64,000 bases of DNA from Mobula hypostoma (Eukaryota): NCBI RefSeq assembly GCF_963921235.1, contig NC_086097.1:147996001-148060000 (forward strand), in the 5' to 3' direction. This document shows, piece by piece, positions 1-64,000 of the stretch. How positions within the stretch are numbered: position 1 is the stretch's first letter; the number at the start of each line of letters is the position of its first letter. Both the position numbers and the translations under genes were made by a program. The notes under the pieces are model-generated. The model was not told where the DNA came from. It made no database searches and worked only from the letters and a program-made list of their open reading frames with translations.

Positions 1-1075
1 CTTTTCTTAATCAACTCCATTATGCCTTTGCTGCTTTGATATATTATCTAATGCAAGATTTTATAATTTTTTTAGTTCATTTTGGACATCACAGGGAGGT
101 ACATTGCAAGATTTATCACCTGAAAGATGAATTGTAATGGAGAAAATCAGCAACGTCTTATCCAGAAAATTTGCAGTACAATTGACTGCTTACCCCACTC
201 CTGAAAATTTGAATCACATTTTGCAAGGAACAGAGTTGCCCATTAAATCAAGTCTGTTGTCATTCAGGAGGATCATGGCTAATTTACACCTGGACTCCCT
301 TAAATCTGTATTCCTTGAAAATGTTAACCTAAGATTGAACTTGGTATTCTCTGGTCTTAAATTTTTCAATTAGCTCATCATCAATAGGAAAGAAATCAAG
401 ATTTTCACTGCCTATTATTTCCAGTTGTGGTACTGAAACTAACTTGTAAGCGGCCCAACTGGATTTTTCACTTAGCTAATTGTTTTTGCTTGAAACCTAT
501 GGCTCTAGGATTACTCATTTTTATCTTTTTTTCCAATACGTGATGAGTAAATATTTTAATGAACTACCTGTGTGTTCTATAGAATATTGTGGAAGTAGAA
601 TTTTCATTTTCAGAGTTCATGTAACATTGGTCTTCTACAGTTATATATCACAACGATGCAGTGGGTCACCAAAGCAGATGGAAAGAATTCAATGATCCTA
701 GAACATTTTAAAGCACCATTACTGATATGCACTTAAGTCGATTAAAGCTGTGTTCAATATTCTGTAATACCAAATTGATTGATAGCATAGCCCCAGTCTA
801 TGTATATTCTAGTAAACAGATTACAGTAAGTACTAGCATTTGTTGGTAGATAATGTATCTATGCAGATGGTCAATAAAAATTGTAACTTTCAAATTTCAA
901 GGGACATTGTACACTTGAAGAGAGCTGGGGGATTGTTGAAAATGTGAACAGGCACTTGAAAATAAATCAGTTGGTCATGTGTAGATTGCTGTTTATTTTT
1001 TATTCTGTTTCATTTATCAGAAATATGGATGCGTAGCGCATGGAAGTTCAAAGCTATTTTCTGTTTGTATTTTAG

Positions 1076-1207
1076 ATGCCTGTTTGTTCTTACTACCTCA
1101 AAGGAATCTGCAGCAGCAATAACTGTCCTTATAGCCATGTGTATGTGTCAAGGAAGGCAGAAGTTTGCCAAGATTTCCTGAAAGGATACTGTCCACTAGG
1201 AGCAAAG
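1076..1207 (+). CDS. ZC3H3: ZC3H3 internal coding exon (one complete CCCH finger and the first half of the next)
   Basis: Acceptor tttgtattttag ends at 1075; donor AAG|GTACAT at 1207/1208. 132 nt translate to MPVCSYYLKGICSSNNCPYSHVYVSRKAEVCQDFLKGYCPLGAK, which I recognise as nearly identical to vertebrate ZC3H3 (MPVCSYFLKGICSNSNCPYSHVYVSRKAEVCSDFLKGYCPLGAK). Too short for the ORF track. Confidence 0.95.
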
Positions 1208-3064
1208 GTACATAAAAGTGAACAGAAAAAAAAGTTCATTTGTTAGTACTAACCAGTTACTAAAAGTTTTCATTTGGCTGTGATAAGACACTTCTTTAAA
1301 ATATTTGTGTTTTGTGTCTTTCTTTCTGCAGTGTTGTGGGAAGATAATGCTACTTTTTCTTATAGCATACTAACGTCCTTTCTGTTGTGCTTGGTTGAAA
1401 AAGGTACCTTGTAGTTCCATCAGTCAAATGAGGAAACCTCATATTTTCTTTGGATCAATAGAAGTGTGGACATATTTTAAGTACTATGTGGTTGTAGAAA
1501 GAAGTAGAAGATCTTCTGGTGTTGCATTATTACACTGCACCAGGGTTATAGATTTTCGTAGAATGATAAACCACATTTGCCTCAACAACCTGTTCCCTTC
1601 TTTGATAACCATGACCTGATTGCATGCGGAGTGGTGGTGCTGTCTTGCCAAAGATAATGGTCAATGTTTGGAACAGGAAGGTCTTCAAGCAATAAGAGAA
1701 AATAAGACAATGGTAACATGGAAAACTGAATCAAGTGAGGGGGTGACTGACAAGCAAAGTGTAACTGGCTTGAGCATAAAATGTGAACAAAAATGTGCAG
1801 AAGCAGATAAATCCAGAGCTAATATAAACCGTAAAGAAAAAGCAAGCTTTTCTTTGAATGCATGTGACATTGGCAGTAAGATAGGTGAGTTGAGAGCACA
1901 GATAGCAAAACAAGTATGATCTAATATCTATTCACAGAGACGTGTTCATAGGGTGATCAGAACAGGATGCTCAATATTCCTGATTATACAGTGTTCCAAA
2001 AGGGGAAAAAATTTTTGTTAATCAAGAAACACATGAGAGTGGTATTGCATTCTGATAGAGGTGATGAATGGTAATGTTAAATTAGACTGGTAGGAGTAAG
2101 AAGATCTGGGTGGGAGTAATGCGTAAGCCCCCAAAATGTGACCTTTCAAGACAGCAGGGTTTGTATGGGAAATATCTAGGAATTGTTTGAAGGAAATTAT
2201 ATTTAATATAGGAGATTTTAATCTATGTATTGATTAGATGAACCAAATTGGCAAGGGTATCATAGAAGAAGAATTTGTTGAGTGCATCACGATTGCTTCT
2301 TATAACATTATCTTATGAAACCTACCTGGGAAAAGGCTATTTTCGATTTAGTCATGAGTAATGAGGAAGGATTAATATGAGATCTTGTGGTTAAAGATTC
2401 TCTTGGGAGTAGTGATCACAATATGGTAGAATTCCACAAGAACAAAACCAATGTCTTTAGTTTAAGTAAGGGCAGTTGTGATGGTATGAAGGTGGATTTG
2501 GAAAATAAACAAGTCAGTAAATAAATAGTGGTAGATACTTAACCAGCGGGTCCAGCAGGAATTTATCCCAATTAGTTAGAATATTCCATGAGAAAGAGGC
2601 ATTGTCAGTGGTTAACAATGGAGATCAAGGATAATATTAAACTGAACAATAAGGCAGACAAAGTGGCAGGGTCTAGGAAAATCTTAGGATCCAACTACAA
2701 AAGATTTTTAAAAATAAGAAGGAAGAAAATTGGTTTGGCAGAGAACTTGGATACAATCTCAAGGCAAACTGTAAGTGTCTCTAAGAATCCTCAAATTAAA
2801 GAGCAGGGACTTCCTTCAGCCATTCTGTTCAACCTCCACAACTCTAATTACTACCTCAGTATTGTAACAGAATGCATTATGACCACTTGGCACGACAATG
2901 GACTGTGTGTGTGTGTGTTTTGGTATAATTGTGTTATTTCTTGTAAAAAGATGTGTACAGTTTTTTCCCTATGGATGTTATGTATCTGATGCTATGTGTA
3001 TGTGATGCTGCTGCAAGTAATATTTGTACTTGTGAAAATGTGCTTTTGCATGAGCATAAACTTA

Positions 3065-3373
3065 AGAGTGCATAGCCAGCGCCTCTTTCCCAGGGCACCA
3101 CTGCTCAATACAAGAGGACGTGGCTTTAAGGTAAGGGGTGGGAAGTTCAAGGGGGATATTAGAGGAAGGTTTTTTACTCAGAGTGGTTGGTGCATGGAAT
3201 GCACTGCCTGAGTCAGTGGTGGAGGCAGATACACGAGTGAAGTTTAAGAGACAACGAGACAGGTATATGGAGGAATTTAAGGTGGGGGCTTATATGGGAG
3301 GCAGGGTTTGAGGGTCGGCACAACATTGTAGGCCGAAGGGCCTGTACTGTGCTGTACTATTCTATGTTCTATG
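3065..3373 (+). mobile_element. Young CR1 3' fragment
   Basis: RV.SQRLFPRAPLLNTRGRGFKVRGGKFKGDIRGRFFTQ followed by 3'UTR ending TTCTATGTTCTATG; same subfamily as 18038-20277 and 57673-58775. Confidence 0.9.
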
Positions 3374-4845
3374 TTGTCTTTGATATATAACTAGGAATAT
3401 GAGACCTATGTGAGGCCAGTGAATTAATAATAAGAAACAAAAAAAATGGCAACTATGTTAAATCAATTATTTGCATAAGTCTTTCACTGTGGAGGATCCT
3501 GGAAATATGGCCTAATTTCAAATAACTGAAAGGAACTTGTAAAAATCCTAATAAAGTGCCATTAACATGGGAGAAAAACTCACAGGACTGAAGGCAAATC
3601 AGTCATTAGGACCTGATGGCCTGCACGCAAGGGCTTGAAAGGAAGTGCCTGCAGAGGTAGTTGACTCATTGGTTGAAATTTTCAAATCTTGCAAAATTGC
3701 AAGTGGGTACCAAAAGAGTGAAAACTACCAATATGATTCTCTTGTTCAAAAGGGGAGGAAGACAGGGAACTGTAGTTAATTATTTTAACCTCTATTGTTG
3801 ACAATATGCCTGAATCAATAATCAAATAGGCAATAACTAATCATTTTAGGAAAGTCAAATAAAATCAAATCAAGTCAACATAGTTTTATAAAAGGTAAAT
3901 CATTTTTGACAAATTTGCTCATGTTCTTTGAAGATGTGACAGGGAGAATTGATAGAAGATGCTTGTAGATGTGGTGCATTTACATCGCCAAAAGAAATTT
4001 GACAAAGTGCCACATATGATGCTGGTACATGATTTAAGAGCCAGTAGTGTTAAAGGAATGTGTTGGCATCAAATAAAAACTGGCTGTCACACAAAAAACA
4101 AAGAAATTGCATAAATGGAACCTTTTCAGGCTGGATGATGGCAACAAGTAGAGTACCACAGGGATTGGTTCTTTTGCTTTCAATTGTTTACCACCATAAC
4201 CTATGGGAGGAAACAAACTGTAACGTTTACAAGTTTGGCAGTGATATGAAAACAAATAGAAGATTGTGTTGTGATGAGGTCATTGTGATTCTACAATGGA
4301 ATGTAGTGAGGTTGAGAGTGAAGTCATCCATTTCAGTCAGGGGAATGCAAAACTGGATTATTATCAGAAGGATCTAGATGTTCTAGTGCTAACAAAAGGT
4401 TAGCAAGTAGATCCAGCAAGTAGTAGGAAAACTTGCATGAAGCATTGTTAGATGTAATTATGAAGGGGCTGATGTTTAAGGTTTTGTTACACTTGTACAA
4501 TGTTGGTGAGGTGCACACTTGGGTTACAATGCTCAGTTTTGGTCAACTTATCTAACATGTATGGTAGCATTGAAGACAGGTTAGAAAGATTAATGGAACT
4601 AATTCCTCGGATAAGAGGGATGTCATATCAAAGGAGACTAAGACAGTTTGGGTTTCTGTTTCTTGGAGTTTAGAAGCATGAGTAGAGAGCTTATTCAACC
4701 ATATAAGATCATAAAATGGCTGGACTGGATAGATATTATGATGTTCCCACTAGTGGGGCAGTCATCAGCAAGAGAATGTACATAGCTACAAAATAAGGTG
4801 GTGGTTATTTAAAGCAAAGATGCTTAGAAGTCTTTTGCTTCAGAG

Positions 4846-6014
4846 AAGGGGTCCCCAACCTTTTTTGCAGTGCAGACCGGTTTCATGTTGACAGTATTCT
4901 TGCGGACCAGCCGACCGGGGTGTGGGGGCGGGATGGTTGCCAACAGACAAGAGTGGCAGTCACATACGTTGCGTTTACCCAGAGAAAGACTACAATGACC
5001 ATGAAGCCTTGCGCGGGCACCAGTGCGCATGCGTGCACCTGCTGATTATTTTTCTACAAATTGATTTTGGCGATTCTGTTCGGGGGGGGGGTCGGGGGTG
5101 TCAATCACGACCGGAATATCGGTGATAAGTGGCTAATACACTCAATTTCGTTTCTAAAAGGCTTTATCTGACGAATTTAATGTTAAACACACAGCGCATA
5201 TTTTCCTCGCATGAATATAGTGATAAGTCAATTATCAGGGGAGCTTGAAGTAAGTGTTGAACGAACTTCCAGTAGAAGTGTCAGAAGCAGGTTTGATATT
5301 ATCATTTAAAGTTAAATTGGATAAGTATATGAACAGGAGGGTTATGGGCTGAGTGCAGGTCGGTGGGACGAGGTGAGAGTAGCGTTCGGCATGGACTAGA
5401 AGGGCAGAGATGACCTGTTTCCGTGCTGTAATTGTTATATGGTTATATAAGTCAATAGCATCATAACATTTTAAGTAACGTTTGGATATTAAACACAGCG
5501 CATATTTTCCCCGTATGAACATATAAAATCATTGCAACGCACCAATATCGCTGAATCAGTGGGAGCCCTGGTCTTGTTTCCCTGTAACAAGACGGTCCTA
5601 TCGAGGGGTGATGGGAGACAGCGATACTCAAAGGGGGGTTCTTTATGTCCAGTCTAATCCGCAATTTAGTTTTTGTTACATTCATCGCAGAGATATGTTG
5701 GAAATGGAAGCAACGTTTTCAGTGCTTTCATGACTGTCTCAGGATATTGAGCCTTGACTTTGATCCAGAATGCCGGCAGAGATGTTATGTCAAACAGACT
5801 TTTCAGCCCGCCATCATTTGCAAGCTCGAGGAGTTGATCTCCTTCCCGCGCTGACATGGACGATGCGCGCGTAGTGGCTCAACAGTGGGCGTGACAGGGA
5901 ATGAGGAAAGGTGCAGCTGACTCATATCGCCAAATAATATTGTTTCCTCGCGGCCCAGTAGCACATGCTCTGCGGCCCAGTACCGGTCCGCGGCCCGGTG
6001 GTTGGGGACCGCTG
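4846..6014. mobile_element. Non-autonomous hAT (Charlie/Buster-like) DNA transposon, copy 1
   Basis: TIRs (c/a)AGGGGTCCCCAACC...GGTTGGGGACCGCTG; 8-bp TSD CTTCAGAG at 4838-4845 and 6015-6022. Minus-strand transposase C-terminal remnant LLELANDGGLKSLFDITSLPAFWIKVKAQYPE..KALKTLLPFPTYLC / KTKLR.RLD. Confidence 0.92.
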
Positions 6015-6632
6015 CTTCAGAGGATAGTGAATCTCTAGAATTATTTGCGCTACATGTGGTGGAGACCACATCATTAGAAATATTTAAAGTGGTGATCGAT
6101 AAATTTTTCTAAGATCCAGGAATTGAAGGTTATGGGAAGCTGGCACAAAAGAGAAGCCAAGCCCTGCGTATATCAGCCACAACCATATTGAATGGGGTGG
6201 GGTTGGGATGCAGCCTTGAAGCATGATGTACTGTTTACTTTGTTGGGGAGTTCAGTGATATGGTCAAGGACAAGGTTCTGCAAGCAAATAACAAGAACTT
6301 GGGAATAAAATGACAATACAGAACCTTAAAAGTGGTAATCTTAGGATAACTACAAGTCTCAAGGGCAATTGGATATAAAAGTAGGAAGGTAACATAAATA
6401 AATGTGAGATTGAAAATGTGATGGAAGAGGGCATGACATCTCTGAGGCAAGACACTTGGGACAAATCTGGAGATGGTGGAACTTGGCACAAGTAGGTTGG
6501 AAAAATCAACAAGCCAGGAAACATCCCTGCGGGGAAGCTGTCTCAGTGCATTAAGGGAATTTGTCTTTAAAGAGTGAGAGGTAGAATTTATGTGAAAAGA
6601 AGGATGAAAGTTGGAAGATTGAACATGGAATA

Positions 6633-6735
6633 CGGTACTGTGCAAAAGTCTTGGGCACATATATCAGAATCAGGTTTATTATCACCGGCATGTGACGTAT
6701 ATAGCTCAGGTGCCCAAGACATTTGCACAGTACTG
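6633..6735. mobile_element. Tc1/mariner-type MITE (103 bp)
   Basis: 26-bp TIRs CGGTACTGTGCAAAAGTCTTGGGCAC / GTGCCCAAGACATTTGCACAGTACTG flanked by TA on both sides. Confidence 0.85.
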
Positions 6736-6991
6736 TATTTGACAATGTGGAGCTGAGAGCAAGTTTGTAAACCTGGCGGGAGCAAAGAATATTGGGAATG
6801 GCAAAGGTGGAGGCGCTGTGGGAGGTATGTGGGACAGGTGGCAGAGGAGTACCAGGAGCGGGGTGGAGTGGGTGCAGACAAACCCAGCCCTGAGACACCA
6901 AGCAAGGTCATTTGATTCCAAACAATTGATGTCTTGATCATTACAAAATGTCTCCCTGGTGCTTCCTGCCCTCTCCCTTCCCCTTTTTCCA

Positions 6992-8253
6992 ACCATAGAA
7001 AAACTACAGCACAGAAACAGGCCTTTTGGCCCTTCTTGGCTGTGCCGAACTATTTTCTGCCTAGTCCCACTGACCTGCACACGGACTATATCCCTCCATA
7101 CACCTCCCATCCATGTATCTGTCCCAGTTTATTCTTAAATGTTAAAAAAGAACCGCATTTACCACCTCGTCTGGCAGCTCATTCCATACTCCCACCACTC
7201 TCTGTGTGAAGAAGCCCCCCCCCCATGTTCTCTTTAAACTTTTCCCCCCTCACCCTGAACCCATGTCCTCTGGTTTTTTTTCTCCCTTTCCTCAGTGGAA
7301 AGTGCCTGCTTGCATTCACTCTATCTATACCCATCATAATTTTATATACCTCTATCAAATCTCCCCTCATTCTTCTACGCTCCAGGGAATAAAGTCCTAA
7401 CCTATTCAACCTTTCTCTGTAACTGAGTTTCTCAGGTCCTGGCAACATCCTTGTAAACCTTCTCTGCACTCTTTCAACCTTATTTATATCCTTCCTGTAA
7501 TTTGGTGACCAAAACTGAACACAATACTCCAGATTCAGCCTCACCAATGCCTTATACAACCTCATCATAAGATTCCAGCTCTTATACTCAATACTTTGAT
7601 TAATAAAGGCCACTGTATCAAAAGCTCTCTTTATGACCCTATCTACCTGTGACGCCACTTTTAGGGAATTTTGTATCTGTATTCCCAGATCTCTCTGTTC
7701 TACTGCACTCCTCAGTGCCTTACCATTTACCCTGTATGTTCTACCTTGGCTTGTCCTTCCAAAGTGCAATACCTCACACTTGTCTGTATTAAGCTCTATC
7801 TGCCATTTTTCAGCACGTTCTTCCAGCTGGTCCAAGTCTCTCAGCAGGCTCTGAAAACCTTCCCCACTATCCACTACACCTCCAATCTTTGTATGATCAG
7901 CAAATTTGCTGATCCAATTTACCACATTATCATCCAGATCATTGATATAGATGACAAATAACAAGGGACCCAGCACTGATCCCTTGGCACACCACTAGTC
8001 ACAGGCCTCCACTCTGAGAAGCAATTTTCTACTACCACTCTTTGGCTTCTTCCATTGAGCCAATGTCTAATCCAATTTACCACCTCTCCATGTATACCTA
8101 GCGACTGAATTTTCTTAACTAACCTCCCATGCGGGACCTTGTCAAAGGCCTTACTGAAGTCCATGTAGACAACATCCACTGCCTTCCCTTCATCCACTTT
8201 CCTGGTAACCTCTTTGGAAAAGCTCCAATAGATTGGTCAAACATGACCTACCA
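6992..8253 (-). mobile_element. 5'-truncated CR1 LINE (RT C-terminal half and 3'UTR)
   Basis: ORFs 7919..8197 and 7179..7976: VDVVYMDFSKAFDKVPH, GVP/ (frameshift), FVIYINDLD, KFADHTK, LEYCVQFWSP. Confidence 0.95.
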
Positions 8254-9065
8254 CTAGTTTGTTAGAGAGAGCTCTAACAAACTAGTAGTCTGCAGAATGA
8301 TGCTAAGTAGTGTACCACTGTACCTCAATGTTAGCTGGATAGAACAGAGGAGCATTAGAGGAACAGAATTCTTGAAATTCATTCTATAAGGAAAGAATAA
8401 GGGATCAAACCAAAAATATTCCCAACTAATGAAAAGGGGGAGCAAACATATCTAGGCTGTCATGGATGTTGAGAAACATAAAAGATAGAACAAAGTATAA
8501 AAGGACAATGCATGATTTAAAGCAATAGGTCATCATCACAATCACTTCCACAAGAGCAGTGACCATACCTGATGAGTACTTGGAGAGCTCCTGAAGTTAT
8601 AAAATGTGCTTTATAAATCCTTCCTTTGGTGCCCAATGTTTAAAGAGAAGGAAATTGCATAATTTTATCACATGAATAGAAAAATCTGTGTGTGTGTGTG
8701 TTCAGATCTTACTATCATGCACAGTGACATGCAGATGCTGACTATTGTTTTTATAGCTATCCTGTAAAAATAGTGGGATGGGTAGAAAAATGTCTTGTCT
8801 GCTCTCAAGAAGATTAAAACTTTTCGATAAATATATATACAAAGTGATGATCTTGTAAATATTTTCCCAAAGAGACTGAATGCCACTCTGGGACTTCAGA
8901 GGGTTAAATAAAATTCTCTAAATAACACCAAAAGTGCTGACTGTTGTTGCTGACATAACTGCTGTAGAAAGCCCCAGAGAATTAACAGAATTTTGTGAAT
9001 CAAGTGAAAATGATTAATTGTCTGATTCCATTAAAAAATACTCACAAAATACTCATTGTGATGTT

Positions 9066-10350
9066 ATAGACAATAGGTGCAGGAGTAGGCCATTCGGCTC
9101 TTCGAGCCAGCACCGCCATTCACTGTGATCATGGCTGATCATCCACACTCAGTATCCAGTTCCTGCCTTATCCCCATAACCTTTGATTCTGCTATCTTTA
9201 AGAGCTCTATCCATCTCTTTCTTGAAAGCATCCAGAGACTTGGCCTACCACTAATTCTTAAACTGTGGCCTCTGGTTCTGGACTCACCCATCAGCGGGAA
9301 CATGCTTCCTGCCTCCAGCGTGTCCAATCCCTTCATAATCTTATATGTTTCAATAAGATCCCCTCTCAGCCTTCTAAATTCCAGAGTATACAAGGCCAGT
9401 CGCTCCAATCTTTCGACATATGACAGTCCCACCATCCCGGGAATTAACCTTGTGAACCTACGCTGCATTACCTCAATAGCAAGAATGTCCTTCCTCAAAT
9501 TTGGAGACCAAAACTGCACACAGTACTCCAGGTGTGGTCTCACCAGGGCCCTGTACAGCTGCAGAAGGACCTCTTTGCTCTTATACTCAATTCCCCTTGT
9601 CATGAAGGCCAGCATGCCATTAGCTTTCTTCACTGTCTGCTGACTTGCATGCTTGCTTTCAGTGACTGATGTACAAGAACACCTAGATCTCATTGTACTT
9701 CCCCTTTTCCTAATCTGACTCCATTTAGATAATAATCTACCTTCCTGTTCTTACCACCAAAGTGGATAACCTCACATTTATCCACATTAAACTGCACCTG
9801 CCATGAATCTGCCCACCTACTCAGGCTGTCCAAGTCACCCTGCATTCTCATTACGTCCTCCTCACATTTCACACTGCCACCCAGCTTTGTGTCATCGGCA
9901 AATTTGCTAATGTTACTTTTAATTTCCTCATCTAAATCATTAATATATATTGTAAATAGCTGCGGTCCCAGCACTGAACCCTGCGGTAGCCCACTGGTCA
10001 CCGCCTGCCATTCTGAAAGGGACCCGTTAATCGCTACTCTTTGTTTTCTGTCAGCCAGCCAATTTTCAATCCATGTCAGTACTCTGCCCTCAATACCATG
10101 TGCCCCAATTTTGCCCACTAATCTCCTATGTGGGACTTTATCAAAGGCTTTCTGAAAGTCCAGGTACAATACATCCACAGGCTCTCCCTTGTCCATTTTC
10201 ATAGTTACATCCTCAAAAAATTCCAGAAGATTAGTCAAGCACGATTTCCCCTTCGTAAATCCATGCTGACTCGAACCGATCCTGTTACTGCTATCCAGAT
10301 GTGTCAAAATTTCATCTTTTATAATTGACTCCAGCATCTTTCCCACCACC
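9066..10350 (-). mobile_element. 5'-truncated CR1 LINE with an internal deletion near the 3' end
   Basis: ORFs 9690..10349 and 9139..9693: [41 protein letters not shown]. Confidence 0.95.
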
Positions 10351-10837
10351 CAATGGGTGTTACATGTTTTTTTTTTCCAAATCTTATGTTACTTTTCTAT
10401 TTTCTTTGAATCACTGGTTGACTTGTTTGCACCTTTAAACTGCTAATGAGGTACCACGTCATTGAGTAGCCTAGGCATTGCAGGACACCAGCAAGTTCAT
10501 TGTTTGTTTCTCTCCTCCATCTCAGAATTCTCGATTTTCCCCCTGGGTGTATTGATTTCCCTTTTCAGTTGTGACCTGCTGTGTGTGTTACAAAGGGGAA
10601 ATGTTGCTACTCTTTAACGGTAGTTTTTCAGCAATTCCTTCAAGCACAGGACTGTTCTCCAGTGCTCTTATGCCTCTGTATTTATTTGAGGTGAACCATA
10701 TTCATCTTAATATTTTGCCATGATTCAGATGTTGGCAGTTTTGCAGGCACTAATTGCCCCCAATAGATGGATTCATCAGGGACTAGGCTTGACTGCTTGC
10801 AGTATCCCTTCAGTTTTTGATTTGACTTTAATTTGCA

Positions 10838-12170
10838 GAGATATTTGCTTCATCTTTAGCCATATGTGAAGTTCTGGAAAACTGGAAGATGAATAATATT
10901 GTACCCTTATTCAGGAAGGGCAGCATAGACAAGCCAGGAAGCTCCAAGCCTGCGAATCTGGCATCAGTAGTGGATAAGTTACTGGAGGATATTATGAAGC
11001 ACAGGAATTATCAACATTTGGATAGATAAGGTCTAATTAACGTGGCATTATGCAAAGGAAATTGCATCTAACAAATTTCTTATTTATTTTTTGACAAGGT
11101 AACAGAGATGGTAGGGCATTGGAGATTATCATCTATGGTCTTTAGCAAAGCTTTTGATGAGGTCCAATGTGGTAAGCTAGTCTGGAAGCTTAGATTGCAT
11201 AGAGTCCAGGTAAAGATAACTAATTGGATTTATAATTGCCTTGACAGTAAGAAGCAGAGAGTGATAGTCAAAGGTTGTTGCTTGAACTGGAGGCCTGTGA
11301 TTGGTATGCCACAGAGGTCAGTACTGGGGACCTTTGATGTTCATTATTTGTATAAATGATTTGGATGTGAATGCAGAAGGCACAGTTAGTAAGTATGCAA
11401 ATGAAACTAAAAGAGGTGTTAAAGTGTGGAGTGAAGAAGGTATTGAAAATTGATCAGCTAAGTATGTGGGCTGAGAACCGGTATATGGCTTTTACTTCAG
11501 ATAAGTGTTGCATTTTGGGAAGTCAAGCCAGGGTAGACCTTGTACAGTGAATGGTCAGGATGGTAAAACAGCTATTTGGCATACTGCCCTTCATCAGTGA
11601 GGGTTCTGAGTTTAGGAGTTCGAACATAATGTTGCAGTTGTACAAGATATTGGTGAGACCACAGTTGGGGTCTTGTGTATAACTTTGGTTACCCCTTTTA
11701 TAGGAAAGATATCATTAAACTGGAAAGACTGCAGAGATTTTTGAGCTTGCTGTCAGGACTCAAGGCCCTAAGCTATAGGGAAAGGTTGGGCTGGCTGGGA
11801 CTTCATTCCTTAGAATGTAGGATATTGAAGGATGATCTTAGATGTGTATAAAATTATGAGGGGTGTAGGTGAACACAAATAGTCTTTTTCCTAGGAAAAG
11901 GGAACTCAAGACTAGAGGGCATAGGTTTAAGGCGAGACGTGAAAGATTTAAACCGGAACTGAGGAAGCATGCAGAAGCATGTACATGGAATGAGCTATCA
12001 GAGGAAGTGATTGTGGCAGGGAAAATAACAACATTTAAAAGACATTTGGATAAGTACATGGACAGAAGGAATTTAGAGCGATATGGGCCAAACATAGACA
12101 AATGGAACGAACTTGATGGGCACCAGGGTCAGCATGGATGAGATGTCTCCATGCTGACTTACCCTGTGAC
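10838..12170 (+). mobile_element. Decayed CR1 LINE RT region and 3' end
   Basis: FSKAFDEV..GKLVWKL, GMPQRSVLG, TRGHRFK, WNELSEEVIVAGKITTFKRHLDKYM, with many stops. Confidence 0.85.
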
Positions 12171-12752
12171 TGTTAAAATGATTATCCTTATCAACTGATG
12201 GGATCTGTATTGATGGCATGTAAAACTAAATTTTTCATGTGGCCATATTAAACCAATTCTATTTGTAGGTAGATTGGGTCCAATAATATATAAGCACCTT
12301 ATCTGACTCAGGCTCGAGATTCAAACTCCATATCTAAGTATCAATATTGTCTTATCCTACCTCTGTGATGTGATCTGCATCAGTTCCTGCTTTACTCTTC
12401 CTATTACAACCTATACTGATGTTCCAGCTAAGTGCCTTATAGTTTCATTTACATATATCTACATTTTTTCCATATGTATCTTGGGTTATGCTTTTAATCT
12501 GATGATTTTTCCTGTATTTTCTTTAAGTCATACTTAACAATGTCAAAGAATGAATATAGATGTGATTCCCTCTTTATGCCTCAGCAAAGAACTTGGAAAG
12601 AAAGTATTGCTTTGTATATATAGTTAACCAGTTTGGCATGCAGACACATAGGTAAAACACGAGCCTCCCCAAAAATTGTATCATTAATTCTCAGAGCTGT
12701 AGAGGAAGCTGCTTGATCCTGCTGATGTTAAACCATGCTTTATTACCATCTC

Positions 12753-13061
12753 GTGTGGGCTCGTGGCCAAGTGGTTAAGGCATTGGACTAGCAACCTGAA
12801 GGTCGTGAGTTCGAGCCCCAGCTGAGGCAGCATGTTGTGTCCTTGAGCAAGGCACTTAATCACACATTGCTCTGCGACGACACTGGTGCCAAGCTGTATG
12901 GGTCCTAATGCCCTTCCCTTGGACAACATTGGTGTCGTGAAGAGGGGAGACTTGCAGCATGGGCAACTGCTGGTCATCCATACAACCTTGCCCAGGCCTG
13001 CGCCCTGGAGAGTGAAGACTTTCCAGGCGCAGATGCATGGCCTCGCAAGACTAACAGATAC
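12753..13061 (+). mobile_element. tRNA-derived SINE
   Basis: A box TGGCCAAGTGG and B box GAGTTCGAGCC in a tRNA-like head, then a CORE-like GTGTCCTTGAGCAAGGCACTTAA. 15-bp TSD with 2 mismatches (ctttattaccatctc 12738-12752 / ctttatcactatctc 13062-13076). Confidence 0.85.
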
Positions 13062-13720
13062 CTTTATCACTATCTCATATTTTATTGGCATTTTTTGGTC
13101 AGAAGTTGGATGAATGATTTTGTCCTATTAAAAGAAATAAGTATTTCAGTTTTCTTCATCTTGAACATGGCTTCAGAGATTGTTCTATTTTCCAAAATCC
13201 TTTTCAAAAATGCATCTTACAGAGTCTTACATATCCTATGCGGCCCCAAAGTGCTGCATATTATTTTTGAGGCGTATTCACTGATTTCATTCTACCAAAC
13301 GTATAAATTAATTGAAAAGTGAAATACTTCAGATGCTGAAAACCTCAAATAAAGAAATTCTGGAGATGCACATTAGCTCAGGCAGCATCTATGGAAGCAG
13401 AATCTTTCAGATTGATCCTCTTTCTTCAAAACCTTAAAACTAAGTGTAAGAGAGCAACAAAGAATGCATACCTCAAATGAAATGTTAACCTCTTTCTAAT
13501 AAACTTAGGAATAGAACAGTTAAGAGAAAGTGTGGCTGGAGGTGTTCAGAGTCTTGAAAGGTTTGAACTGACTGAATAGAGTAAAACTAGTGCCACTGGC
13601 GGAAATGCGAGGCATCAAAAGGCGACATTAAAGTGACCTGCAAAATATAAAAGGTCACATGAAGAAAAATTTTTTGCACAATAGAAAGGTGGTGGAAGCA
13701 TATTAAATAATAATATCAAA

Positions 13721-16700
13721 ATTCAAGTTCAAAGTAAATTTATTACTCAACTTATTACATATATGTCACACATACAACCCACAATTCATTTTTTGTATGC
13801 ATTCACATTAAAAGAAACAAACAAAATGATAATAATGAATAAATAATCAATAAATATGGAGAACATGAGATGAAGAGGCTTGAAAGTGAGTCTAAGTGAG
13901 TTTGTGATGTGAGTAACTTTGAGTTATCCCCTCTAGTTTAAAAATCCAATGGTTGAGGGGTAATAACTGCGTCTAAACCTGGTAGTGTGAGTCCTGAGGT
14001 TCCTGTACTTTCTGATGCAGCAGCAAGAAGAAAGCATGGCTTGGATGGTGGGGGTCCTTCATGGATGCTGCTTTCATAGGAACATAAAAAATAGGTGCAG
14101 GAGTAGGCCATTCAGCCCTTTGAGCCTGCACCACCATTCAGTATGATCATGGCTGATCATCCAACTCAGAACCCTGTACCTACCTTCTCTTCATACTCCC
14201 ACAAGGGAGCCACAAGGGCCATATCTAACTTCCTCTTAAATATAGCCAATGAACTGGTCTCAACTGTTTCCTGTGGCAGAGAATTCCACAGATTCACCAC
14301 TCTCTGTGTGAAGAAGTTTTTGCTCATCTCGGTCCTAAAAGGCTTCCCCTTTACCCTTAAAATGTGACCCCTCGTTCTGGACTTCCCCAACGTCGGGAAC
14401 AATCTTCCTGCATCTAGCCTGTCTAATCCTTTTAGGATTTTGTATGTTTCAATAAGATCCCCCCTCAATCTTCTAAATTCCAGCGAGTATAAGCCTAGTC
14501 GATCCAGTCTTTCATCATATGAAAGTCCTGCCATCCCAGGAATCAATCTGGTGAACCTTCTTTGTACTCCCTCTATGGCAAGGATGTCTTTCCTCAGATT
14601 AGGGGACCAAAACTGCACACAATACTCCAGGTGTGGTCTCACCAAGGCCTTGTACAACTGCAGTAGTACCTCCCTGCTCCTGTACTCGAATCCTCTCGCT
14701 ATAAATGCCAGCATACCATTCGCCTTTTTCACCGCCTGCTGTACCTGCATGCCCACTTTCAATGACTGGTGTATAATGACACCCAGGTCTCGTTGCACCT
14801 CCCCTTTTCCTAATCGGCCACCATTCAGATAATAATCTGTTTTCCTATTTTTGCCACCAAAGTGGATAACTTCACATCTATCCACATTAAATTGCATCTG
14901 CCATGAGTTTGCCCACTCACCCAACCTATCCAAGTCACCCTGCATCCTCTTAGCATCCTCCTCACAGCTAACACTGCCGCCCAGCTTCGTGTCATCTGCA
15001 AACTTGGAGATGCTGCATTTAATTCCCTCATCTAAATCATTAATATATATTGTAAACAACTGAGGTCCCAGCACTGAGCCTTGCGGTACCCCACTAGTCA
15101 CTGCCTGCCATTCTGAAAGGGTCCCGTTTATTCCCACTCTTTGCTTCCTGTCTGCCAACCATTTCTCTATCCACATCAATACCATACCCCCAATACCGTG
15201 TGCTTTAAGTTTGCACACTAATCTCCTGTGTGGGACCTTATCAAAAGCCTTTTGAAAATCCAAGTATACCACATCCACTGGTTCTCCCCTATCCACTCTA
15301 CTAGTTACATCCTCAAAAAATTCTATGAGATTCGTCAGACATGATTTTCCTTTCACAAATCCATGCTGACTTTGTCCAGTGATTTCACTGCTTTCCAAAT
15401 GTGCTGTTATCACATCTTTGATAACTGACTCTAGCATTTTCCCCACCACCGATGTCAGGCTAACCGGTCTATAATTCCCCAGTTTCTCTCTCCCTCCTTT
15501 TTTAAAAAGCAGGGTTACATTAGCCACCGTCCAATCCTCAGGAACTAGTCCAGAATCTAAAGAGTTTTGAAAAATTATCACTAATGCATCCACTATTTCC
15601 TGCGACAGCAGTCCATAGAGATGTGCTCAGTGGTGGGGAGGGTTTTACTCATGATGGACTGGGCTGTATACACTACTTGTAGGATTTTCCATTCAAAGGC
15701 ATTGGTGTTTCCATACCACACTGTGCTGCAACCAGTCAATATACTCTCCACTGCACATCAATAGAAGTTTGTCAAAATTTTAGATGTCATGCCAAACCTT
15801 TGCAAGCTCCTAAGAAAGTAGAGGCACTGCTGTGCTTTCTTCGTAATGGCACTTGCGTGCTGGACCCAGAAGAGTTCCTCTGAAATGATAACATTGAGGA
15901 ATTTAAAATTGCTGTTTCTCCCCACCTTTGATCCCCTGATGTAGACTGGCTTATGGACCTTCAGTTTCCTCGTTCTATAGTCATTGATCAACTCCTTGAT
16001 CTTGGTGATATTGAGTAACAGGTTGTTGTTGTAGCACCACTCAAGCAGATTTTCAATCTCCCTTCTATATGCTGATTCATCGCCATCTTTGATTTGGCCA
16101 ACAACAATGGTGTCATCAGCAAACTTAAATAAGGCACTGGAACTGTGCTTAACTTCACAGTAAATATAAAGTGAGTAGAGGACGGAGCTAAGCTCACAGC
16201 CTTGCGGTGCACCTGTGTTGATGATGATTGTAGAGGAGATGTTGTCAATCCGAACAGACTGGGGTCTGCAAGTGAGGAAATTGAGGATCTCATTGCATAA
16301 GGAGGTATTGAGGCCTAGGTCTTTGACATAGTGATTTGTTTTGAGGGGATGATGGTATTGAATACTGAGCTGTAGTCAATGAAGAGCATCTTGATGTATG
16401 CATCTTCATTGTTTAAATGTTCCAGGGTTGAGTCAAGACCCAATGGAATGACATCTGCTGTTGACCTTTTGTAATGGCAGGCAAATTGCATTGGATCTAA
16501 GTTGCTCCTCAGGCAGGAGTTAATATGTTTCATCACCAAACTCTCAAAGTACTTCATCACAGTGGACATAAGTGCTACTGGACAATAGTCACTGAGGAAG
16601 TTGCCACCTTCTCCTCGGGCACCAGTATAATTGAATCCTGCTTGAGGCAGGAGGGTACCTCAGACTCCCGAAGCGAGAGGTTAAAGATCTCAGTGAACAC

Positions 16701-17110
16701 TTCAGCTAATTGATTAACCTGGTCTTTAGTACTCGGCCAGTTATCTCGTCTGAGCCAGATGCTTTTCTCCTAAAGAATGCCCTCACTTCATCCTCAGAGA
16801 CTGAAATCACAGAGTCATCAGTTGATATGAGAGCATGTGAAGGTGTCTCCATGTTTTGATGATCAAAGTGAGCATAAGAGGCATTGAACTCATCTGGGAG
16901 CAAAGTATTGTTGTCACCTATGTCACTTGGTTTCACTTTGTAGGAGATGATAGCATTCATGGCCCTGCCACAGTTATTGAGTATCCTTCAGTGGTTCTAG
17001 TTTGAGTTTAGAATTGCCACTTCATATGTGGAGTTGGTTTTCCGGAGGTCATACCTGGATCTCTTGAATTTTACAGGGTCGCTAGACCTGAATGACACTG
17101 ACCTGGTGAA
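13721..17110 (-). mobile_element. Decayed Rex1/Babar-clade LINE (RT and 3'UTR), split by a CR1 insertion at 14076-15600
   Basis: Minus ORFs: MKYFESLVMKHINSCL..NLDPMQFA..KRSTADVI...[44 protein letters not shown]...[15 protein letters not shown]. Host sequence resumes across the CR1 (gatgctgctttc | tgcgacagca). Confidence 0.8.
14076..15600 (-). mobile_element. Young 5'-truncated CR1 LINE with an uninterrupted 475-aa RT segment
   Basis: ORF 14166..15593: [54 protein letters not shown]. Confidence 0.96.
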
Positions 17111-18037
17111 TATTTCAAATGGAATTGGATTATTGCTTGAAGGAAAGAAATTTATTGGCCATTGGGCATCCTTGCTTAATATTACCAATAGTTCTTTATA
17201 TATCCTGAATATTATAGCTTTAAATAACTCTTGTTTTGACGTCAATGTTGATCTCTTAATCAGCTTTTGCCCTTATTTTTTTCTGGAACTATATCAGATG
17301 CTGATACTTGACTCCTTTAGCATCTTTTTGCAATCTTAGAAATTTCAAACCTCAGTCCCAGACTACGAATTAATGTTGTATTTAACTACCAATCATTGTC
17401 TAGGCTATGTCCTTTCACCAGGTTTCTCTCCAGTTTATGAAATATATCCAAATAAAAGAGATTAGGCAGAGGATTGCTGATTGATGTGTAATTTGATGTG
17501 TCATCTTGGCAATTATACGAATCATGGGATATTCACCAAGAATCTCTGGCTTGGCTCTATTGATGGCCTCACTGGAAGCATTAATCTGCTACATTTTCAG
17601 GATTTGTTCTTCTATATTTTTGGCTACCAATCCTTGTTCCTTGAAAGATTTTTTTCTAAATTAAACCTGTATGTTTCTCAAAATATATTTATAGAAAGCA
17701 TTTGCAGATGTGAATGTAAGGTGCTATTTTACCACAGAAGACTTATTTCAAATATAGTAGATTGTAGTTAATTGGATCACATCAAGATCAGTACATTTTG
17801 GCCCAATTAAGTGGATGTCCCAATTAGCCGAAGATTCATAAAAATAGTTAAAAAGGTATTTTTTAAAAACTACCATTTAACTGAGTAATAAGTTATGTAT
17901 TTAAATGAAAAACAGAACAAATTAGAACACTTTCAATACTACTGCATTGCTATTAAACTGTGTTAGTTCCTAATAGTTATCAACAAGAAGAATCATTCTA
18001 GTGTATGCTGCGGTGTTCTTTTGATTAACTGTAAATG

Positions 18038-20277
18038 AACATAGAATAGTACAGCACAGTACAGGCCCTTCGGCCCACAATGTTGTGCCGACCCTCAAAC
18101 ACTGCCTCCCATATAAGTCCCCAACTTAAATTCCTCCATATACCTGTCTAGTAGTCTCTTAAACTTCACGAGTCTATCTGCCTCCACCACTGACTCGGGC
18201 AGTGCATTCCACGCACCAACCACTCCCTGAGTAGAAAACCTTCCTCTAATATCCCCCTTGAACTTCCCACCCCTTACCTTAAAGCCATGTCCTCTTGTAT
18301 TGAGCAGCAGTGCCCTGGGGAAGAGGCGCTGGCTATCCACTCTATCTATTCCTCTTATTATCTTGTACACCTCTATCATGTCTCCTCTCATCCTCCTTCT
18401 CTCCAAAGAGTACAGCCCTAGCTTCCTTAATCTCTGATCATAATGCATACTCTCTAAACCAGGCAGCATCCTGGTAAATCTTCTCTGTACCCTTTCCAAT
18501 GCTTCCACATCCTTCCTATAGTGAGGCGACCAGAACTGGACACAGTACTCCAAGTGTGGCCTAACCAGAGTTTTATAGAGCTGCATCATCACATCGCAAC
18601 TCTTAAACTCTATCCCTCGACTTATGAAAGCTAGCACCCCATAAGCTTTCTTAACTACCCTATCCACCTGTGAGGCAACTTTCAGGGATCTGTGGACATG
18701 TACCCCCAGATCCCTTTGCTCCTCCACACTACCAAGTACCCTACCATTTACTTTGAACTCTGCCTTGGAGTTTGTCCTTCCAAAGCGTACCACCTCACAC
18801 TTCTCAGGGTTGAACTCTATCTGCCACTTCTCAGCCTACTTCTGCATCCTATCAATGTCTCTCTGCAATCTCTGACAATCCTCCACACTATCTACAACAC
18901 CACCAACCTTTGTGTCGTCTGCCAACCCACCCTCCTATCCCCACATCCAAGTCGTTAATAAAAATCACGAAAAGTAGAGGTCCCAGAACAGATCCTTGTG
19001 GGACACCACTAGTCACAATCCTCCAATCCGAATGTACCCCCTCCACCACGACCCTCTGCCTTCTGCAGGCAAGCCAATTCTGAATCCACCTAGCCAAACT
19101 TTCCTGCATCCCATGCCTTCTGACTTTCTGAATAAGCCTACCGTGTGGAACCTTGTCAAATACCTTACTAAAATCCATATAGATCACATCACCTGCACCA
19201 GCCTCATCTATACGTCTGGTCACCACCTCAAAGAACTCTATCAGGCTTGTTAGACACAATCTGCCCTTCACAAAGCCATGTTGACTGTCCCTGATCGGAC
19301 CATGATTCTCTAAATGCCTATAAATCCTATCTCTAAGAATCTTTTCCAACAGCTTTCTCACCACTGACGTAAGGCTCACTGGTCTATAATTACCCGGACT
19401 ATCCCTACTACCTTTTTTGAACAAAGGGACAACATTCACCTCCCTCCAATCCTCCGGTACTATTCCCGTGGACAACGAGGACATAAAGATCCTAGCCAGA
19501 GGCTCAGCAATCTCTTCCCTCGCCTCGTGGAGCAGCCTGGGGAATATTCCGTCAGGCCCTGGGGACTTATCCGTCCTAATGTATTTTAACACCTCCAGCA
19601 CCTCCTCTCCCTTAATATCAACATGCTCCAGAACATCAACCTCACTCATATTGTCCTCACCGTCATCAAGTTCACTCTCATTGGTAAATACCGAAGAGAA
19701 GTATTTATTGAGGACCTTGCTCACTTCCACAGCCTCCCACCTTTAGCTCTAATCGGTCCTACCTTCACTCCTGTCATCCTTTTTTTCTTCACATAATTGA
19801 AGAATGCTTTGGAGTTTTCCTTTACCCTACTCGCCAAGGCCTTCTCATGACCGCTTCTTGCTCTTCTCAGCCCCTTCTTAAGCTCCTTTCTTGCTTCCCT
19901 ATATTCCTCAATAGAGCCATCTGATCCTTGCTTCCTAAACCTCATGTACGCTGCCTTCTTCCACCTGACTAGATTTTCCACCTCACTTGTCACCCATGGT
20001 TCCTTCACCCTACCATTCTTTATCTTCCTCACCGGGACAAATTTATCCCTAACATCCTGCAAGAGATCTCTAAACATCGACCACATGTCCATAGTACATT
20101 TCCCTGCAAAAACATCATCCCAATTCACACCCGCAAGTTCTAGCCTTATAGCCTCATAATTTGCCCTTCTCCAATTAAAAATTTCCCTGTCCTCTCTGAT
20201 TCTGTTCTTTTCCATGATAATGCTAAAGGCCAGGGAGCAGTGGTCACTGTCCCCCAGATGCTCACCCACTGAGAGAT
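18038..20277 (-). mobile_element. 5'-truncated CR1 LINE (end of endonuclease, linker, RT, 3'UTR)
   Basis: ORFs 19721..20317, 18888..19730, 18095..18793: [40 protein letters not shown]; small frameshifting deletions. Confidence 0.96.
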
Positions 20278-20422
20278 CAACACAGACACCTAGTGTAAGA
20301 CAATGGAGCGCCTTCATACAATGCTATCAACAATTGCATCCTCCAAATCTTAATTTTCATTGTAATATTCAAAAAGAGAAATAATGTATGAGATCATGAA
20401 AAGGCAACATAACTTTATTGGA

Positions 20423-20619
20423 ACAACACACACAAAAAATGCTAGTGAACGCAGCAGGTCAAGCAGTTCACTATCCCTTCTTTCAGTTCGTCCTGACGAA
20501 GGGTCCCGGCCCAAAACATCGACTGTACCTCTTCCTATAGATGCTGCCTGACCTATTGCGTTCACCAGCATTTTTTGTGTGTGTTGCTTGAATTTCCAGC
20601 ATCTGCAGATTTCCTCGTG
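20423..20619 (+). mobile_element. Short PLE terminal-repeat insertion with a 5' inverted segment
   Basis: Matches the 3' end of the PLE at 40533-44190; 20423-20466 is an inverted copy of about 20543-20586. 13-bp TSD taactttattgga / taacttcattgga. Confidence 0.88.
20489..20524 (+). ncRNA. Minimal hammerhead ribozyme motif, core mutated (GAAAC-GUC to AAAAC-AUC)
   Basis: cgtc-CTGACGA-agggtcccggccc-AAAAC-ATC-gact; both changes look like CpG decay. Confidence 0.6.
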
Positions 20620-22053
20620 TAACTTCATTGGACATGTGATTAGGAAAGAGGAGTTAGAATGCACGGTAATTATGGGAAAGATTGAAGGGAGGAAAGCACA
20701 AGGAAGACAAAGACAAATGATGATAGGGACAGCAGCCAGAGAACTGGAAATGAATACCAATGAATTGAACCACTTGACCCGAAACAGGAGTGTGTGGGCC
20801 ATGGCAGTCAAAGCTCAAACTGGGCATGGCACCTGATGATGATGATGAATATTCAAGACGACTCTTGATACCTTCGAATTCTTCATAATTCCTAACTTGT
20901 TCAAGTAGTGAAATCATTTCAGTTTCAATCCTAGCCATTTTTCGCATCTCCAAGCCTGAATGCTTTAAAACACTGTTTGCAAAACAGTTCTGAATTGTCT
21001 TTCTGCATATTTCCTACCAATTATCAGTGTCAAAAATCACTGCTTTTTGAACACAACCACACACAACTGATTCTATTATAAATTGTTCATTCTAAGCATT
21101 GTGTAAGGTCTAACGGCCATGCAAATACATGTGACTGACACTGGGCAACAGTCTCCTGCCCCAATTAAGCGGCATATTGTTCCAAATTAATGAAGGGAGT
21201 CCCGACTATTTTCTCAATCAGTTTTTTTGTTCTTTAAGAATTGGCCCAAATAAGTGGCTGCCCCGATTAACTGATGGCCCAATTAACCAGAATCCACTGT
21301 ATATCCTATCTCAGCATGATATATCTTCGTGATTTAACAGTGATTTGAATTGGAGCTCTAGTCAACTAATGGGAGACTAACTATCCATGCTATAGTGCTG
21401 TGTAAGATCACCAATGCTGGTCAATGGTCAGATGTCCTCATAAATGGTCAACAATTTTTCTTTAATTTTCCCCAGCATCATTTACTTGTCCTACCTTCAA
21501 ATTAATTTCAAACTATATACCCTGGCAATTTATAGGGTAAAATAGTTTATAATTTCTGCTAAACTGTATCATGACACATTTTTAACCATTTGGGAGAACT
21601 GACATAAATATGTTACTGATCCATGGCTGTGCACATGACTAAATTAATCATGCATTAACCACTATCTAGTAAAGGAAATTGCCGTGCAATAGTGAATGAT
21701 TGTTTGGTTGCATTACATGCACTGTTTAGCAGTAAGTAGTTTCTGATAAACAGCATAAATCTCCTTTTAACATGGCCTTTATCTCAAGTATGTTGGAATA
21801 CAAAATCAAGGTAATAGTGCTTCAGTTGCAAAGAGCCTTGGGCAAGCATTAGTCCATGTTAGTCTTGATATTAACTCATTAACATTTTAAGCTATTTTTC
21901 TAAATTGTGGGTTTAGTTTGCCTTATTTTATTTCTGTTCCCTTGAGTTCTGACAATTGATTCAAGGTATTATAGATGGTAAAGGATTTTATTTTTAGGGT
22001 AGTGAGAGAAGATCATTGTGGAATATAGGACAAGCAGACATAAAATTTGAGTT

Positions 22054-22293
22054 ACACACATCAAAGTTGCTGGTGAACGCAGCAGGCCAGGCAGCATCTG
22101 TAGGAAGCGGTGCAGTCAACGTTTCAGGCCGAGACCCTTCGTCAGGACTAACTGAAGGAAGAGTGAGTAAGGGATTTGAAAGTTGGAGGGGGAGGGGGAG
22201 ATCCAAAATGATAGGAGAAGACAGGAGGGGGAGGGATAGAGCCAAGAGCTGGACAGGTGATAGGCAAAAGGGGATACGAGAGGATCATGGGAC
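22054..22293 (-). mobile_element. Short PLE terminal-repeat insertion (240 bp)
   Basis: Nearly identical to 40566-40801; perfect 15-bp TSD cataaaatttgagtt at 22039-22053 and 22294-22308. Confidence 0.92.
22114..22149 (-). ncRNA. Minimal type I hammerhead ribozyme motif (GUU triplet)
   Basis: Minus strand AGTC-CTGACGA-AGGGTCTCGGCCT-GAAAC-GTT-GACT. Confidence 0.75.
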
Positions 22294-23599
22294 CATAAAA
22301 TTTGAGTTGACCATTTACAAGTAAAATCAAGGAGCACATGAGAGTTAATAGAAATTTATATTCTCCCTCGGCAGAGTCAATTGAATTTTTCAAGACACTG
22401 ATTTTGTGATGGGAATAAAGAAATTTAGATGTGAATATATGTCATCATATAAGCCAAAGTAAGGGAGATGCAAAGCAGTTGTGTGATTGTATTACCACTT
22501 TTGCATAAGTTTCTGGGTTAGTTAACACTGTCATTGAGGTTTGATGTAACAATTTTGTGTACTGTAGTGCTGTTTTCCTAGCATTGAGCTTGGCCTGATG
22601 TAATCAGTTGTGTAGCACCCAAAAAATAATCTCTGCCAATATTAAATAAATCAAGGTGATAAACAGTATTATCAGGAGCTTTTTCTCCAGCATTGTAGCC
22701 TGTCTGCTGCCATCTGCTCTCAATCTGCTACTAGCAACAGTGATCCAGCATCCGCTCCAGTTTATTAAGTTTGTAAATCAAGGTACAACTTTTTATTAAT
22801 CGAATATCATTCTGGGGAACAGGAACAACTCCAAACACCTCTTTTCCACAATGCATTTCTCCTCTTGGTCACTGTTTTGTCATAGCTGGAAGTTACTTTT
22901 GTGCCCAAAACTGTGAACTTCTCGTTGACTTTCCAACCCTCCATTCAGTGGTTTTCCTCTGCTCATTTTATCTTTTTGCTGCCAGCCAGTATTCCATATT
23001 CTTCTGTCTGTTCCCAATAACATGCTGTCATTAAACTCATTGCTTTCATGAAGTTCAGCAGTTGTTCTTTCAGATCCAAATTTTCTTACTGTCTTGATCA
23101 CTGTCTCTATAAATGCTTAAAACTAGAGATATTGACTTCAAAACATGAAAAATGCAGCTTAACTGTAGCAAAAAGTGAATAAATCTCTCAGCCTTTCAAT
23201 CCAATTCTTTTTCCATTTAAAGTTTTTGCCCATCACAGTTAGCGACTGAAAGCATTGGTTAATAGGCTGAACTAATTCTGGTATGAAATTAATGAAAAGA
23301 AAATTGGTCAGAGTTAAAACAAGCTACTAACTTCCCATTGCTTGATTTGTGTTACTGCCCAGAACACATTCTACTGTGCTAACGTTGAGGAAGTTGAGTT
23401 TATTCATTGTTCAAACAAATTAAATGTAAAATGTTGGATAACTACTAAATTTTTGAAATTATATGAGTAATCATTTACCTATTCACTATTGTATTGTGTG
23501 TTAGTGTACATTGTTTCTGGGTCATTCATACATAAGTCACATAGACTATATTTTAACATCTAATGTGTCAACTATGCACTTCTAGGCACTAGCCTTCCT

Positions 23600-25290
23600 A
23601 CAAGAACCTTGGATGTCAAGAGAGGTGATGAATTTAGTCAAGGAGAAAAAGGAAAAGTATGTAAGCTAGAAACAAATAGGGCCCTTAAAGATTAAAAAGA
23701 AGCCAGAAAAGGACTCAAGAAGGGAATTGGGGTCATGGGTAGTCCTTGGCAAGTAGGATTAAATAGAATCCAAAGGCATTCTATAAATGCAACAAGAGCA
23801 AAACTAGGGGAGGTAGGACTACTCAAGGATAAAGGGAGAACATTTGCTTGAATGTGGGTGAAGTCCTTACTTCACATCAGTGCTGACAGAATTGATATGC
23901 TAGGGCACTTCAAGGTAAAGGAGGAGGGAGTATTGGGTCTCTTGAAGAGCATTAAGGTGGCTAAGTCCTCAGGGCCTGATGGGATATACCCTAGGTTATT
24001 GAGAGAGGCAAGTGAAGAGATTGCTGGGATCTTAAGCAATATCTTTGTGTCCTCTCTAGCCATAGGTGAGGTCCCCAAGGACTGGCAAGTAGCTAATGTT
24101 GTTCCATTGTTCAAGAAGGGATCAGCGATAATCTAGGAAACTATAGACCAGAGAGTCTCACATCAGTGATAGGCAAGGTACTGGAGAAAATTCTTAGCAA
24201 TAGGATCTGTAGTAATTTGGAAAATCATGTCCTAATTAGGGAGAGCCAGTATGGCTTTGTGCAGGGCAAGTTGTGTCTTAATAGCTTGATGAAGTTTTTT
24301 GACGAGGTAGTGTAAGTGACTGATGAAGGTAAAGCTGTCGATGTTATCTACATGGATTTTAGTAAGGCATTTGAAAATGTCCCTTGTGAGGCTCATCCAG
24401 TATATTAAGATGCATGAGATCCATGGTGAATTGGCTATTTGGATTTAGAACTGGCATGCCTACAGAAGACAGTATAGTTGTCATATAGACATATATAGAA
24501 ATGATACAATATTCCTCCGGTGTGATATCACAGAAACACAGGACAGACCAAGACTGAAAAACTGACAAAAACCACATAATTATAACATATAGTTACAACA
24601 ATGAAAGCAATACCATAACTTGAAGAACAGGCCAAGGGCACAGTAAAAAGAATTCAAAGTCTCTCGAAAGTCCCACATCTCACACAGACTCTCCCTGAGG
24701 AAGAAAACTCTCCCTGCCATGCCTGACCACAGTCTGACTCTGAGTCGACCGAAAACTTCGAGCCTCCGACACCGAGCACCATCTCTGCTGAGCGCTTCGA
24801 CCCCAGTCCCGGCCGTCAGCAGCAGGCAAAGCTGAGGATTTTGGGACCTTCCTTCCAGAGATTCTCGATTGCACAGTAGCAGCGGCAGCGATCCGGGCAT
24901 TTCAGAAGTTTCTCCAGATGTTCCTCCATGCTTCTCACGGCTGTCTCCATCAAATCAGAATTGTGCACGGTACCCTATTTAACAAATACAATATCATTTC
25001 ACCGGAGAGCTGCGCGCTGCGTCGCACCACCATCTTCTCCTCCTTAGTTTGCAGATAATATGAAGATCGGTGGTATTTTGGATAATGTAAGAAACTGGAT
25101 ATAGAATACAGCAGGATATAGATCAGTTGTAGATATGGACAGAGAAATGCAGATGAGGTTTAACCCAGCCAAATGTGAAGTGTACCATGGTAGGTCAAAT
25201 GCAAAGAGGCAGTATACACTGTTAAGGGCAAGAGCAGAGGGATCTTGGGGTCCAAGTTCATAGCTCCCTGAAAGTGGCTACATAGGTTGA
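23600..25290 (+). mobile_element. Decayed CR1 LINE, interrupted at about 24480-25045
   Basis: ORF 23852..24136 KSSGPDGIYPRLLREASEEIAG...[17 protein letters not shown]; resumes at 25047 with FADNMKIGG. Confidence 0.85.
24482..25045 (-). mobile_element. Unclassified non-coding retroposon-like insertion
   Basis: Interrupts a CR1. The minus strand starts GGAGAAGATGGTGGTGCG (GC/CpG-rich head) and ends in a TG-rich tail ...tatatgacaa. No recognisable ORF or tRNA boxes. Confidence 0.55.
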
Positions 25291-27778
25291 TGCCTTCTTA
25301 TTCTAGCTTCTTCCCTCTTCTTTCCAGTTCAGGTGAAGGCTCTTGGACAAAAACATCAATTGTTTGTTTATTTCCATAGATACTTCTTAACTTGCTAAGT
25401 TATTTCACACTTTTGTCGATAGAATCTCTTGTGTTTATGAACAGCAAAAAAAGTCCCTTTCCCACCCTCCCATCCACCCATTCACACACAGAGACAGACC
25501 TCCAACGCCAGGACAGTCTTCCTCCAGGCCTCCAATCCTTGGCCCTGGACTCTCAGGTTCGCACACATTAGCCTCCACTTTGGACTCTGCCTCCAGACAC
25601 ACCATTCAGGCATTTGACATTTGTGCCTAGACCTTGGGATTCACTGATCAGGGGGACCTTATTACCTCAACATCTGGACCCACGTGGGCTTCTGACCTTG
25701 GTGACCTGGGACTTCCAACCCTTGTGACCTGGGTCCTCGTGACTCTTTACCTTCAGTCTTCGATCTTAAGTCTTCTACCTCTGGACATGCCGTGGACTGG
25801 ACTTCGATCTTCAGCTTTACTCCTCCGAACTTCACCAATGTCTTGCTGATAATTGGTTTGAAAGAGAAACTTGGAGCAAAGGTTATAGTCTAGAACCTTG
25901 GGAATGAGAATTCCACTTCACCTCATCATTCATTCTCCTCACAAATTCATTCTCTTCATTTTAAGATACCGATGTTATCTTTTTGCCCTTCAAATCTGCC
26001 AGCATGATCTCTTCAAAAGTTGTCTACATATGAAAAAATTTCAAACAAAAAAGAAAACAACTAACATCAAAATATGAGAGAGGAGAAATTCAAGCTTGAG
26101 AAAATGTGCCTGAGTCATCCTGGTTTGTGATAGGATACAAGTGTTCCAACCTTTTTTATACTGTAGACCAATACTATTGAGCAAGGGGTCCATGGCCCCC
26201 AGGATCAGGAACCCCTGGGTTAGAGGAATTTGGATGAAGGTAAAATTCATATAAAATTCAAGGTCAGTCAAGCATCAAGCCACAGCTACAACCTGTTGGT
26301 AGTAATTAAGCAGGCCTGCTAGATGTGGAGATAGCAAGTGTAATGGGAAAGGAAAAAAGCTTTTCCTTGAGTAGCTGACAGCAGATTTGATGTTGAATGT
26401 GGATTAGTGAAATGCATTAGTTAAATATGAATAGATATCTCATTGGGAGTAAGGATTTCACAGATAATCACAGAGTTGATGGACTTTGCTAATGGACGTA
26501 ATTTGTTAAATAGATTTGACATTGTAAATTTGCTTAAAGAATAATCATATCTGTATCATTTTACAGGTTGCTTTATTAAAGACTTGGAACATTGACTTTA
26601 CAAAGTTGGTTCTTAATTAAAAGAAATCTTACAATTGATGCTTTAACAATCTCTTATGGTGAGATTTGAAACTTTATAGCTCTAGGTCTGGTCTAGTGAA
26701 ATGCAGGCTGATAGAATTTTGCCTTCTTTTGAAGATGAAGGACTGGGTAAGGAAATGGATTTGAATCCTTTAAAATATAAAAACTGCTATTTAAGGTTAG
26801 TTATTATTTGAATGTTTCTTTAAGGATCATCAAACAAAATTCGATACTTAGTACACAAGAAGCTATGATTGTTGACAAAGGAAATAGAATAAGCTGTTTA
26901 GCCCCACATGCCTACTCCACCAGTCAATGAAATTATGGATGATTTATACTAACCCTCAAGTCAGATTCTTCATATATTATCATCAAAAGCAGAAGCAGAA
27001 AATGCTGGAATTATTCTCTGGGTCAGCCAAAATCTGTGGAAAAACGGAGCTTACACTTAATGTCCACGAGCCTTTAGGTAATCAACTGTCAAAACTGTAA
27101 AATTAGAAATTGATCTGAGCTTAAATGGTATTTACAGAAAAGCAACTCATTTCCAAGATTACATTTTTAAAAAGTGCTTTGTAAAAGTAGCAATGTGCAA
27201 AGATAATTTAGGAAAGTAGGTGGAAGTGAAAAGTGAATAACATCAGCAAAGTCTACAAAAGCATGGAAGGAAATGCAAAAAGGAGTGCCTAAAATTTATA
27301 AGATCCTTTCCAAAATTTACATATATCCAATTTTAAGAAAATTGCACCGATTTCTGAAATATTCTGTCTTTTGATATCTTAATTGGGTATACTCTTGGGG
27401 TTAGATGAAAATGGAAGATGGGACACTTCTGTAAGTGGCCTAAATCATTTCACTTCAGCTTGCTGCCCAGGCACTATACAAAACAGCATGCAGTCATGCC
27501 CCAATTTTCTTACGTATGCATTGTGCAAAGTCCCTGTGATAGCACAGTCACTCATAAAATTTATCATAGTTAACAGTCTATAGATAAATGTGTTAAAGCA
27601 CCAAGTATAAATAAGACTGAAGTACAAATGAACCATGATGAATGAAAGAACTAGATGACTTGCTCCTGTTCGAGTTTTTTTAATTATTTATATTTAGCAT
27701 TTATTACTATCACTAATTACACTTGAAAAAGAGACTATTAAGAACCAACCACATTGATGGGCTTGGAGTGACATATAG

Positions 27779-29001
27779 CAGCAGTCCCCAACCACCGGGC
27801 CACGGACCGGTACCGCGCCGCAAAGCATGTGCTACTGGGCTGTGAGGAAACAATATGATTTGGCGATAGGAGTCAGCTGCACCTTTCCTCATTCCCTGTC
27901 ACGGCCACTGTTGAGCTTGAACGCACACGAGGTCATTACCCACGCGTCATCCATGTCAGCGCGGGAAGGAGATCAACTCCTCGAGCTTGCAAATGACGGC
28001 GGGCTGAAAAGTATGTTTGACATAACATCTCTGCCAGTATTCCAGATCAAAGTCAAGGGTGAATATCCTGAGATAGCCACGAAAGCACTGAAAACTTTGC
28101 TTCCATTTCCAACATATCTCTGCAATGAATGCAAAGAAAACTAAATTGCGGAATAGACTTGACATAAGGAACCCCCTTCGAGTATCGCTGTCTCCCATCA
28201 CCCCTCGATGGCACCGTCTTGCTGCAGGGAAACAAGTATTCAGCCCAGGACTCCCACTGATTCAGCGATATTGGTGTGTTGCAATGATTGTATATGTTCA
28301 TACAGGGAAAGTATGTGCTGCGTGTTTAATATTCAAACGTTACTTGAAATGTTATGATGCTATTGACTTATAAGTGACTTTTATAACCATATAACAGTTA
28401 CAGCACGGAAACAGACCATCTCTGCCCTTCTAGTCCGTGCCGAACTCTACTCTCACCTAGTCCCACCGACCTGCACTCAGCCCATAACCCTCCATTCCTT
28501 TCCTGTCCATATACCTATCCAATTTTTCTTTAAATGATAATATCGAACCTGCTTCTGTCAGTTCTACTGGAAGTTCATTCAACACTTACTTCAAGCTCTC
28601 CTGTCCTCCCCCGATAATTGACTTATCACTATATTCATGCGAGGAAAATATGCGCTGTGTGTTTAATATTAAGTTCGTTAGATAAATCCTTTTAGAAATG
28701 AAACTGAGTGTATTAGGCACTTATCACCCATATTCCGGCCGTGATTTAACCCCCCTCACCCCCGAATAGAATCGCCAAAAACGATTTGTAGGGGAAATCG
28801 GCACGTACAAGTATGCGCACTGGTGCCCGCGCCAGGCTTCATGGTCATTGTAGTCTTTCTCGGGGTAAACACAACGTATTTGACTGCTACTCTTGTCCGT
28901 TGGCAACCCAACCCCAACCCCCACCCCCCAGGTCGGCCAGTACGCAAGAATATTGTCAATAATAAACCGGTCCGCGTTGCAAAAAAGGTTGGGGACCCCT
29001 G
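27779..29001. mobile_element. Non-autonomous hAT (Charlie/Buster-like), copy 2, opposite orientation to copies 1 and 3
   Basis: TIRs CAGCAGTCCCCAACC / GGTTGGGGACCCCTG; perfect 8-bp TSD ACATATAG (27771-27778, 29002-29009); transposase remnant in ORFs 27827..28144 and 28125..28373. Confidence 0.94.
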
Positions 29002-29836
29002 ACATATAGGCAAGACCAGTTAGATTTCCTTCACTATAAGATGTTGAAACAGATGGGTTTTGACAACAAATCAGCAGTTACCGAAATTAGAACGAGTGTT
29101 TATTTAGTGTTATGCAAATTAATCAGATATCTAAGTAGAATCAAACTAATGTTTCTAGATAAATATACCAGAATTCTGGTTATTAGTCCAATAACTTGAC
29201 CACTAGCCTGCAATAAACTACCAAAATGAAAAGAAAGCAATAATGCTGTTTCATAATGATCAGTGGAAATTCTCAATAGTTCCCTTCTTGAAACTTTCAG
29301 AAACATTGTTTCTTCACTAGAACACATACTTTTGGGGATTTGATTGCACTGCAATGATAAATTTTGTTTTACTACATACTTATTTAAAGATGACTTTAAG
29401 CCATAGTCCATCCAAAATTATAGTCTACAAACACTTAGCCATATGTTGTACTGACGGACTTCTCGTCTGTAATTAACTGGAGTGCAATGTTATTGAAGAA
29501 CATGTATTTTTCTATGAATCATTGCATGTAATATTTCTGTTAATATGCTGCCCAATGCTATTGGTATCTGATGATAAACTGAGTAATACAAGTTACTAAA
29601 TGATAGGATCAGAACAGTTGGTGTTGGAATACTTAATACTATACAATGTATTGTTGAGCCTATTTTTATTATAAATTCTTTACTTTTGTTGATATGCCCA
29701 AGTCAAAAAAATATGTGCAGCACTCTCATGTCAACCTTATTAGCAAGACTAGCTACAATTGAAGTCTGGCTATTAGACCCTAGAAATTTCTAGTGCAATC
29801 CTCATGTCATGTATGCTAATGTCTGGTTGTCTAGAG

Positions 29837-31022
29837 CAGAGGTCCCCAAACTTTTTTGCAACACGGCCAACCCGGGGGTTGGGGGGGGCGTGGGTAGGGT
29901 TGCCAACGGACAAGAGTAGCAGTCAAATATGTTGTGTTTACCTCGAGAAAGACTACAATGACCATGAAGCCTTGCACGAGCACCAGTGCGCATGCGTGAC
30001 TTGTGCATGTGCATACATGCTGATTTTTTTCCTACAAATCGTTTTTGGCGATTCTGTTCAGTGGGGGGGGGGTAATCACGACCGGAATATAGGTGATAAG
30101 TGGCTAATACACTCAATTTCGTTTCTAAAAGGGTTTATTTAATGAATTTAATATTAAACACACACCGCATATTTTCCTCGCATGAATATAGTGATAAGTC
30201 AATTATCGGGGGAAGACAGGGGAGCTTGAAGTAAGTGTTGAACGAACTTCCAGTACAAGTGGTAGAGGCAGGTTTGATATTATCATTTAAAGAAACATTG
30301 GATAGGTATATGGACAGGAAAGGAATGGAGGGTTATAGGCTGAGTGCAAGTCGATGGGACTAGGTGAGAGTAGCGTTTGGCACGGACTAGAAGGGCAGAG
30401 ATGGCCTGTTTCCGTGCAGTAAATGTTATATGGTTATATAAGTCACTTATAAGTCAATAGCATCATAACATTTTAAGTAACGTTTGGATGTTAAACACGC
30501 AGCACATATTTTCCCCGTATGAACGTATAAAATCATTGCAACACACCAATATCGCTGAATCAGTGGGAGTCCTGGGCTGAATACTTGTTTCCCTGCAACA
30601 AGACGGTGCCATCGAGGGGTGATAGGAGACAGCGATACTCGAAGGGGGTTCCTTATGTCCAGTCTATTCGGCAATTTAGTTTACGTAGCATTCATTGCAG
30701 AGATATGTTGGAAATGGAAATAACGTTTTCAGTGCTTTCATGGCTATCTCAGGATATTTAGCCTTGACTTTGATCCAGAATGCCAGCAGAGATGCTATGT
30801 CAAACATACTTTTCAGCCCGCCGTCAGTTGCAAGCTCGAGGAGTTGATCTCCTTCCCGCGCTGACATGGATGACGCACGGGTAATGACCTCGCGTGCGTT
30901 CAAGCTCAACAGTGGGTGTGACAGAGAATGAGGAAAGGTGCAGCTGACTCATATCGCCAAATCATATCTTTCCTCACGGCCCGGTAGCACATGCTTTGCG
31001 GCCCGGTGGTTGGGGACAGCTG
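29837..31022. mobile_element. Non-autonomous hAT (Charlie/Buster-like), copy 3
   Basis: TIRs CAGAGGTCCCCAAAC / GGTTGGGGACAGCTG; perfect 8-bp TSD GTCTAGAG (29829-29836, 31023-31030), fitting the Charlie NTCTAGAN preference. Confidence 0.94.
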
Positions 31023-31159
31023 GTCTAGAGCAGGAAATTTTACTAATGCTTAAGATGGCATTACCGAACATGTGAAACAGGTTCTCATAGTCAAAAGGAT
31101 GAGAAATCTGACTAAAAATATCACTGAGGTAAATTGTGTTAAATTATCACTGCAAACAG

Positions 31160-32022
31160 TGAAGGGGCGAGCGATGGCGAGGCGAGTTTGGGGGGATGAG
31201 CTGAGATGGTGTGTTGCAGAATCATTGTAGATGGAGTTCTGATCCCCATACAGCTGGCCTGGGAGCGAGGTTGGATCACTCTGGGTGCCGCAAGGAAAAA
31301 TCGGGGCCCAGGCTGAGAAGTCCAGATGCTCGTTCATCTGGCAGTGGTGTGAGGTTGGATTGCTCTGGACATCAGGCTGATTTGAAGTGCTGGAGAGCGG
31401 TTTCAGGCTGGGTGACAGAATCTGTGTCCAGAGCAGGTTGCTGGTCTAGGCCCTGAATCCTTCGCAGTAGCCAGGTCCTAGTGTGAGGTATGATTCACTG
31501 TTTAGACAATTTAACTGCCAACCCAGATGGGAGGCAAGAAGCGATTTCTCTCACTCTCTGCAATATTCACTCCTCTCTCCAGGGTGTGCAGCCTTTCGCT
31601 GTCTTGTTGTTGGGTTAATTTAAATGCCAGCCCAGATAGACGAAAATGCAGGGTGTCGGTCGGGACGAGAGTTGATTTCACTCATCTCCACAGTGGTCAT
31701 CTCCATGGTGCTGAGGCTATGAAGACTGCCCTGGCTGCTGTGGTCTGTGCCCACTAATATGATGAACTGATAAGCGAGGCTTTGGGCATACTCTGGGGTT
31801 CGAATCTGAGGACTCAGTTTTGGGTTGGAATGCTGTTGTTGTTTGCTTCAGTTGTTTGTATGATGTTTTTCTTTCTCTTGCACATCAAGTGTTGATCTTT
31901 TATTTATGTTTTTTTTAATTGGTTTCTTTTGGGTTTCTTGCTTTGTGGATCCCTGTGAGCAAGCAGATCTTAAGGTTGTATAATTTATATGTTCTTTGAT
32001 AATAAATGAATTTTGAACCTTA
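31160..32022 (+). mobile_element. Unclassified non-autonomous retroposon with a Rex/Babar-like 3' tail
   Basis: GC-rich head, TG-rich body, ends ...ggttgtataatttatatgttctttgataataaatgaattttgaacct, resembling the reverse complement of 13721-13800. Confidence 0.5.
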
Positions 32023-32544
32023 ATACATTTTAAGATCCTACCATAATACAAAAGAGCTTTGACTAATTGTTACATTGCTATTATTGATGGGTTTAAGCAT
32101 CAATCTCGCAATAGGAGACTATTCGAATGATAAGTGTGTTCCAAATGTTTACACTTCTTTGTCTTTCATGTGCAAGATAGCATTATTATAAAATTGAGAA
32201 TTGTGAAGTTGGACTAAACATTGGACATAAGAACTCTAGAAAATGTGATCATAATTCTTGCACATAATCAAGATGCAGGCCATTAGATTTTGTTTGAAAC
32301 CACCAACATTCAGTTGTTCAAACTGGAATATGTCCCTGCCTTGAAATCCATGTGAAACATGAACTTTGTACAATGCTGACAGGCTCTTTGTTTGAACTTG
32401 GCAAGATAAAATCTGTAGGAAATGCAGAAGACTGATATTGAAGAGGAAAATTATAAGACCTTGTTTTGGAAGCAAATACAGGTGGAGTAGTGTGTAGGAA
32501 GACTTAAGGAAGAATGATAACAAAATGAGTAGCTGCCACTTGTA

Positions 32545-35500
32545 AAGCTGAAGTAGGTAATAGAGGCAGCAGTTAGGGCAGTTGAGTGCTCCGTTTGCAG
32601 TATGTGGGAAGTCAGGGCGAGCACAATTGTCCCTGATGACTACACCTGCAAAAGGTGCATCCAGCTGCAGCTCCTGACAAACTGAGTTAGGGAGCTGGAG
32701 CTGGATGAACTTTGGATCATTCGGGAGGCAGAGGCAGAAATTAACAGGAGTTACAGAGAGATAGTCACCCCTGAGAGTCAGGAGACAGGTAGCTAGATGA
32801 CTGTCAGGAGAGGGAAGGGGAATAGACAGAATGAGCAGAGCACCCCTGTGGCTGTTCCCACCAATAATAAGTATATCATTTTGGATACTGTTGATGGGGA
32901 CGACCTACCAGGGACAAGTTACAGTGGTTGCATCTCCAGCACCGAGACTGGACCGTCAGCTCAGAAGGGAAGGAGGGAAAAGAGGAGAGCAGTAGTGATA
33001 GGGGATTCGATAGTTAGGGGGACAGATAAGAGGTTCTGTGGAAGAGATCGAGAATCCCGGATGGTCTGTTGCCTCCCTGGTGCCAAGGTCTGCGATATCT
33101 CAAATCGAATTCTCAGTATTCTCAAGAGGGATGGTGAGCAGCCAGATGTTGTGGTCCATGTAGAGACCAATGACATGGGTAGGAAGAGTGAAAGGTGAGT
33201 TCAGGGAGTTAGGCGCCAAGTTAAAGGACAGGACCTCCAGGATAGCAATCTCAGGATTGCTACCGGTGCCACGTGCAGGTGGGTTTAGAAATAGTAAGAT
33301 AGCGCAGATCAACACGTGGCTGAAGACATGGTGCAGGAGGGAGGGCTCCAGATTTATAGATAATTGGGCAGTTTTCCGGGGAAGGTGGGACCTGTTCCAG
33401 CAGGACGGTTTACATCTGAACTGGAGGGGGACAAATATTCTTGCAGGTGGGTTTGCTAGAGAAGCTGCAGTGGATTTAAACTAGATACAAGGGGGGAGGG
33501 CAACTAGAGTGTAGGAACAGATGTAGGGGAGAAGGAAGAAAAAGAAGGCAGTAAAGTTGTTTGCACCGTTAGTGATAAACAGAGAGTAAGAGGTGGAAAA
33601 TTTCTTAAATGCATTTACTTTAATGCTAGGAGCATTGTAAGAAAGGTGGATGAGCTTAGAGCATGGATTGATACCTGGAAGTATGATGTTGAAGCTATTA
33701 GTGAAACATGGTTGCAGGAGGGGTATGATTGGCAACTAAACATTCCTAGATTTCGTTGCTTCAGGTGTGATAGAATCGGAGGGACAAGATGGGGAGGTGT
33801 TGCATTGCTTGTCAGAGAAAATATTACAGCTGTGCTCTGGCAGGATAGGTTATAGGGCTCATCTAGGGAGTCTATTTGGGTGGAATTGAGGAATGGGAAA
33901 GGTGTTGTAACACTTATTATAAGGGGTGTATTATAGACCACCTAATGGGGAGCGAGAATGGGAAGAGCAAATTTGTAAGGAGATAGATATTTGTAGTAAG
34001 CGCAAGGTTGTCATTGTGGGAGATTTTAATTTTCCACACATAGACTGGGAAACCCATACTGTAAAAGAGCTGGATGGTTTGGAGTTTGTAAAATGTGTGC
34101 AGGATAGTTTTTTGCAGCAATACATAGAGGTACCAACTAGAGAAGGGGCAGTATTGGATCTCCTGTTAGGGAATGTGATAGGTCAGGTGACAGAGGTATG
34201 TGTTGGGGAGCACTTCGGGTCCATTGATCACAATGCCATTAGTTTCAATATAATTAAATGGAGAAGGATAAGTCTGGACCCAGGGTTGAAATTTTTGATT
34301 GGAGAAAGACTAACTTTAAAGAGATGCGAAAGGATTTAGAAGGAGTGGAATGGGACAAATTGTTTTATGGGAAGGATATAGAGAAATGGGGGTCATTTAA
34401 AGGTGAAATTTTGAGGGTACAGAATCTTTATGTTCCTGTTAGTTTGAAAGTTTGAGAAAGCCAAGGTTTTCAAGGGATATTGGAAACTTGGTTCGGAAAA
34501 AGAGAGATATCTACAATAAATATAGGCAGCATGGAGTAAATGAGGTGCTCAAGGAATATAATGAATGTAAAAACAATCTTAAGAAAGAAATTAGAAAAGC
34601 TAAAAGAAGATACAAGGTTGCTTTGGCAAGTAAGGTGAAAATAAATCCAAAGGGTTTCTACAGTTATACTAATAGCAAAAGGATAGTGAGGAACAAAATT
34701 GGTCCCTTAGGGAATCAGAATGGACAGCTATGTGTGGAACCAAAAGAGATGGGGGAGATTTTGATCAATTTCTTTTCTTTGGTATTCACTAAAGAGAAGG
34801 ATATTGAATTGTGTAAGGTAAGGGAAACAGGTAGGGAAGTTATGGAAACTATGATGATTAAAGAAGAGGAAGTATTGGCGCTTTTAAGGAATATAGAAGT
34901 GGATAAGTCTCCGGGTCCTGACAGGATATTCCCTAGGACCTTGAGGGAAGTTAGGTCAAAAATTCCAGGGGCTCTGACAGAAATATTTCAAATGTCATTA
35001 GAAATGGGGATAGTGCCGGAGGGTTGGCGTATATATAATTATCTGGATAGACAGGATCTGATTAGGAACAGTCAACATGGATTTATGCGTGGAAGGTCGT
35101 GTTTGACAAATCTTATTGAATTTTTTGAGGAGGTTACTAGGAAAGTTGACATGGGTAAAGCGGTGGATGTGGTCTATATAGACTTCAGTAAGGCCTTTGA
35201 CAAGGTTCCACACGGAAGGTTAGTTAGGAAGGTTCAATGGTTAGGTATTAATATTGAAGTAGTAAAATGGATTCAACAGTGGCTGGATGGGAGACACCAG
35301 AGAGTAGTGGTGGATAACTGTTTGTCAGATTGGAGGACGGTGTGTAGCAGTGTGCCTCAGGGATCTGTACTGGGTCTAATGTTGTTTGTCATTTACATTA
35401 ATGATCTGGATGATGGGGTGGTAAATTGGATTAGTAAGTATGCAGATGGTACTAAGATAGGTGGCGTTTTGGATAATGAAGTAGGTTTTCAAAGCTTACA

Positions 35501-36362
35501 GGGAGATTTAGACCAGTTAGAAGAGTGGGCTGAAAGTTGGCAAATGCAGTTTAATGCTGATAAGTGTGAGGTGCTACATTTTGGTAGGACTAATAAAAAT
35601 AGGACATACATGGTAAATGGTAGGGCATTGAAGAATGCAGTAGAACAGAGGGATCTAGGAATAATGGTGCATAGTTCCCTGAAGGTGGAATCTCATGTTG
35701 TGGATAGGGTGGTGAAGAAAGCTTTTGGTATGCTGGCCTTTATAAATCAGAGCATTGAGTATAGGAGTTGGAATGTAATGTTGAAATTGTACAAGGCATT
35801 GGTAAGTCCAAATTTGGAGTATTGTGTACAGTTCTGGTCACCGAATTATAGAAAAGATGTCAACAAAATAGAGAGAGTACAGAGAAGATTTACTAGAATG
35901 TTACCTGGGTTTCAGCACCTAAGTTACAGAGAAAGGTTGAACAAGTTGGGTCTTTATTCTTCGGAGCATAGAAGGTTGAGGGGGGACTTGATAAATGTAC
36001 TTAAAATTATGAAGGGGATGGATAGAGTTGGCGTAGATAGGCTTTTTACATTGAGAGTAGGGGAGATTCAAACAAGAGGACATGAGTTGAGAATTGGGGG
36101 GCAAAAGTTTAGGGGTAACACGAGGGGGAACTTCTTTACTCAGAGAGTGGTAGCTGTGTGGAACGAGCTTCCAGCAGAAGTGGTAGAGGCAGGTTCGATA
36201 TTGTCATTTAAAGTAAAATTGGATAGCTATATGGAATGGAAAGGAATGGAGGGTTATGGGCTGAGTGCAGGTCGGTGGGACTAGGTGAGAGTAAGCATTC
36301 GGCATGGACTAGAAGGGCCGAGATGGCCTGTTTCTATGCTGTAATTGTTATATTTGTTATAT
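32545..36362 (+). mobile_element. Near full-length CR1 LINE: ORF1 (zinc finger and SGNH esterase) and ORF2 (APE and RT), pseudogenised
   Basis: ORF1 from about 32560: VECSVCSMWEV...YTCKRCIQLQLL, RAVVIGDSIVRGTD, DGLHLNWRG. ORF2 pieces: YFNARSIVRKVDEL, ISETWL, YYRPPN, IVGDFNFP, 610-aa ORF 34452..36284. Tail (TTGTTATA)-like repeats. Several stops, frameshifts and a deletion near 35030. Confidence 0.96.
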
Positions 36363-37244
36363 AAGGAACAGAATGGTCAGCAGTCAGGTGCAAAGTATTA
36401 ATATGTTTTGAGGTTATGGCAAGTTACGGCAAATTTTGGCAGAAGGAAAGGAATAGTAAGAGAATAGAGGGACAATTTGTTTGAAATGTTGAACTTTTGG
36501 TAATAAAAGTGAGCTTACTGTTGAGTAGCAACAGCCTCAACCCTCTGTTTACGGTGACAGCCAAGAGAGCTGGTCATTGTAAAAGGCAGTGGGAGATTCC
36601 TTGTGTGGGTCAAATAACACTAGACATCAAATGGACGATGGATGAATAAAGGAGGGAGAAAGATGAAACTATAGCTCTGTTTCTTCCTCTCTTGATAGAT
36701 GCAGTATCTCCAGCAACTCAGAAGTTATCTTTTGTCATTGAAACTATTCCTTGTTTTTGGATAATACTTCCTTGTAGGCATTTTAAAAGAGGAGACCAGA
36801 GACAGAACACTAAAATGTGTTTTCTTTCCTTTTACAATCGACAGGATGTAAAACTACATGCTCAGTGTCTCTCAGTCATTATTTCTCGATTTACTTCATC
36901 TATCCTTATGCAAGTGTTTACTACACATTGAGCCTTCCCCTTTGAGCTTGATTCTTTATGCCTAAAGTTCAAAGAATGTCAATGTTACTGAAATAGCACG
37001 AGGTGTCAACAAATCATAAGAGTTTCACAACCGACATTCATGTTTTAGGATTTACAAATAATTGCACAGGAACAATGTTGTGCAAAACATGTTAGTAATA
37101 AGAACTGCGATGTAATATATTAGTGGCTTAAATTCATGATGTTACCAAAGTTCTTTCTTCAAAGTACCGCATCATGTCAAAAAATTTTCTAAATACTTGA
37201 TTGTTATGACCACTTGTGATCTTGCGATGATTGTCACTCAACAA

Positions 37245-38165
37245 CCAACACACCTAAGGATGAGCTGGTTGCCACACATTTCAGTGCCAACATAGCATGT
37301 CCACAATGCTTGGCACAACAAGCAACAAAACATCAACAGCAAAACAAGACCTATTCTTCCTTCCCTCCCACCCACGCACATACACGGTCCTCTAACCCCA
37401 AGAATCTTTGAATCTGGCGGACCAAAATTCAGACTCGGTCACGCAGATATTTGGCCTTTAACTGCCTCAGAGGACTCGCAGAGATTCACAGACCCAGAAC
37501 TCTGACAAATGAGCATCAACTTCTGGACTTCTGATTTGACCCTTGGACCTCAATACCCAGCCAGCATCGACCCCAGGACCTGACGATCACCATACACTGG
37601 GTTTTAAACTCCAGACTCTCAGGTGTCAGGACCCGAACAGTAGACCTCAACTCCGGACCCACTGACTGGCAAACCACATTTGGATCTCATTCCTCTTACC
37701 CTCATGGAACACCAAATCTGGAACCAGCCAATAACATGTTGACTCTACCAAACTTCAGGTTAGGTAGATTTTTGCATAGTAGGGGAATTGGGGGTTATGG
37801 GGAAAAGGCAGGTAGCTGGAAATGAGTCCATGGCCGGATTCAGCCATGATCTTATTGAATGGCGGAGCAAGTTTGATGGGCCAGATGGCCTTCTCCTGCT
37901 CCTATTTTTCCATCCACATTGGTCTGCCAATATAACATCTGCTGGACGGCACGATCACAGATGTTGCATCGCTGGCCTTCAAATGTGAAATGGAGGCTTA
38001 AGACTTCGGCCTGTCCTTGTTTAAGACAAGGATTTACCCACATCCTTGTCTTAAACCTTAACCTGGCCTGTGACTACCCCTCTGCCCCTAAATTCAACCC
38101 CACAAACCCAAAAATTCCAGTAAGCAGTAACTGAACTGAGCCAAGACAGCTCGAGACCATCTTGA
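37245..38165 (-). mobile_element. Unclassified non-autonomous retroposon (same family as 50690-51040), containing a CR1 3' tail at about 37757-37905
   Basis: 37245-37380 is the reverse complement of the TG-rich segment at 50807-50970; minus strand begins near CAAGATGG at about 38164. Confidence 0.45.
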
Positions 38166-38602
38166 ACCTATTCCTGACAGGCCCTGCTCACTTTTTCTTG
38201 TAGTTATTCACCCTGATGAGACTTTGCTAAATTGAAGAAACCGGCTTATGAACTTACAATTTAAATAGCTTTTGACTGAGCTGAAATATTTTCAATCCAA
38301 ATCTTTGGCAGTTTCTTTCCTCCCACTGGCGCTTCTCAATCTGTTGAGTTCCTCTAGAAGATTGTGTGTTGCTCTACATTCCAATATTTCAAGTCTCCGC
38401 TCTGAAAGTTTTCTTTGTTGTGGCCACAGATTTACAGATTTTACAAAACCATGAATTTTCATTTCCAAACTGCTGACAAATTTCAGCCAATATGTAGAGT
38501 AAGCCTAAATTTGATTCCTTTAGTTGTCATAAATCAGGAGCCTTGATGAAGACTGAATAAGAGCTATGAAATATATAAATTGTCTGAAACCCTGCATTAC
38601 AG

Positions 38603-38980
38603 AGTCAGAATGAGGTTTATCATGACTGATATATGTAGTGAAACTTGTTGTTTTGCAACAGCAGTACAGTGGAAAGACATGAAATTACTTTAAATCACAA
38701 ATTTTAAAAATCATGCAAAAAGAGGAACAATGAGGTAGTATCAGTGGACTGTTAGGAAACCTGATACCGGAGGGAAAGAAGTTGTTTTTGAATCACTGAA
38801 TGTGGGATTCAGACATAAAATTTACCATAAATTATTACAAAAAATAAATAGTACAAAATATGAACAGCAAGGTAGAGTTTATAGTTTTATGAACCGTTCA
38901 GAAATCTGATGACAGAGGGGAATGAGCTATTCTTAAAATGTTCTGTATGGGTCTTCAGGTTTCTGTACCTTCTCCCCAAT
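38603..38980 (-). mobile_element. Rex/Babar-like LINE 3'UTR fragments
   Basis: agtcagaatgaggtttatcatgactgat... is the reverse complement of a LINE tail ending ...taaacctcattctgact; similar fragment at 57404-57670. Confidence 0.55.
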
Positions 38981-38990
38981 GCTAGGATAC

Positions 38991-39198
38991 CAGGGGTCCC
39001 CAACCTTTTGCGCACTGCGGACCGGTTTAATATTGATGATATTCTTGCGGACCGGCCAACGGGGTGGGGGGGCGGTGTTCAAGTTCAACAGTATGTGACA
39101 GGGAATGAGGAAAGGTGCAGCTGATTCATATCACCAAATCATATCGTTTCTGCGTGGCCCGGTAGCACATGCTCGCTAAAGGTGGTTGGGGACCACTG
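38991..39198. mobile_element. Internally deleted 208-bp MITE of the same hAT family
   Basis: TIRs CAGGGGTCCCCAACC / GGTTGGGGACCACTG; 8-bp TSD TAGGATAC / TAGTATAC (7/8). Confidence 0.88.
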
Positions 39199-39340
39199 TA
39201 GTATACCATAACCATTAATTCAAATATCAACATTAACTGCACATACACAAGGAAATCTGCAGATGCTGGAATTTCAAGCAACACACATCAAAGTTGCTGG
39301 TAAACGCAGCAGGCCAGGCAGCATCTCCAGGAAGAGGTAC

Positions 39341-39376
39341 AGTCAACGTATCGGGCCGAAACCCTTCATCAGGACT
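39341..39376 (-). ncRNA. Minimal hammerhead motif, core mutated (GAAAC to GAUAC)
   Basis: Minus strand AGTC-CTGATGA-AGGGTTTCGGCCC-GATAC-GTT-GACT. Confidence 0.6.
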
Positions 39377-40166
39377 AACTGAAAGAAGAGCTAGTGAGAG
39401 ATTTGAAAGTGGGAGGGGGAGATCCGAAATGATAAGAGAAGACAGGAGGGGGAGGGATGGAGCCAAGAGCTGGACAGTTGATTGGCAAAAGGGATATGAG
39501 AGGATCATGGGACAGGAGGCCTAGGGAGAAAGAAAAAGGGGAGGGGGGGAAAAACCCAGAGGATGGGCAAGGGGTATAGTGAGAGGGACAGAGGGAGAAA
39601 AAGGAGAAAGAAAAAGAATGTGTGTATATAAATAAAATAACAGATGGGGTATGAGGGGGAAGTGGGGCATTAACAGAAGTTTTGAAGTCAATGTTCATGC
39701 CATCAGGTTGGAGGCTACCCAGATAGAATATAAGGTGTTGTTCCTCCAACCTGAGTGTGGCTTCATCTTGACAGTAGAGGAGGCCGTGGATAGACATATC
39801 GGAATGGGATCTCCCAGTAGCCTCCAACCTGATGGCATGAACATCGATTTCTCAAACTTCCACTAATGCCCCTCCTCCCCCTCGTACCCCATCTGTTATT
39901 ATTTATTTATATACGCACATTCTTTTTCTCCCTGTCCTTTTTCTCCCTCTGTCTCTCTCACTATACCCCTTGCCCATCCTCTGGGCTTCCCCTCTCCCCC
40001 TTTTTTTTCTCCCTAGGCCTCCTGTCCCATGATCCTCTCATATCCCTTTTTGCCAATCAACTGTCCAGCTCTTGGCTCCATCCCTCCCCCTCCTGTCTTC
40101 TCCTATCATTTTGGATCTCCCCTCCCCCTCCCAATTTCAAATCTCTTACTAGCTCTTCTTTCAGTT

Positions 40167-40202
40167 AGTCCTGACGAAGGGTCTCGGCCCGAAACGTCGA
40201 CT
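40167..40202 (+). ncRNA. Minimal type I hammerhead ribozyme, intact core, sense to ZC3H3
   Basis: AGTC-CTGACGA-AGGGTCTCGGCCC-GAAAC-GTC-GACT. Stem I AGUC/GACU, stem II GGGU/GCCC, palindromic ACGU in place of stem III; predicted cleavage after C40198. Confidence 0.85.
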
Positions 40203-40627
40203 GTACCTCTTCCTAGAGATGCTGCCTGGCCTGCTGTGTTCACCAGCAACTTTTATGTGTGTTGCTTGAAATTCCATCATCTTTCCTCGTGTTTACAACT
40301 TTTCTTAAATAAGGGGCCCAAAACTGCTCATAATACTCCATGTTTGGTCTGACCAACGCCTGTGGCATGGTAGCACTATGGTTAGCACAATGTTTTACAG
40401 CATCACTGACTTGAGTTCAATTCCTGCTGCTGCCTGTGAGGAATTTATATGTTCTCCTCATGATTGCATCAGTTTCCTCCAGGTGCTTCGGTTTCCTCCC
40501 ACAGTCCAAAAACATGCAGGTTAATAGGTTAACAACAGGAATTCTGCAGATGCTGGAAATTCAAGCAACACACATCAAAGTTGCTGGTGAACGCAGCAGG
40601 CCAAGCAGCATCTATAGGAAGAGGCGC

Positions 40628-40663
40628 AGTCGACGTTTCAGGCCGAGACCCTTCGTCAGGACT
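40628..40663 (-). ncRNA. Minimal type I hammerhead ribozyme in the PLE 3' repeat, intact core
   Basis: Minus strand AGTC-CTGACGA-AGGGTCTCGGCCT-GAAAC-GTC-GACT; predicted cleavage after the C at 40632. Confidence 0.85.
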
Positions 40664-40949
40664 AACTGAAGGAAGAGTGAATAAGGGATTTGAAAGGGGG
40701 AGGGGGAGATGCAAAATGATAGGGGAAGACAGGAGGGGGAGGGATAGAGCCGAGAGCTGGACAGGTGATAGGCAAAAGGGGATACGAGAGGATCATGGGA
40801 CAGGAGGTCCGGGAAGAAAGACGGGGGGGGGTGACCCAGAGGATGGGCAAGAGGTATATTCAGAGGGACAGAGGGAGAAAAAGGAGAGTGAGAGAAAGAA
40901 TGTGTGCATAAAAATGAGTAACAGATGGGGTACGAGGGGGAGGTGGGGC

Positions 40950-43900
40950 CTAGCGGAAGTTAGAGAAGTCAATGTTCATGCCATCAGGTTGGAGGCTACC
41001 CAGACGGAATATAAGGTGTTGTTCCTCCAACCTGAGTGTGGCTTCATCTTTACAGTAGAGGAGGCCGTGGATAGACATGTCAGAATGGGAATGGGATGTG
41101 GAATTAAAATGTGTGGCCACTGGGAGATCCTGCTTTCTCTGGCGGACAGAGCGTAGATGTTCAGCAAAGCGGTCTCCCAGTCTGCGTCGGGTCTCACCAA
41201 TATATAAAAGGCCACATCGGGAGCACCGGACGCAGTATATCACCCCAGTCGACTCACAGGTGAAGTGATGCCTCACCTGGAAGGACTGTTTGGGGCCCTG
41301 AATGGTGGTAAGGGAAGAAGTGTAAGGGCATGTGTAGCACTTGTTCCGCTTACACGGATAAGTTCCAGGAGGGAGATCAGTGGGGAGGGATGGGGGGGAC
41401 GAATGGACAAGGGAGTTGTGTAGGGAGCGATCCCTGCGGAATGCAGAGAGAGGGCGGGAGGGAAAGATGTGCTTAGTGGTGGGATCCCGTTGGAGGTGGC
41501 GGAAGTTACGGAGAATAATATGTTGGACCCGGAGGCTGGTGGGGTGGTAGGTGAGGACCAGGGGAACCCTATTCCTAGTGGGGTGGCGGGAGGATGGAGT
41601 GAGAGCAGATGTACGTGAAATGGGGGAGATGCGTTTAAGAGCAGAGTTGATAGTGGAGGAAGGGAAGCCCCTTTCTTTAAAAAATGAAGACATCTCCCTC
41701 GTCCTAGAATGAAAAGACTTATCCTGAGAGCAGATGCGGCGGAGACGGAGGAATTGCGAAAAGGGGATGGCGTTTTTGCAAGAGACAGGGTGAGAAGAGG
41801 AATAGTCCAGATAGCTGTGAGAGTCAGTAGGCTTATAGTAGACATCAGTGGATAAGCTGTCTCCAGAGACAGAGACAGAAAGATCTAGAAAGGGGAGGGA
41901 GGTGTCGGAAATGGACCAGGTAAACTTGAGGGCAGGGTGAAAGTTGGAGGCAAAGTTAATAAAGTCAACGAGTTCTGCATGCGTGCAGGAAGCAGCGCCA
42001 ATGCAGTCGTCGATGTAGCGAAGGAAAAGTGGAGGACAGATACCAGAATAGGCTCGGAACATAGATTGTTCCACAAACCCAACAAAAAGGCAGGCATAGC
42101 TAGGACCCATACGGGTGCCCATAGCTACACCTTTAGTTTGGAGGAAATGGGAGGAGCAAAAGGAGAAATCATTAAGAGTAAGGACTAATTCCGCTAGACG
42201 GAGCAGAGTGGTGGTAGAGGGGAACTGATTAGGTCTGGAATCCAAAAAGAAGCGTAGAGCTTTGAGACCTTCCTGATGGGGGATGCAAGTATATAAGGAC
42301 TGGACATCCATGGTGAAAATAAAGCGGTGGGGGCCAGGGAACTTAAAATCATCGAAAAGTTTAAGAGCGTGAGAAGTGTCACGAACATAGGTCGGAAGGG
42401 ATTGAACAAGGGGTGATAAAACAGTGTCGAGGTATGCAGAAACGAGTTCGGTGGGGCAGGAGCAAGCTGAGACAATAGGTCGGCCAGGACAGGCAGGTTT
42501 GTGGATCTTGGGTAGGAGGTAGAAACGGGAAGTGCGGGGTGTGGGAACTATAAGGTTGGTAGCAGTGGATGGGAGATCCCCTGAGCGGATAAAGTCGTTG
42601 ATAGTGTGGGAGACAATGGCCTGGTGCTCCTTAGTGGGGTCACGATCGATGGTAAATAAGAGGAGGTATCCGCGAGTTGTCGCTGTGCCTCGGCAAGGTA
42701 GAGGTCAGTACGCCAGACTACAACAGCACCTCCCTTATCAGTGGGTTTAATAATAATGTTAAGATTAGTGCGGAGGGAGTGGAGAGCAGAGCGTTCTGAA
42801 GGAGTGAGGTTGGAATGGGGACAAGGTGCGGTGAAGTCGAGACTGTTGATGTCCCGTCGGCAGTTGGCAATAAAGAGATCCAGAGCAGGCAGAAGACCAG
42901 AGCGGGGTGTCCATGAAGAAGAGGAGGGTTGAAGACGGGAGAAGGGGTCATCGGTGGGGGTGGAAGAGTCCTTGCCGAAGAAGTAGGCTCGGAGACGGAG
43001 ACGGCGGAAGAAAAGTTCCGCATCGTGGCGAACACGGAACTCGCTGAGGTGTGGGCGAAGGGGGACAAACGTGAGGCCCTTACTGAGAACAGAGCGTTCT
43101 GCCTCCGACAGTTGATGGTCGGAGGGGATGGTAAAGACCCGGCACGGATGAGAGCTGGGATCAGAGGGGGGAGGGGGGAGGCTGGGGGTGTCAGTGGAGA
43201 GGGGAGGGTTGGGGTGAGAGAAAGATGGAGCCTCTGAGGGCCCAGGAGCTGACGGTGGGATCTGAGGAAGACGGGGCTGCGGAGTGGTGGTGGGGGAAGG
43301 GGAGACGGGAGTCACAACAGCAGCACATAAAGACCCGGCCTGGTGTTCAAGGCTGGAGTTGCAGTTGGTGGTTGCGTAATCACTTCGAATGTGTCCATGG
43401 TCGTTGCTGGAGTCCGGGTTTTGAATATGTCCTGAGGTGTTGGAGCCGCCGAGATCAATGGCAGGGGCCGCAATTGAAAGTTCATGCCTGCTAGCGTCGG
43501 GGCCGGCAGGCTCTGGAGTCCGTAGATGTAAGATCTTGCGATCTTTGCCTAACATGACAAAGTCAAAAAAATGGCGATTGCAGGCGTGAGTCCGACGGAG
43601 GATGAAATAACGGGTAGGACCATTACAGACGGCGAAGAAAGTGTCCCGAAGGTGTGGAAGGGTCTGGGATAGGGACACCAAGTACCTCCTCATGGCGGAG
43701 AGCGTCGCCTTCAGAGCTTGACGGGAGAAGCGGCGAGAGGCAGAGTCAATAAAATGTGAGTACCTGGGATCCTCAGAAGGTCCAAATTGAGAGGCTTGGA
43801 AACGAATCCTAAAGCCAACTGGAGTAAGTTGGTGACGGAGGCACGTTCCAAGAAAGGATACATGGCTGTGATAGCGAGTTTGAGTCAAAGTGTGGTCGAA

Positions 43901-43999
43901 AAGTTGAAGAGCCGAAGAAATTACAGATGGGGAGCAGTGAGAGATGGTTTCACTGAACTCCCGTCGAAGAGAGGATCTAAACTTCTTCGGTGTAGGCAT
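40950..43999 (-). pseudogene. PLE polyprotein: N-terminal domain, reverse transcriptase, Cys linker and GIY-YIG endonuclease; about 1016 aa if one frameshift near 42650 is repaired
   Basis: ATG at 43999 (MPTPKKF), LSKGLTFVP, IIKPTDKGGAVVV. After the frameshift I translated an open frame DRDPTKEH...FYLLPKIHK...GRPIVS...FTMDVQSLYT, continuing GVAMGT, FLRYIDD, LPFLD, CKRNKCYTC, GVIYCVRCSRCGLLYIGET, RFAEH. Confidence 0.93.
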
Positions 44000-44133
44000 C
44001 ACCGGAAGAGGCTTCGCAGTAGTGAATTTAAACGCAAACAACAGGAATTCTGCAGATGCTGGAAATTCAAGCAACACACATCAAAGTTGCTGGTGAACGC
44101 AGCAGGCCAAGCAGCATCTATAGGAAGAGGCGC

Positions 44134-44169
44134 AGTTGACGTTTCAGGCCGAGACCCTTCGTCAGGACT
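44134..44169 (-). ncRNA. Minimal type I hammerhead ribozyme in the PLE 5' repeat (intact core, one stem I mismatch)
   Basis: Minus strand AGTC-CTGACGA-AGGGTCTCGGCCT-GAAAC-GTC-AACT; predicted cleavage after the C at 44138. Confidence 0.8.
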
Positions 44170-44429
44170 AACTGAAGGAAGAGTGAGTAACAGGTTAATA
44201 GGTTAATTGGTCGTTGTCAGTTGTCCCGTGATTAGGCTATGGTTAAAACAAGTGTTGCGTGGCAATGCGACTCAAAGGCCAGAACAGCCAATTTTGCACT
44301 GTATCTCAATAAATTAAGAAAATTATAAAGCCTCAGCATTACATTATTGCTCTTATATTTTGGTCCTCTCAAAATGAATGCTAACATAGTTTGTAACTTG
44401 CAACATGTTGCCCATTATCATTCTATATA

Positions 44430-45037
44430 TAGTGATTCCAGTTAATTGGAACATACCAGGCCCAATTAAGTTACTGCCGCAATTAGCCAAAAGTTTCATA
44501 GAAATAGTTAAAAACTCATATAAAAAGACAAACTACTATTTAACAATGTAACAAATTATCTATTTAAATGAAATTCAGTATAAATTAGAACACTATCAAT
44601 GCTACTACTGTACCATAAATTTGTGTACTAGTTCCTAATAGTTATCAATAGAGAAATTTATCCATTGTACACTGGTCAGTTCTTTTGATTGACTGTAAAT
44701 GAACAAAATCAACATTGATTCCCCATGTAGATAATGGACCGCCATCATCAGAAACTTCTGTTTTCCTTGTAACATTCAAGATGATTGTTGATACCTTCAA
44801 ATCCTTCATAGTTCATAACTTGTTGAAGTAGTAATACTATTTCACATTCACTCCTGGACATTTCTGGCTTCTCCAAAACAGAATACTTAAAACTGCAGTG
44901 AACAAAACAGTTCTGAATTGTCTTTCTGCTAGTTAGAAACTGTTTGGCAATAGTCTCCAGCCCCAGTTTATCAGTCTTGTGTCCCAAATAAGCAGCTGCC
45001 CCAACTAACTAATGGCTCAATTAACCAGAATCACTGT
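44430..45037. mobile_element. Second, internally deleted copy of the Tigger/pogo-like element
   Basis: Ends tagtgattccagttaattgg / caattaaccagaatcactg; internal similarity to 17755-18040 and 20860-21299. Confidence 0.75.
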
Positions 45038-45861
45038 CTAAACATTTAAATTGGTCAAAGTAGATTTTAGCCTTTGATCCGTTGACTGTTATCCCACAAT
45101 GAACCTCTAGCAGCTACCATTAACCATGATGCTAACTCAAATCCTTAACCATACTACTTCCTTATACTTAAAGATTTATTATTTTTACATTACCTATTTA
45201 GATTTTCAATTGTCATTTATACAGAGGTTTTCATTCTGCTATGGATCAGCCATCTGAACACCTTGATCAGAATCCAGCTTATTATACTTACTTCCAGAGT
45301 TTCAATTATTCTATACATAAACTATCTGACATTCTCAATTATATTCTAGCTTGTAATGAGCATCCAAGTGTTCAATATTCTAGTTATAAACAACCTCAAT
45401 TACTTATTTAAATTTTAGTGTGTAACTCATTCATAGATGTCTATTTTAATAGAAAGCATCCCATAATTCCTAGCTGTTGCTGCTCATTGATTTCTAGAAT
45501 TTTTTTTCATTCCCTTTTAATGGAAACACTTCTGTTTTTAACCCCTACTGATTTTAAGCTTACTATAAATTAGAAGTGGCCCCAGCAGAAAACCGCCGGA
45601 GTTTTTTTTTTAAAAAGCAACAAGTTGTTCTTGTGAAACTGGAAAAATTTAATTAACAGTTCTCACTGTGCTAGGTGAACCCCACTATTCAGCATTTGTG
45701 ATGATTTATGATCTCTAAGGTGACTGTCAGTTTTTATGGGCTGAATTGATCCTGCAGGAGTTTGATATCTGAAATTGAGAACATAGAAAAGTAATGGAGC
45801 AAGACACATCAAAGTTGCTGGTGAACGCAGCAGGCCAGGCAGCATCTATAGGAAGAGGTAC

Positions 45862-45897
45862 AGTCGACGTTTCAGGCCGAGACCCTTCGTCAGGACT
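45862..45897 (-). ncRNA. Minimal type I hammerhead ribozyme, intact core
   Basis: Minus strand AGTC-CTGACGA-AGGGTCTCGGCCT-GAAAC-GTC-GACT. Confidence 0.85.
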
Positions 45898-47398
45898 AAC
45901 TGAAAGAAGAGCTAGTAAGAGATTTGAAAGTGGGAGGGGGAAGGGGAGATCCAAAATGATAGGAGAAGACAGGAGGGGCAGGGATGGAGCCAAGAGCTGG
46001 ACAGTTGATTGGCAAAAGGGATATGAGAGGATCATGGGACAGGAGGCCTAAGGAGAAAGAAAAGGGGGAGGGGGGGAAACCCAGAGGATGGGCAAGAGGT
46101 ATGTTGAGAGGGACAGAGGAAGAAAAAGGAGAGAGAAAAAAAGAATGTAGTCTGGATGTAGGGTGTAAGTTGAATCAAGAGTTAAAATTGGCATGTCGCA
46201 AAGGTAATGCTACAGTTGTTATGGGGGATTTCAAAATGCAGATAGACTGGAGGAATCAAGTTGGTACTGGACCCCAAGAAAGGGAGTTTGTGGAGTCCCT
46301 CCGAGATGGATTCTTAAAACAGCTTGTACTGGAGCCTACCAGAGAGAACGCAATTCTAGATTTAGTGTTGTGCAATGAACCAGATTTGATCAGGGACCTT
46401 GAGGTAAAGGAGGTAGTGACCATAATATGGTAAGTTTTAATCTACAATTTGAGAGGGAGAAGGGAAACTCGGAAGTGTCAGTATTACAGTTGAACAAAGG
46501 GAACTATGGTGCTATGAGGGAGGAGCTGGCCAACGTTCAATGGAACAATGCCCTAGCAGGGATGACAGTGGAGAACAGCAATGGCAAGTGTTTCTGGGAA
46601 TAATGCGGAAGGTGCAGGATCAATTCATTCCAAAGAGGAAGAAAGATCCTAAGGGGAGTAAGGGGAGGCCGTGGCTGACAAGGGAAGTAATGGACAGTAT
46701 AAAATAAAAGAGAGGAAGTATATTATAGCAACGATGAGTGGGACACCGGAGTATTGGGAAACTTTTAAAGAGCAACAGAAGGTAACTAAAAAGGCAAAAC
46801 GCGGAGAAAAAATGAGGTACGAAGGTAAACTAGCCAATAATATAAAGGAGGATAGTAAAAGCTTCTTTAGGTATGTGAAAAGGAAAAAAACAGTTAGGCC
46901 CAAAATTAGGCCCTTGAAGACAGAAACGGGTGAATTTATTATGGGGAACAAGGAAATGGCAGACGAGTTGATCAGGTACTTTTAGGGAAGACACAGACAA
47001 TCTCCCAGATATAATAGTGGCCAAAGGACCTAGGGTAATGGATGAACTGAAGGAAATTTATATTAGGCAGGAAATGGTGTTGGATAGACTGTTGAGTCTG
47101 AAGGCTGGTATTCCGTTTGGGTATCCTCCAACCTGATGACATGAACATTGACTTCTCAAACTTCCGCTAATGCCCCACCTCCGCCTCGTACCCCATCCGT
47201 TAGTTATTTATATACCCACATTCTTGTTCTCTCTCTCCTTTTTCTCCCTAGGTCTCCTGTCCCATGATCCTCTCATATCCCTTTTGCCAATCACCTGTCC
47301 AGCTCTTGGCTCCATCCCTCCCCCTCCTGTCTTCTCCTATCATTTTGGATCTCCCCCCCCTCCCACTTTCAAATCTCTTACTAGCTCTTCTTTCGGTT

Positions 47399-47434
47399 GG
47401 TCGTGACGAAGGGTCTCAGCCCGAAACGTCAACT
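47399..47434 (+). ncRNA. Minimal hammerhead motif, core mutated (CUGA to GUGA)
   Basis: ggtc-GTGACGA-agggtctcagccc-GAAAC-GTC-aact. Confidence 0.6.
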
Positions 47435-48357
47435 GTACCTCTTCCTAGAGATGCTGCCTGGCCTGCTGCGTTCACCAGCAGCTTTTATGTGTGTTGCTTG
47501 AAATTCCAGCATCTGCAGATTTCCTCGTGTTTGTGAAAAGTAATGGACTCCACTGTGAAATTCCACTTTTGTAATCATCTAATATTTAGGATGGCAAAAC
47601 ATTCTTTAACCAGGCTTGCGCTTCCAAATTTGTCTAATCATTCTCAGCAGTGTATTGTTTCAGTCATTTCTTCAAAGCCCACAGAGCACAAAAAAATAGG
47701 AATAAAGCACAATTGCTGCTCAAATCTGCCCATTGAACCTCACATCATGACTAACAGTATCAAGTTGGCCTGCAGGCTTCAGGCTCAGAGATGTCTGCAA
47801 CTGTTTTACTTTTACAATATACTGCCACCTATCAATGATCTGTGGAAGGAAGTATATTGGTTCTATGCATTTTGAGAATCACTAAGATCCCCCAGCCTAA
47901 ATTGGCAGCCATGTTTCCATGTTGTCGGGCCCTTGGAAGGAGCAAATCAACTCTTGCATTTGTTTTTTATTCACAGTCTCTATTGCCTCCAGTTTTGATC
48001 TCTAAAGTTTACTCCCAGTTTGATGTATTTCTCTCTTCTTCTCGATATCATTTTTTAGCATCTTCTTGACATCTTAAAATTGTCAGTTTTGTTGTGGTTC
48101 TTTTGAGTTAATTGACTTAAAGCCCAATAGTTTAAATTGTAATTATCTGGAAATCAACCTACTAAATGCAGGGTTTTGCTAGGAAAGAATACAGAGGAAG
48201 GGAATTTGTGCAATGTTTTGCATTCTGCTTTTGTATGTTTGCTGACAGAACGTCAGGAATTTATCCTCCAAATGTGAAGGCACTCCTTTATGAGTTTTGG
48301 ATATATATGAATAATCTCAAGACTATTTTATGACATGTAACAAATAATCTTTTTCAG

Positions 48358-48551
48358 TGCAAGAAGAAGCACACACTCATCTGTCCAGAATTCTCCAAGA
48401 CTGGGAACTGCACACAGGGCTCCAAATGCAAACTGCAGCACAGACAGCAAAAAAGCCATAAGCAAAAGCATGCTTTTGAAGCAACTCAGGGTGGAACAAC
48501 AGATGAGGGCACAGTTTCAAAGCGGGTCATGCTTGCAGGCAATACAGAAAG
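48358..48551 (+). CDS. ZC3H3: ZC3H3 coding exon (completes the split CCCH finger, encodes the last CCCH finger and a linker)
   Basis: Acceptor ctttttcag ends at 48357; phase 0 join to the previous exon gives ...PLGAK|CKKKHTLICPEFSKTGNCTQGSKCKLQHRQQKSHKQKHAFEATQGGTTDEGTVSKRVMLAGNTE. Matches ZC3H3 CKKKHTLLCPDF..G.C..G..C.L.H. Donor AG|GTAATG at 48551/48552 (phase 2). Confidence 0.93.
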
Positions 48552-49451
48552 GTAATGCATGGTCATCACTATGGAAGTTTGACAGAAAATTTACATTTAT
48601 TGGTAATATGACACTATAATTTCTTGATATATGAAAGGTGTGAATTCTGGAAAATATTTCATTATGAATTAAATTCAGTTCAATTAAATAAAATTTTGTA
48701 AACTGTAAAGGCTGAATGAGAGGCATTAAGTGTTTTTCTGTACAATGTGTTCCTATGTGCAGAGTGTGGTGTGATGTTTGTTACAGTGAAAGAACACTTC
48801 ATGAATTAAAAATGGATATCTAAAGAGTCAGCAATGTCACAGTAAAAATTACTAAATCAAATTTTGTACAATAAGGTATTACAGTACTTTAAAGAAAATT
48901 ATACCTGCACATCCAGTGTGGTTAATAGTGCTTTTTTTGCGATAGAGTCACAGGGACCAAGAAAGTCTTTGGCTATGGTAAATTAATTGATGTTAGCTGA
49001 GATGGCAATTGTTTTGCCTCGATTTGTCAGCTGGCTCCTTGAGCCAGAAAGATGTAAAAGAACAAACAGGATTTCAGTTTCTGGCCATCAAATAATCAAT
49101 GCTGACAAGTGTGTGAGCATTAGTTAAGTCTAAACTTGGCCAAGTTGTCCTCAAATACATCTCAAATATCAGTGTTTAATGGTGAAGTTGCATGTTTTGT
49201 TTATGTATACTTGACCTTTGACTGAATTCTGGTACATTGCAGAGTAATATAGGAAGAGAACAACCTAAGATCATTGGACCTTGAAGCCATCATCTCATTG
49301 ATTGTGTATGGATCAAATGATCCTGTACGTGGGATCATATAATAATTATGTGGCATCCAAAAAGTGTTATACTTAAAATGAAATTAAATGCTTGCTTGTG
49401 TCAGTTTTTTTGGGATTTCTTTGGGAACATTATTTTCTCAATCTTTTACAG

Positions 49452-49645
49452 AGACAAAGGGGTGTCAAGACGAGTGAATTCAATGGGAAGAACTGTTTCT
49501 TCATCTGACTCCAGGGAAGTTAGTAGTTGTAGCAGCAGTAGCAGCCAACATGGACTTCCAGCATTTATTGCTCTTCACTCATCTGTATCTTCAGAAGAGA
49601 AGGTAGATTCTGAAGCGGAAGAAGAGAAAGAAAGTGAAGCTTTAG
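49452..49645 (+). CDS. ZC3H3: ZC3H3 coding exon (Ser-rich C-terminal region with LPAFIAL motif)
   Basis: Acceptor atcttttacag ends at 49451; phase 2 join (AG+A=Arg) continues DKGVSRRVNSMGRTVSSSDSREVSSCSSSSSQHGLPAFIALHSSVSSEEKVDSEAEEEKESEAL. LPAFIAL corresponds to ZC3H3 LPSFISL. Donor TTAG|GTATGT at 49645/49646. Lies within ORF 49348..49692. Confidence 0.85.
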
Positions 49646-50689
49646 GTATGTATTGTAAAGATGTTGACATAGAAGCCAACAGTTTTTTTTAATCATGCCA
49701 CAATATCAGTTCTGTTAATAGTAGGTTTGTATTGGTTCTGTTGCTCACACACTCTTCCTTCCAAGCATAGAACATTGTAGCATCCAATAGCAAGCCTGAT
49801 TACCTATTAATGTTGGGTTACTGGGAACATTTTAACTCAGTCAGCTCAGCACAGTTCAATTCTAGAACTTTGTAGTTCTTATAATATCAGCTCCTGGCAC
49901 CTCTTACTAAACCAGACAGCTCATGCATTTGATGTCACACTCATGTTTGAAATGAGCTTCCAACCGTGAATCCAAGCCATCACCAATGCTACCTGTTTCT
50001 AGCTGATTTGTTGAAACCTTATTCCATGCCAGTGTTATCCCTGGACTCAATTGTTCCAACACAGTCATTTTTCCCTTTCCATAAATTTAAGGTACATGTC
50101 CTGACTTGTGTTATGTTCTGTGCTCATGGACTTGGATTGTTCCTGGGTATGCAACACCTCAAATCTCTCCATAACCTTTGTAATCTTTTCTCTTTCTGAG
50201 ACCCTCCGCAATATCTGCTGTCTTTTAGTTCTGGCCTTTTCTGCATCCCAGATAGTCACTCTTCACATATAACTGGCATCAGGTCAGCAAATTATGGGAA
50301 AGTTATGATTGCTCAGAAGCAGGTGCAGAGGTGTTTTACATGGACACTGCCCGGACTGGAATACTTGACTTTCACCCCTGAAGTGCGTCTTTACATCATT
50401 CTTGTTAACATCCCTATAAATTATTCTCTGTAATCTAACAGAATTTGATCTGCCGAAGTGTATTACCTCACACATGCCTCACTGCTCTACCCATCTTTCC
50501 AGCTGGCCAATGTCTAAATAAACTTCTTCATTACTTCCCACTCGAACAGTTGAAAACTTGCAAATCATACACCCTATATTTTCATTCTAAGTCATTTATG
50601 TATATTACAAGCAAAGAAGCTCCCAGTACCGATCCTTGTGGTATATTCTGAGCCCTGTTGCAAACCGGATACCGGAAGTCATGGCCTAT

Positions 50690-51040
50690 AGGCTGGAGCC
50701 GAGTCTATAAATCTCTGTGAGTCTGCAGGGGAAGTTGAACCCATTGCCCAAGTCCTTGGAAGGCCGAAGAAGATGGCCTCTCCTAGCATTAGAAGACTAT
50801 CTACCTGGGTGGGAGGGAGGACTGGGGCTTGTTTTACTATTGTTGTTTTGTTGCTTATTGTGTTCTGTGTTGCTTTGTTGAACATCGTGGGTATGCTCTG
50901 TTTTGGCGCTAGAATATGTGGTGACACTTACAAGGTGTCTCCAGTACACACTCGTGTATTGGTTGTTAATTCAAACAACACATTTCACTGTATGTTTCTA
51001 TGTACATGCGAAAAATAAACTTGAACCTTAAATCTTGAAA
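50690..51040 (+). mobile_element. Unclassified non-autonomous retroposon fragment with a LINE-like tail
   Basis: TG-rich body shared with 37245-37380 (inverted); ends aataaacttgaaccttaaatcttgaa. Confidence 0.5.
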
Positions 51041-51099
51041 AGGCAAAGATGCATTAAGGATAATTAGTTGGTTTTGTTAAAATAATATCGTGCCCGATT

Positions 51100-52500
51100 A
51101 GTTTGGTTAAATATTTAGAGAGATAGCCAACTGTGATGATGAGGGCAATGCAAATGATGTCAACTGCAATGACTCCTGTCAGGCCTTTAGCAAGGTCTCT
51201 CTTGGAAGACTGATTCACAGGTCCAGAGGACGAAGATCTACAGTTCATTTTGCAGTTGAAATCCTGCAAGCACCGGTGTGCCACAGGGGTCAATGTGGGC
51301 ACTCTTGATGTTTGCTATATACAACAATAATCTTGATTTGAATGCATTAATAGATATAATCACTGAATTTGAGATGGAAAATTGATGGCTTTGTTGACAG
51401 GTAGTCTTCATTAGTAAATGATTTTGATGTGTTGTTAAAATGAGCAGAGTAATCGCAGATGCTAGCAGAAGAGCTAGGATATACGCAATGAATGCTTTAA
51501 TCCCTGGAACAGAGAAGATTTCCAAAGGTACTACAGGTCGACCTTCGCTAATCCGGCACCATTGGGACCTGAAGAGTGCCGGATTAGTGAAAATGCTGAA
51601 TTACGGAAGGATCACATTAAGCATAATCAGTGCCGGATTATCGAAGGAACCGGATTACAGGTAGCCGGAATAGTGAAGGTCGACTGTAGTAGGTAAGGAA
51701 GACATACAGGATGATTGTGTTCATCTGCTGGGGATATAAAAACAAGGAGATTATAGTGCAATTATATAAAATATATATAATTGCTGGAGTATTATGTGCA
51801 TTTGTGATCACAACAGTTGTAGGAAGTGTGTGTTTTCATTGAGAAGGTGCAGAGGAGATTCAAAGGTATGTTGCCTGGAACAGAAGGTTTTCAAGCAGGA
51901 GAAGATACAAGTAGGCTGGGTTTGTTTCTGAAAATGAAAAGCAAAAATGCCGGAAATATGAAATAAAAGCCAAAGATGCTAGAAAGCTCAGTAGGTCATA
52001 CAGTATATCTGGAAAGAATGAAACTGATCAGGGGTCTATGACCTGAAATGTTAAACTTTATCTCTTTCCTGAGATGTAGCCTGATCTGCTGAGTGTTTCC
52101 AGCATTTTCTGTACTTGTTTTCCTTGAAATGAAGAAGGCTAAGGGGAGATGTATTTGGGATACACATAATTATAAGTGGAATAATAAAAAGGATTAGTTC
52201 TCCTTAGTAGAGAGGCGTACAACCAATGAATAGAGGTATAAAAGATAGAACACTTAGCGAGGACTTGAGGAAGAATTTTTCTCACCCAGAGAATGGTTGA
52301 ATCCTGGAACGTACTGCCCAAGGAGGTAGAGGAGGCAGGAACTCTCACATTTAAGATGTATTTAGATGAACACTGAAACACCTAGGCATAGAAGGCTTCA
52401 GGCTGATTGCTAAGAAAAGGGGTTAATATTAAAAATGAACTTGATGGCTGGCATGAACACTGTATGCTGAAGGGCTGTTTCCTTGTGTTGGACTCTGATA
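51100..52500 (+). mobile_element. Very old CR1 fragment with nested MITE and an old PLE-like terminal remnant (about 51930-52115)
   Basis: ggtgtgccacaggggtcaatg (GVPQGS), gtgcagaggagattc, tttctcacccagagaatggttgaatcctggaac. Confidence 0.6.
51534..51686. mobile_element. Tigger/pogo-type MITE (153 bp)
   Basis: TA-CAGGTCGACCTTCGCTAATCCGGC ... GCCGGAATAGTGAAGGTCGACTG-TA with internal CCGGATTA subrepeats. Confidence 0.85.
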
Positions 52501-54182
52501 TTTAAATCCAAGGTTCCTTCAGAAGTCAGGAGCAAGCCACAAAAGTTGTTGCTCGTTTTATTAAGCTTTGATAGAACAAAAAAACTGGAGCAGAAGCCAG
52601 TAGTAGAAGGCTTAAAGTCAAGAGACTAAGGGGCTAAGAAGATTAAGATGGCGCTGCTTTGTGTTTAGCTATTTTATACCCATAGAGACAATGAAAGTTC
52701 CATTCAAATTTGTAGATAAGACTCAACCAAAGAAAAAAAAAGCACTCATTCAAATACTGAAGTACCAAGTTAACCAATAAGAAAGCACTTATTCTAATAA
52801 TGCAGAACAAAGAAGCTTCCAGAGCTTTCCAGAATTATACTTCGTATAACCACTAGACTAAGGTATATTTAACTGTTATATGCATATAAGAACTACTTAA
52901 AGTACAAGCAGATAATTGATTGTTAAACTACAAAGAAAATAATTAAACAGGAGGATCCAATACTTAATTCTGAGATACCAAGTCTAAATGATCTGACAAG
53001 ATTCCAGTGGCTTATGATTATTTATCAGAGGTCGTGATCTTCTATTAAAATAGTTTGAAGCCAGCATAAAACTGAGCCATGCTGATAGGTTGACTGCACT
53101 ACCTGTTGATCTTATACATAGAGTAATTTAATTATTTGTAGTTCAATTTGTTCACATAAGTGCACCAAATTCTTGGGGAAATGAGCAGATGTTTCTGTTT
53201 ACCAACTGTCCATTTAGTGGGGAGTAAATAGCAGTATTCATCCCTGCAGTAGCCTGAGAGAGAAGAAGGAAGGTGGATCTTTACAGCTCCGAGTGATTCC
53301 TTACGTAAACATTTTCCAGAGATATGCCACTTCAACTGGTTATAAACAAGTATTCAGCTCAGCAGGCAGCAGGCTTTTGAGTTCCCAGCACATGCCATTT
53401 TATTGTCATATTTCATGGTCATAATCATAATGGAAAGAGTTCACTACCAGCTTTTAACAGCATCACTGCGCACACTTAACAGCTGAACAGATTTGTTTGA
53501 CATATCGCTGGAGCATAGGTAATAAGGTGGTGCAGGGGATAAAATAGACTTTCCTCGTAATTGATAGTTTTTGGATGCTACCATGTCGTGCCTATGTCAG
53601 ATAATAACTCAGATAAGAAAGCATTTTACTGCAAAGCTTATCATCAACAAATTGTAATATATCCAAAAACAAAACTGTATTTGTATTAACCCCTTTCTCT
53701 CCTTACTACATGATAAGATTTTTGGATTATTTTACCAGTTTTTCAATCATTCTCTGAAAGTATTGACTCCTAGTTGTGCAGTTCCACAAGCACCTGATGT
53801 TCCTTGTGAAAAAACAATGTGAGCATTAGCCTTCTGGCTCCCGTTATTGTCCACACATCAAATTTTCAGCCAGGTGTTGCTGGATATTCATCAGATGAAG
53901 AACCCTTATTCAGGAGTTATCTCTCTTGTAGCATGCCTGCCAAAGCAGCTATCACTAAGAGGGTTTTGTTTACTCAACAGACTGGGAGCTTCCTTGCCTG
54001 TTTGCCTCAGCTGTTCACCAGTGATCTTAGTTAAGCCATTAGGGCAGCTGGGCTAGTCATTTTTTTGGGACCTTTTGAAGGAAACAAAGTCCCATTTATG
54101 CAGCATTTTGAACACTCAGCCATGGAAGCTGATTTGTGAAGTCCCATGAATAGCAATGAGATAATGAAGAAATTCAGTAGTA

Positions 54183-55178
54183 AAGGGGGCATGAAAGTTC
54201 ACATTTGTGCAGTCTTTTTTTTATTTAGCATAAATTATAATTGTTCAGATCACCCTTCCCCTTAAGATGTCATCTCACAACCTTTTATCATATTCTAAGA
54301 GAGAAAAGAGGTTGGTTTAACATTTCATCCAAAATGGGATTTTAGTAGTGGACAATTATGCACTGGAATGAAAGATCATCTTAAGAACAGAAATTGTCGA
54401 GTTGGAATGGGTCATATAGTCTCTCCAAACTGCTTAGCCTTTATAATATGATGATAGCTGAGCCTCTAACCTCAACTTCACTTTGCCCACCTGCCTATTT
54501 CAAACCACAATTTCCTGACTCGGAGCTGATGTTGGAACCATTGTACAAGACTGCCATTTGGAGTAGGTTGGCTTGATCTCAGTTTTGAACACCTTGTTTA
54601 TAAATGCTATCAATTGTATGGTTCCAGAGATGGGTGAATAGAAATTGAGATTAATTTTTTTAGAAACAAGGTTAAAGTATTCAAGTTATAAAGAAATTAA
54701 GGTACAATATAACATTTTTTTTCAATTCACATTTCTTGGAGCATAAATGGATGACATGGTTTTGCATTAACAAAATTGTGATATGGACCATCTTCTTAGA
54801 ACGCAAACCCACAGTAACGTGGGTGTTGGCTGTATATCTGTTGGTAATTCTTTGAAACAGTACTAATTTTTACAAAAGTGAATAGAACTATATATAGCTT
54901 GATATAAGGATATTTGTTTAAAGTTATCTACCCATAGCTGATTACCAGCATTACATTCTGAGACCGCAATACTGCCTTCAGTGCCACTTAAAGCTATGCA
55001 TGTCTAGAATCTGGCAACTTTCCCCAGATTGTTTCCAAATTTCCTTATGCCTAATGCTAAACTAGATGGCCTGATAAAAGGTTGTGAGATGACATCTTAA
55101 GGGGAAGGGTGATCTGAACAATTATAATTTATGCTAAATAAAAAAAGATTGCACAAGTGTGAACTTTCATGCCCCCTT
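54183..55178. repeat. ~107-bp near-perfect inverted repeat (54183-54290 / 55072-55178) around a ~780-bp spacer
   Basis: Arms differ by 2 substitutions and 1 homopolymer indel; no TSD seen. Confidence 0.9.
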
Positions 55179-55727
55179 CACAATTGACCAAGGATAAGTC
55201 CAATACATTTTCCTTCATGGAGACACAAGATTGCAGATGTGGCAAACAATCTGCTGGAGGGCTGTTTTTCATGGGAAGAATGGAATTGTTGACATTTTGG
55301 GTCAAAACCCTGAAAACCCCAAGTGTCAGCGCTCAGCCCTTTCAGTTCCTCCAGGAGATTTGTTTTGTCTCTACAATTGTCCTTCATTTTTAGCCAAGAA
55401 ATATTTTGATCAATAAAATCATCCAATTTACTTAAAAAAAAACCTCTTATTAATTAAAGATTTTTTTGTTGTTACTTTATAGTTCTTATATATCTCATTT
55501 CTTAGCACACCTCGCTTTCCTTTATAAAAGAGATTTTCTAGCATTTTGCAAGACACTGATCACAGCAGTCCAGGAGAGCTGAATTAACATCATCACAGAC
55601 CTAGTCATTAACCTGGTGTGCTTCAGCAAATATGTCATTTAAACTAATTTTGACCTTTCATGTTCAGGTTTCTTTAGATAATGTCATCAGCATTCAGAAT
55701 GTTTTAATCAACTTCCAAATAAATGTG

Positions 55728-55728
<1 letters not shown>

Positions 55729-55804
<76 letters not shown>
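55729..55804 (+). repeat. (AAAT)19 microsatellite
   Basis: Read directly from the sequence. Confidence 0.97.
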
Positions 55805-55806
<2 letters not shown>

Positions 55807-57672
55807 AAAAATAGAAATTTGTGTTCTTTTAGATGTAACTTCTCTTGGGGGGAAATGAGATTACACTGTTGAAAGGTAATACAGATCAAAATTCTAAGGA
55901 GTTATAAATCATCAGAGATTAGAATTTTTTTCCCATAATCTAAAAATAAATGTTGCTTTGCATTTGAAAAATCAGAATAACCTACAGTAATGTTGTACTT
56001 ATTTCTGGGAGGTTAACTGACAGAAAATTTGTGTTGTTAATTTTCAAAGAACTTTCATTCTTACTCAACTTTTTATTCTCAATGAAAGTGTTTCCTCAAT
56101 GATGTCCAAAATGATGTACAAAATTGTTAGTTTTGCCAGCAGGGGAGTTTTCAACATAAATGGTCTGAAGAATGACAGTTTTTATTCACTTAAAACAACA
56201 AATTTGAACAGCCAGCAGTCAAACCCTCATTCTTGTCCTCACTGCAATCTCTGACCTGCTGTGACCTCACTTACAACCCTTATATGTATGCCTTGTCTGC
56301 TTTGTTTTTAAATGGTCAATCTATTTTCTGGCCTCAGGATCATTCCAGGCTGCCACATCTAAATATTTTCTGTTCATTGAAGAGGTCACTCAGACTCCTG
56401 AGAGTAGACTTCCCTTTACTTTTTTCTTAATCCTTGGATCAAGAAGAGTAGACAATGGCATATCCTTTCATTTGCAGATTTCTCAAAGAGCAGTTGATCA
56501 CAAACTCCACTCCTCACTGAGTGCAGTCTGTCATAAGTACTTTGTTGTGGTCTGAGCTGACCAGAGAAGTGGTACCTGCTGTGTTCTGCAACAACAACAG
56601 GAGCCTGCAAAACATCAATGGAGAACACTGAGTTGAAGCTGAGTATATCATTTCAGTGCACCAGTATTACACAGGATAATCCAACAGTAATGTTCTATGA
56701 CCGGACATTTCAAGTTCTTTTTGTACAATTTTTGCAAGCATGTTTGTGTAATTCAGAACTCATTTAGTGCCAACATGGAGTGATTGCGAGGCACAAGTAC
56801 ATTCATTCTTTCCAAATTCAGCTTGTCAGGTGGATATGTTACTATCGCCGTCTAATTTATTTTTCATTTTCAGTCTTACTCAACGTGACCCTGACAGTTG
56901 TGGTATTTTCAGTCACTTCAGAAAGTTGTAAGTTAAGACTCCCAAGAATTTATTTCGCCTCAAGGCTGATAGAGCTCTGCATTATTGGAGATGCCATTCT
57001 ATAAATTAAACACTATTACGTAGTCTTGTCTGTTGTTGCAGTTCACTGGAGATCAAAGATTTGCCGAGATCTGGAGGAGAGCAAGTTCTTTTGATGTTCA
57101 GGCCAAAATTCCTTCCTCAGACAGATTCCAATAAAATCATCACTACATGCAGAAGTCTGACATTCAGTTAACTGTTACTAAACTTTATTCATGTTCAATC
57201 TGATGAAGGTGTTGCCATATTGTGCAATTCATTATTTGTCTCCTTTCTATATATGTTTATACTGAGTCCATCCTTTGCCTTCTTCCTTTGGTTCTCTCTG
57301 CTTCCCATCCCATACTTCCCAACCCATTATATCTCAGTCTTTATAAATGTGTCACCAATCAGACAAAACATGTTCCAAATTGCCAAAAGTAAAAACTAAT
57401 TAAAATCAGATTTATTATCACTGAAATATGTTGAGAAATTTGTTGTTTTACAGCAGCATTATCATGCAAAACATCAATAAAATTATAAAATCATTATGAT
57501 AGGTTACAAAATGAATAAATAATGCAAAAAAGGAATAAAGAAATAGTATTCATGGGATCTTCCTGATGATAGTAATGAGAAGTGGGCATAGCCTGGATGG
57601 TGGAGGTCCTTACTGAGGCAGCAGCTCATGAAGATTACCTTGATGGGAAGGGTTGTTTCCTTGATAGAGTGG

Positions 57673-58775
57673 AACAGAACATAGAACAGTACAGGCCCTT
57701 CGGCCCACAATGTTGTGCCGACCCTTAAACCCTACCTCCCATATAACCCTCCACCTTAAATTCCTCCATATGCCTGTCTAGCAGTCACTTAAATTTCACT
57801 AGTGTATCTTCCTCCACCACTGACTCAGGCAGTGCATTCCACGCACCAACCACTCTGTGAGTAAAAAGCCTTCTTCTAATATCCCCCTTGAACTTCCCAC
57901 CCCTTACCTTAAAGCCATGTCCTCTTGTACTGAGCAGTGGTGCCCTGGGGAAGAGTCGCTGGCTGTCCACTCTATCTATTCCTCTTAATATCTTGTGTAC
58001 CTCTATCATGTCTCCTCTCATCCTTCTCTCCAAAGAGTAAAGCCCTAGCTCCCTTAATCTCTGATCATAATGCATACTCTCTAAACCAGGCAGCATACTG
58101 GTAAATCTCCTCTGTACCCTTTCCAATGCTTCCACATCCTCCTTATAGTGAGATGACCAGAACTGGACACAGTACTCCAAGTGTGGCCTAACCAGAGTTT
58201 TGTAGAGCTGCATCATTACCCCGCGGCTCTTAAACTCTATCCCTCGACTTATGAAGGCTAACACCCCATAAACTTTCTTAACTACCCTATCTACCTGTGA
58301 GGCAACTTTCAGGGATCTATGGGCATGTACCCCCAGATCCCTCTGCTCCTCCACACTACCAAGTATCCTGCCATTTACTTTGTACTCTGCCTTGGAGTTT
58401 GTCCTTCCAAAGTGTACCACCTCACACTTCTCTGAGTTGACCTCCATCTGCCATTTCCGCATCCTATCAATGTCTCTGCAATCTTCAACAACCCTCTACA
58501 CTATCCACAACACCACCAACCTTTGTGTCATCTGCAAACTTGCCAACCCACCCTTCTACCCCCACATCCAGGTCATTAATAAAAATTATGAAAAGCAGAG
58601 GTCCCAGAACCGACCCTTGTGGGACACCACTAGTCACATCCCTCCAATCTGAATGTACTCCCTCCACCACAACCCTCTGTTTTCTGCAGACGAGCCAGTT
58701 CTGAATCCACCTGGCCAAACTTCCCTGGATCCCGCGCCTTCGGACTTTCTGAGTAAGCCTACTGTGTGGAACCTT
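57673..58775 (-). mobile_element. 5'-truncated CR1 LINE
   Basis: ORFs 58485..58838 and 57785..58462: [33 protein letters not shown]; same subfamily as 18038-20277. Confidence 0.95.
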
Positions 58776-59379
58776 GAAGATTCCCATTGCGTGGATCTTT
58801 TTGTTAGTTGGGTCAGTGATGGTCAGAAATGCATTCATAATCTGGGTTCAGAATATTAAAGTGTAATGGTAGGAAGGTACAGGAAGCTGGGAAGAGTTGA
58901 AGGAATGGTTTTATTAATTTGTGATGATCTTGGCTCAGTAGAGAGTGATGACCCTATCTCTGGAAACCAGACTGTTTCCATGAAGGTGAGGAATAATAAG
59001 GCAAGAAGTCATTTGTAGGAGTGATGTCGAAGCCTAATTGTAACCAAATGACAAAATGGAACATAAAGGGAACTTAAAGTAATAATATATGCAGTTTGGA
59101 AATATCAAACAGGAAGAGTTCAAAGTATGTTTCAAGATAATTTATATGACCAGCACCATATTGGCCAGTCAGCCCAATAAGAAAGCAGACTGTATGATGA
59201 GATGTCATTGATTTACAATGGGATCATTGATATACATTTAAGAACAATGATTATATTATGATATATTTACTTTGAAGGAAAGAAGAATAAGTCCAAGATG
59301 AGAGAAGTGGTTTGAGGTTACAAAAGTGGTCTGAGGTTACAGAATGAGTTCAGCTGGTAAGTTAGTCAGTGACAGAGCA

Positions 59380-60110
59380 ATGACTTGTGGAAATTAATCC
59401 TGATCAATACAAGAAGATATATTTTGAGAAGTCTGATAAGAATAGGACATATAGCAAGAATAGTGGAGCCTTAAACAGGGGCACTTGTATAAATCCAGAG
59501 ATCCTTAAAGGTGGCAGCAGAGATAAGTAAGTTGGTAAAGAAGGCATACTGGATACTGGTCTTCATTAGCTGGAGCAGAGAATATAAGAGTAAGGAAATC
59601 AGTTTAAAACTTCAGTTAAGTCACAGATGGAAAACGTGCAGTTTTGGCCTCCACATTATAAAAAGGAAATGAATGTATTGTAGAAGGTGGAGAAGAGATT
59701 GCCTAAGACAGAACTTCTTGGTTATGAGGGGGTGTTGGATAGGCTAGGTGTATTTTCCCTTGAAAGGATAAGGCTAGGGAGGAACTGAGAGGCACAATAC
59801 AAAATTTTGAGGATCATAGATAGGGTGGGTGGAAATATTTTGCTTATAATGCAGAGGATTTTAAGATGGACAGAAAGAGGAAATCTGAAGAAAATATTTT
59901 TTTCACTTAGAGGATGGCCACAGTCTGGAAAGTACTGCCTTAGACTGTGTGGAGGCAGAGACCCTCATAAGTATCTGGATGGGCACACGTCTTGCCAAGG
60001 TGTAAAATGCCATGCACCAAGTGCTGGTAAATGGAATGAGTGGAGGGGTACTTGGTTGGCATAGACATGGTGAGCAGAGGTCATGTTTCTATACTTTATT
60101 TCTCTGTAAT
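59380..60110 (+). mobile_element. Old decayed CR1 3' fragment
   Basis: agatccttaaaggtggcagcag, gtgcagttttggcctccacattat, ttttttcacttagaggatgg; boundaries approximate. Confidence 0.6.
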
Positions 60111-60259
60111 TTTTTCAGATTTTTTAAAAGAGCAGCAATTAAATTATGCAATTAAATGAACTGGCAAATAAAATGAAGGAATTGGCTCAGTCAGTCAAGA
60201 TTTGGATTAACTTTTCTCTCCCTTTTAAGAGGGCCTTTCAGAAAACTCAGAATATGTAC

Positions 60260-62350
60260 ATTCCAGCAAACAGAATTTCAAGGGATGAACCCACTATTTG
60301 TGTAAAATCAAAAAAATTACAATTTAACTGAAATAAATGAATGGATAGTTGTGCAAAGATGGTTGGCAGATCAGAGGAGTCTACCAAGTTTTTAAAAAAT
60401 CAATTAATCACTACAATAATAGAAAGAATGAAAGAGCAGTTTTTGCATTAAAGCTAGTCAATAGTTTCAAAACAGCAAGAATTTATAGTTTTAAAAATAA
60501 GAGTTAACTGAGTGTGTGTTTGTCTTAGAGGAATGGTTTCTCAGGTATGAACATCAAAAAAATAAGGAGATGGAGGACAAATTAAACATAATTTTACATC
60601 ACTTGTGATTATAGAGGATTCAAGTAATACTCCAGAAATGCTGCAAATTGGGAGTTAAAAATTTGGAATCAGTACTGAATGAATTTTTTGATTTAGGGAC
60701 TGACAGTTTTTCCAGACCTGATAAACTTGATCCTAGGATCTTAAAAGAAATGACTAGTGAAGTAATTAATGTATTAGTTTTATATTTCTGAAATTCTCTA
60801 CGTTCCGTAAGGTAGCATTAGATGAGAAAATTACAAGTGTGTCTCCTTTGTTAGACAAAGAGAGGAGACAGCTGAAAACTTACAGGTTAATTAGTTTAAT
60901 GTTTGTCATAGCGAAAATATTACATGCTATCATTAACGATGATGTAGCAGGCCACTTTCAAAAATTCAAGTTAATCAGACAAAGTCAACAAGGTTTTGTG
61001 AAAGAGAAGTTATATTTGACCAATTTATTAGAGTTGTGTGCAGAATTAATAAGTCCTGTAGAAAGAGGAGCTGTTGAATCACTTAGATTCCCAGAAAGTA
61101 TTTGATTTGGTGTATTGTAGGAAATAAAAACTCACAGTGTAGGTGGTAAGATATTGATATGGATAAAAGATTGGCTGGCTTGTAGGAATCAGTTAGGCAT
61201 AAAAATACCTTTTCTTCTGGTTGGCAAGATATACAAATGGTATGCTAGTGGTGGCGTCAAGCTTTTACATTTTACGTAATTGACTTGGATGAAGGTATAG
61301 TGGCTAAATTTGCTGATGGCCAAAGTAAATAGAAAAATAATGAAAAGACTATAACACAAGTTCAAAGCGCTACAGATAGATAATGTGAGTGGATCTGACA
61401 AATGGAGTATAAAGTGGGAAAAAGTAAAATTGTCCATTTTGTTAGGAAGATAAAGAAGGTGATAGATTGCAGCACTGAAAGATACAGAAGGACTAGGAAG
61501 CACGTGTTTTATTTGCAAAAGACTGACATACAACTACAGCTAGTAATTTAGAAAGCTAACAGTATTATCCTTTATTCTGAAGAAATTGGTGCATATGGAG
61601 AAGGTGTTTTGGATAGAATGGAATGCAGAGATAAGTTACAAAATCTAATCAACCACAGTCTTACTAAATAGCAGAGAAGATTTGGGAGGACTATACTAAA
61701 ATTTCCTATGGAAAATAGATCTATTTCACTATCAGTTATGGTTTGCAAGCTCCTTTGTTGCTTTTTGAGTGTTTGTGAATTTGTAAAATTAGCCAGAGTA
61801 ACACTGTGGGAAAATATGATGACCACCTGAGGTCTTTATATATTTCTCCATCAACTCCACATGTTTCTACAATGAACATTTGAACCAGTAAACCATGATG
61901 ATCCAAGAGTCATTTCCTGTTGTGTACTGTTGAAGGATATCATCATTGAATAGAACTAGTACCAAAGATGATGGGTTTACTGTATGGAGAGACTGAGAGT
62001 AGTAGGCCTGTATTTTCTAGAGTTTAAAATATAAGAGATTCCATTGGGCTTGACAGGATGCTGGGAGTATGTTTATCATAGCTGAGGTTTATGGAACCAG
62101 GGAATATAGTCTTAGATTAAGAGGTAAATTGAAATGAAAAATTTCATCCCGCAGTCAATGATGAATCTCTGGAATTCTCTACCTTAGATGGCTGTGGATG
62201 TTCAATTATTGAGTTCATTCAGAGATCAATATTTTTAGATTCAAAGGAAATCAAAGTATGTGGAGATACTGCAGCAAATAGCATTGAAGAAAATCAGCTG
62301 TGTTCTTGGAGCAGGTTCAGAGAATCACTTGGCCTTTTCCTGCTCCTATT
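60260..62350 (+). mobile_element. Old decayed CR1 ORF2
   Basis: ORF 60839..61105 YRLISLMFVIAKIL...QSQQGFVKEKLYLTNLLE; 3' end ...ggccttttcctgctcctattt. Confidence 0.7.
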
Positions 62351-62579
62351 TCCAAGGTTCTTGTGAGTTAGAGTAGACAAGGTAGCTCCTGTAATCAAGC
62401 ATTGACCCTTTTTTGCTGAATGAACTGCTGTCATTTGCAAGGTTTAAACGTAAATAATGAGTGAGGTAGGATAAAGTTCTGGATGACGGATGCCGCTTGT
62501 GGAAATGAATCTCCATTAAGGTATGTGCATGCATGTAATAGAGCAGAAAAAGGAGTGAGAGAACTTGAGTAGATCAGAA

Positions 62580-62990
62580 GAAGAAAGAACAGATCATAAG
62601 GGGTGTTAGTTACCTGAATTTTCAAAATTTAACGTTAATATTAGATTGTAGATCATCCAGGGGAAATATGAGGTATTCTAGTTTGCGTAAGTCTTCACCA
62701 TGATCGTGGAGAAGGCAGAGGACAGATAGGACAATATAGAACTGGGAAGTGGAGTTGAAATAACTCACAATGGTAGTATTGGAATCAAAGCACAAGCGTT
62801 TGGAAAACAGTCACCTAATTAACAACTGATCTCATTGATTTAGACAAAACCACATGAAGAGCATTGAATTCAGTAGAAGAGGTTGGAGTGGGTAGCATTT
62901 GAAGTTTTGTCTGACTGGAATGGTGGTTATTGGGGTTGTGCATTTGTAAGTACCACATTTTGCACCTACTTCCAGAAAAGTCATTAGTTT
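62580..62990 (-). mobile_element. Old diverged PLE endonuclease-region fragment
   Basis: 62655-62770 resembles 41000-41120 (gaaatatgaggtattc...ctgggaagtggagttgaaa). Confidence 0.45.
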
Positions 62991-63367
62991 CTGGTTTCTT
63001 CAGGTAATTGCTCTTAAAGGGCCTCCTGCTGCCCAGTGCATCAAATCTTCCAAAGGAGTGATTCTTTGTGGTTGGGATCTCAGTAAAATTGGGAGGTATG
63101 CAACCGACTCTCTCCATTCGTTCTATTCCACCTTCCCCGAGCCACACCATTTATAACAGTCCAAGTGATTATCTCTTTAAGGGCTGGTGTCCTGAGAGTT
63201 TGCTGTATAAAATAGCTGAGCAAAATTGATCTAGCCACAATGGTCAAGAGTGCACCTTCCCTTATTAAAGAGCCTTGCCTCACAAAAATACTCTTGAGCT
63301 CTTACACTATGTTTAATATTGAAAATATTAGACCTAGTCTAAGAAAAGTCAAAACATTTTAATGCAT

Positions 63368-64000
63368 ATAGAAACATAGAAAACCTACAGCACAATACAG
63401 GCCCTTCGGCACACAATGCTGTGCCAAACATACTTTAGAAATTACCTAGGGTTACACATAGCCCTCTATTTTTTTAAGCTCCATGTACCTATCCAGGAGT
63501 CTCTTAAAATAGCCTGTTGTATCCGCCTCCACCACAGTCTCCGGCAGCCCATTGCACACACTCACCACTCTCTGCGTAAAAAAAAACTTACCCCTGACAT
63601 CCCCTCTGTACCTGCTTCCAAGCACCTTAAAACTGTGCCCTCTTGTGTTAGCCATTTCAGCCCTGGGAAAAAGCCTTTGACTATCCACACGATCAATGCC
63701 TCTCATCATTTTATACACCTCTATCAGGTCACCTCTCATCCTCCATCGCACCAAGGAGAAAAAGCCAAGTTCACTCAACCTATTCTTGAAAGGCATGCTC
63801 CCCAATCCAGGCAACATCCTTGTAAATCTCCTCTGCACCCTTTCTATAGTTTCCACATCCTTCCACTAGTTAGGTGACCAGAACTAAGCATAGTATTCCA
63901 AGTGGGGTCTGACCAGGGTCCTTTACAACTGTAACATTATCTCTCAGCTCTTAAACTCAATCCCACGATTGATGAAGGCCATTGCACCATATGCCGCCTT
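63368..64000 (-). mobile_element. CR1 LINE 3' end, continues beyond the window
   Basis: ORF 63452..63856 IERVQRRFTRMLPGL...TRGHSFKV; tail TTTCTATG repeats. Confidence 0.95.

What the first reader, a model, noticed from the sequence alone, without database searches (positions are those of the whole stretch)
40533..44190. Penelope-like element whose ORF is bracketed by two tandem hammerhead ribozymes, predicting a 3,506-nt self-excised RNA
Seen: both terminal repeats carry AGUC-CUGACGA-AGGGUCUCGGCCU-GAAAC-GUC-(G/A)ACU in the element's sense orientation (44134-44169 and 40628-40663), with only the palindrome ACGU where stem III should be. The predicted cleavage sites (44138 and 40632) are 3,506 nt apart and enclose the whole RT/GIY-YIG ORF. 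Established: minimal type I hammerheads occur in PLE terminal repeats and work as dimers through the palindromic stem III. Inference: one read-through transcript supplies both halves, releasing a unit-length, possibly circularisable RNA as in retrozymes. The general phenomenon is known; whether this family has been described I cannot tell.
Basis: partly seen in the sequence, partly recalled or inferred. Interest (0 to 1): 0.75.

Follow-up and report, generated by a model that had tools for sequence, protein, structure and literature searches.

The report
Broken Penelope-like retrotransposon with twin hammerheads
This is a near-complete but frameshifted Penelope-like jumping gene, likely from a ray genome, with the small hammerhead self-cutting RNA motif in both end repeats, an arrangement published in 2014; its ends run past both predicted cut sites, so it was likely copied from an uncut or circular RNA, not from the proposed excised linear piece.

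Summary
Two minimal type I hammerhead motifs lie on the minus strand, with predicted cuts at 44138 and 40632, 3,506 nt apart. They sit in 152-nt terminal repeats of a 3,658-nt Penelope-like element (PLE) with a Neptune/Nematis-type linker and a perfect 16-bp target-site duplication.

Corrections:
- The ORF is split by a frameshift near 42650.
- The 5' motif has lost the stem I pair next to its cut.
- The insertion starts 53 nt before the 5' cut and ends 99 nt after the 3' cut.
- None of 8 family 3' ends in the window lies at the cut (three at +64 to +68, five at +99 to +105).

A doubly cut linear RNA therefore cannot have been the direct template. An uncut transcript (favoured) or a circle fits, and DNA cannot separate them. 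The motif is under selection across families: 14 of 29 distant relatives carry the core, with compensatory stem I changes.

Arrangement, dimer model and circle idea were all published in 2014 (PMC4209133). The scan noted this motif before, here and in other genomes. Cleavage and expression were not tested. New member of a known kind.

The parts
40533..44190 (-). Whole insertion, 3,658 nt = one 3,506-nt unit plus 152 nt of terminal redundancy (partial tandem)
44039..44190 (-). 5' pseudo-LTR, 152 nt; begins 53 nt upstream of the predicted 5' cut
   Evidence: 150/152 identical to the 3' repeat
44134..44169 (-). 5' minimal type I hammerhead motif; predicted cut after 44138; A at 1.1 breaks the C2.1-G1.1 pair
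42653..43999 (-). 5' part of the single PLE ORF (first long-frame ATG at 43999, 139 nt after the cut): N-terminal domain, proline-rich spacer, DKG motif near 42739-42731
   Evidence: tblastn to full-length homologs P0010, P0011, P0027
42650..42656 (-). Frameshift that splits the ORF; this copy is one base shorter than about 90% of laid depth
40950..42653 (-). 3' part of the ORF: RT (GVAMG at 42131, RYIDD at 42020), CX4CxxC linker (41354), GIY-YIG endonuclease with CxxC between GIY and YIG (41246), stop codon ending at 40950
   Evidence: (RVT_1 E 2.6e-4, GIY-YIG E 4.8e-4, both below Pfam's cut-offs)
40533..40684 (-). Part of the 3' end duplicated as the 3' pseudo-LTR
40628..40663 (-). 3' minimal type I hammerhead motif; predicted cut after 40632; stem I intact
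40533..40567 (-). About 35-nt tail between the two 3'-end classes of the family (+64 to +68 and +99 to +105 from the cut); inferred reverse-transcription start sites
   Evidence: compare PMC11167929
44191..44206 (-). Target-site duplication, upstream copy (16 of 16 identical)
40517..40532 (-). Target-site duplication, downstream copy; its first two bases also match the element's continuation, so the duplication is 14-16 bp

Best explanation
This is a near-full-length, frameshifted Penelope-like retrotransposon copy with a minimal hammerhead motif in each 152-nt terminal repeat, likely inserted by target-primed reverse transcription that started inside an uncut RNA about 100 nt past the 3' hammerhead. 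SHOWN by sequence or calls: the repeats, the motifs, the 16-bp duplication, the RT/GIY-YIG frame with one frameshift, ends at -53 and +99 from the cuts, and cross-family conservation of the motif. INFERRED: an active parent copy was transcribed from within or upstream of its 5' repeat. Its protein nicked an AATT site, primed at the distal tail site, and copied through both uncut hammerheads until it stopped 53 nt past the second one (a truncation point or the transcript start). In active relatives the two half-ribozymes would pair through ACGU/ACGU and exchange stem I strands, and would cut tandem transcripts slowly and with protein help; that cutting is probably not needed for insertion. This copy is predicted to be dead in cis and its 5' cut impaired. 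The identity part is near certain; the confidence given refers to the uncut-template mechanism.
For: Ends overshoot both cuts, and the sequence is continuous across the 5' cut. 0 of 8 family 3' ends in the window lie at the cut. They fall in two classes about 35 nt apart, matching the 30-40 bp PLE tail and the two internal start sites shown for the anole element. A 35%-identity relative, L045, has the same anatomy: identical motifs 3,424 nt apart in 300-nt repeats ending 100 nt after the cut. Summed contig depth in DNA run X1 falls from 7.0 million at the 3' end to 63-95 thousand over the ORF start, as 5' truncation predicts (not a copy number). [quoted passage not shown] The computed active dimer fold (-9.6 kcal/mol for 5'+3', -12.9 for 3'+3') is far less stable than the free folds (-33.2, -35.9), and monomers bury the core in a hairpin.
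Against: The motif is plainly selected: 14 of 29 eligible relatives carry the core in sense against 2 of 29 in antisense, and stem I forms 40 of 56 pairs against 23.7 +/- 3.9 when partners are swapped. So cleavage matters at some step, which this model leaves vague. A circle predicts exactly the same DNA. The anole data come from the Poseidon clade, in vitro, with short templates. The folding program models three-way junctions and protein help poorly.
Confidence: 0.55

Rival explanations
1. Excision and circle model (first reader; Cervera and de la Pena 2014): the two hammerheads of one read-through transcript cut as a dimer, the 3,506-nt unit is ligated, and reverse transcription starts at the tail and runs 1.04 times round the circle, giving unit plus 152 nt.
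For: Explains the seamless more-than-unit structure and the near-identical repeats, whose family-diagnostic variants are shared by both ends. A single motif on a circle would not re-cut. Stem I covaries across families. Short metazoan retrozymes do form circles, and RtcB ligates them in vitro (PMC7229834, passages).
Against: No PLE-length circle is reported in the passages and sections I read; a five-term search found only the 2014 proposal. Cleavage was dispensable in vitro and no RNA-seq ends were seen at the cut for the anole element. Minimal dimers cleave weakly even when adjacent, and these two are 3.5 kb apart. The G-to-A change at the junction fits CpG decay: 4 of 8 window copies are changed at that dinucleotide.
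Confidence: 0.25
2. Only the 5' hammerhead is cut (in cis or in trans). Reverse transcription reaches that end, then jumps to the 100-nt redundant segment at the 3' end of the same or another RNA, as in retroviral strand transfer, and continues 53 nt further.
For: The 100 nt between cut and tail are present at both ends and would give the homology needed; the result would also be seamless.
Against: No window copy has a 5' end at the cut, though stalled jumps should leave some. The dimer geometry forms both active sites together. I read no report of this route for PLEs.
Confidence: 0.12
3. The hammerheads are passengers or have a non-cleaving role (protein-binding or dimerisation signal), and no unit RNA is ever released.
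For: Naiad PLEs lack canonical hammerheads and still reach very high copy numbers; the authors raise parasitism (PMC8557442, passages). 15 of 29 eligible relatives showed no core within 600 nt of the ORF end (decayed or truncated copies are among them in unknown number).
Against: The catalytic letters, including the C3-G8 to U3-A8 swap, and stem I pairing are kept across families at 32-53% protein identity. The anole motif does cleave with protein, and cleavage needs C3 and G8.
Confidence: 0.08

Closest known systems
Minimal hammerheads (min-HHR) in the pLTRs of metazoan PLEs (Cervera and de la Pena 2014, PMC4209133)
   Same: Type I, 4-5 bp helix I, extra nucleotide between 9 and 10.1, palindromic 15.2-16.2 with no helix III, one motif per flanking repeat about 3 kb apart, dimer and circle model; reported there for Xena, Poseidon and Neptune PLEs of fishes.
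   Different: Helix II is 4 bp with two G.U pairs, against 7-8 bp in the Schistosoma families; this copy has G10.1.U11.1 and one broken 1.1 pair. Sharks and rays are not named in the parts I read (parts 1-2 of 4; supplements not opened).
Neptune (and Nematis) clade EN+ PLEs (Craig et al. 2021, PMC8557442)
   Same: C-terminal GIY-YIG with CCHH, CX2-5CxxC linker, DKG motif, partial tandem with pLTR, inverted truncated partners, 30-40 bp tail.
   Different: No tree against named references was possible, so Neptune and Nematis are not separated. This copy did not insert in a microsatellite.
Poseidon element of Anolis carolinensis, PAc (Frangieh et al. 2024, PMC11167929)
   Same: Internal start of reverse transcription at two sites downstream of the hammerhead; AT-rich target containing ATT.
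   Different: The Poseidon clade lacks the linker finger; in PAc the ORF starts inside the hammerhead, here the first long-frame ATG is 139 nt after the cut.
Metazoan non-LTR retrozymes (PMC7229834; bioRxiv 10.64898/2026.07.22.740005)
   Same: Type I hammerheads in head-to-tail repeats that could release a unit RNA; proposed to derive from PLE repeats.
   Different: Retrozymes are short (51-972 bp consensus in the preprint), non-coding and non-autonomous, with circles shown by experiment; this is a 3.5-kb coding unit with no RNA evidence.

Membership tests
EN+ Penelope-like element | Single ORF with RT and C-terminal GIY-YIG endonuclease | tested here: met
   RVT_1 and GIY-YIG hits, both weak and under Pfam cut-offs; homologs of 889-955 aa align along both frames; ORF is split by one frameshift
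EN+ Penelope-like element | CCHH motif with two cysteines between GIY and YIG; catalytic R, H, E, N | tested here: met
   GVIYCVRCSRCGLLYIG; C477, R495, H499, H515, E544 invariant and N560 nearly so in 29 aligned proteins
EN+ Penelope-like element | Partial tandem forming pseudo-LTRs, 5' truncation, inverted partners, optional 30-40 bp tail | tested here: met
EN+ Penelope-like element | RT groups with telomerase and other PLE RTs in a tree | not tested
   No named reference set was available; PDB profile search gave 0 hits
Neptune/Nematis clades | CX2-5CxxC linker between RT and endonuclease | tested here: met
   CKRNKCYTC at 41354; C439 and C442 invariant, C434 nearly so
Neptune clade proper | Phylogenetic placement apart from Nematis | not tested
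   Assignment rests on the linker and on Neptune being reported in vertebrates
Minimal type I hammerhead (min-HHR) | CUGANGA, GAAA and NUH core with helices I and II | tested here: met
   in the 5' copy pair 1.1-2.1 is broken
Minimal type I hammerhead (min-HHR) | Extra nucleotide after A9 and palindromic 15.1-16.1 | tested here: met
   A after A9 and ACGU in both copies
Minimal type I hammerhead (min-HHR) | G10.1-C11.1 pair | tested here: inconclusive
   G.U in both repeats of this copy; G-C in 4 of 8 window copies and 11 of 14 family-level examples; probably CpG decay
Minimal type I hammerhead (min-HHR) | Covariation of helices across families | tested here: met
   Pair 2.1-1.1: AU 6, UA 4, CG 3, unpaired 1; stem I 40 of 56 pairs, 0 of 5000 partner swaps reach it (related sequences are not independent)
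Minimal type I hammerhead (min-HHR) | Self-cleavage as a dimer at the NUH site | not testable with these tools
   Needs a cleavage assay
Rfam hammerhead families | Match to an Rfam hammerhead model | tested here: not met
   No hammerhead family among 7 matches at E up to 10 in 39500-45500
Retrozyme | Short, non-coding, non-autonomous unit | tested here: not met
   3.5-kb unit with RT/endonuclease ORF
Retrozyme | Accumulates as unit-length linear or circular RNA | not testable with these tools
   No raw RNA reads were offered; contigs cannot show ends

The most novel reading that the evidence does not exclude
This insertion is the DNA fossil of reverse transcription 1.04 times round a 3,506-nt protein-coding circular RNA that was cut out by a long-range hammerhead dimer and re-ligated. 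The very abundant ray family would then be an autonomous retrotransposon with a viroid-like circular intermediate, and its intact members would be a good system in which to show a PLE circle for the first time.
Probability: 0.25. Interest if true: 0.6.

Novelty: new member of a known kind. Interest (0 to 1): 0.2.

Why it matters
What hammerheads do in Penelope-like elements is still called unclear in print (PMC8557442), and the circle model proposed in 2014 was not shown for a full PLE in anything I read. This locus does not settle the question. It gives a clean specimen with both ends and the target duplication defined, rules out the doubly cut linear RNA as its direct template, and points to a very abundant family in which RNA ends and circles could be sought. 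As a discovery it is ordinary.

Tried and rejected
- Rfam scan of 39500-45500: no hammerhead match; the best hit (MIR408, 30 bits against a cut-off of 64) reflects an inverted repeat.
- Own-genome search: no genome is held, so genome-wide end mapping and copy counts were not possible.
- Sequencing runs: no RNA holder listed on record; 'RNA?' rows are guesses held as contigs, and X14 is flagged probably DNA. No conclusion on expression, ends or circles. A contig in X9 joins the repeat end to the ORF start, but that junction is in the window's own DNA, so it is no sign of a circle. Raw DNA run X21 covered mainly the flanking repeat (3 of 30 bins). The end-pile table was empty, and only the best-supported rows of several tables were shown.
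- Core versus flank conservation among the 8 window copies: 3 of 88 against 38 of 608 mismatches.
- Junction-scar idea (G-to-A at the first base after the 5' cut as a ligation error): set aside, since CpG decay explains it and 4 of 8 copies are hit at that dinucleotide.
- Conserved inhibitory hairpin: strong in this family (core paired 0.70-0.84), but relatives bury the core by different pairings or not at all (0.10-0.82 in 14 loci); not claimed as a switch.
- Host gene: 61 ORFs of 105 aa or more outside the element gave only LINE-type RT, endonuclease and esterase hits and one ALKBH8_N hit on an RT-bearing ORF; short exons would be missed.
- PDB profile search: 0 hits.
- Target duplications for other copies: found for 1 of 5 tested.
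- Lunse et al. (PMC5785218) could not be opened; I saw it only as a citation in a review.
- Literature on a ray family: 0 papers for Penelope + elasmobranch + genome assembly + stingray; 1 paper for Penelope + Neptune + cartilaginous fish + transposable elements, listing only. Repbase and Dfam could not be searched, and no supplements were read; they may already hold this family.
Full report
OBSERVATION. On the minus strand both read AGUC-CUGACGA-A-GGGU-CUCG-GCCU-GAA-ACGU-C, followed by AACU in the upstream copy and GACU in the downstream copy. The predicted cuts follow 44138 and 40632, 3,506 nt apart. A strict descriptor (core, helix II, at least 3 of 4 stem I pairs, palindromic 15.1-16.1) finds 5 motifs in the 64 kb, all of this family, against a mean of 0.02 in 100 dinucleotide shuffles.

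ANATOMY. The element runs from 44190 to 40533, 3,658 nt: one 3,506-nt unit plus a 152-nt overlap whose two copies are 150/152 identical. It is flanked by a perfect 16-bp direct repeat (44206-44191 and 40532-40517). The last two bases are ambiguous by microhomology, so the duplication is 14-16 bp. The downstream flank is itself a high-copy repeat. Its other copies continue, through one copy of a similar 16-mer, into sequence matching the upstream flank (loose-end table, compared by eye), so the two flanks are halves of one interrupted repeat. The nick site reads AATT.

The ORF starts at 43999 and ends at 40950. It has DKG, GVAMG, RYIDD, a CX4CxxC linker and a GIY-CxxC-YIG endonuclease. Pfam hits to RVT_1 and GIY-YIG are weak and under the curated cut-offs, but full-length homologs of 889-955 aa align along it. 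The frame shifts near 42650-42656; about 90% of laid depth in DNA run X1 has one more base there, so the break is this copy's own. The closest named proteins are from Mobula (95%) and Hypanus (77-88%), then sharks (63-71%) and marine invertebrates (about 50%), among 1,569 hits of which 120 were listed. The host is therefore likely a ray. The linker places the element with Neptune or Nematis by the criteria in PMC8557442 (passages); I built no tree.

IS THE MOTIF SELECTED? Among 8 aligned window copies the core is not measurably better kept than the flanks (3 of 88 against 38 of 608), as expected of dead copies. Across families the answer is clear. Of 80 metagenome loci encoding relatives, 29 reached the protein's end with at least 400 nt beyond it. 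A core-only pattern with no pairing demand hit 14 of 29 in sense and 2 of 29 in antisense. In 14 distinct examples (13 relatives plus the window's 3' motif), stem I formed 40 of 56 pairs against 23.7 +/- 3.9 with partners swapped, and 0 of 5,000 swaps reached that. The pair next to the cut occurs as A-U, U-A and C-G. Related sequences are not independent, and three hits were parsed at a wrong triplet, which lowers the count. Locus L045 (35% protein identity) has the same layout: identical motifs, with the U3-A8 core swap, in 300-nt repeats 3,424 nt apart. The bracketing arrangement is generic for the class.

THIS COPY'S RIBOZYMES. In the dimer, helix III is ACGU paired with ACGU, and each stem I is formed between the two motifs. 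The upstream cut therefore depends on AACU pairing with AGUC, which puts a C.A mismatch beside the scissile bond. The computed active fold is -9.6 kcal/mol, against -12.9 for two intact copies and -33 to -36 for the free co-folds. Both motifs also have G.U at 10.1-11.1. Both changes are at CpG sites. That such changes slow cleavage is recalled knowledge, not tested here. Monomers are predicted to bury the core in an upstream hairpin.

WHAT THE ENDS SAY. The insertion begins 53 nt upstream of the 5' cut and ends 99 nt downstream of the 3' cut, with no seam. A linear RNA cut at both sites contains neither flank and cannot have templated it directly. The window holds 8 family 3' ends: five at +99 to +105 and three at +64 to +68, none at the cut (read from the alignment, a few bases uncertain). 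No 5' end lies at the cut either. L045's repeat also ends at +100. This matches the optional 30-40 bp PLE tail, which PMC11167929 showed to lie between two internal start sites of reverse transcription (parts 1-2 of 4 read). Summed contig depth in X1 drops about 75- to 110-fold from the 3' end to the ORF start, with 338,236 records laid: a very abundant, mostly 5'-truncated family.

MECHANISM. I favour priming at the distal tail site on an uncut transcript that began in or before the upstream repeat (0.55). In the anole element, ribozyme-dead RNA inserted as well as wild type, cleavage needed the protein, and no RNA-seq ends were found at the cut. A ligated circle read 1.04 times gives the same DNA and stays open (0.25). 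A 5' cut followed by strand transfer through the 100-nt redundancy (0.12) and a non-cleaving role (0.08) are less likely. The selection on the catalytic core says that cleavage matters somewhere in the cycle, most simply in trimming tandem or read-through transcripts. No RNA data able to show ends were available, so expression, cleavage and circles are untested.

COMPARISON WITH WHAT IS KNOWN. PMC4209133 (parts 1-2 of 4 read; supplements not opened) describes minimal hammerheads in both flanking repeats of PLEs, including Neptune elements of fishes and tandem motifs about 3 kb apart around the ORF. It shows low dimer cleavage and proposes excision, circularisation and more-than-unit reverse transcription. 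A review repeats the model (PMC6765202, passages). Circles are shown for short retrozymes (PMC7229834, passages). A 2026 preprint (parts 1-3 of 5) ties retrozymes to PLE repeats, includes one chondrichthyan, and saw cleavage in 1 of 9 dimer constructs. It works like, and is a member of, the EN+ PLE class with min-HHRs. It is not a retrozyme. I found no paper on this ray family in two searches, but repeat databases were not searchable. Earlier notes of this scan record the same motif family in this genome and in others; I did not verify their copy counts.

VERDICT. Real, correctly spotted and ordinary for its class: a new member of a known kind. Its added value is a well-bounded specimen whose ends exclude the linear excised RNA as direct template. 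Interest 0.2.

Noticed in passing
window 39242-39809 (-) and 39817-40282 (+): Two 5'-truncated copies of a sister subfamily joined head to head, 3' ends outward, both with long tails; the inverted arrangement typical of PLE insertions. No target duplication of 7 bp or more found.
   Followed up: partly
window 20424-20466 (-) and 20477-20615 (+): A smaller inverted pair: a 43-nt piece ending at the short-tail site (+66) beside a copy ending at the long-tail site (+100), fitting 'tail at one end only'.
   Followed up: partly
window 22054-22293 (-): Truncated copy of the same subfamily as the element, short-tail end (+64), flanked by a perfect 15-bp duplication at 22039 and 22294; supports a 15-16 bp stagger for this endonuclease.
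   Followed up: yes
window 40380-40532 and 44191-44240: The element interrupts a high-copy short repeat (resembles a SINE or LINE tail of cartilaginous fishes; that name is recalled). Its relatives are abundant in all four runs laid.
   Followed up: partly
window 45798-46148 (-), 47109-47533 (+): Further truncated family copies; the one at 47.4 kb has a broken core (C3 changed) and an internal gap.
   Followed up: partly
window 33164-36281 (+), 7182-19742 (-), 58488-58847 (-): LINE remnants: esterase-like, endonuclease and RT frames in order at 33-36 kb, and several RT fragments elsewhere; no host exon detected among 61 ORFs.
   Followed up: no
L045:1507-5230: Distant PLE relative (35% identity) with two identical hammerheads carrying the U3-A8 core swap, 300-nt repeats 3,424 nt apart, ending 100 nt after the cut.
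   Followed up: partly
L002:1005-3663 and L011:1850-4551: Relatives with inverted terminal copies of the hammerhead repeat; their ends lie about 54 and 64 nt after the cut.
   Followed up: no
window 40573-40659 (run X1) and 40620-40662 (run X14): Single contigs show a short go-back joint and an opposite-strand joint within the hammerhead region, possibly tiny tandem or fold-back copies elsewhere in those genomes.
   Followed up: no
protein P0002, P0005: Public ray gene models named as kinase-like or chitinase-domain isoforms are largely this PLE's ORF (77-87% identity), likely annotation capture of element sequence.
   Followed up: no

Follow-up and report, generated by a model that had tools for sequence, protein, structure and literature searches.

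Can the ends of a Penelope-like element (PLE) carry unrelated DNA into a new site in a vertebrate host? This question is raised by a composite unit in the 64,000-nt stretch of DNA that was analyzed as a whole (the window), in which two copies of a 13-bp repeat enclose, in this order, a minus-strand PLE 3' end that lacks the tail, an internal LINE ORF2 piece of 959 bp and a plus-strand PLE 3' end that has the tail, so that both PLE ends face outwards (Table 1).

Table 1. Features of the composite unit, in window coordinates.
Feature	Position	Strand	Basis or remark
TSD, left copy, 13 bp	45786..45798	.	exact match to 47535-47547
Left arm, inverted 5'-truncated PLE pLTR, 350 bp, tailless class	45799..46148	-	alignment with eight other window PLE ends
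Minimal hammerhead motif, intact core (CTGACGA ... GAAAC GTC)	45861..45899	-	motif parse; layout fits min-HHR of PMC4209133
Left inner junction, 2-nt microhomology (GT) common to PLE arm and LINE	46147..46148	.	PLE copies and LINE contigs
Cargo, internal piece of high-copy CR1-type (presumed label) LINE ORF2	46149..47107	+	959 bp; profile, tblastn and Atlas matches
Right inner junction, microhomology 2 nt observed (TA), 3 nt inferred	47108..47110	.	PLE consensus and LINE continuation
Right arm, 5'-truncated PLE 3' end, 426 bp, tailed	47109..47534	+	alignment with window PLE ends
Minimal hammerhead motif, C3G in core, predicted inactive	47397..47435	+	motif parse
TSD, right copy, 13 bp	47535..47547	.	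exact match to 45786-45798

The 13-mer GAAAAGTAATGGA was sought throughout the window on both strands, and it was found at the two ends of the unit with no further copy on either strand, which confirmed both coordinates of the perfect direct repeat described in an earlier note on this DNA. With the base composition of the window, the chance of a 13-nt match at both element ends is 2e-8, and that of a TSD-like match is about 3e-6 when 5 nt of slack is allowed per side. When flanking repeats were compared for 11 end pairs, repeats longer than 7 nt appeared in 3/11, namely the unit (13), the element at 40533-44190 (16) and the PLE end at 22054-22293 (15). In the same test, no flanking repeat longer than 6 nt was present around the left arm, the right arm or the cargo singly, so the arms lie within one TSD instead of having separate ones, again as the note had it. 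The target-site duplication of the unit is 13 bp, exact and at an AT-rich site, and the unit is real and cleanly bounded.

The length of this TSD is like that of the other PLE insertions here, another point that stood up, as two of these have TSDs of 16 bp (40517/44191) and 15 bp (22039/22294), and a third, of 13 bp (20410/20620), contains a single mismatch and was recognized by reading the printed sequence. An AAT/ATT word occurs in all four PLE TSDs, compared with 44% of background 14-mers, and this may lend slight support to a target preference of the PLE. The insertion with the 15-bp TSD, at 22039-22308, is a tailless 5'-truncated PLE end of 240 bp, and its TSD is perfect.

For both arms, the match is to the pLTR of a full-length element that encodes RT and GIY-YIG and lies at 40533-44190. 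The 584-aa frame of this element matched RVT_1 at E=0.00026 and GIY-YIG at E=0.00048, both below the Pfam cut-off. As judged from these sequence matches, the arms derive from an endonuclease-bearing PLE with RT plus GIY-YIG at the C terminus, to which the Penelope/Poseidon label would apply on the basis of domain order. With its TSD of 16 bp, the full-length element spans 40517-44206; it is young, lies on the minus strand in partial tandem, and its 5' and 3' repeats differ at 2/154 sites. Its two stop-free frames, 44080-42551 (510 aa) and 42704-40953 (584 aa), overlap in different frames, and the frame change could be either a mutation or a programmed shift.

For comparison with the locus, we used four of 24 listed sequencing runs, one each of organisms A, B, C and D (none of those listed is registered as RNA, which is no guide to expression), and the matches listed from these four runs are 15 of 1270 joints, 24 of 5089 loose ends and 32 of 333,481 pieces. 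The left arm ends about 36 nt short of the full PLE 3' end. In the right arm, the last GIY-YIG codons are followed by a pLTR that has lost about 59 bp internally and then by the tail, and contigs from other loci, among the 24 of 5089 loose ends listed, diverge from it after 47533. Alignment separates the nine PLE ends in the window into two classes: three are tailless and end at columns 461-464, and six are tailed and end at columns 496-501. The unit thus has an inverted pLTR arrangement with the tail at one end, where the left arm is tailless and the right arm tailed, about 36 columns apart.

A miniature inverted PLE pair at 20410-20632 consists of a TSD, a tailless inverted arm, a tailed arm and a TSD, with no cargo; the last letters of its TSD (13 bp, one mismatch) are TGGA, as in the composite unit. 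Since this pair has the same frame without cargo and the end classes fit known PLE ends, the outer frame of the unit is an ordinary, textbook inverted-pLTR PLE insertion. In another inverted PLE pair, at 39243-40294, both arms are tailed and no TSD was found around the pair; the turn lies at about 39810-39823, seemingly with a short internal jump, and the right end adjoins an apparent LINE fragment.

Both ends had been described as ribozyme-bearing. Each arm does contain a hammerhead motif, but the core is intact in the left arm only, whereas that of the right arm carries C3G and is also altered in stem I. The right hammerhead is predicted to be inactive because C3G abolished cleavage of the Anolis PLE ribozyme, as given in the accessible text of PMC11167929. 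With Rfam, neither hammerhead was detected at gathering score or at E up to 10, where one chance snoRNA match was the only result, and in single-strand folding the hammerhead fold was not that of lowest energy, with z-scores of -0.5 to 0.6. Minimal PLE hammerheads are thought to act as dimers according to the accessible part of PMC4209133, and the failure of the monomer to take up the fold is in line with this. Hammerhead cleavage was dispensable for insertion in vitro in the accessible account of PMC11167929. We also considered whether the host intron had been purged of sense-strand hammerheads, and dropped the idea as one of three plus-strand copies has an intact core.

Of the 280 columns that both arms cover, 19 differ between them. 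At seven of these 19, both alleles occur in other copies in the window; two of the seven lie in a homopolymer beside a deletion, two are CpG sites, and three transversions remain (46005/47294, 45848/47448 and 45810/47486). The claim that the arms differ at several diagnostic sites was borne out. Alleles common to both arms but absent from other copies number 0 in 280 columns, while the three other arm pairs in the window have 4 in 44, 3 in 461 and 4 in 152 columns. Because the arms share no private alleles, unlike the other three pairs, and differ at three transversions, they probably came from two different source copies, as judged by a comparison of nine PLE copies from one window. Private changes amount to 1.8% and 3.2% in the arms.

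The cargo covers the end of the APE endonuclease plus the linker, with no RT domain and no 3' end. Its endonuclease part matched Pfam PF14529 at E=0.0012, below the cut-off, and gave 0.96 to the PF14529 cluster in the Atlas; by tblastn, the cargo protein matched three other LINE regions in the window. The layout of an APE endonuclease followed by a linker is supported by the PF14529 match and by tblastn to these regions, and we take the LINE to be a CR1. The cargo stops just short of a conserved pre-RT motif seen in two distant LINE copies in the window, so its earlier description as an internal ORF2 piece without a 3' tail holds. Its sense is that of the right, tailed arm.

Four frameshifts interrupt the cargo. 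Small deletions had been reported, and three of the four changes are deletions (near 46405, 1 bp at 46704 and 14 bp at 46982), but the other is a 2-bp insertion at 46571. None of its 317 codons is a nonsense codon, for which the probability is 0.34 at 3% divergence and 0.055 at 8%, and a cargo free of stops fits an age like that of the arms. The final 16 nt of the cargo contain no AAT/ATT word (background 44%), which weakly speaks against these nucleotides being a donor TSD. The cargo is dead repeat DNA.

The LINE family of the cargo is very high-copy, at a depth of 1e5 in all four runs, and the window holds no close copy of the cargo. Among the 40 of 536 differences listed, there are at least 12 sites at which the cargo disagrees with 98.9% or more of the family depth in organism A. 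At the private 14-bp deletion, the depth was 10.2 in A, about that of the flanks, and 0 in B and D, where zero depth is uninformative since the own allele of A is also missing at 46723. As the depth in A is near flank depth, it hints at one copy with this deletion in that organism.

At the left inner junction, PLE copies match up to 46148 and LINE contigs from other loci align from 46146-46147. At the right one, the PLE consensus before 47109 was taken from the loose ends (24 of 5089 listed) and the copies in the window, and the LINE continuation was inferred from the two distant LINE copies in the window. Microhomology of 2-3 nt, as at these joints, fits deletion or end-joining equally well.

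The outer junctions were then viewed in other organisms. Contigs of organism A cover both flanks without a difference and reach 28 and 25 letters into the arms, and those of organism B cover both flanks and reach 29 and 26 letters, with 27 differences in 1863 letters of flank (1.4%). These overlaps in A and B fall below the 31-letter bridging rule. Since the own contigs of A stop in the same way, B appears to be a filled site, a reading made on overlaps of less than 31 letters and for the outer junctions, not the interior. If B is filled, the insertion would be old and predate the split of A and B, as both outer junctions are present in B contigs, and this would be in line with the private changes of the arms. 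Among the 15 of 1270 joints listed, there was no empty-site joint (45798-to-47548), and the listed contigs of C and D stop short of the TSD. No donor junction or sibling copy was found among the listed joints, loose ends and pieces. Of the 15 listed joints, 14 run from left-arm to right-arm positions with sides of fewer than 30 letters, and we read these as cargo-less fold-backs at other loci; in some of the listed joints, short fillers of up to 26 letters lie between the arm pieces. Near the unit, organism B is without 372 bp at 47765-48136, where one of its contigs joins across, and this gap is a deletion in B because contigs of C and D carry parts of the segment.

The earlier note had held that the unit arrived in one PLE-driven event. 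A single frame made by the PLE is well supported, because there is one TSD, the ends lie at two known PLE start points and there is no inner TSD. That the LINE piece arrived in the same event as the arms is the likeliest reading of the sequences, but not a proven one. In all, we consider a single PLE event that carried the LINE piece the best reading and a probable one. Under this reading, the unit would result from a single integration by a Penelope/Poseidon-type RT-GIY-YIG protein, whose endonuclease would cut both strands at an AT-rich site with an offset of 13 bp. The cDNA of the right arm would be primed by one of the cut ends on a PLE RNA, from its tailed start point, and that of the left arm by the other cut end on another PLE copy, from the tailless one; such two-strand priming has an in vitro precedent in the Anolis PLE. 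The cDNA from the tailed start would comprise 426 nt of PLE end and then 959 nt of sense-strand LINE, and it would be joined to the 350-nt left cDNA via the 2-nt microhomology. Two routes could have brought in the LINE sequence: the RT may have switched templates to a LINE RNA, or it may have read through the transcript of a donor in which a LINE copy already contained a truncated PLE end. We give these two routes about even odds: a template jump onto a LINE RNA predicts the sense orientation and the unbroken codons that are observed, and if the donor transcript held a LINE flanked by two PLE copies, both source copies would be accounted for in one RNA. A broader proposal, that the PLE RT jumped between unrelated retrotransposon RNAs (two PLE copies and a LINE mRNA), does so routinely here and makes PLE ends a general shuttle for foreign RNA, is possible and, in our view, doubtful.

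Several observations argue for one event over its rivals. The TSD is exact at the outer ends and none is found around the inner parts; the two end classes about 36 nt apart match the start sites and the two-strand priming described in the accessible text of PMC11167929; and foreign sequence between pLTRs in one TSD has a rotifer precedent in the accessible account of PMC3846280. The cargo has the same sense as the tailed arm and is without the 3' end that a LINE needs in order to insert itself, and the arms share none of the private alleles sought in 280 columns. The frame also occurs without cargo, at 20410-20632 and in 14 of the 15 listed joints. Independent PLE insertions on either side of a resident LINE, with the 13-bp match due to chance or an unrelated duplication, would agree with the 19/280 differences and the subfamily-type sites between the arms. 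Yet neither arm has a TSD of its own and the chance of the match is about 3e-6, and since both outer junctions are in contigs of two organisms (A and B), we regard this explanation, together with an assembly artefact, as highly improbable.

Against the one-event reading, no empty site, donor junction or sibling was among the listed matches, joints of 2-3 nt fit deletion and end-joining equally well, and deletions are common at this locus: the right arm has lost about 59 bp, the cargo 14 bp and the flank of B 372 bp. The unit may instead have formed in two steps, in which an inverted PLE pair was followed by the later insertion of a long LINE, and a deletion then took the RT and 3' end of the LINE and some of the PLE. 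In favor of this, the unit and its surroundings show many microhomology-type deletions, the window is rich in LINE fragments, and frames without cargo are common. The LINE would, however, have had to reach the endonuclease domain, as only three such regions elsewhere in the window do, and to land in a small target before losing its entire RT and 3' end, and the zero private shared alleles of the arms, against those of the other three pairs, would be left unexplained; we thus hold two steps to be unlikely. Palindromes are unstable, and the center of an inverted pair may instead have broken and been patched by copying in LINE cDNA or DNA, in which case the PLE was no carrier. A cargo with neither LINE end, inner junctions with just 2-3 nt of microhomology and the fillers of up to 26 letters between arm pieces at other loci would all suit such a patch. 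Such fillers may equally arise in integration, though, and a simple fold-back does not predict arms from different source copies, so a patched break seems quite unlikely to us.

If co-insertion is true, the unit is a vertebrate case of cargo carrying by a PLE, which we otherwise found documented only in a rotifer; a literature search by title and start of abstract, with most subscription papers and supplements outside its scope, found no vertebrate case. Its base-resolved junctions bear on whether the PLE RT jumps templates and on the way in which cDNA primed from one target strand is joined to that primed from the other. Among other retrotransposons, L1 twin priming, transduction and template-switch chimeras produce an inverted 5' segment, microhomology joints and foreign sequence within one TSD. 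The unit is like L1 twin priming in these respects. In twin priming, however, the segments are adjacent parts of one RNA, whereas the arms of the unit overlap in element coordinates, come from what appear to be different source copies and have no poly(A) tail.

That PLE ends can carry unrelated sequence, as the earlier note put it, is right as a general claim but already published for a rotifer. Penelope-mediated mobilization of unrelated DNA was described in Adineta vaga (Arkhipova, Yushenova, Rodriguez 2013, PMC3846280), where the accessible text describes an NRPS gene inside a TSD of 8 bp and, in 'a few other cases', non-coding cargo enclosed by solo pLTRs. The unit resembles the Adineta vaga cases in that foreign sequence is framed by pLTRs within one TSD, with an inverted pLTR at one end and an optional tail at one end; as for the NRPS gene, unrelated DNA lies between pLTRs inside one TSD. 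The NRPS gene is located between two direct pLTRs plus an inverted one, and an empty site was found (PMC3846280, accessible text), whereas the unit has no upstream direct pLTR, a 1-kb dead LINE piece, a vertebrate host and no empty site among the listed joints. Transduction by L1 and PLE is also summarized as known in the accessible part of PMC6431247. PLE cargo carrying as such is thus already known (rotifer, 2013), and a vertebrate example would be added here if the LINE piece was co-inserted.

In insertions of endonuclease-bearing PLEs, as described in the accessible text of Craig et al. 2021 (PMC8557442), the 5' end carries a copy that is inverted and 5'-truncated, just one end has a tail, of 30-40 bp, and the pLTR contains a hammerhead. 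The unit is the same in its inverted truncated copy, one-end tail and pLTR hammerhead, but a LINE piece lies between its arms where the canonical insertions, in that text, have PLE sequence only. For the Poseidon element PAc of Anolis carolinensis, the accessible text of Frangieh et al. 2024 (PMC11167929) has the tail defined by two RT start sites, and the PAc protein, which shows a preference for an ATT word, cleaves the two target strands and extends each of them. PAc is like the unit in its two end classes, the two-strand extension proposed here, ATT-type target and a hammerhead that is unneeded in vitro; the tests in the accessible part of that study did not extend to capture of a foreign template. 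PMC6155905 and bioRxiv 10.64898/2026.07.22.740005, as far as their accessible parts go, deal with PLE hammerheads and retrozymes and not with cargo.

The unit had been placed about 810 bp upstream of a ZC3H3 exon. A CCCH zinc finger exon at 48358-48553 does start 811 bp past the right TSD and is conserved in 4/4 organisms compared (A-D), but comparisons with the Atlas and the PDB confirmed the CCCH finger and not the gene name, so that ZC3H3 is what we take the gene to be. The locus itself is dead repeat DNA in an intron and shows no sign of function. Elsewhere in the window, a non-coding element of about 1.1 kb is present as two inverted copies (27777-29000 and 29865-31017) with 90% likeness; a third copy lies at 4847-6016, shorter pieces occur at 36156 and at 38991, and from its sequence the element looks like a non-autonomous DNA transposon.
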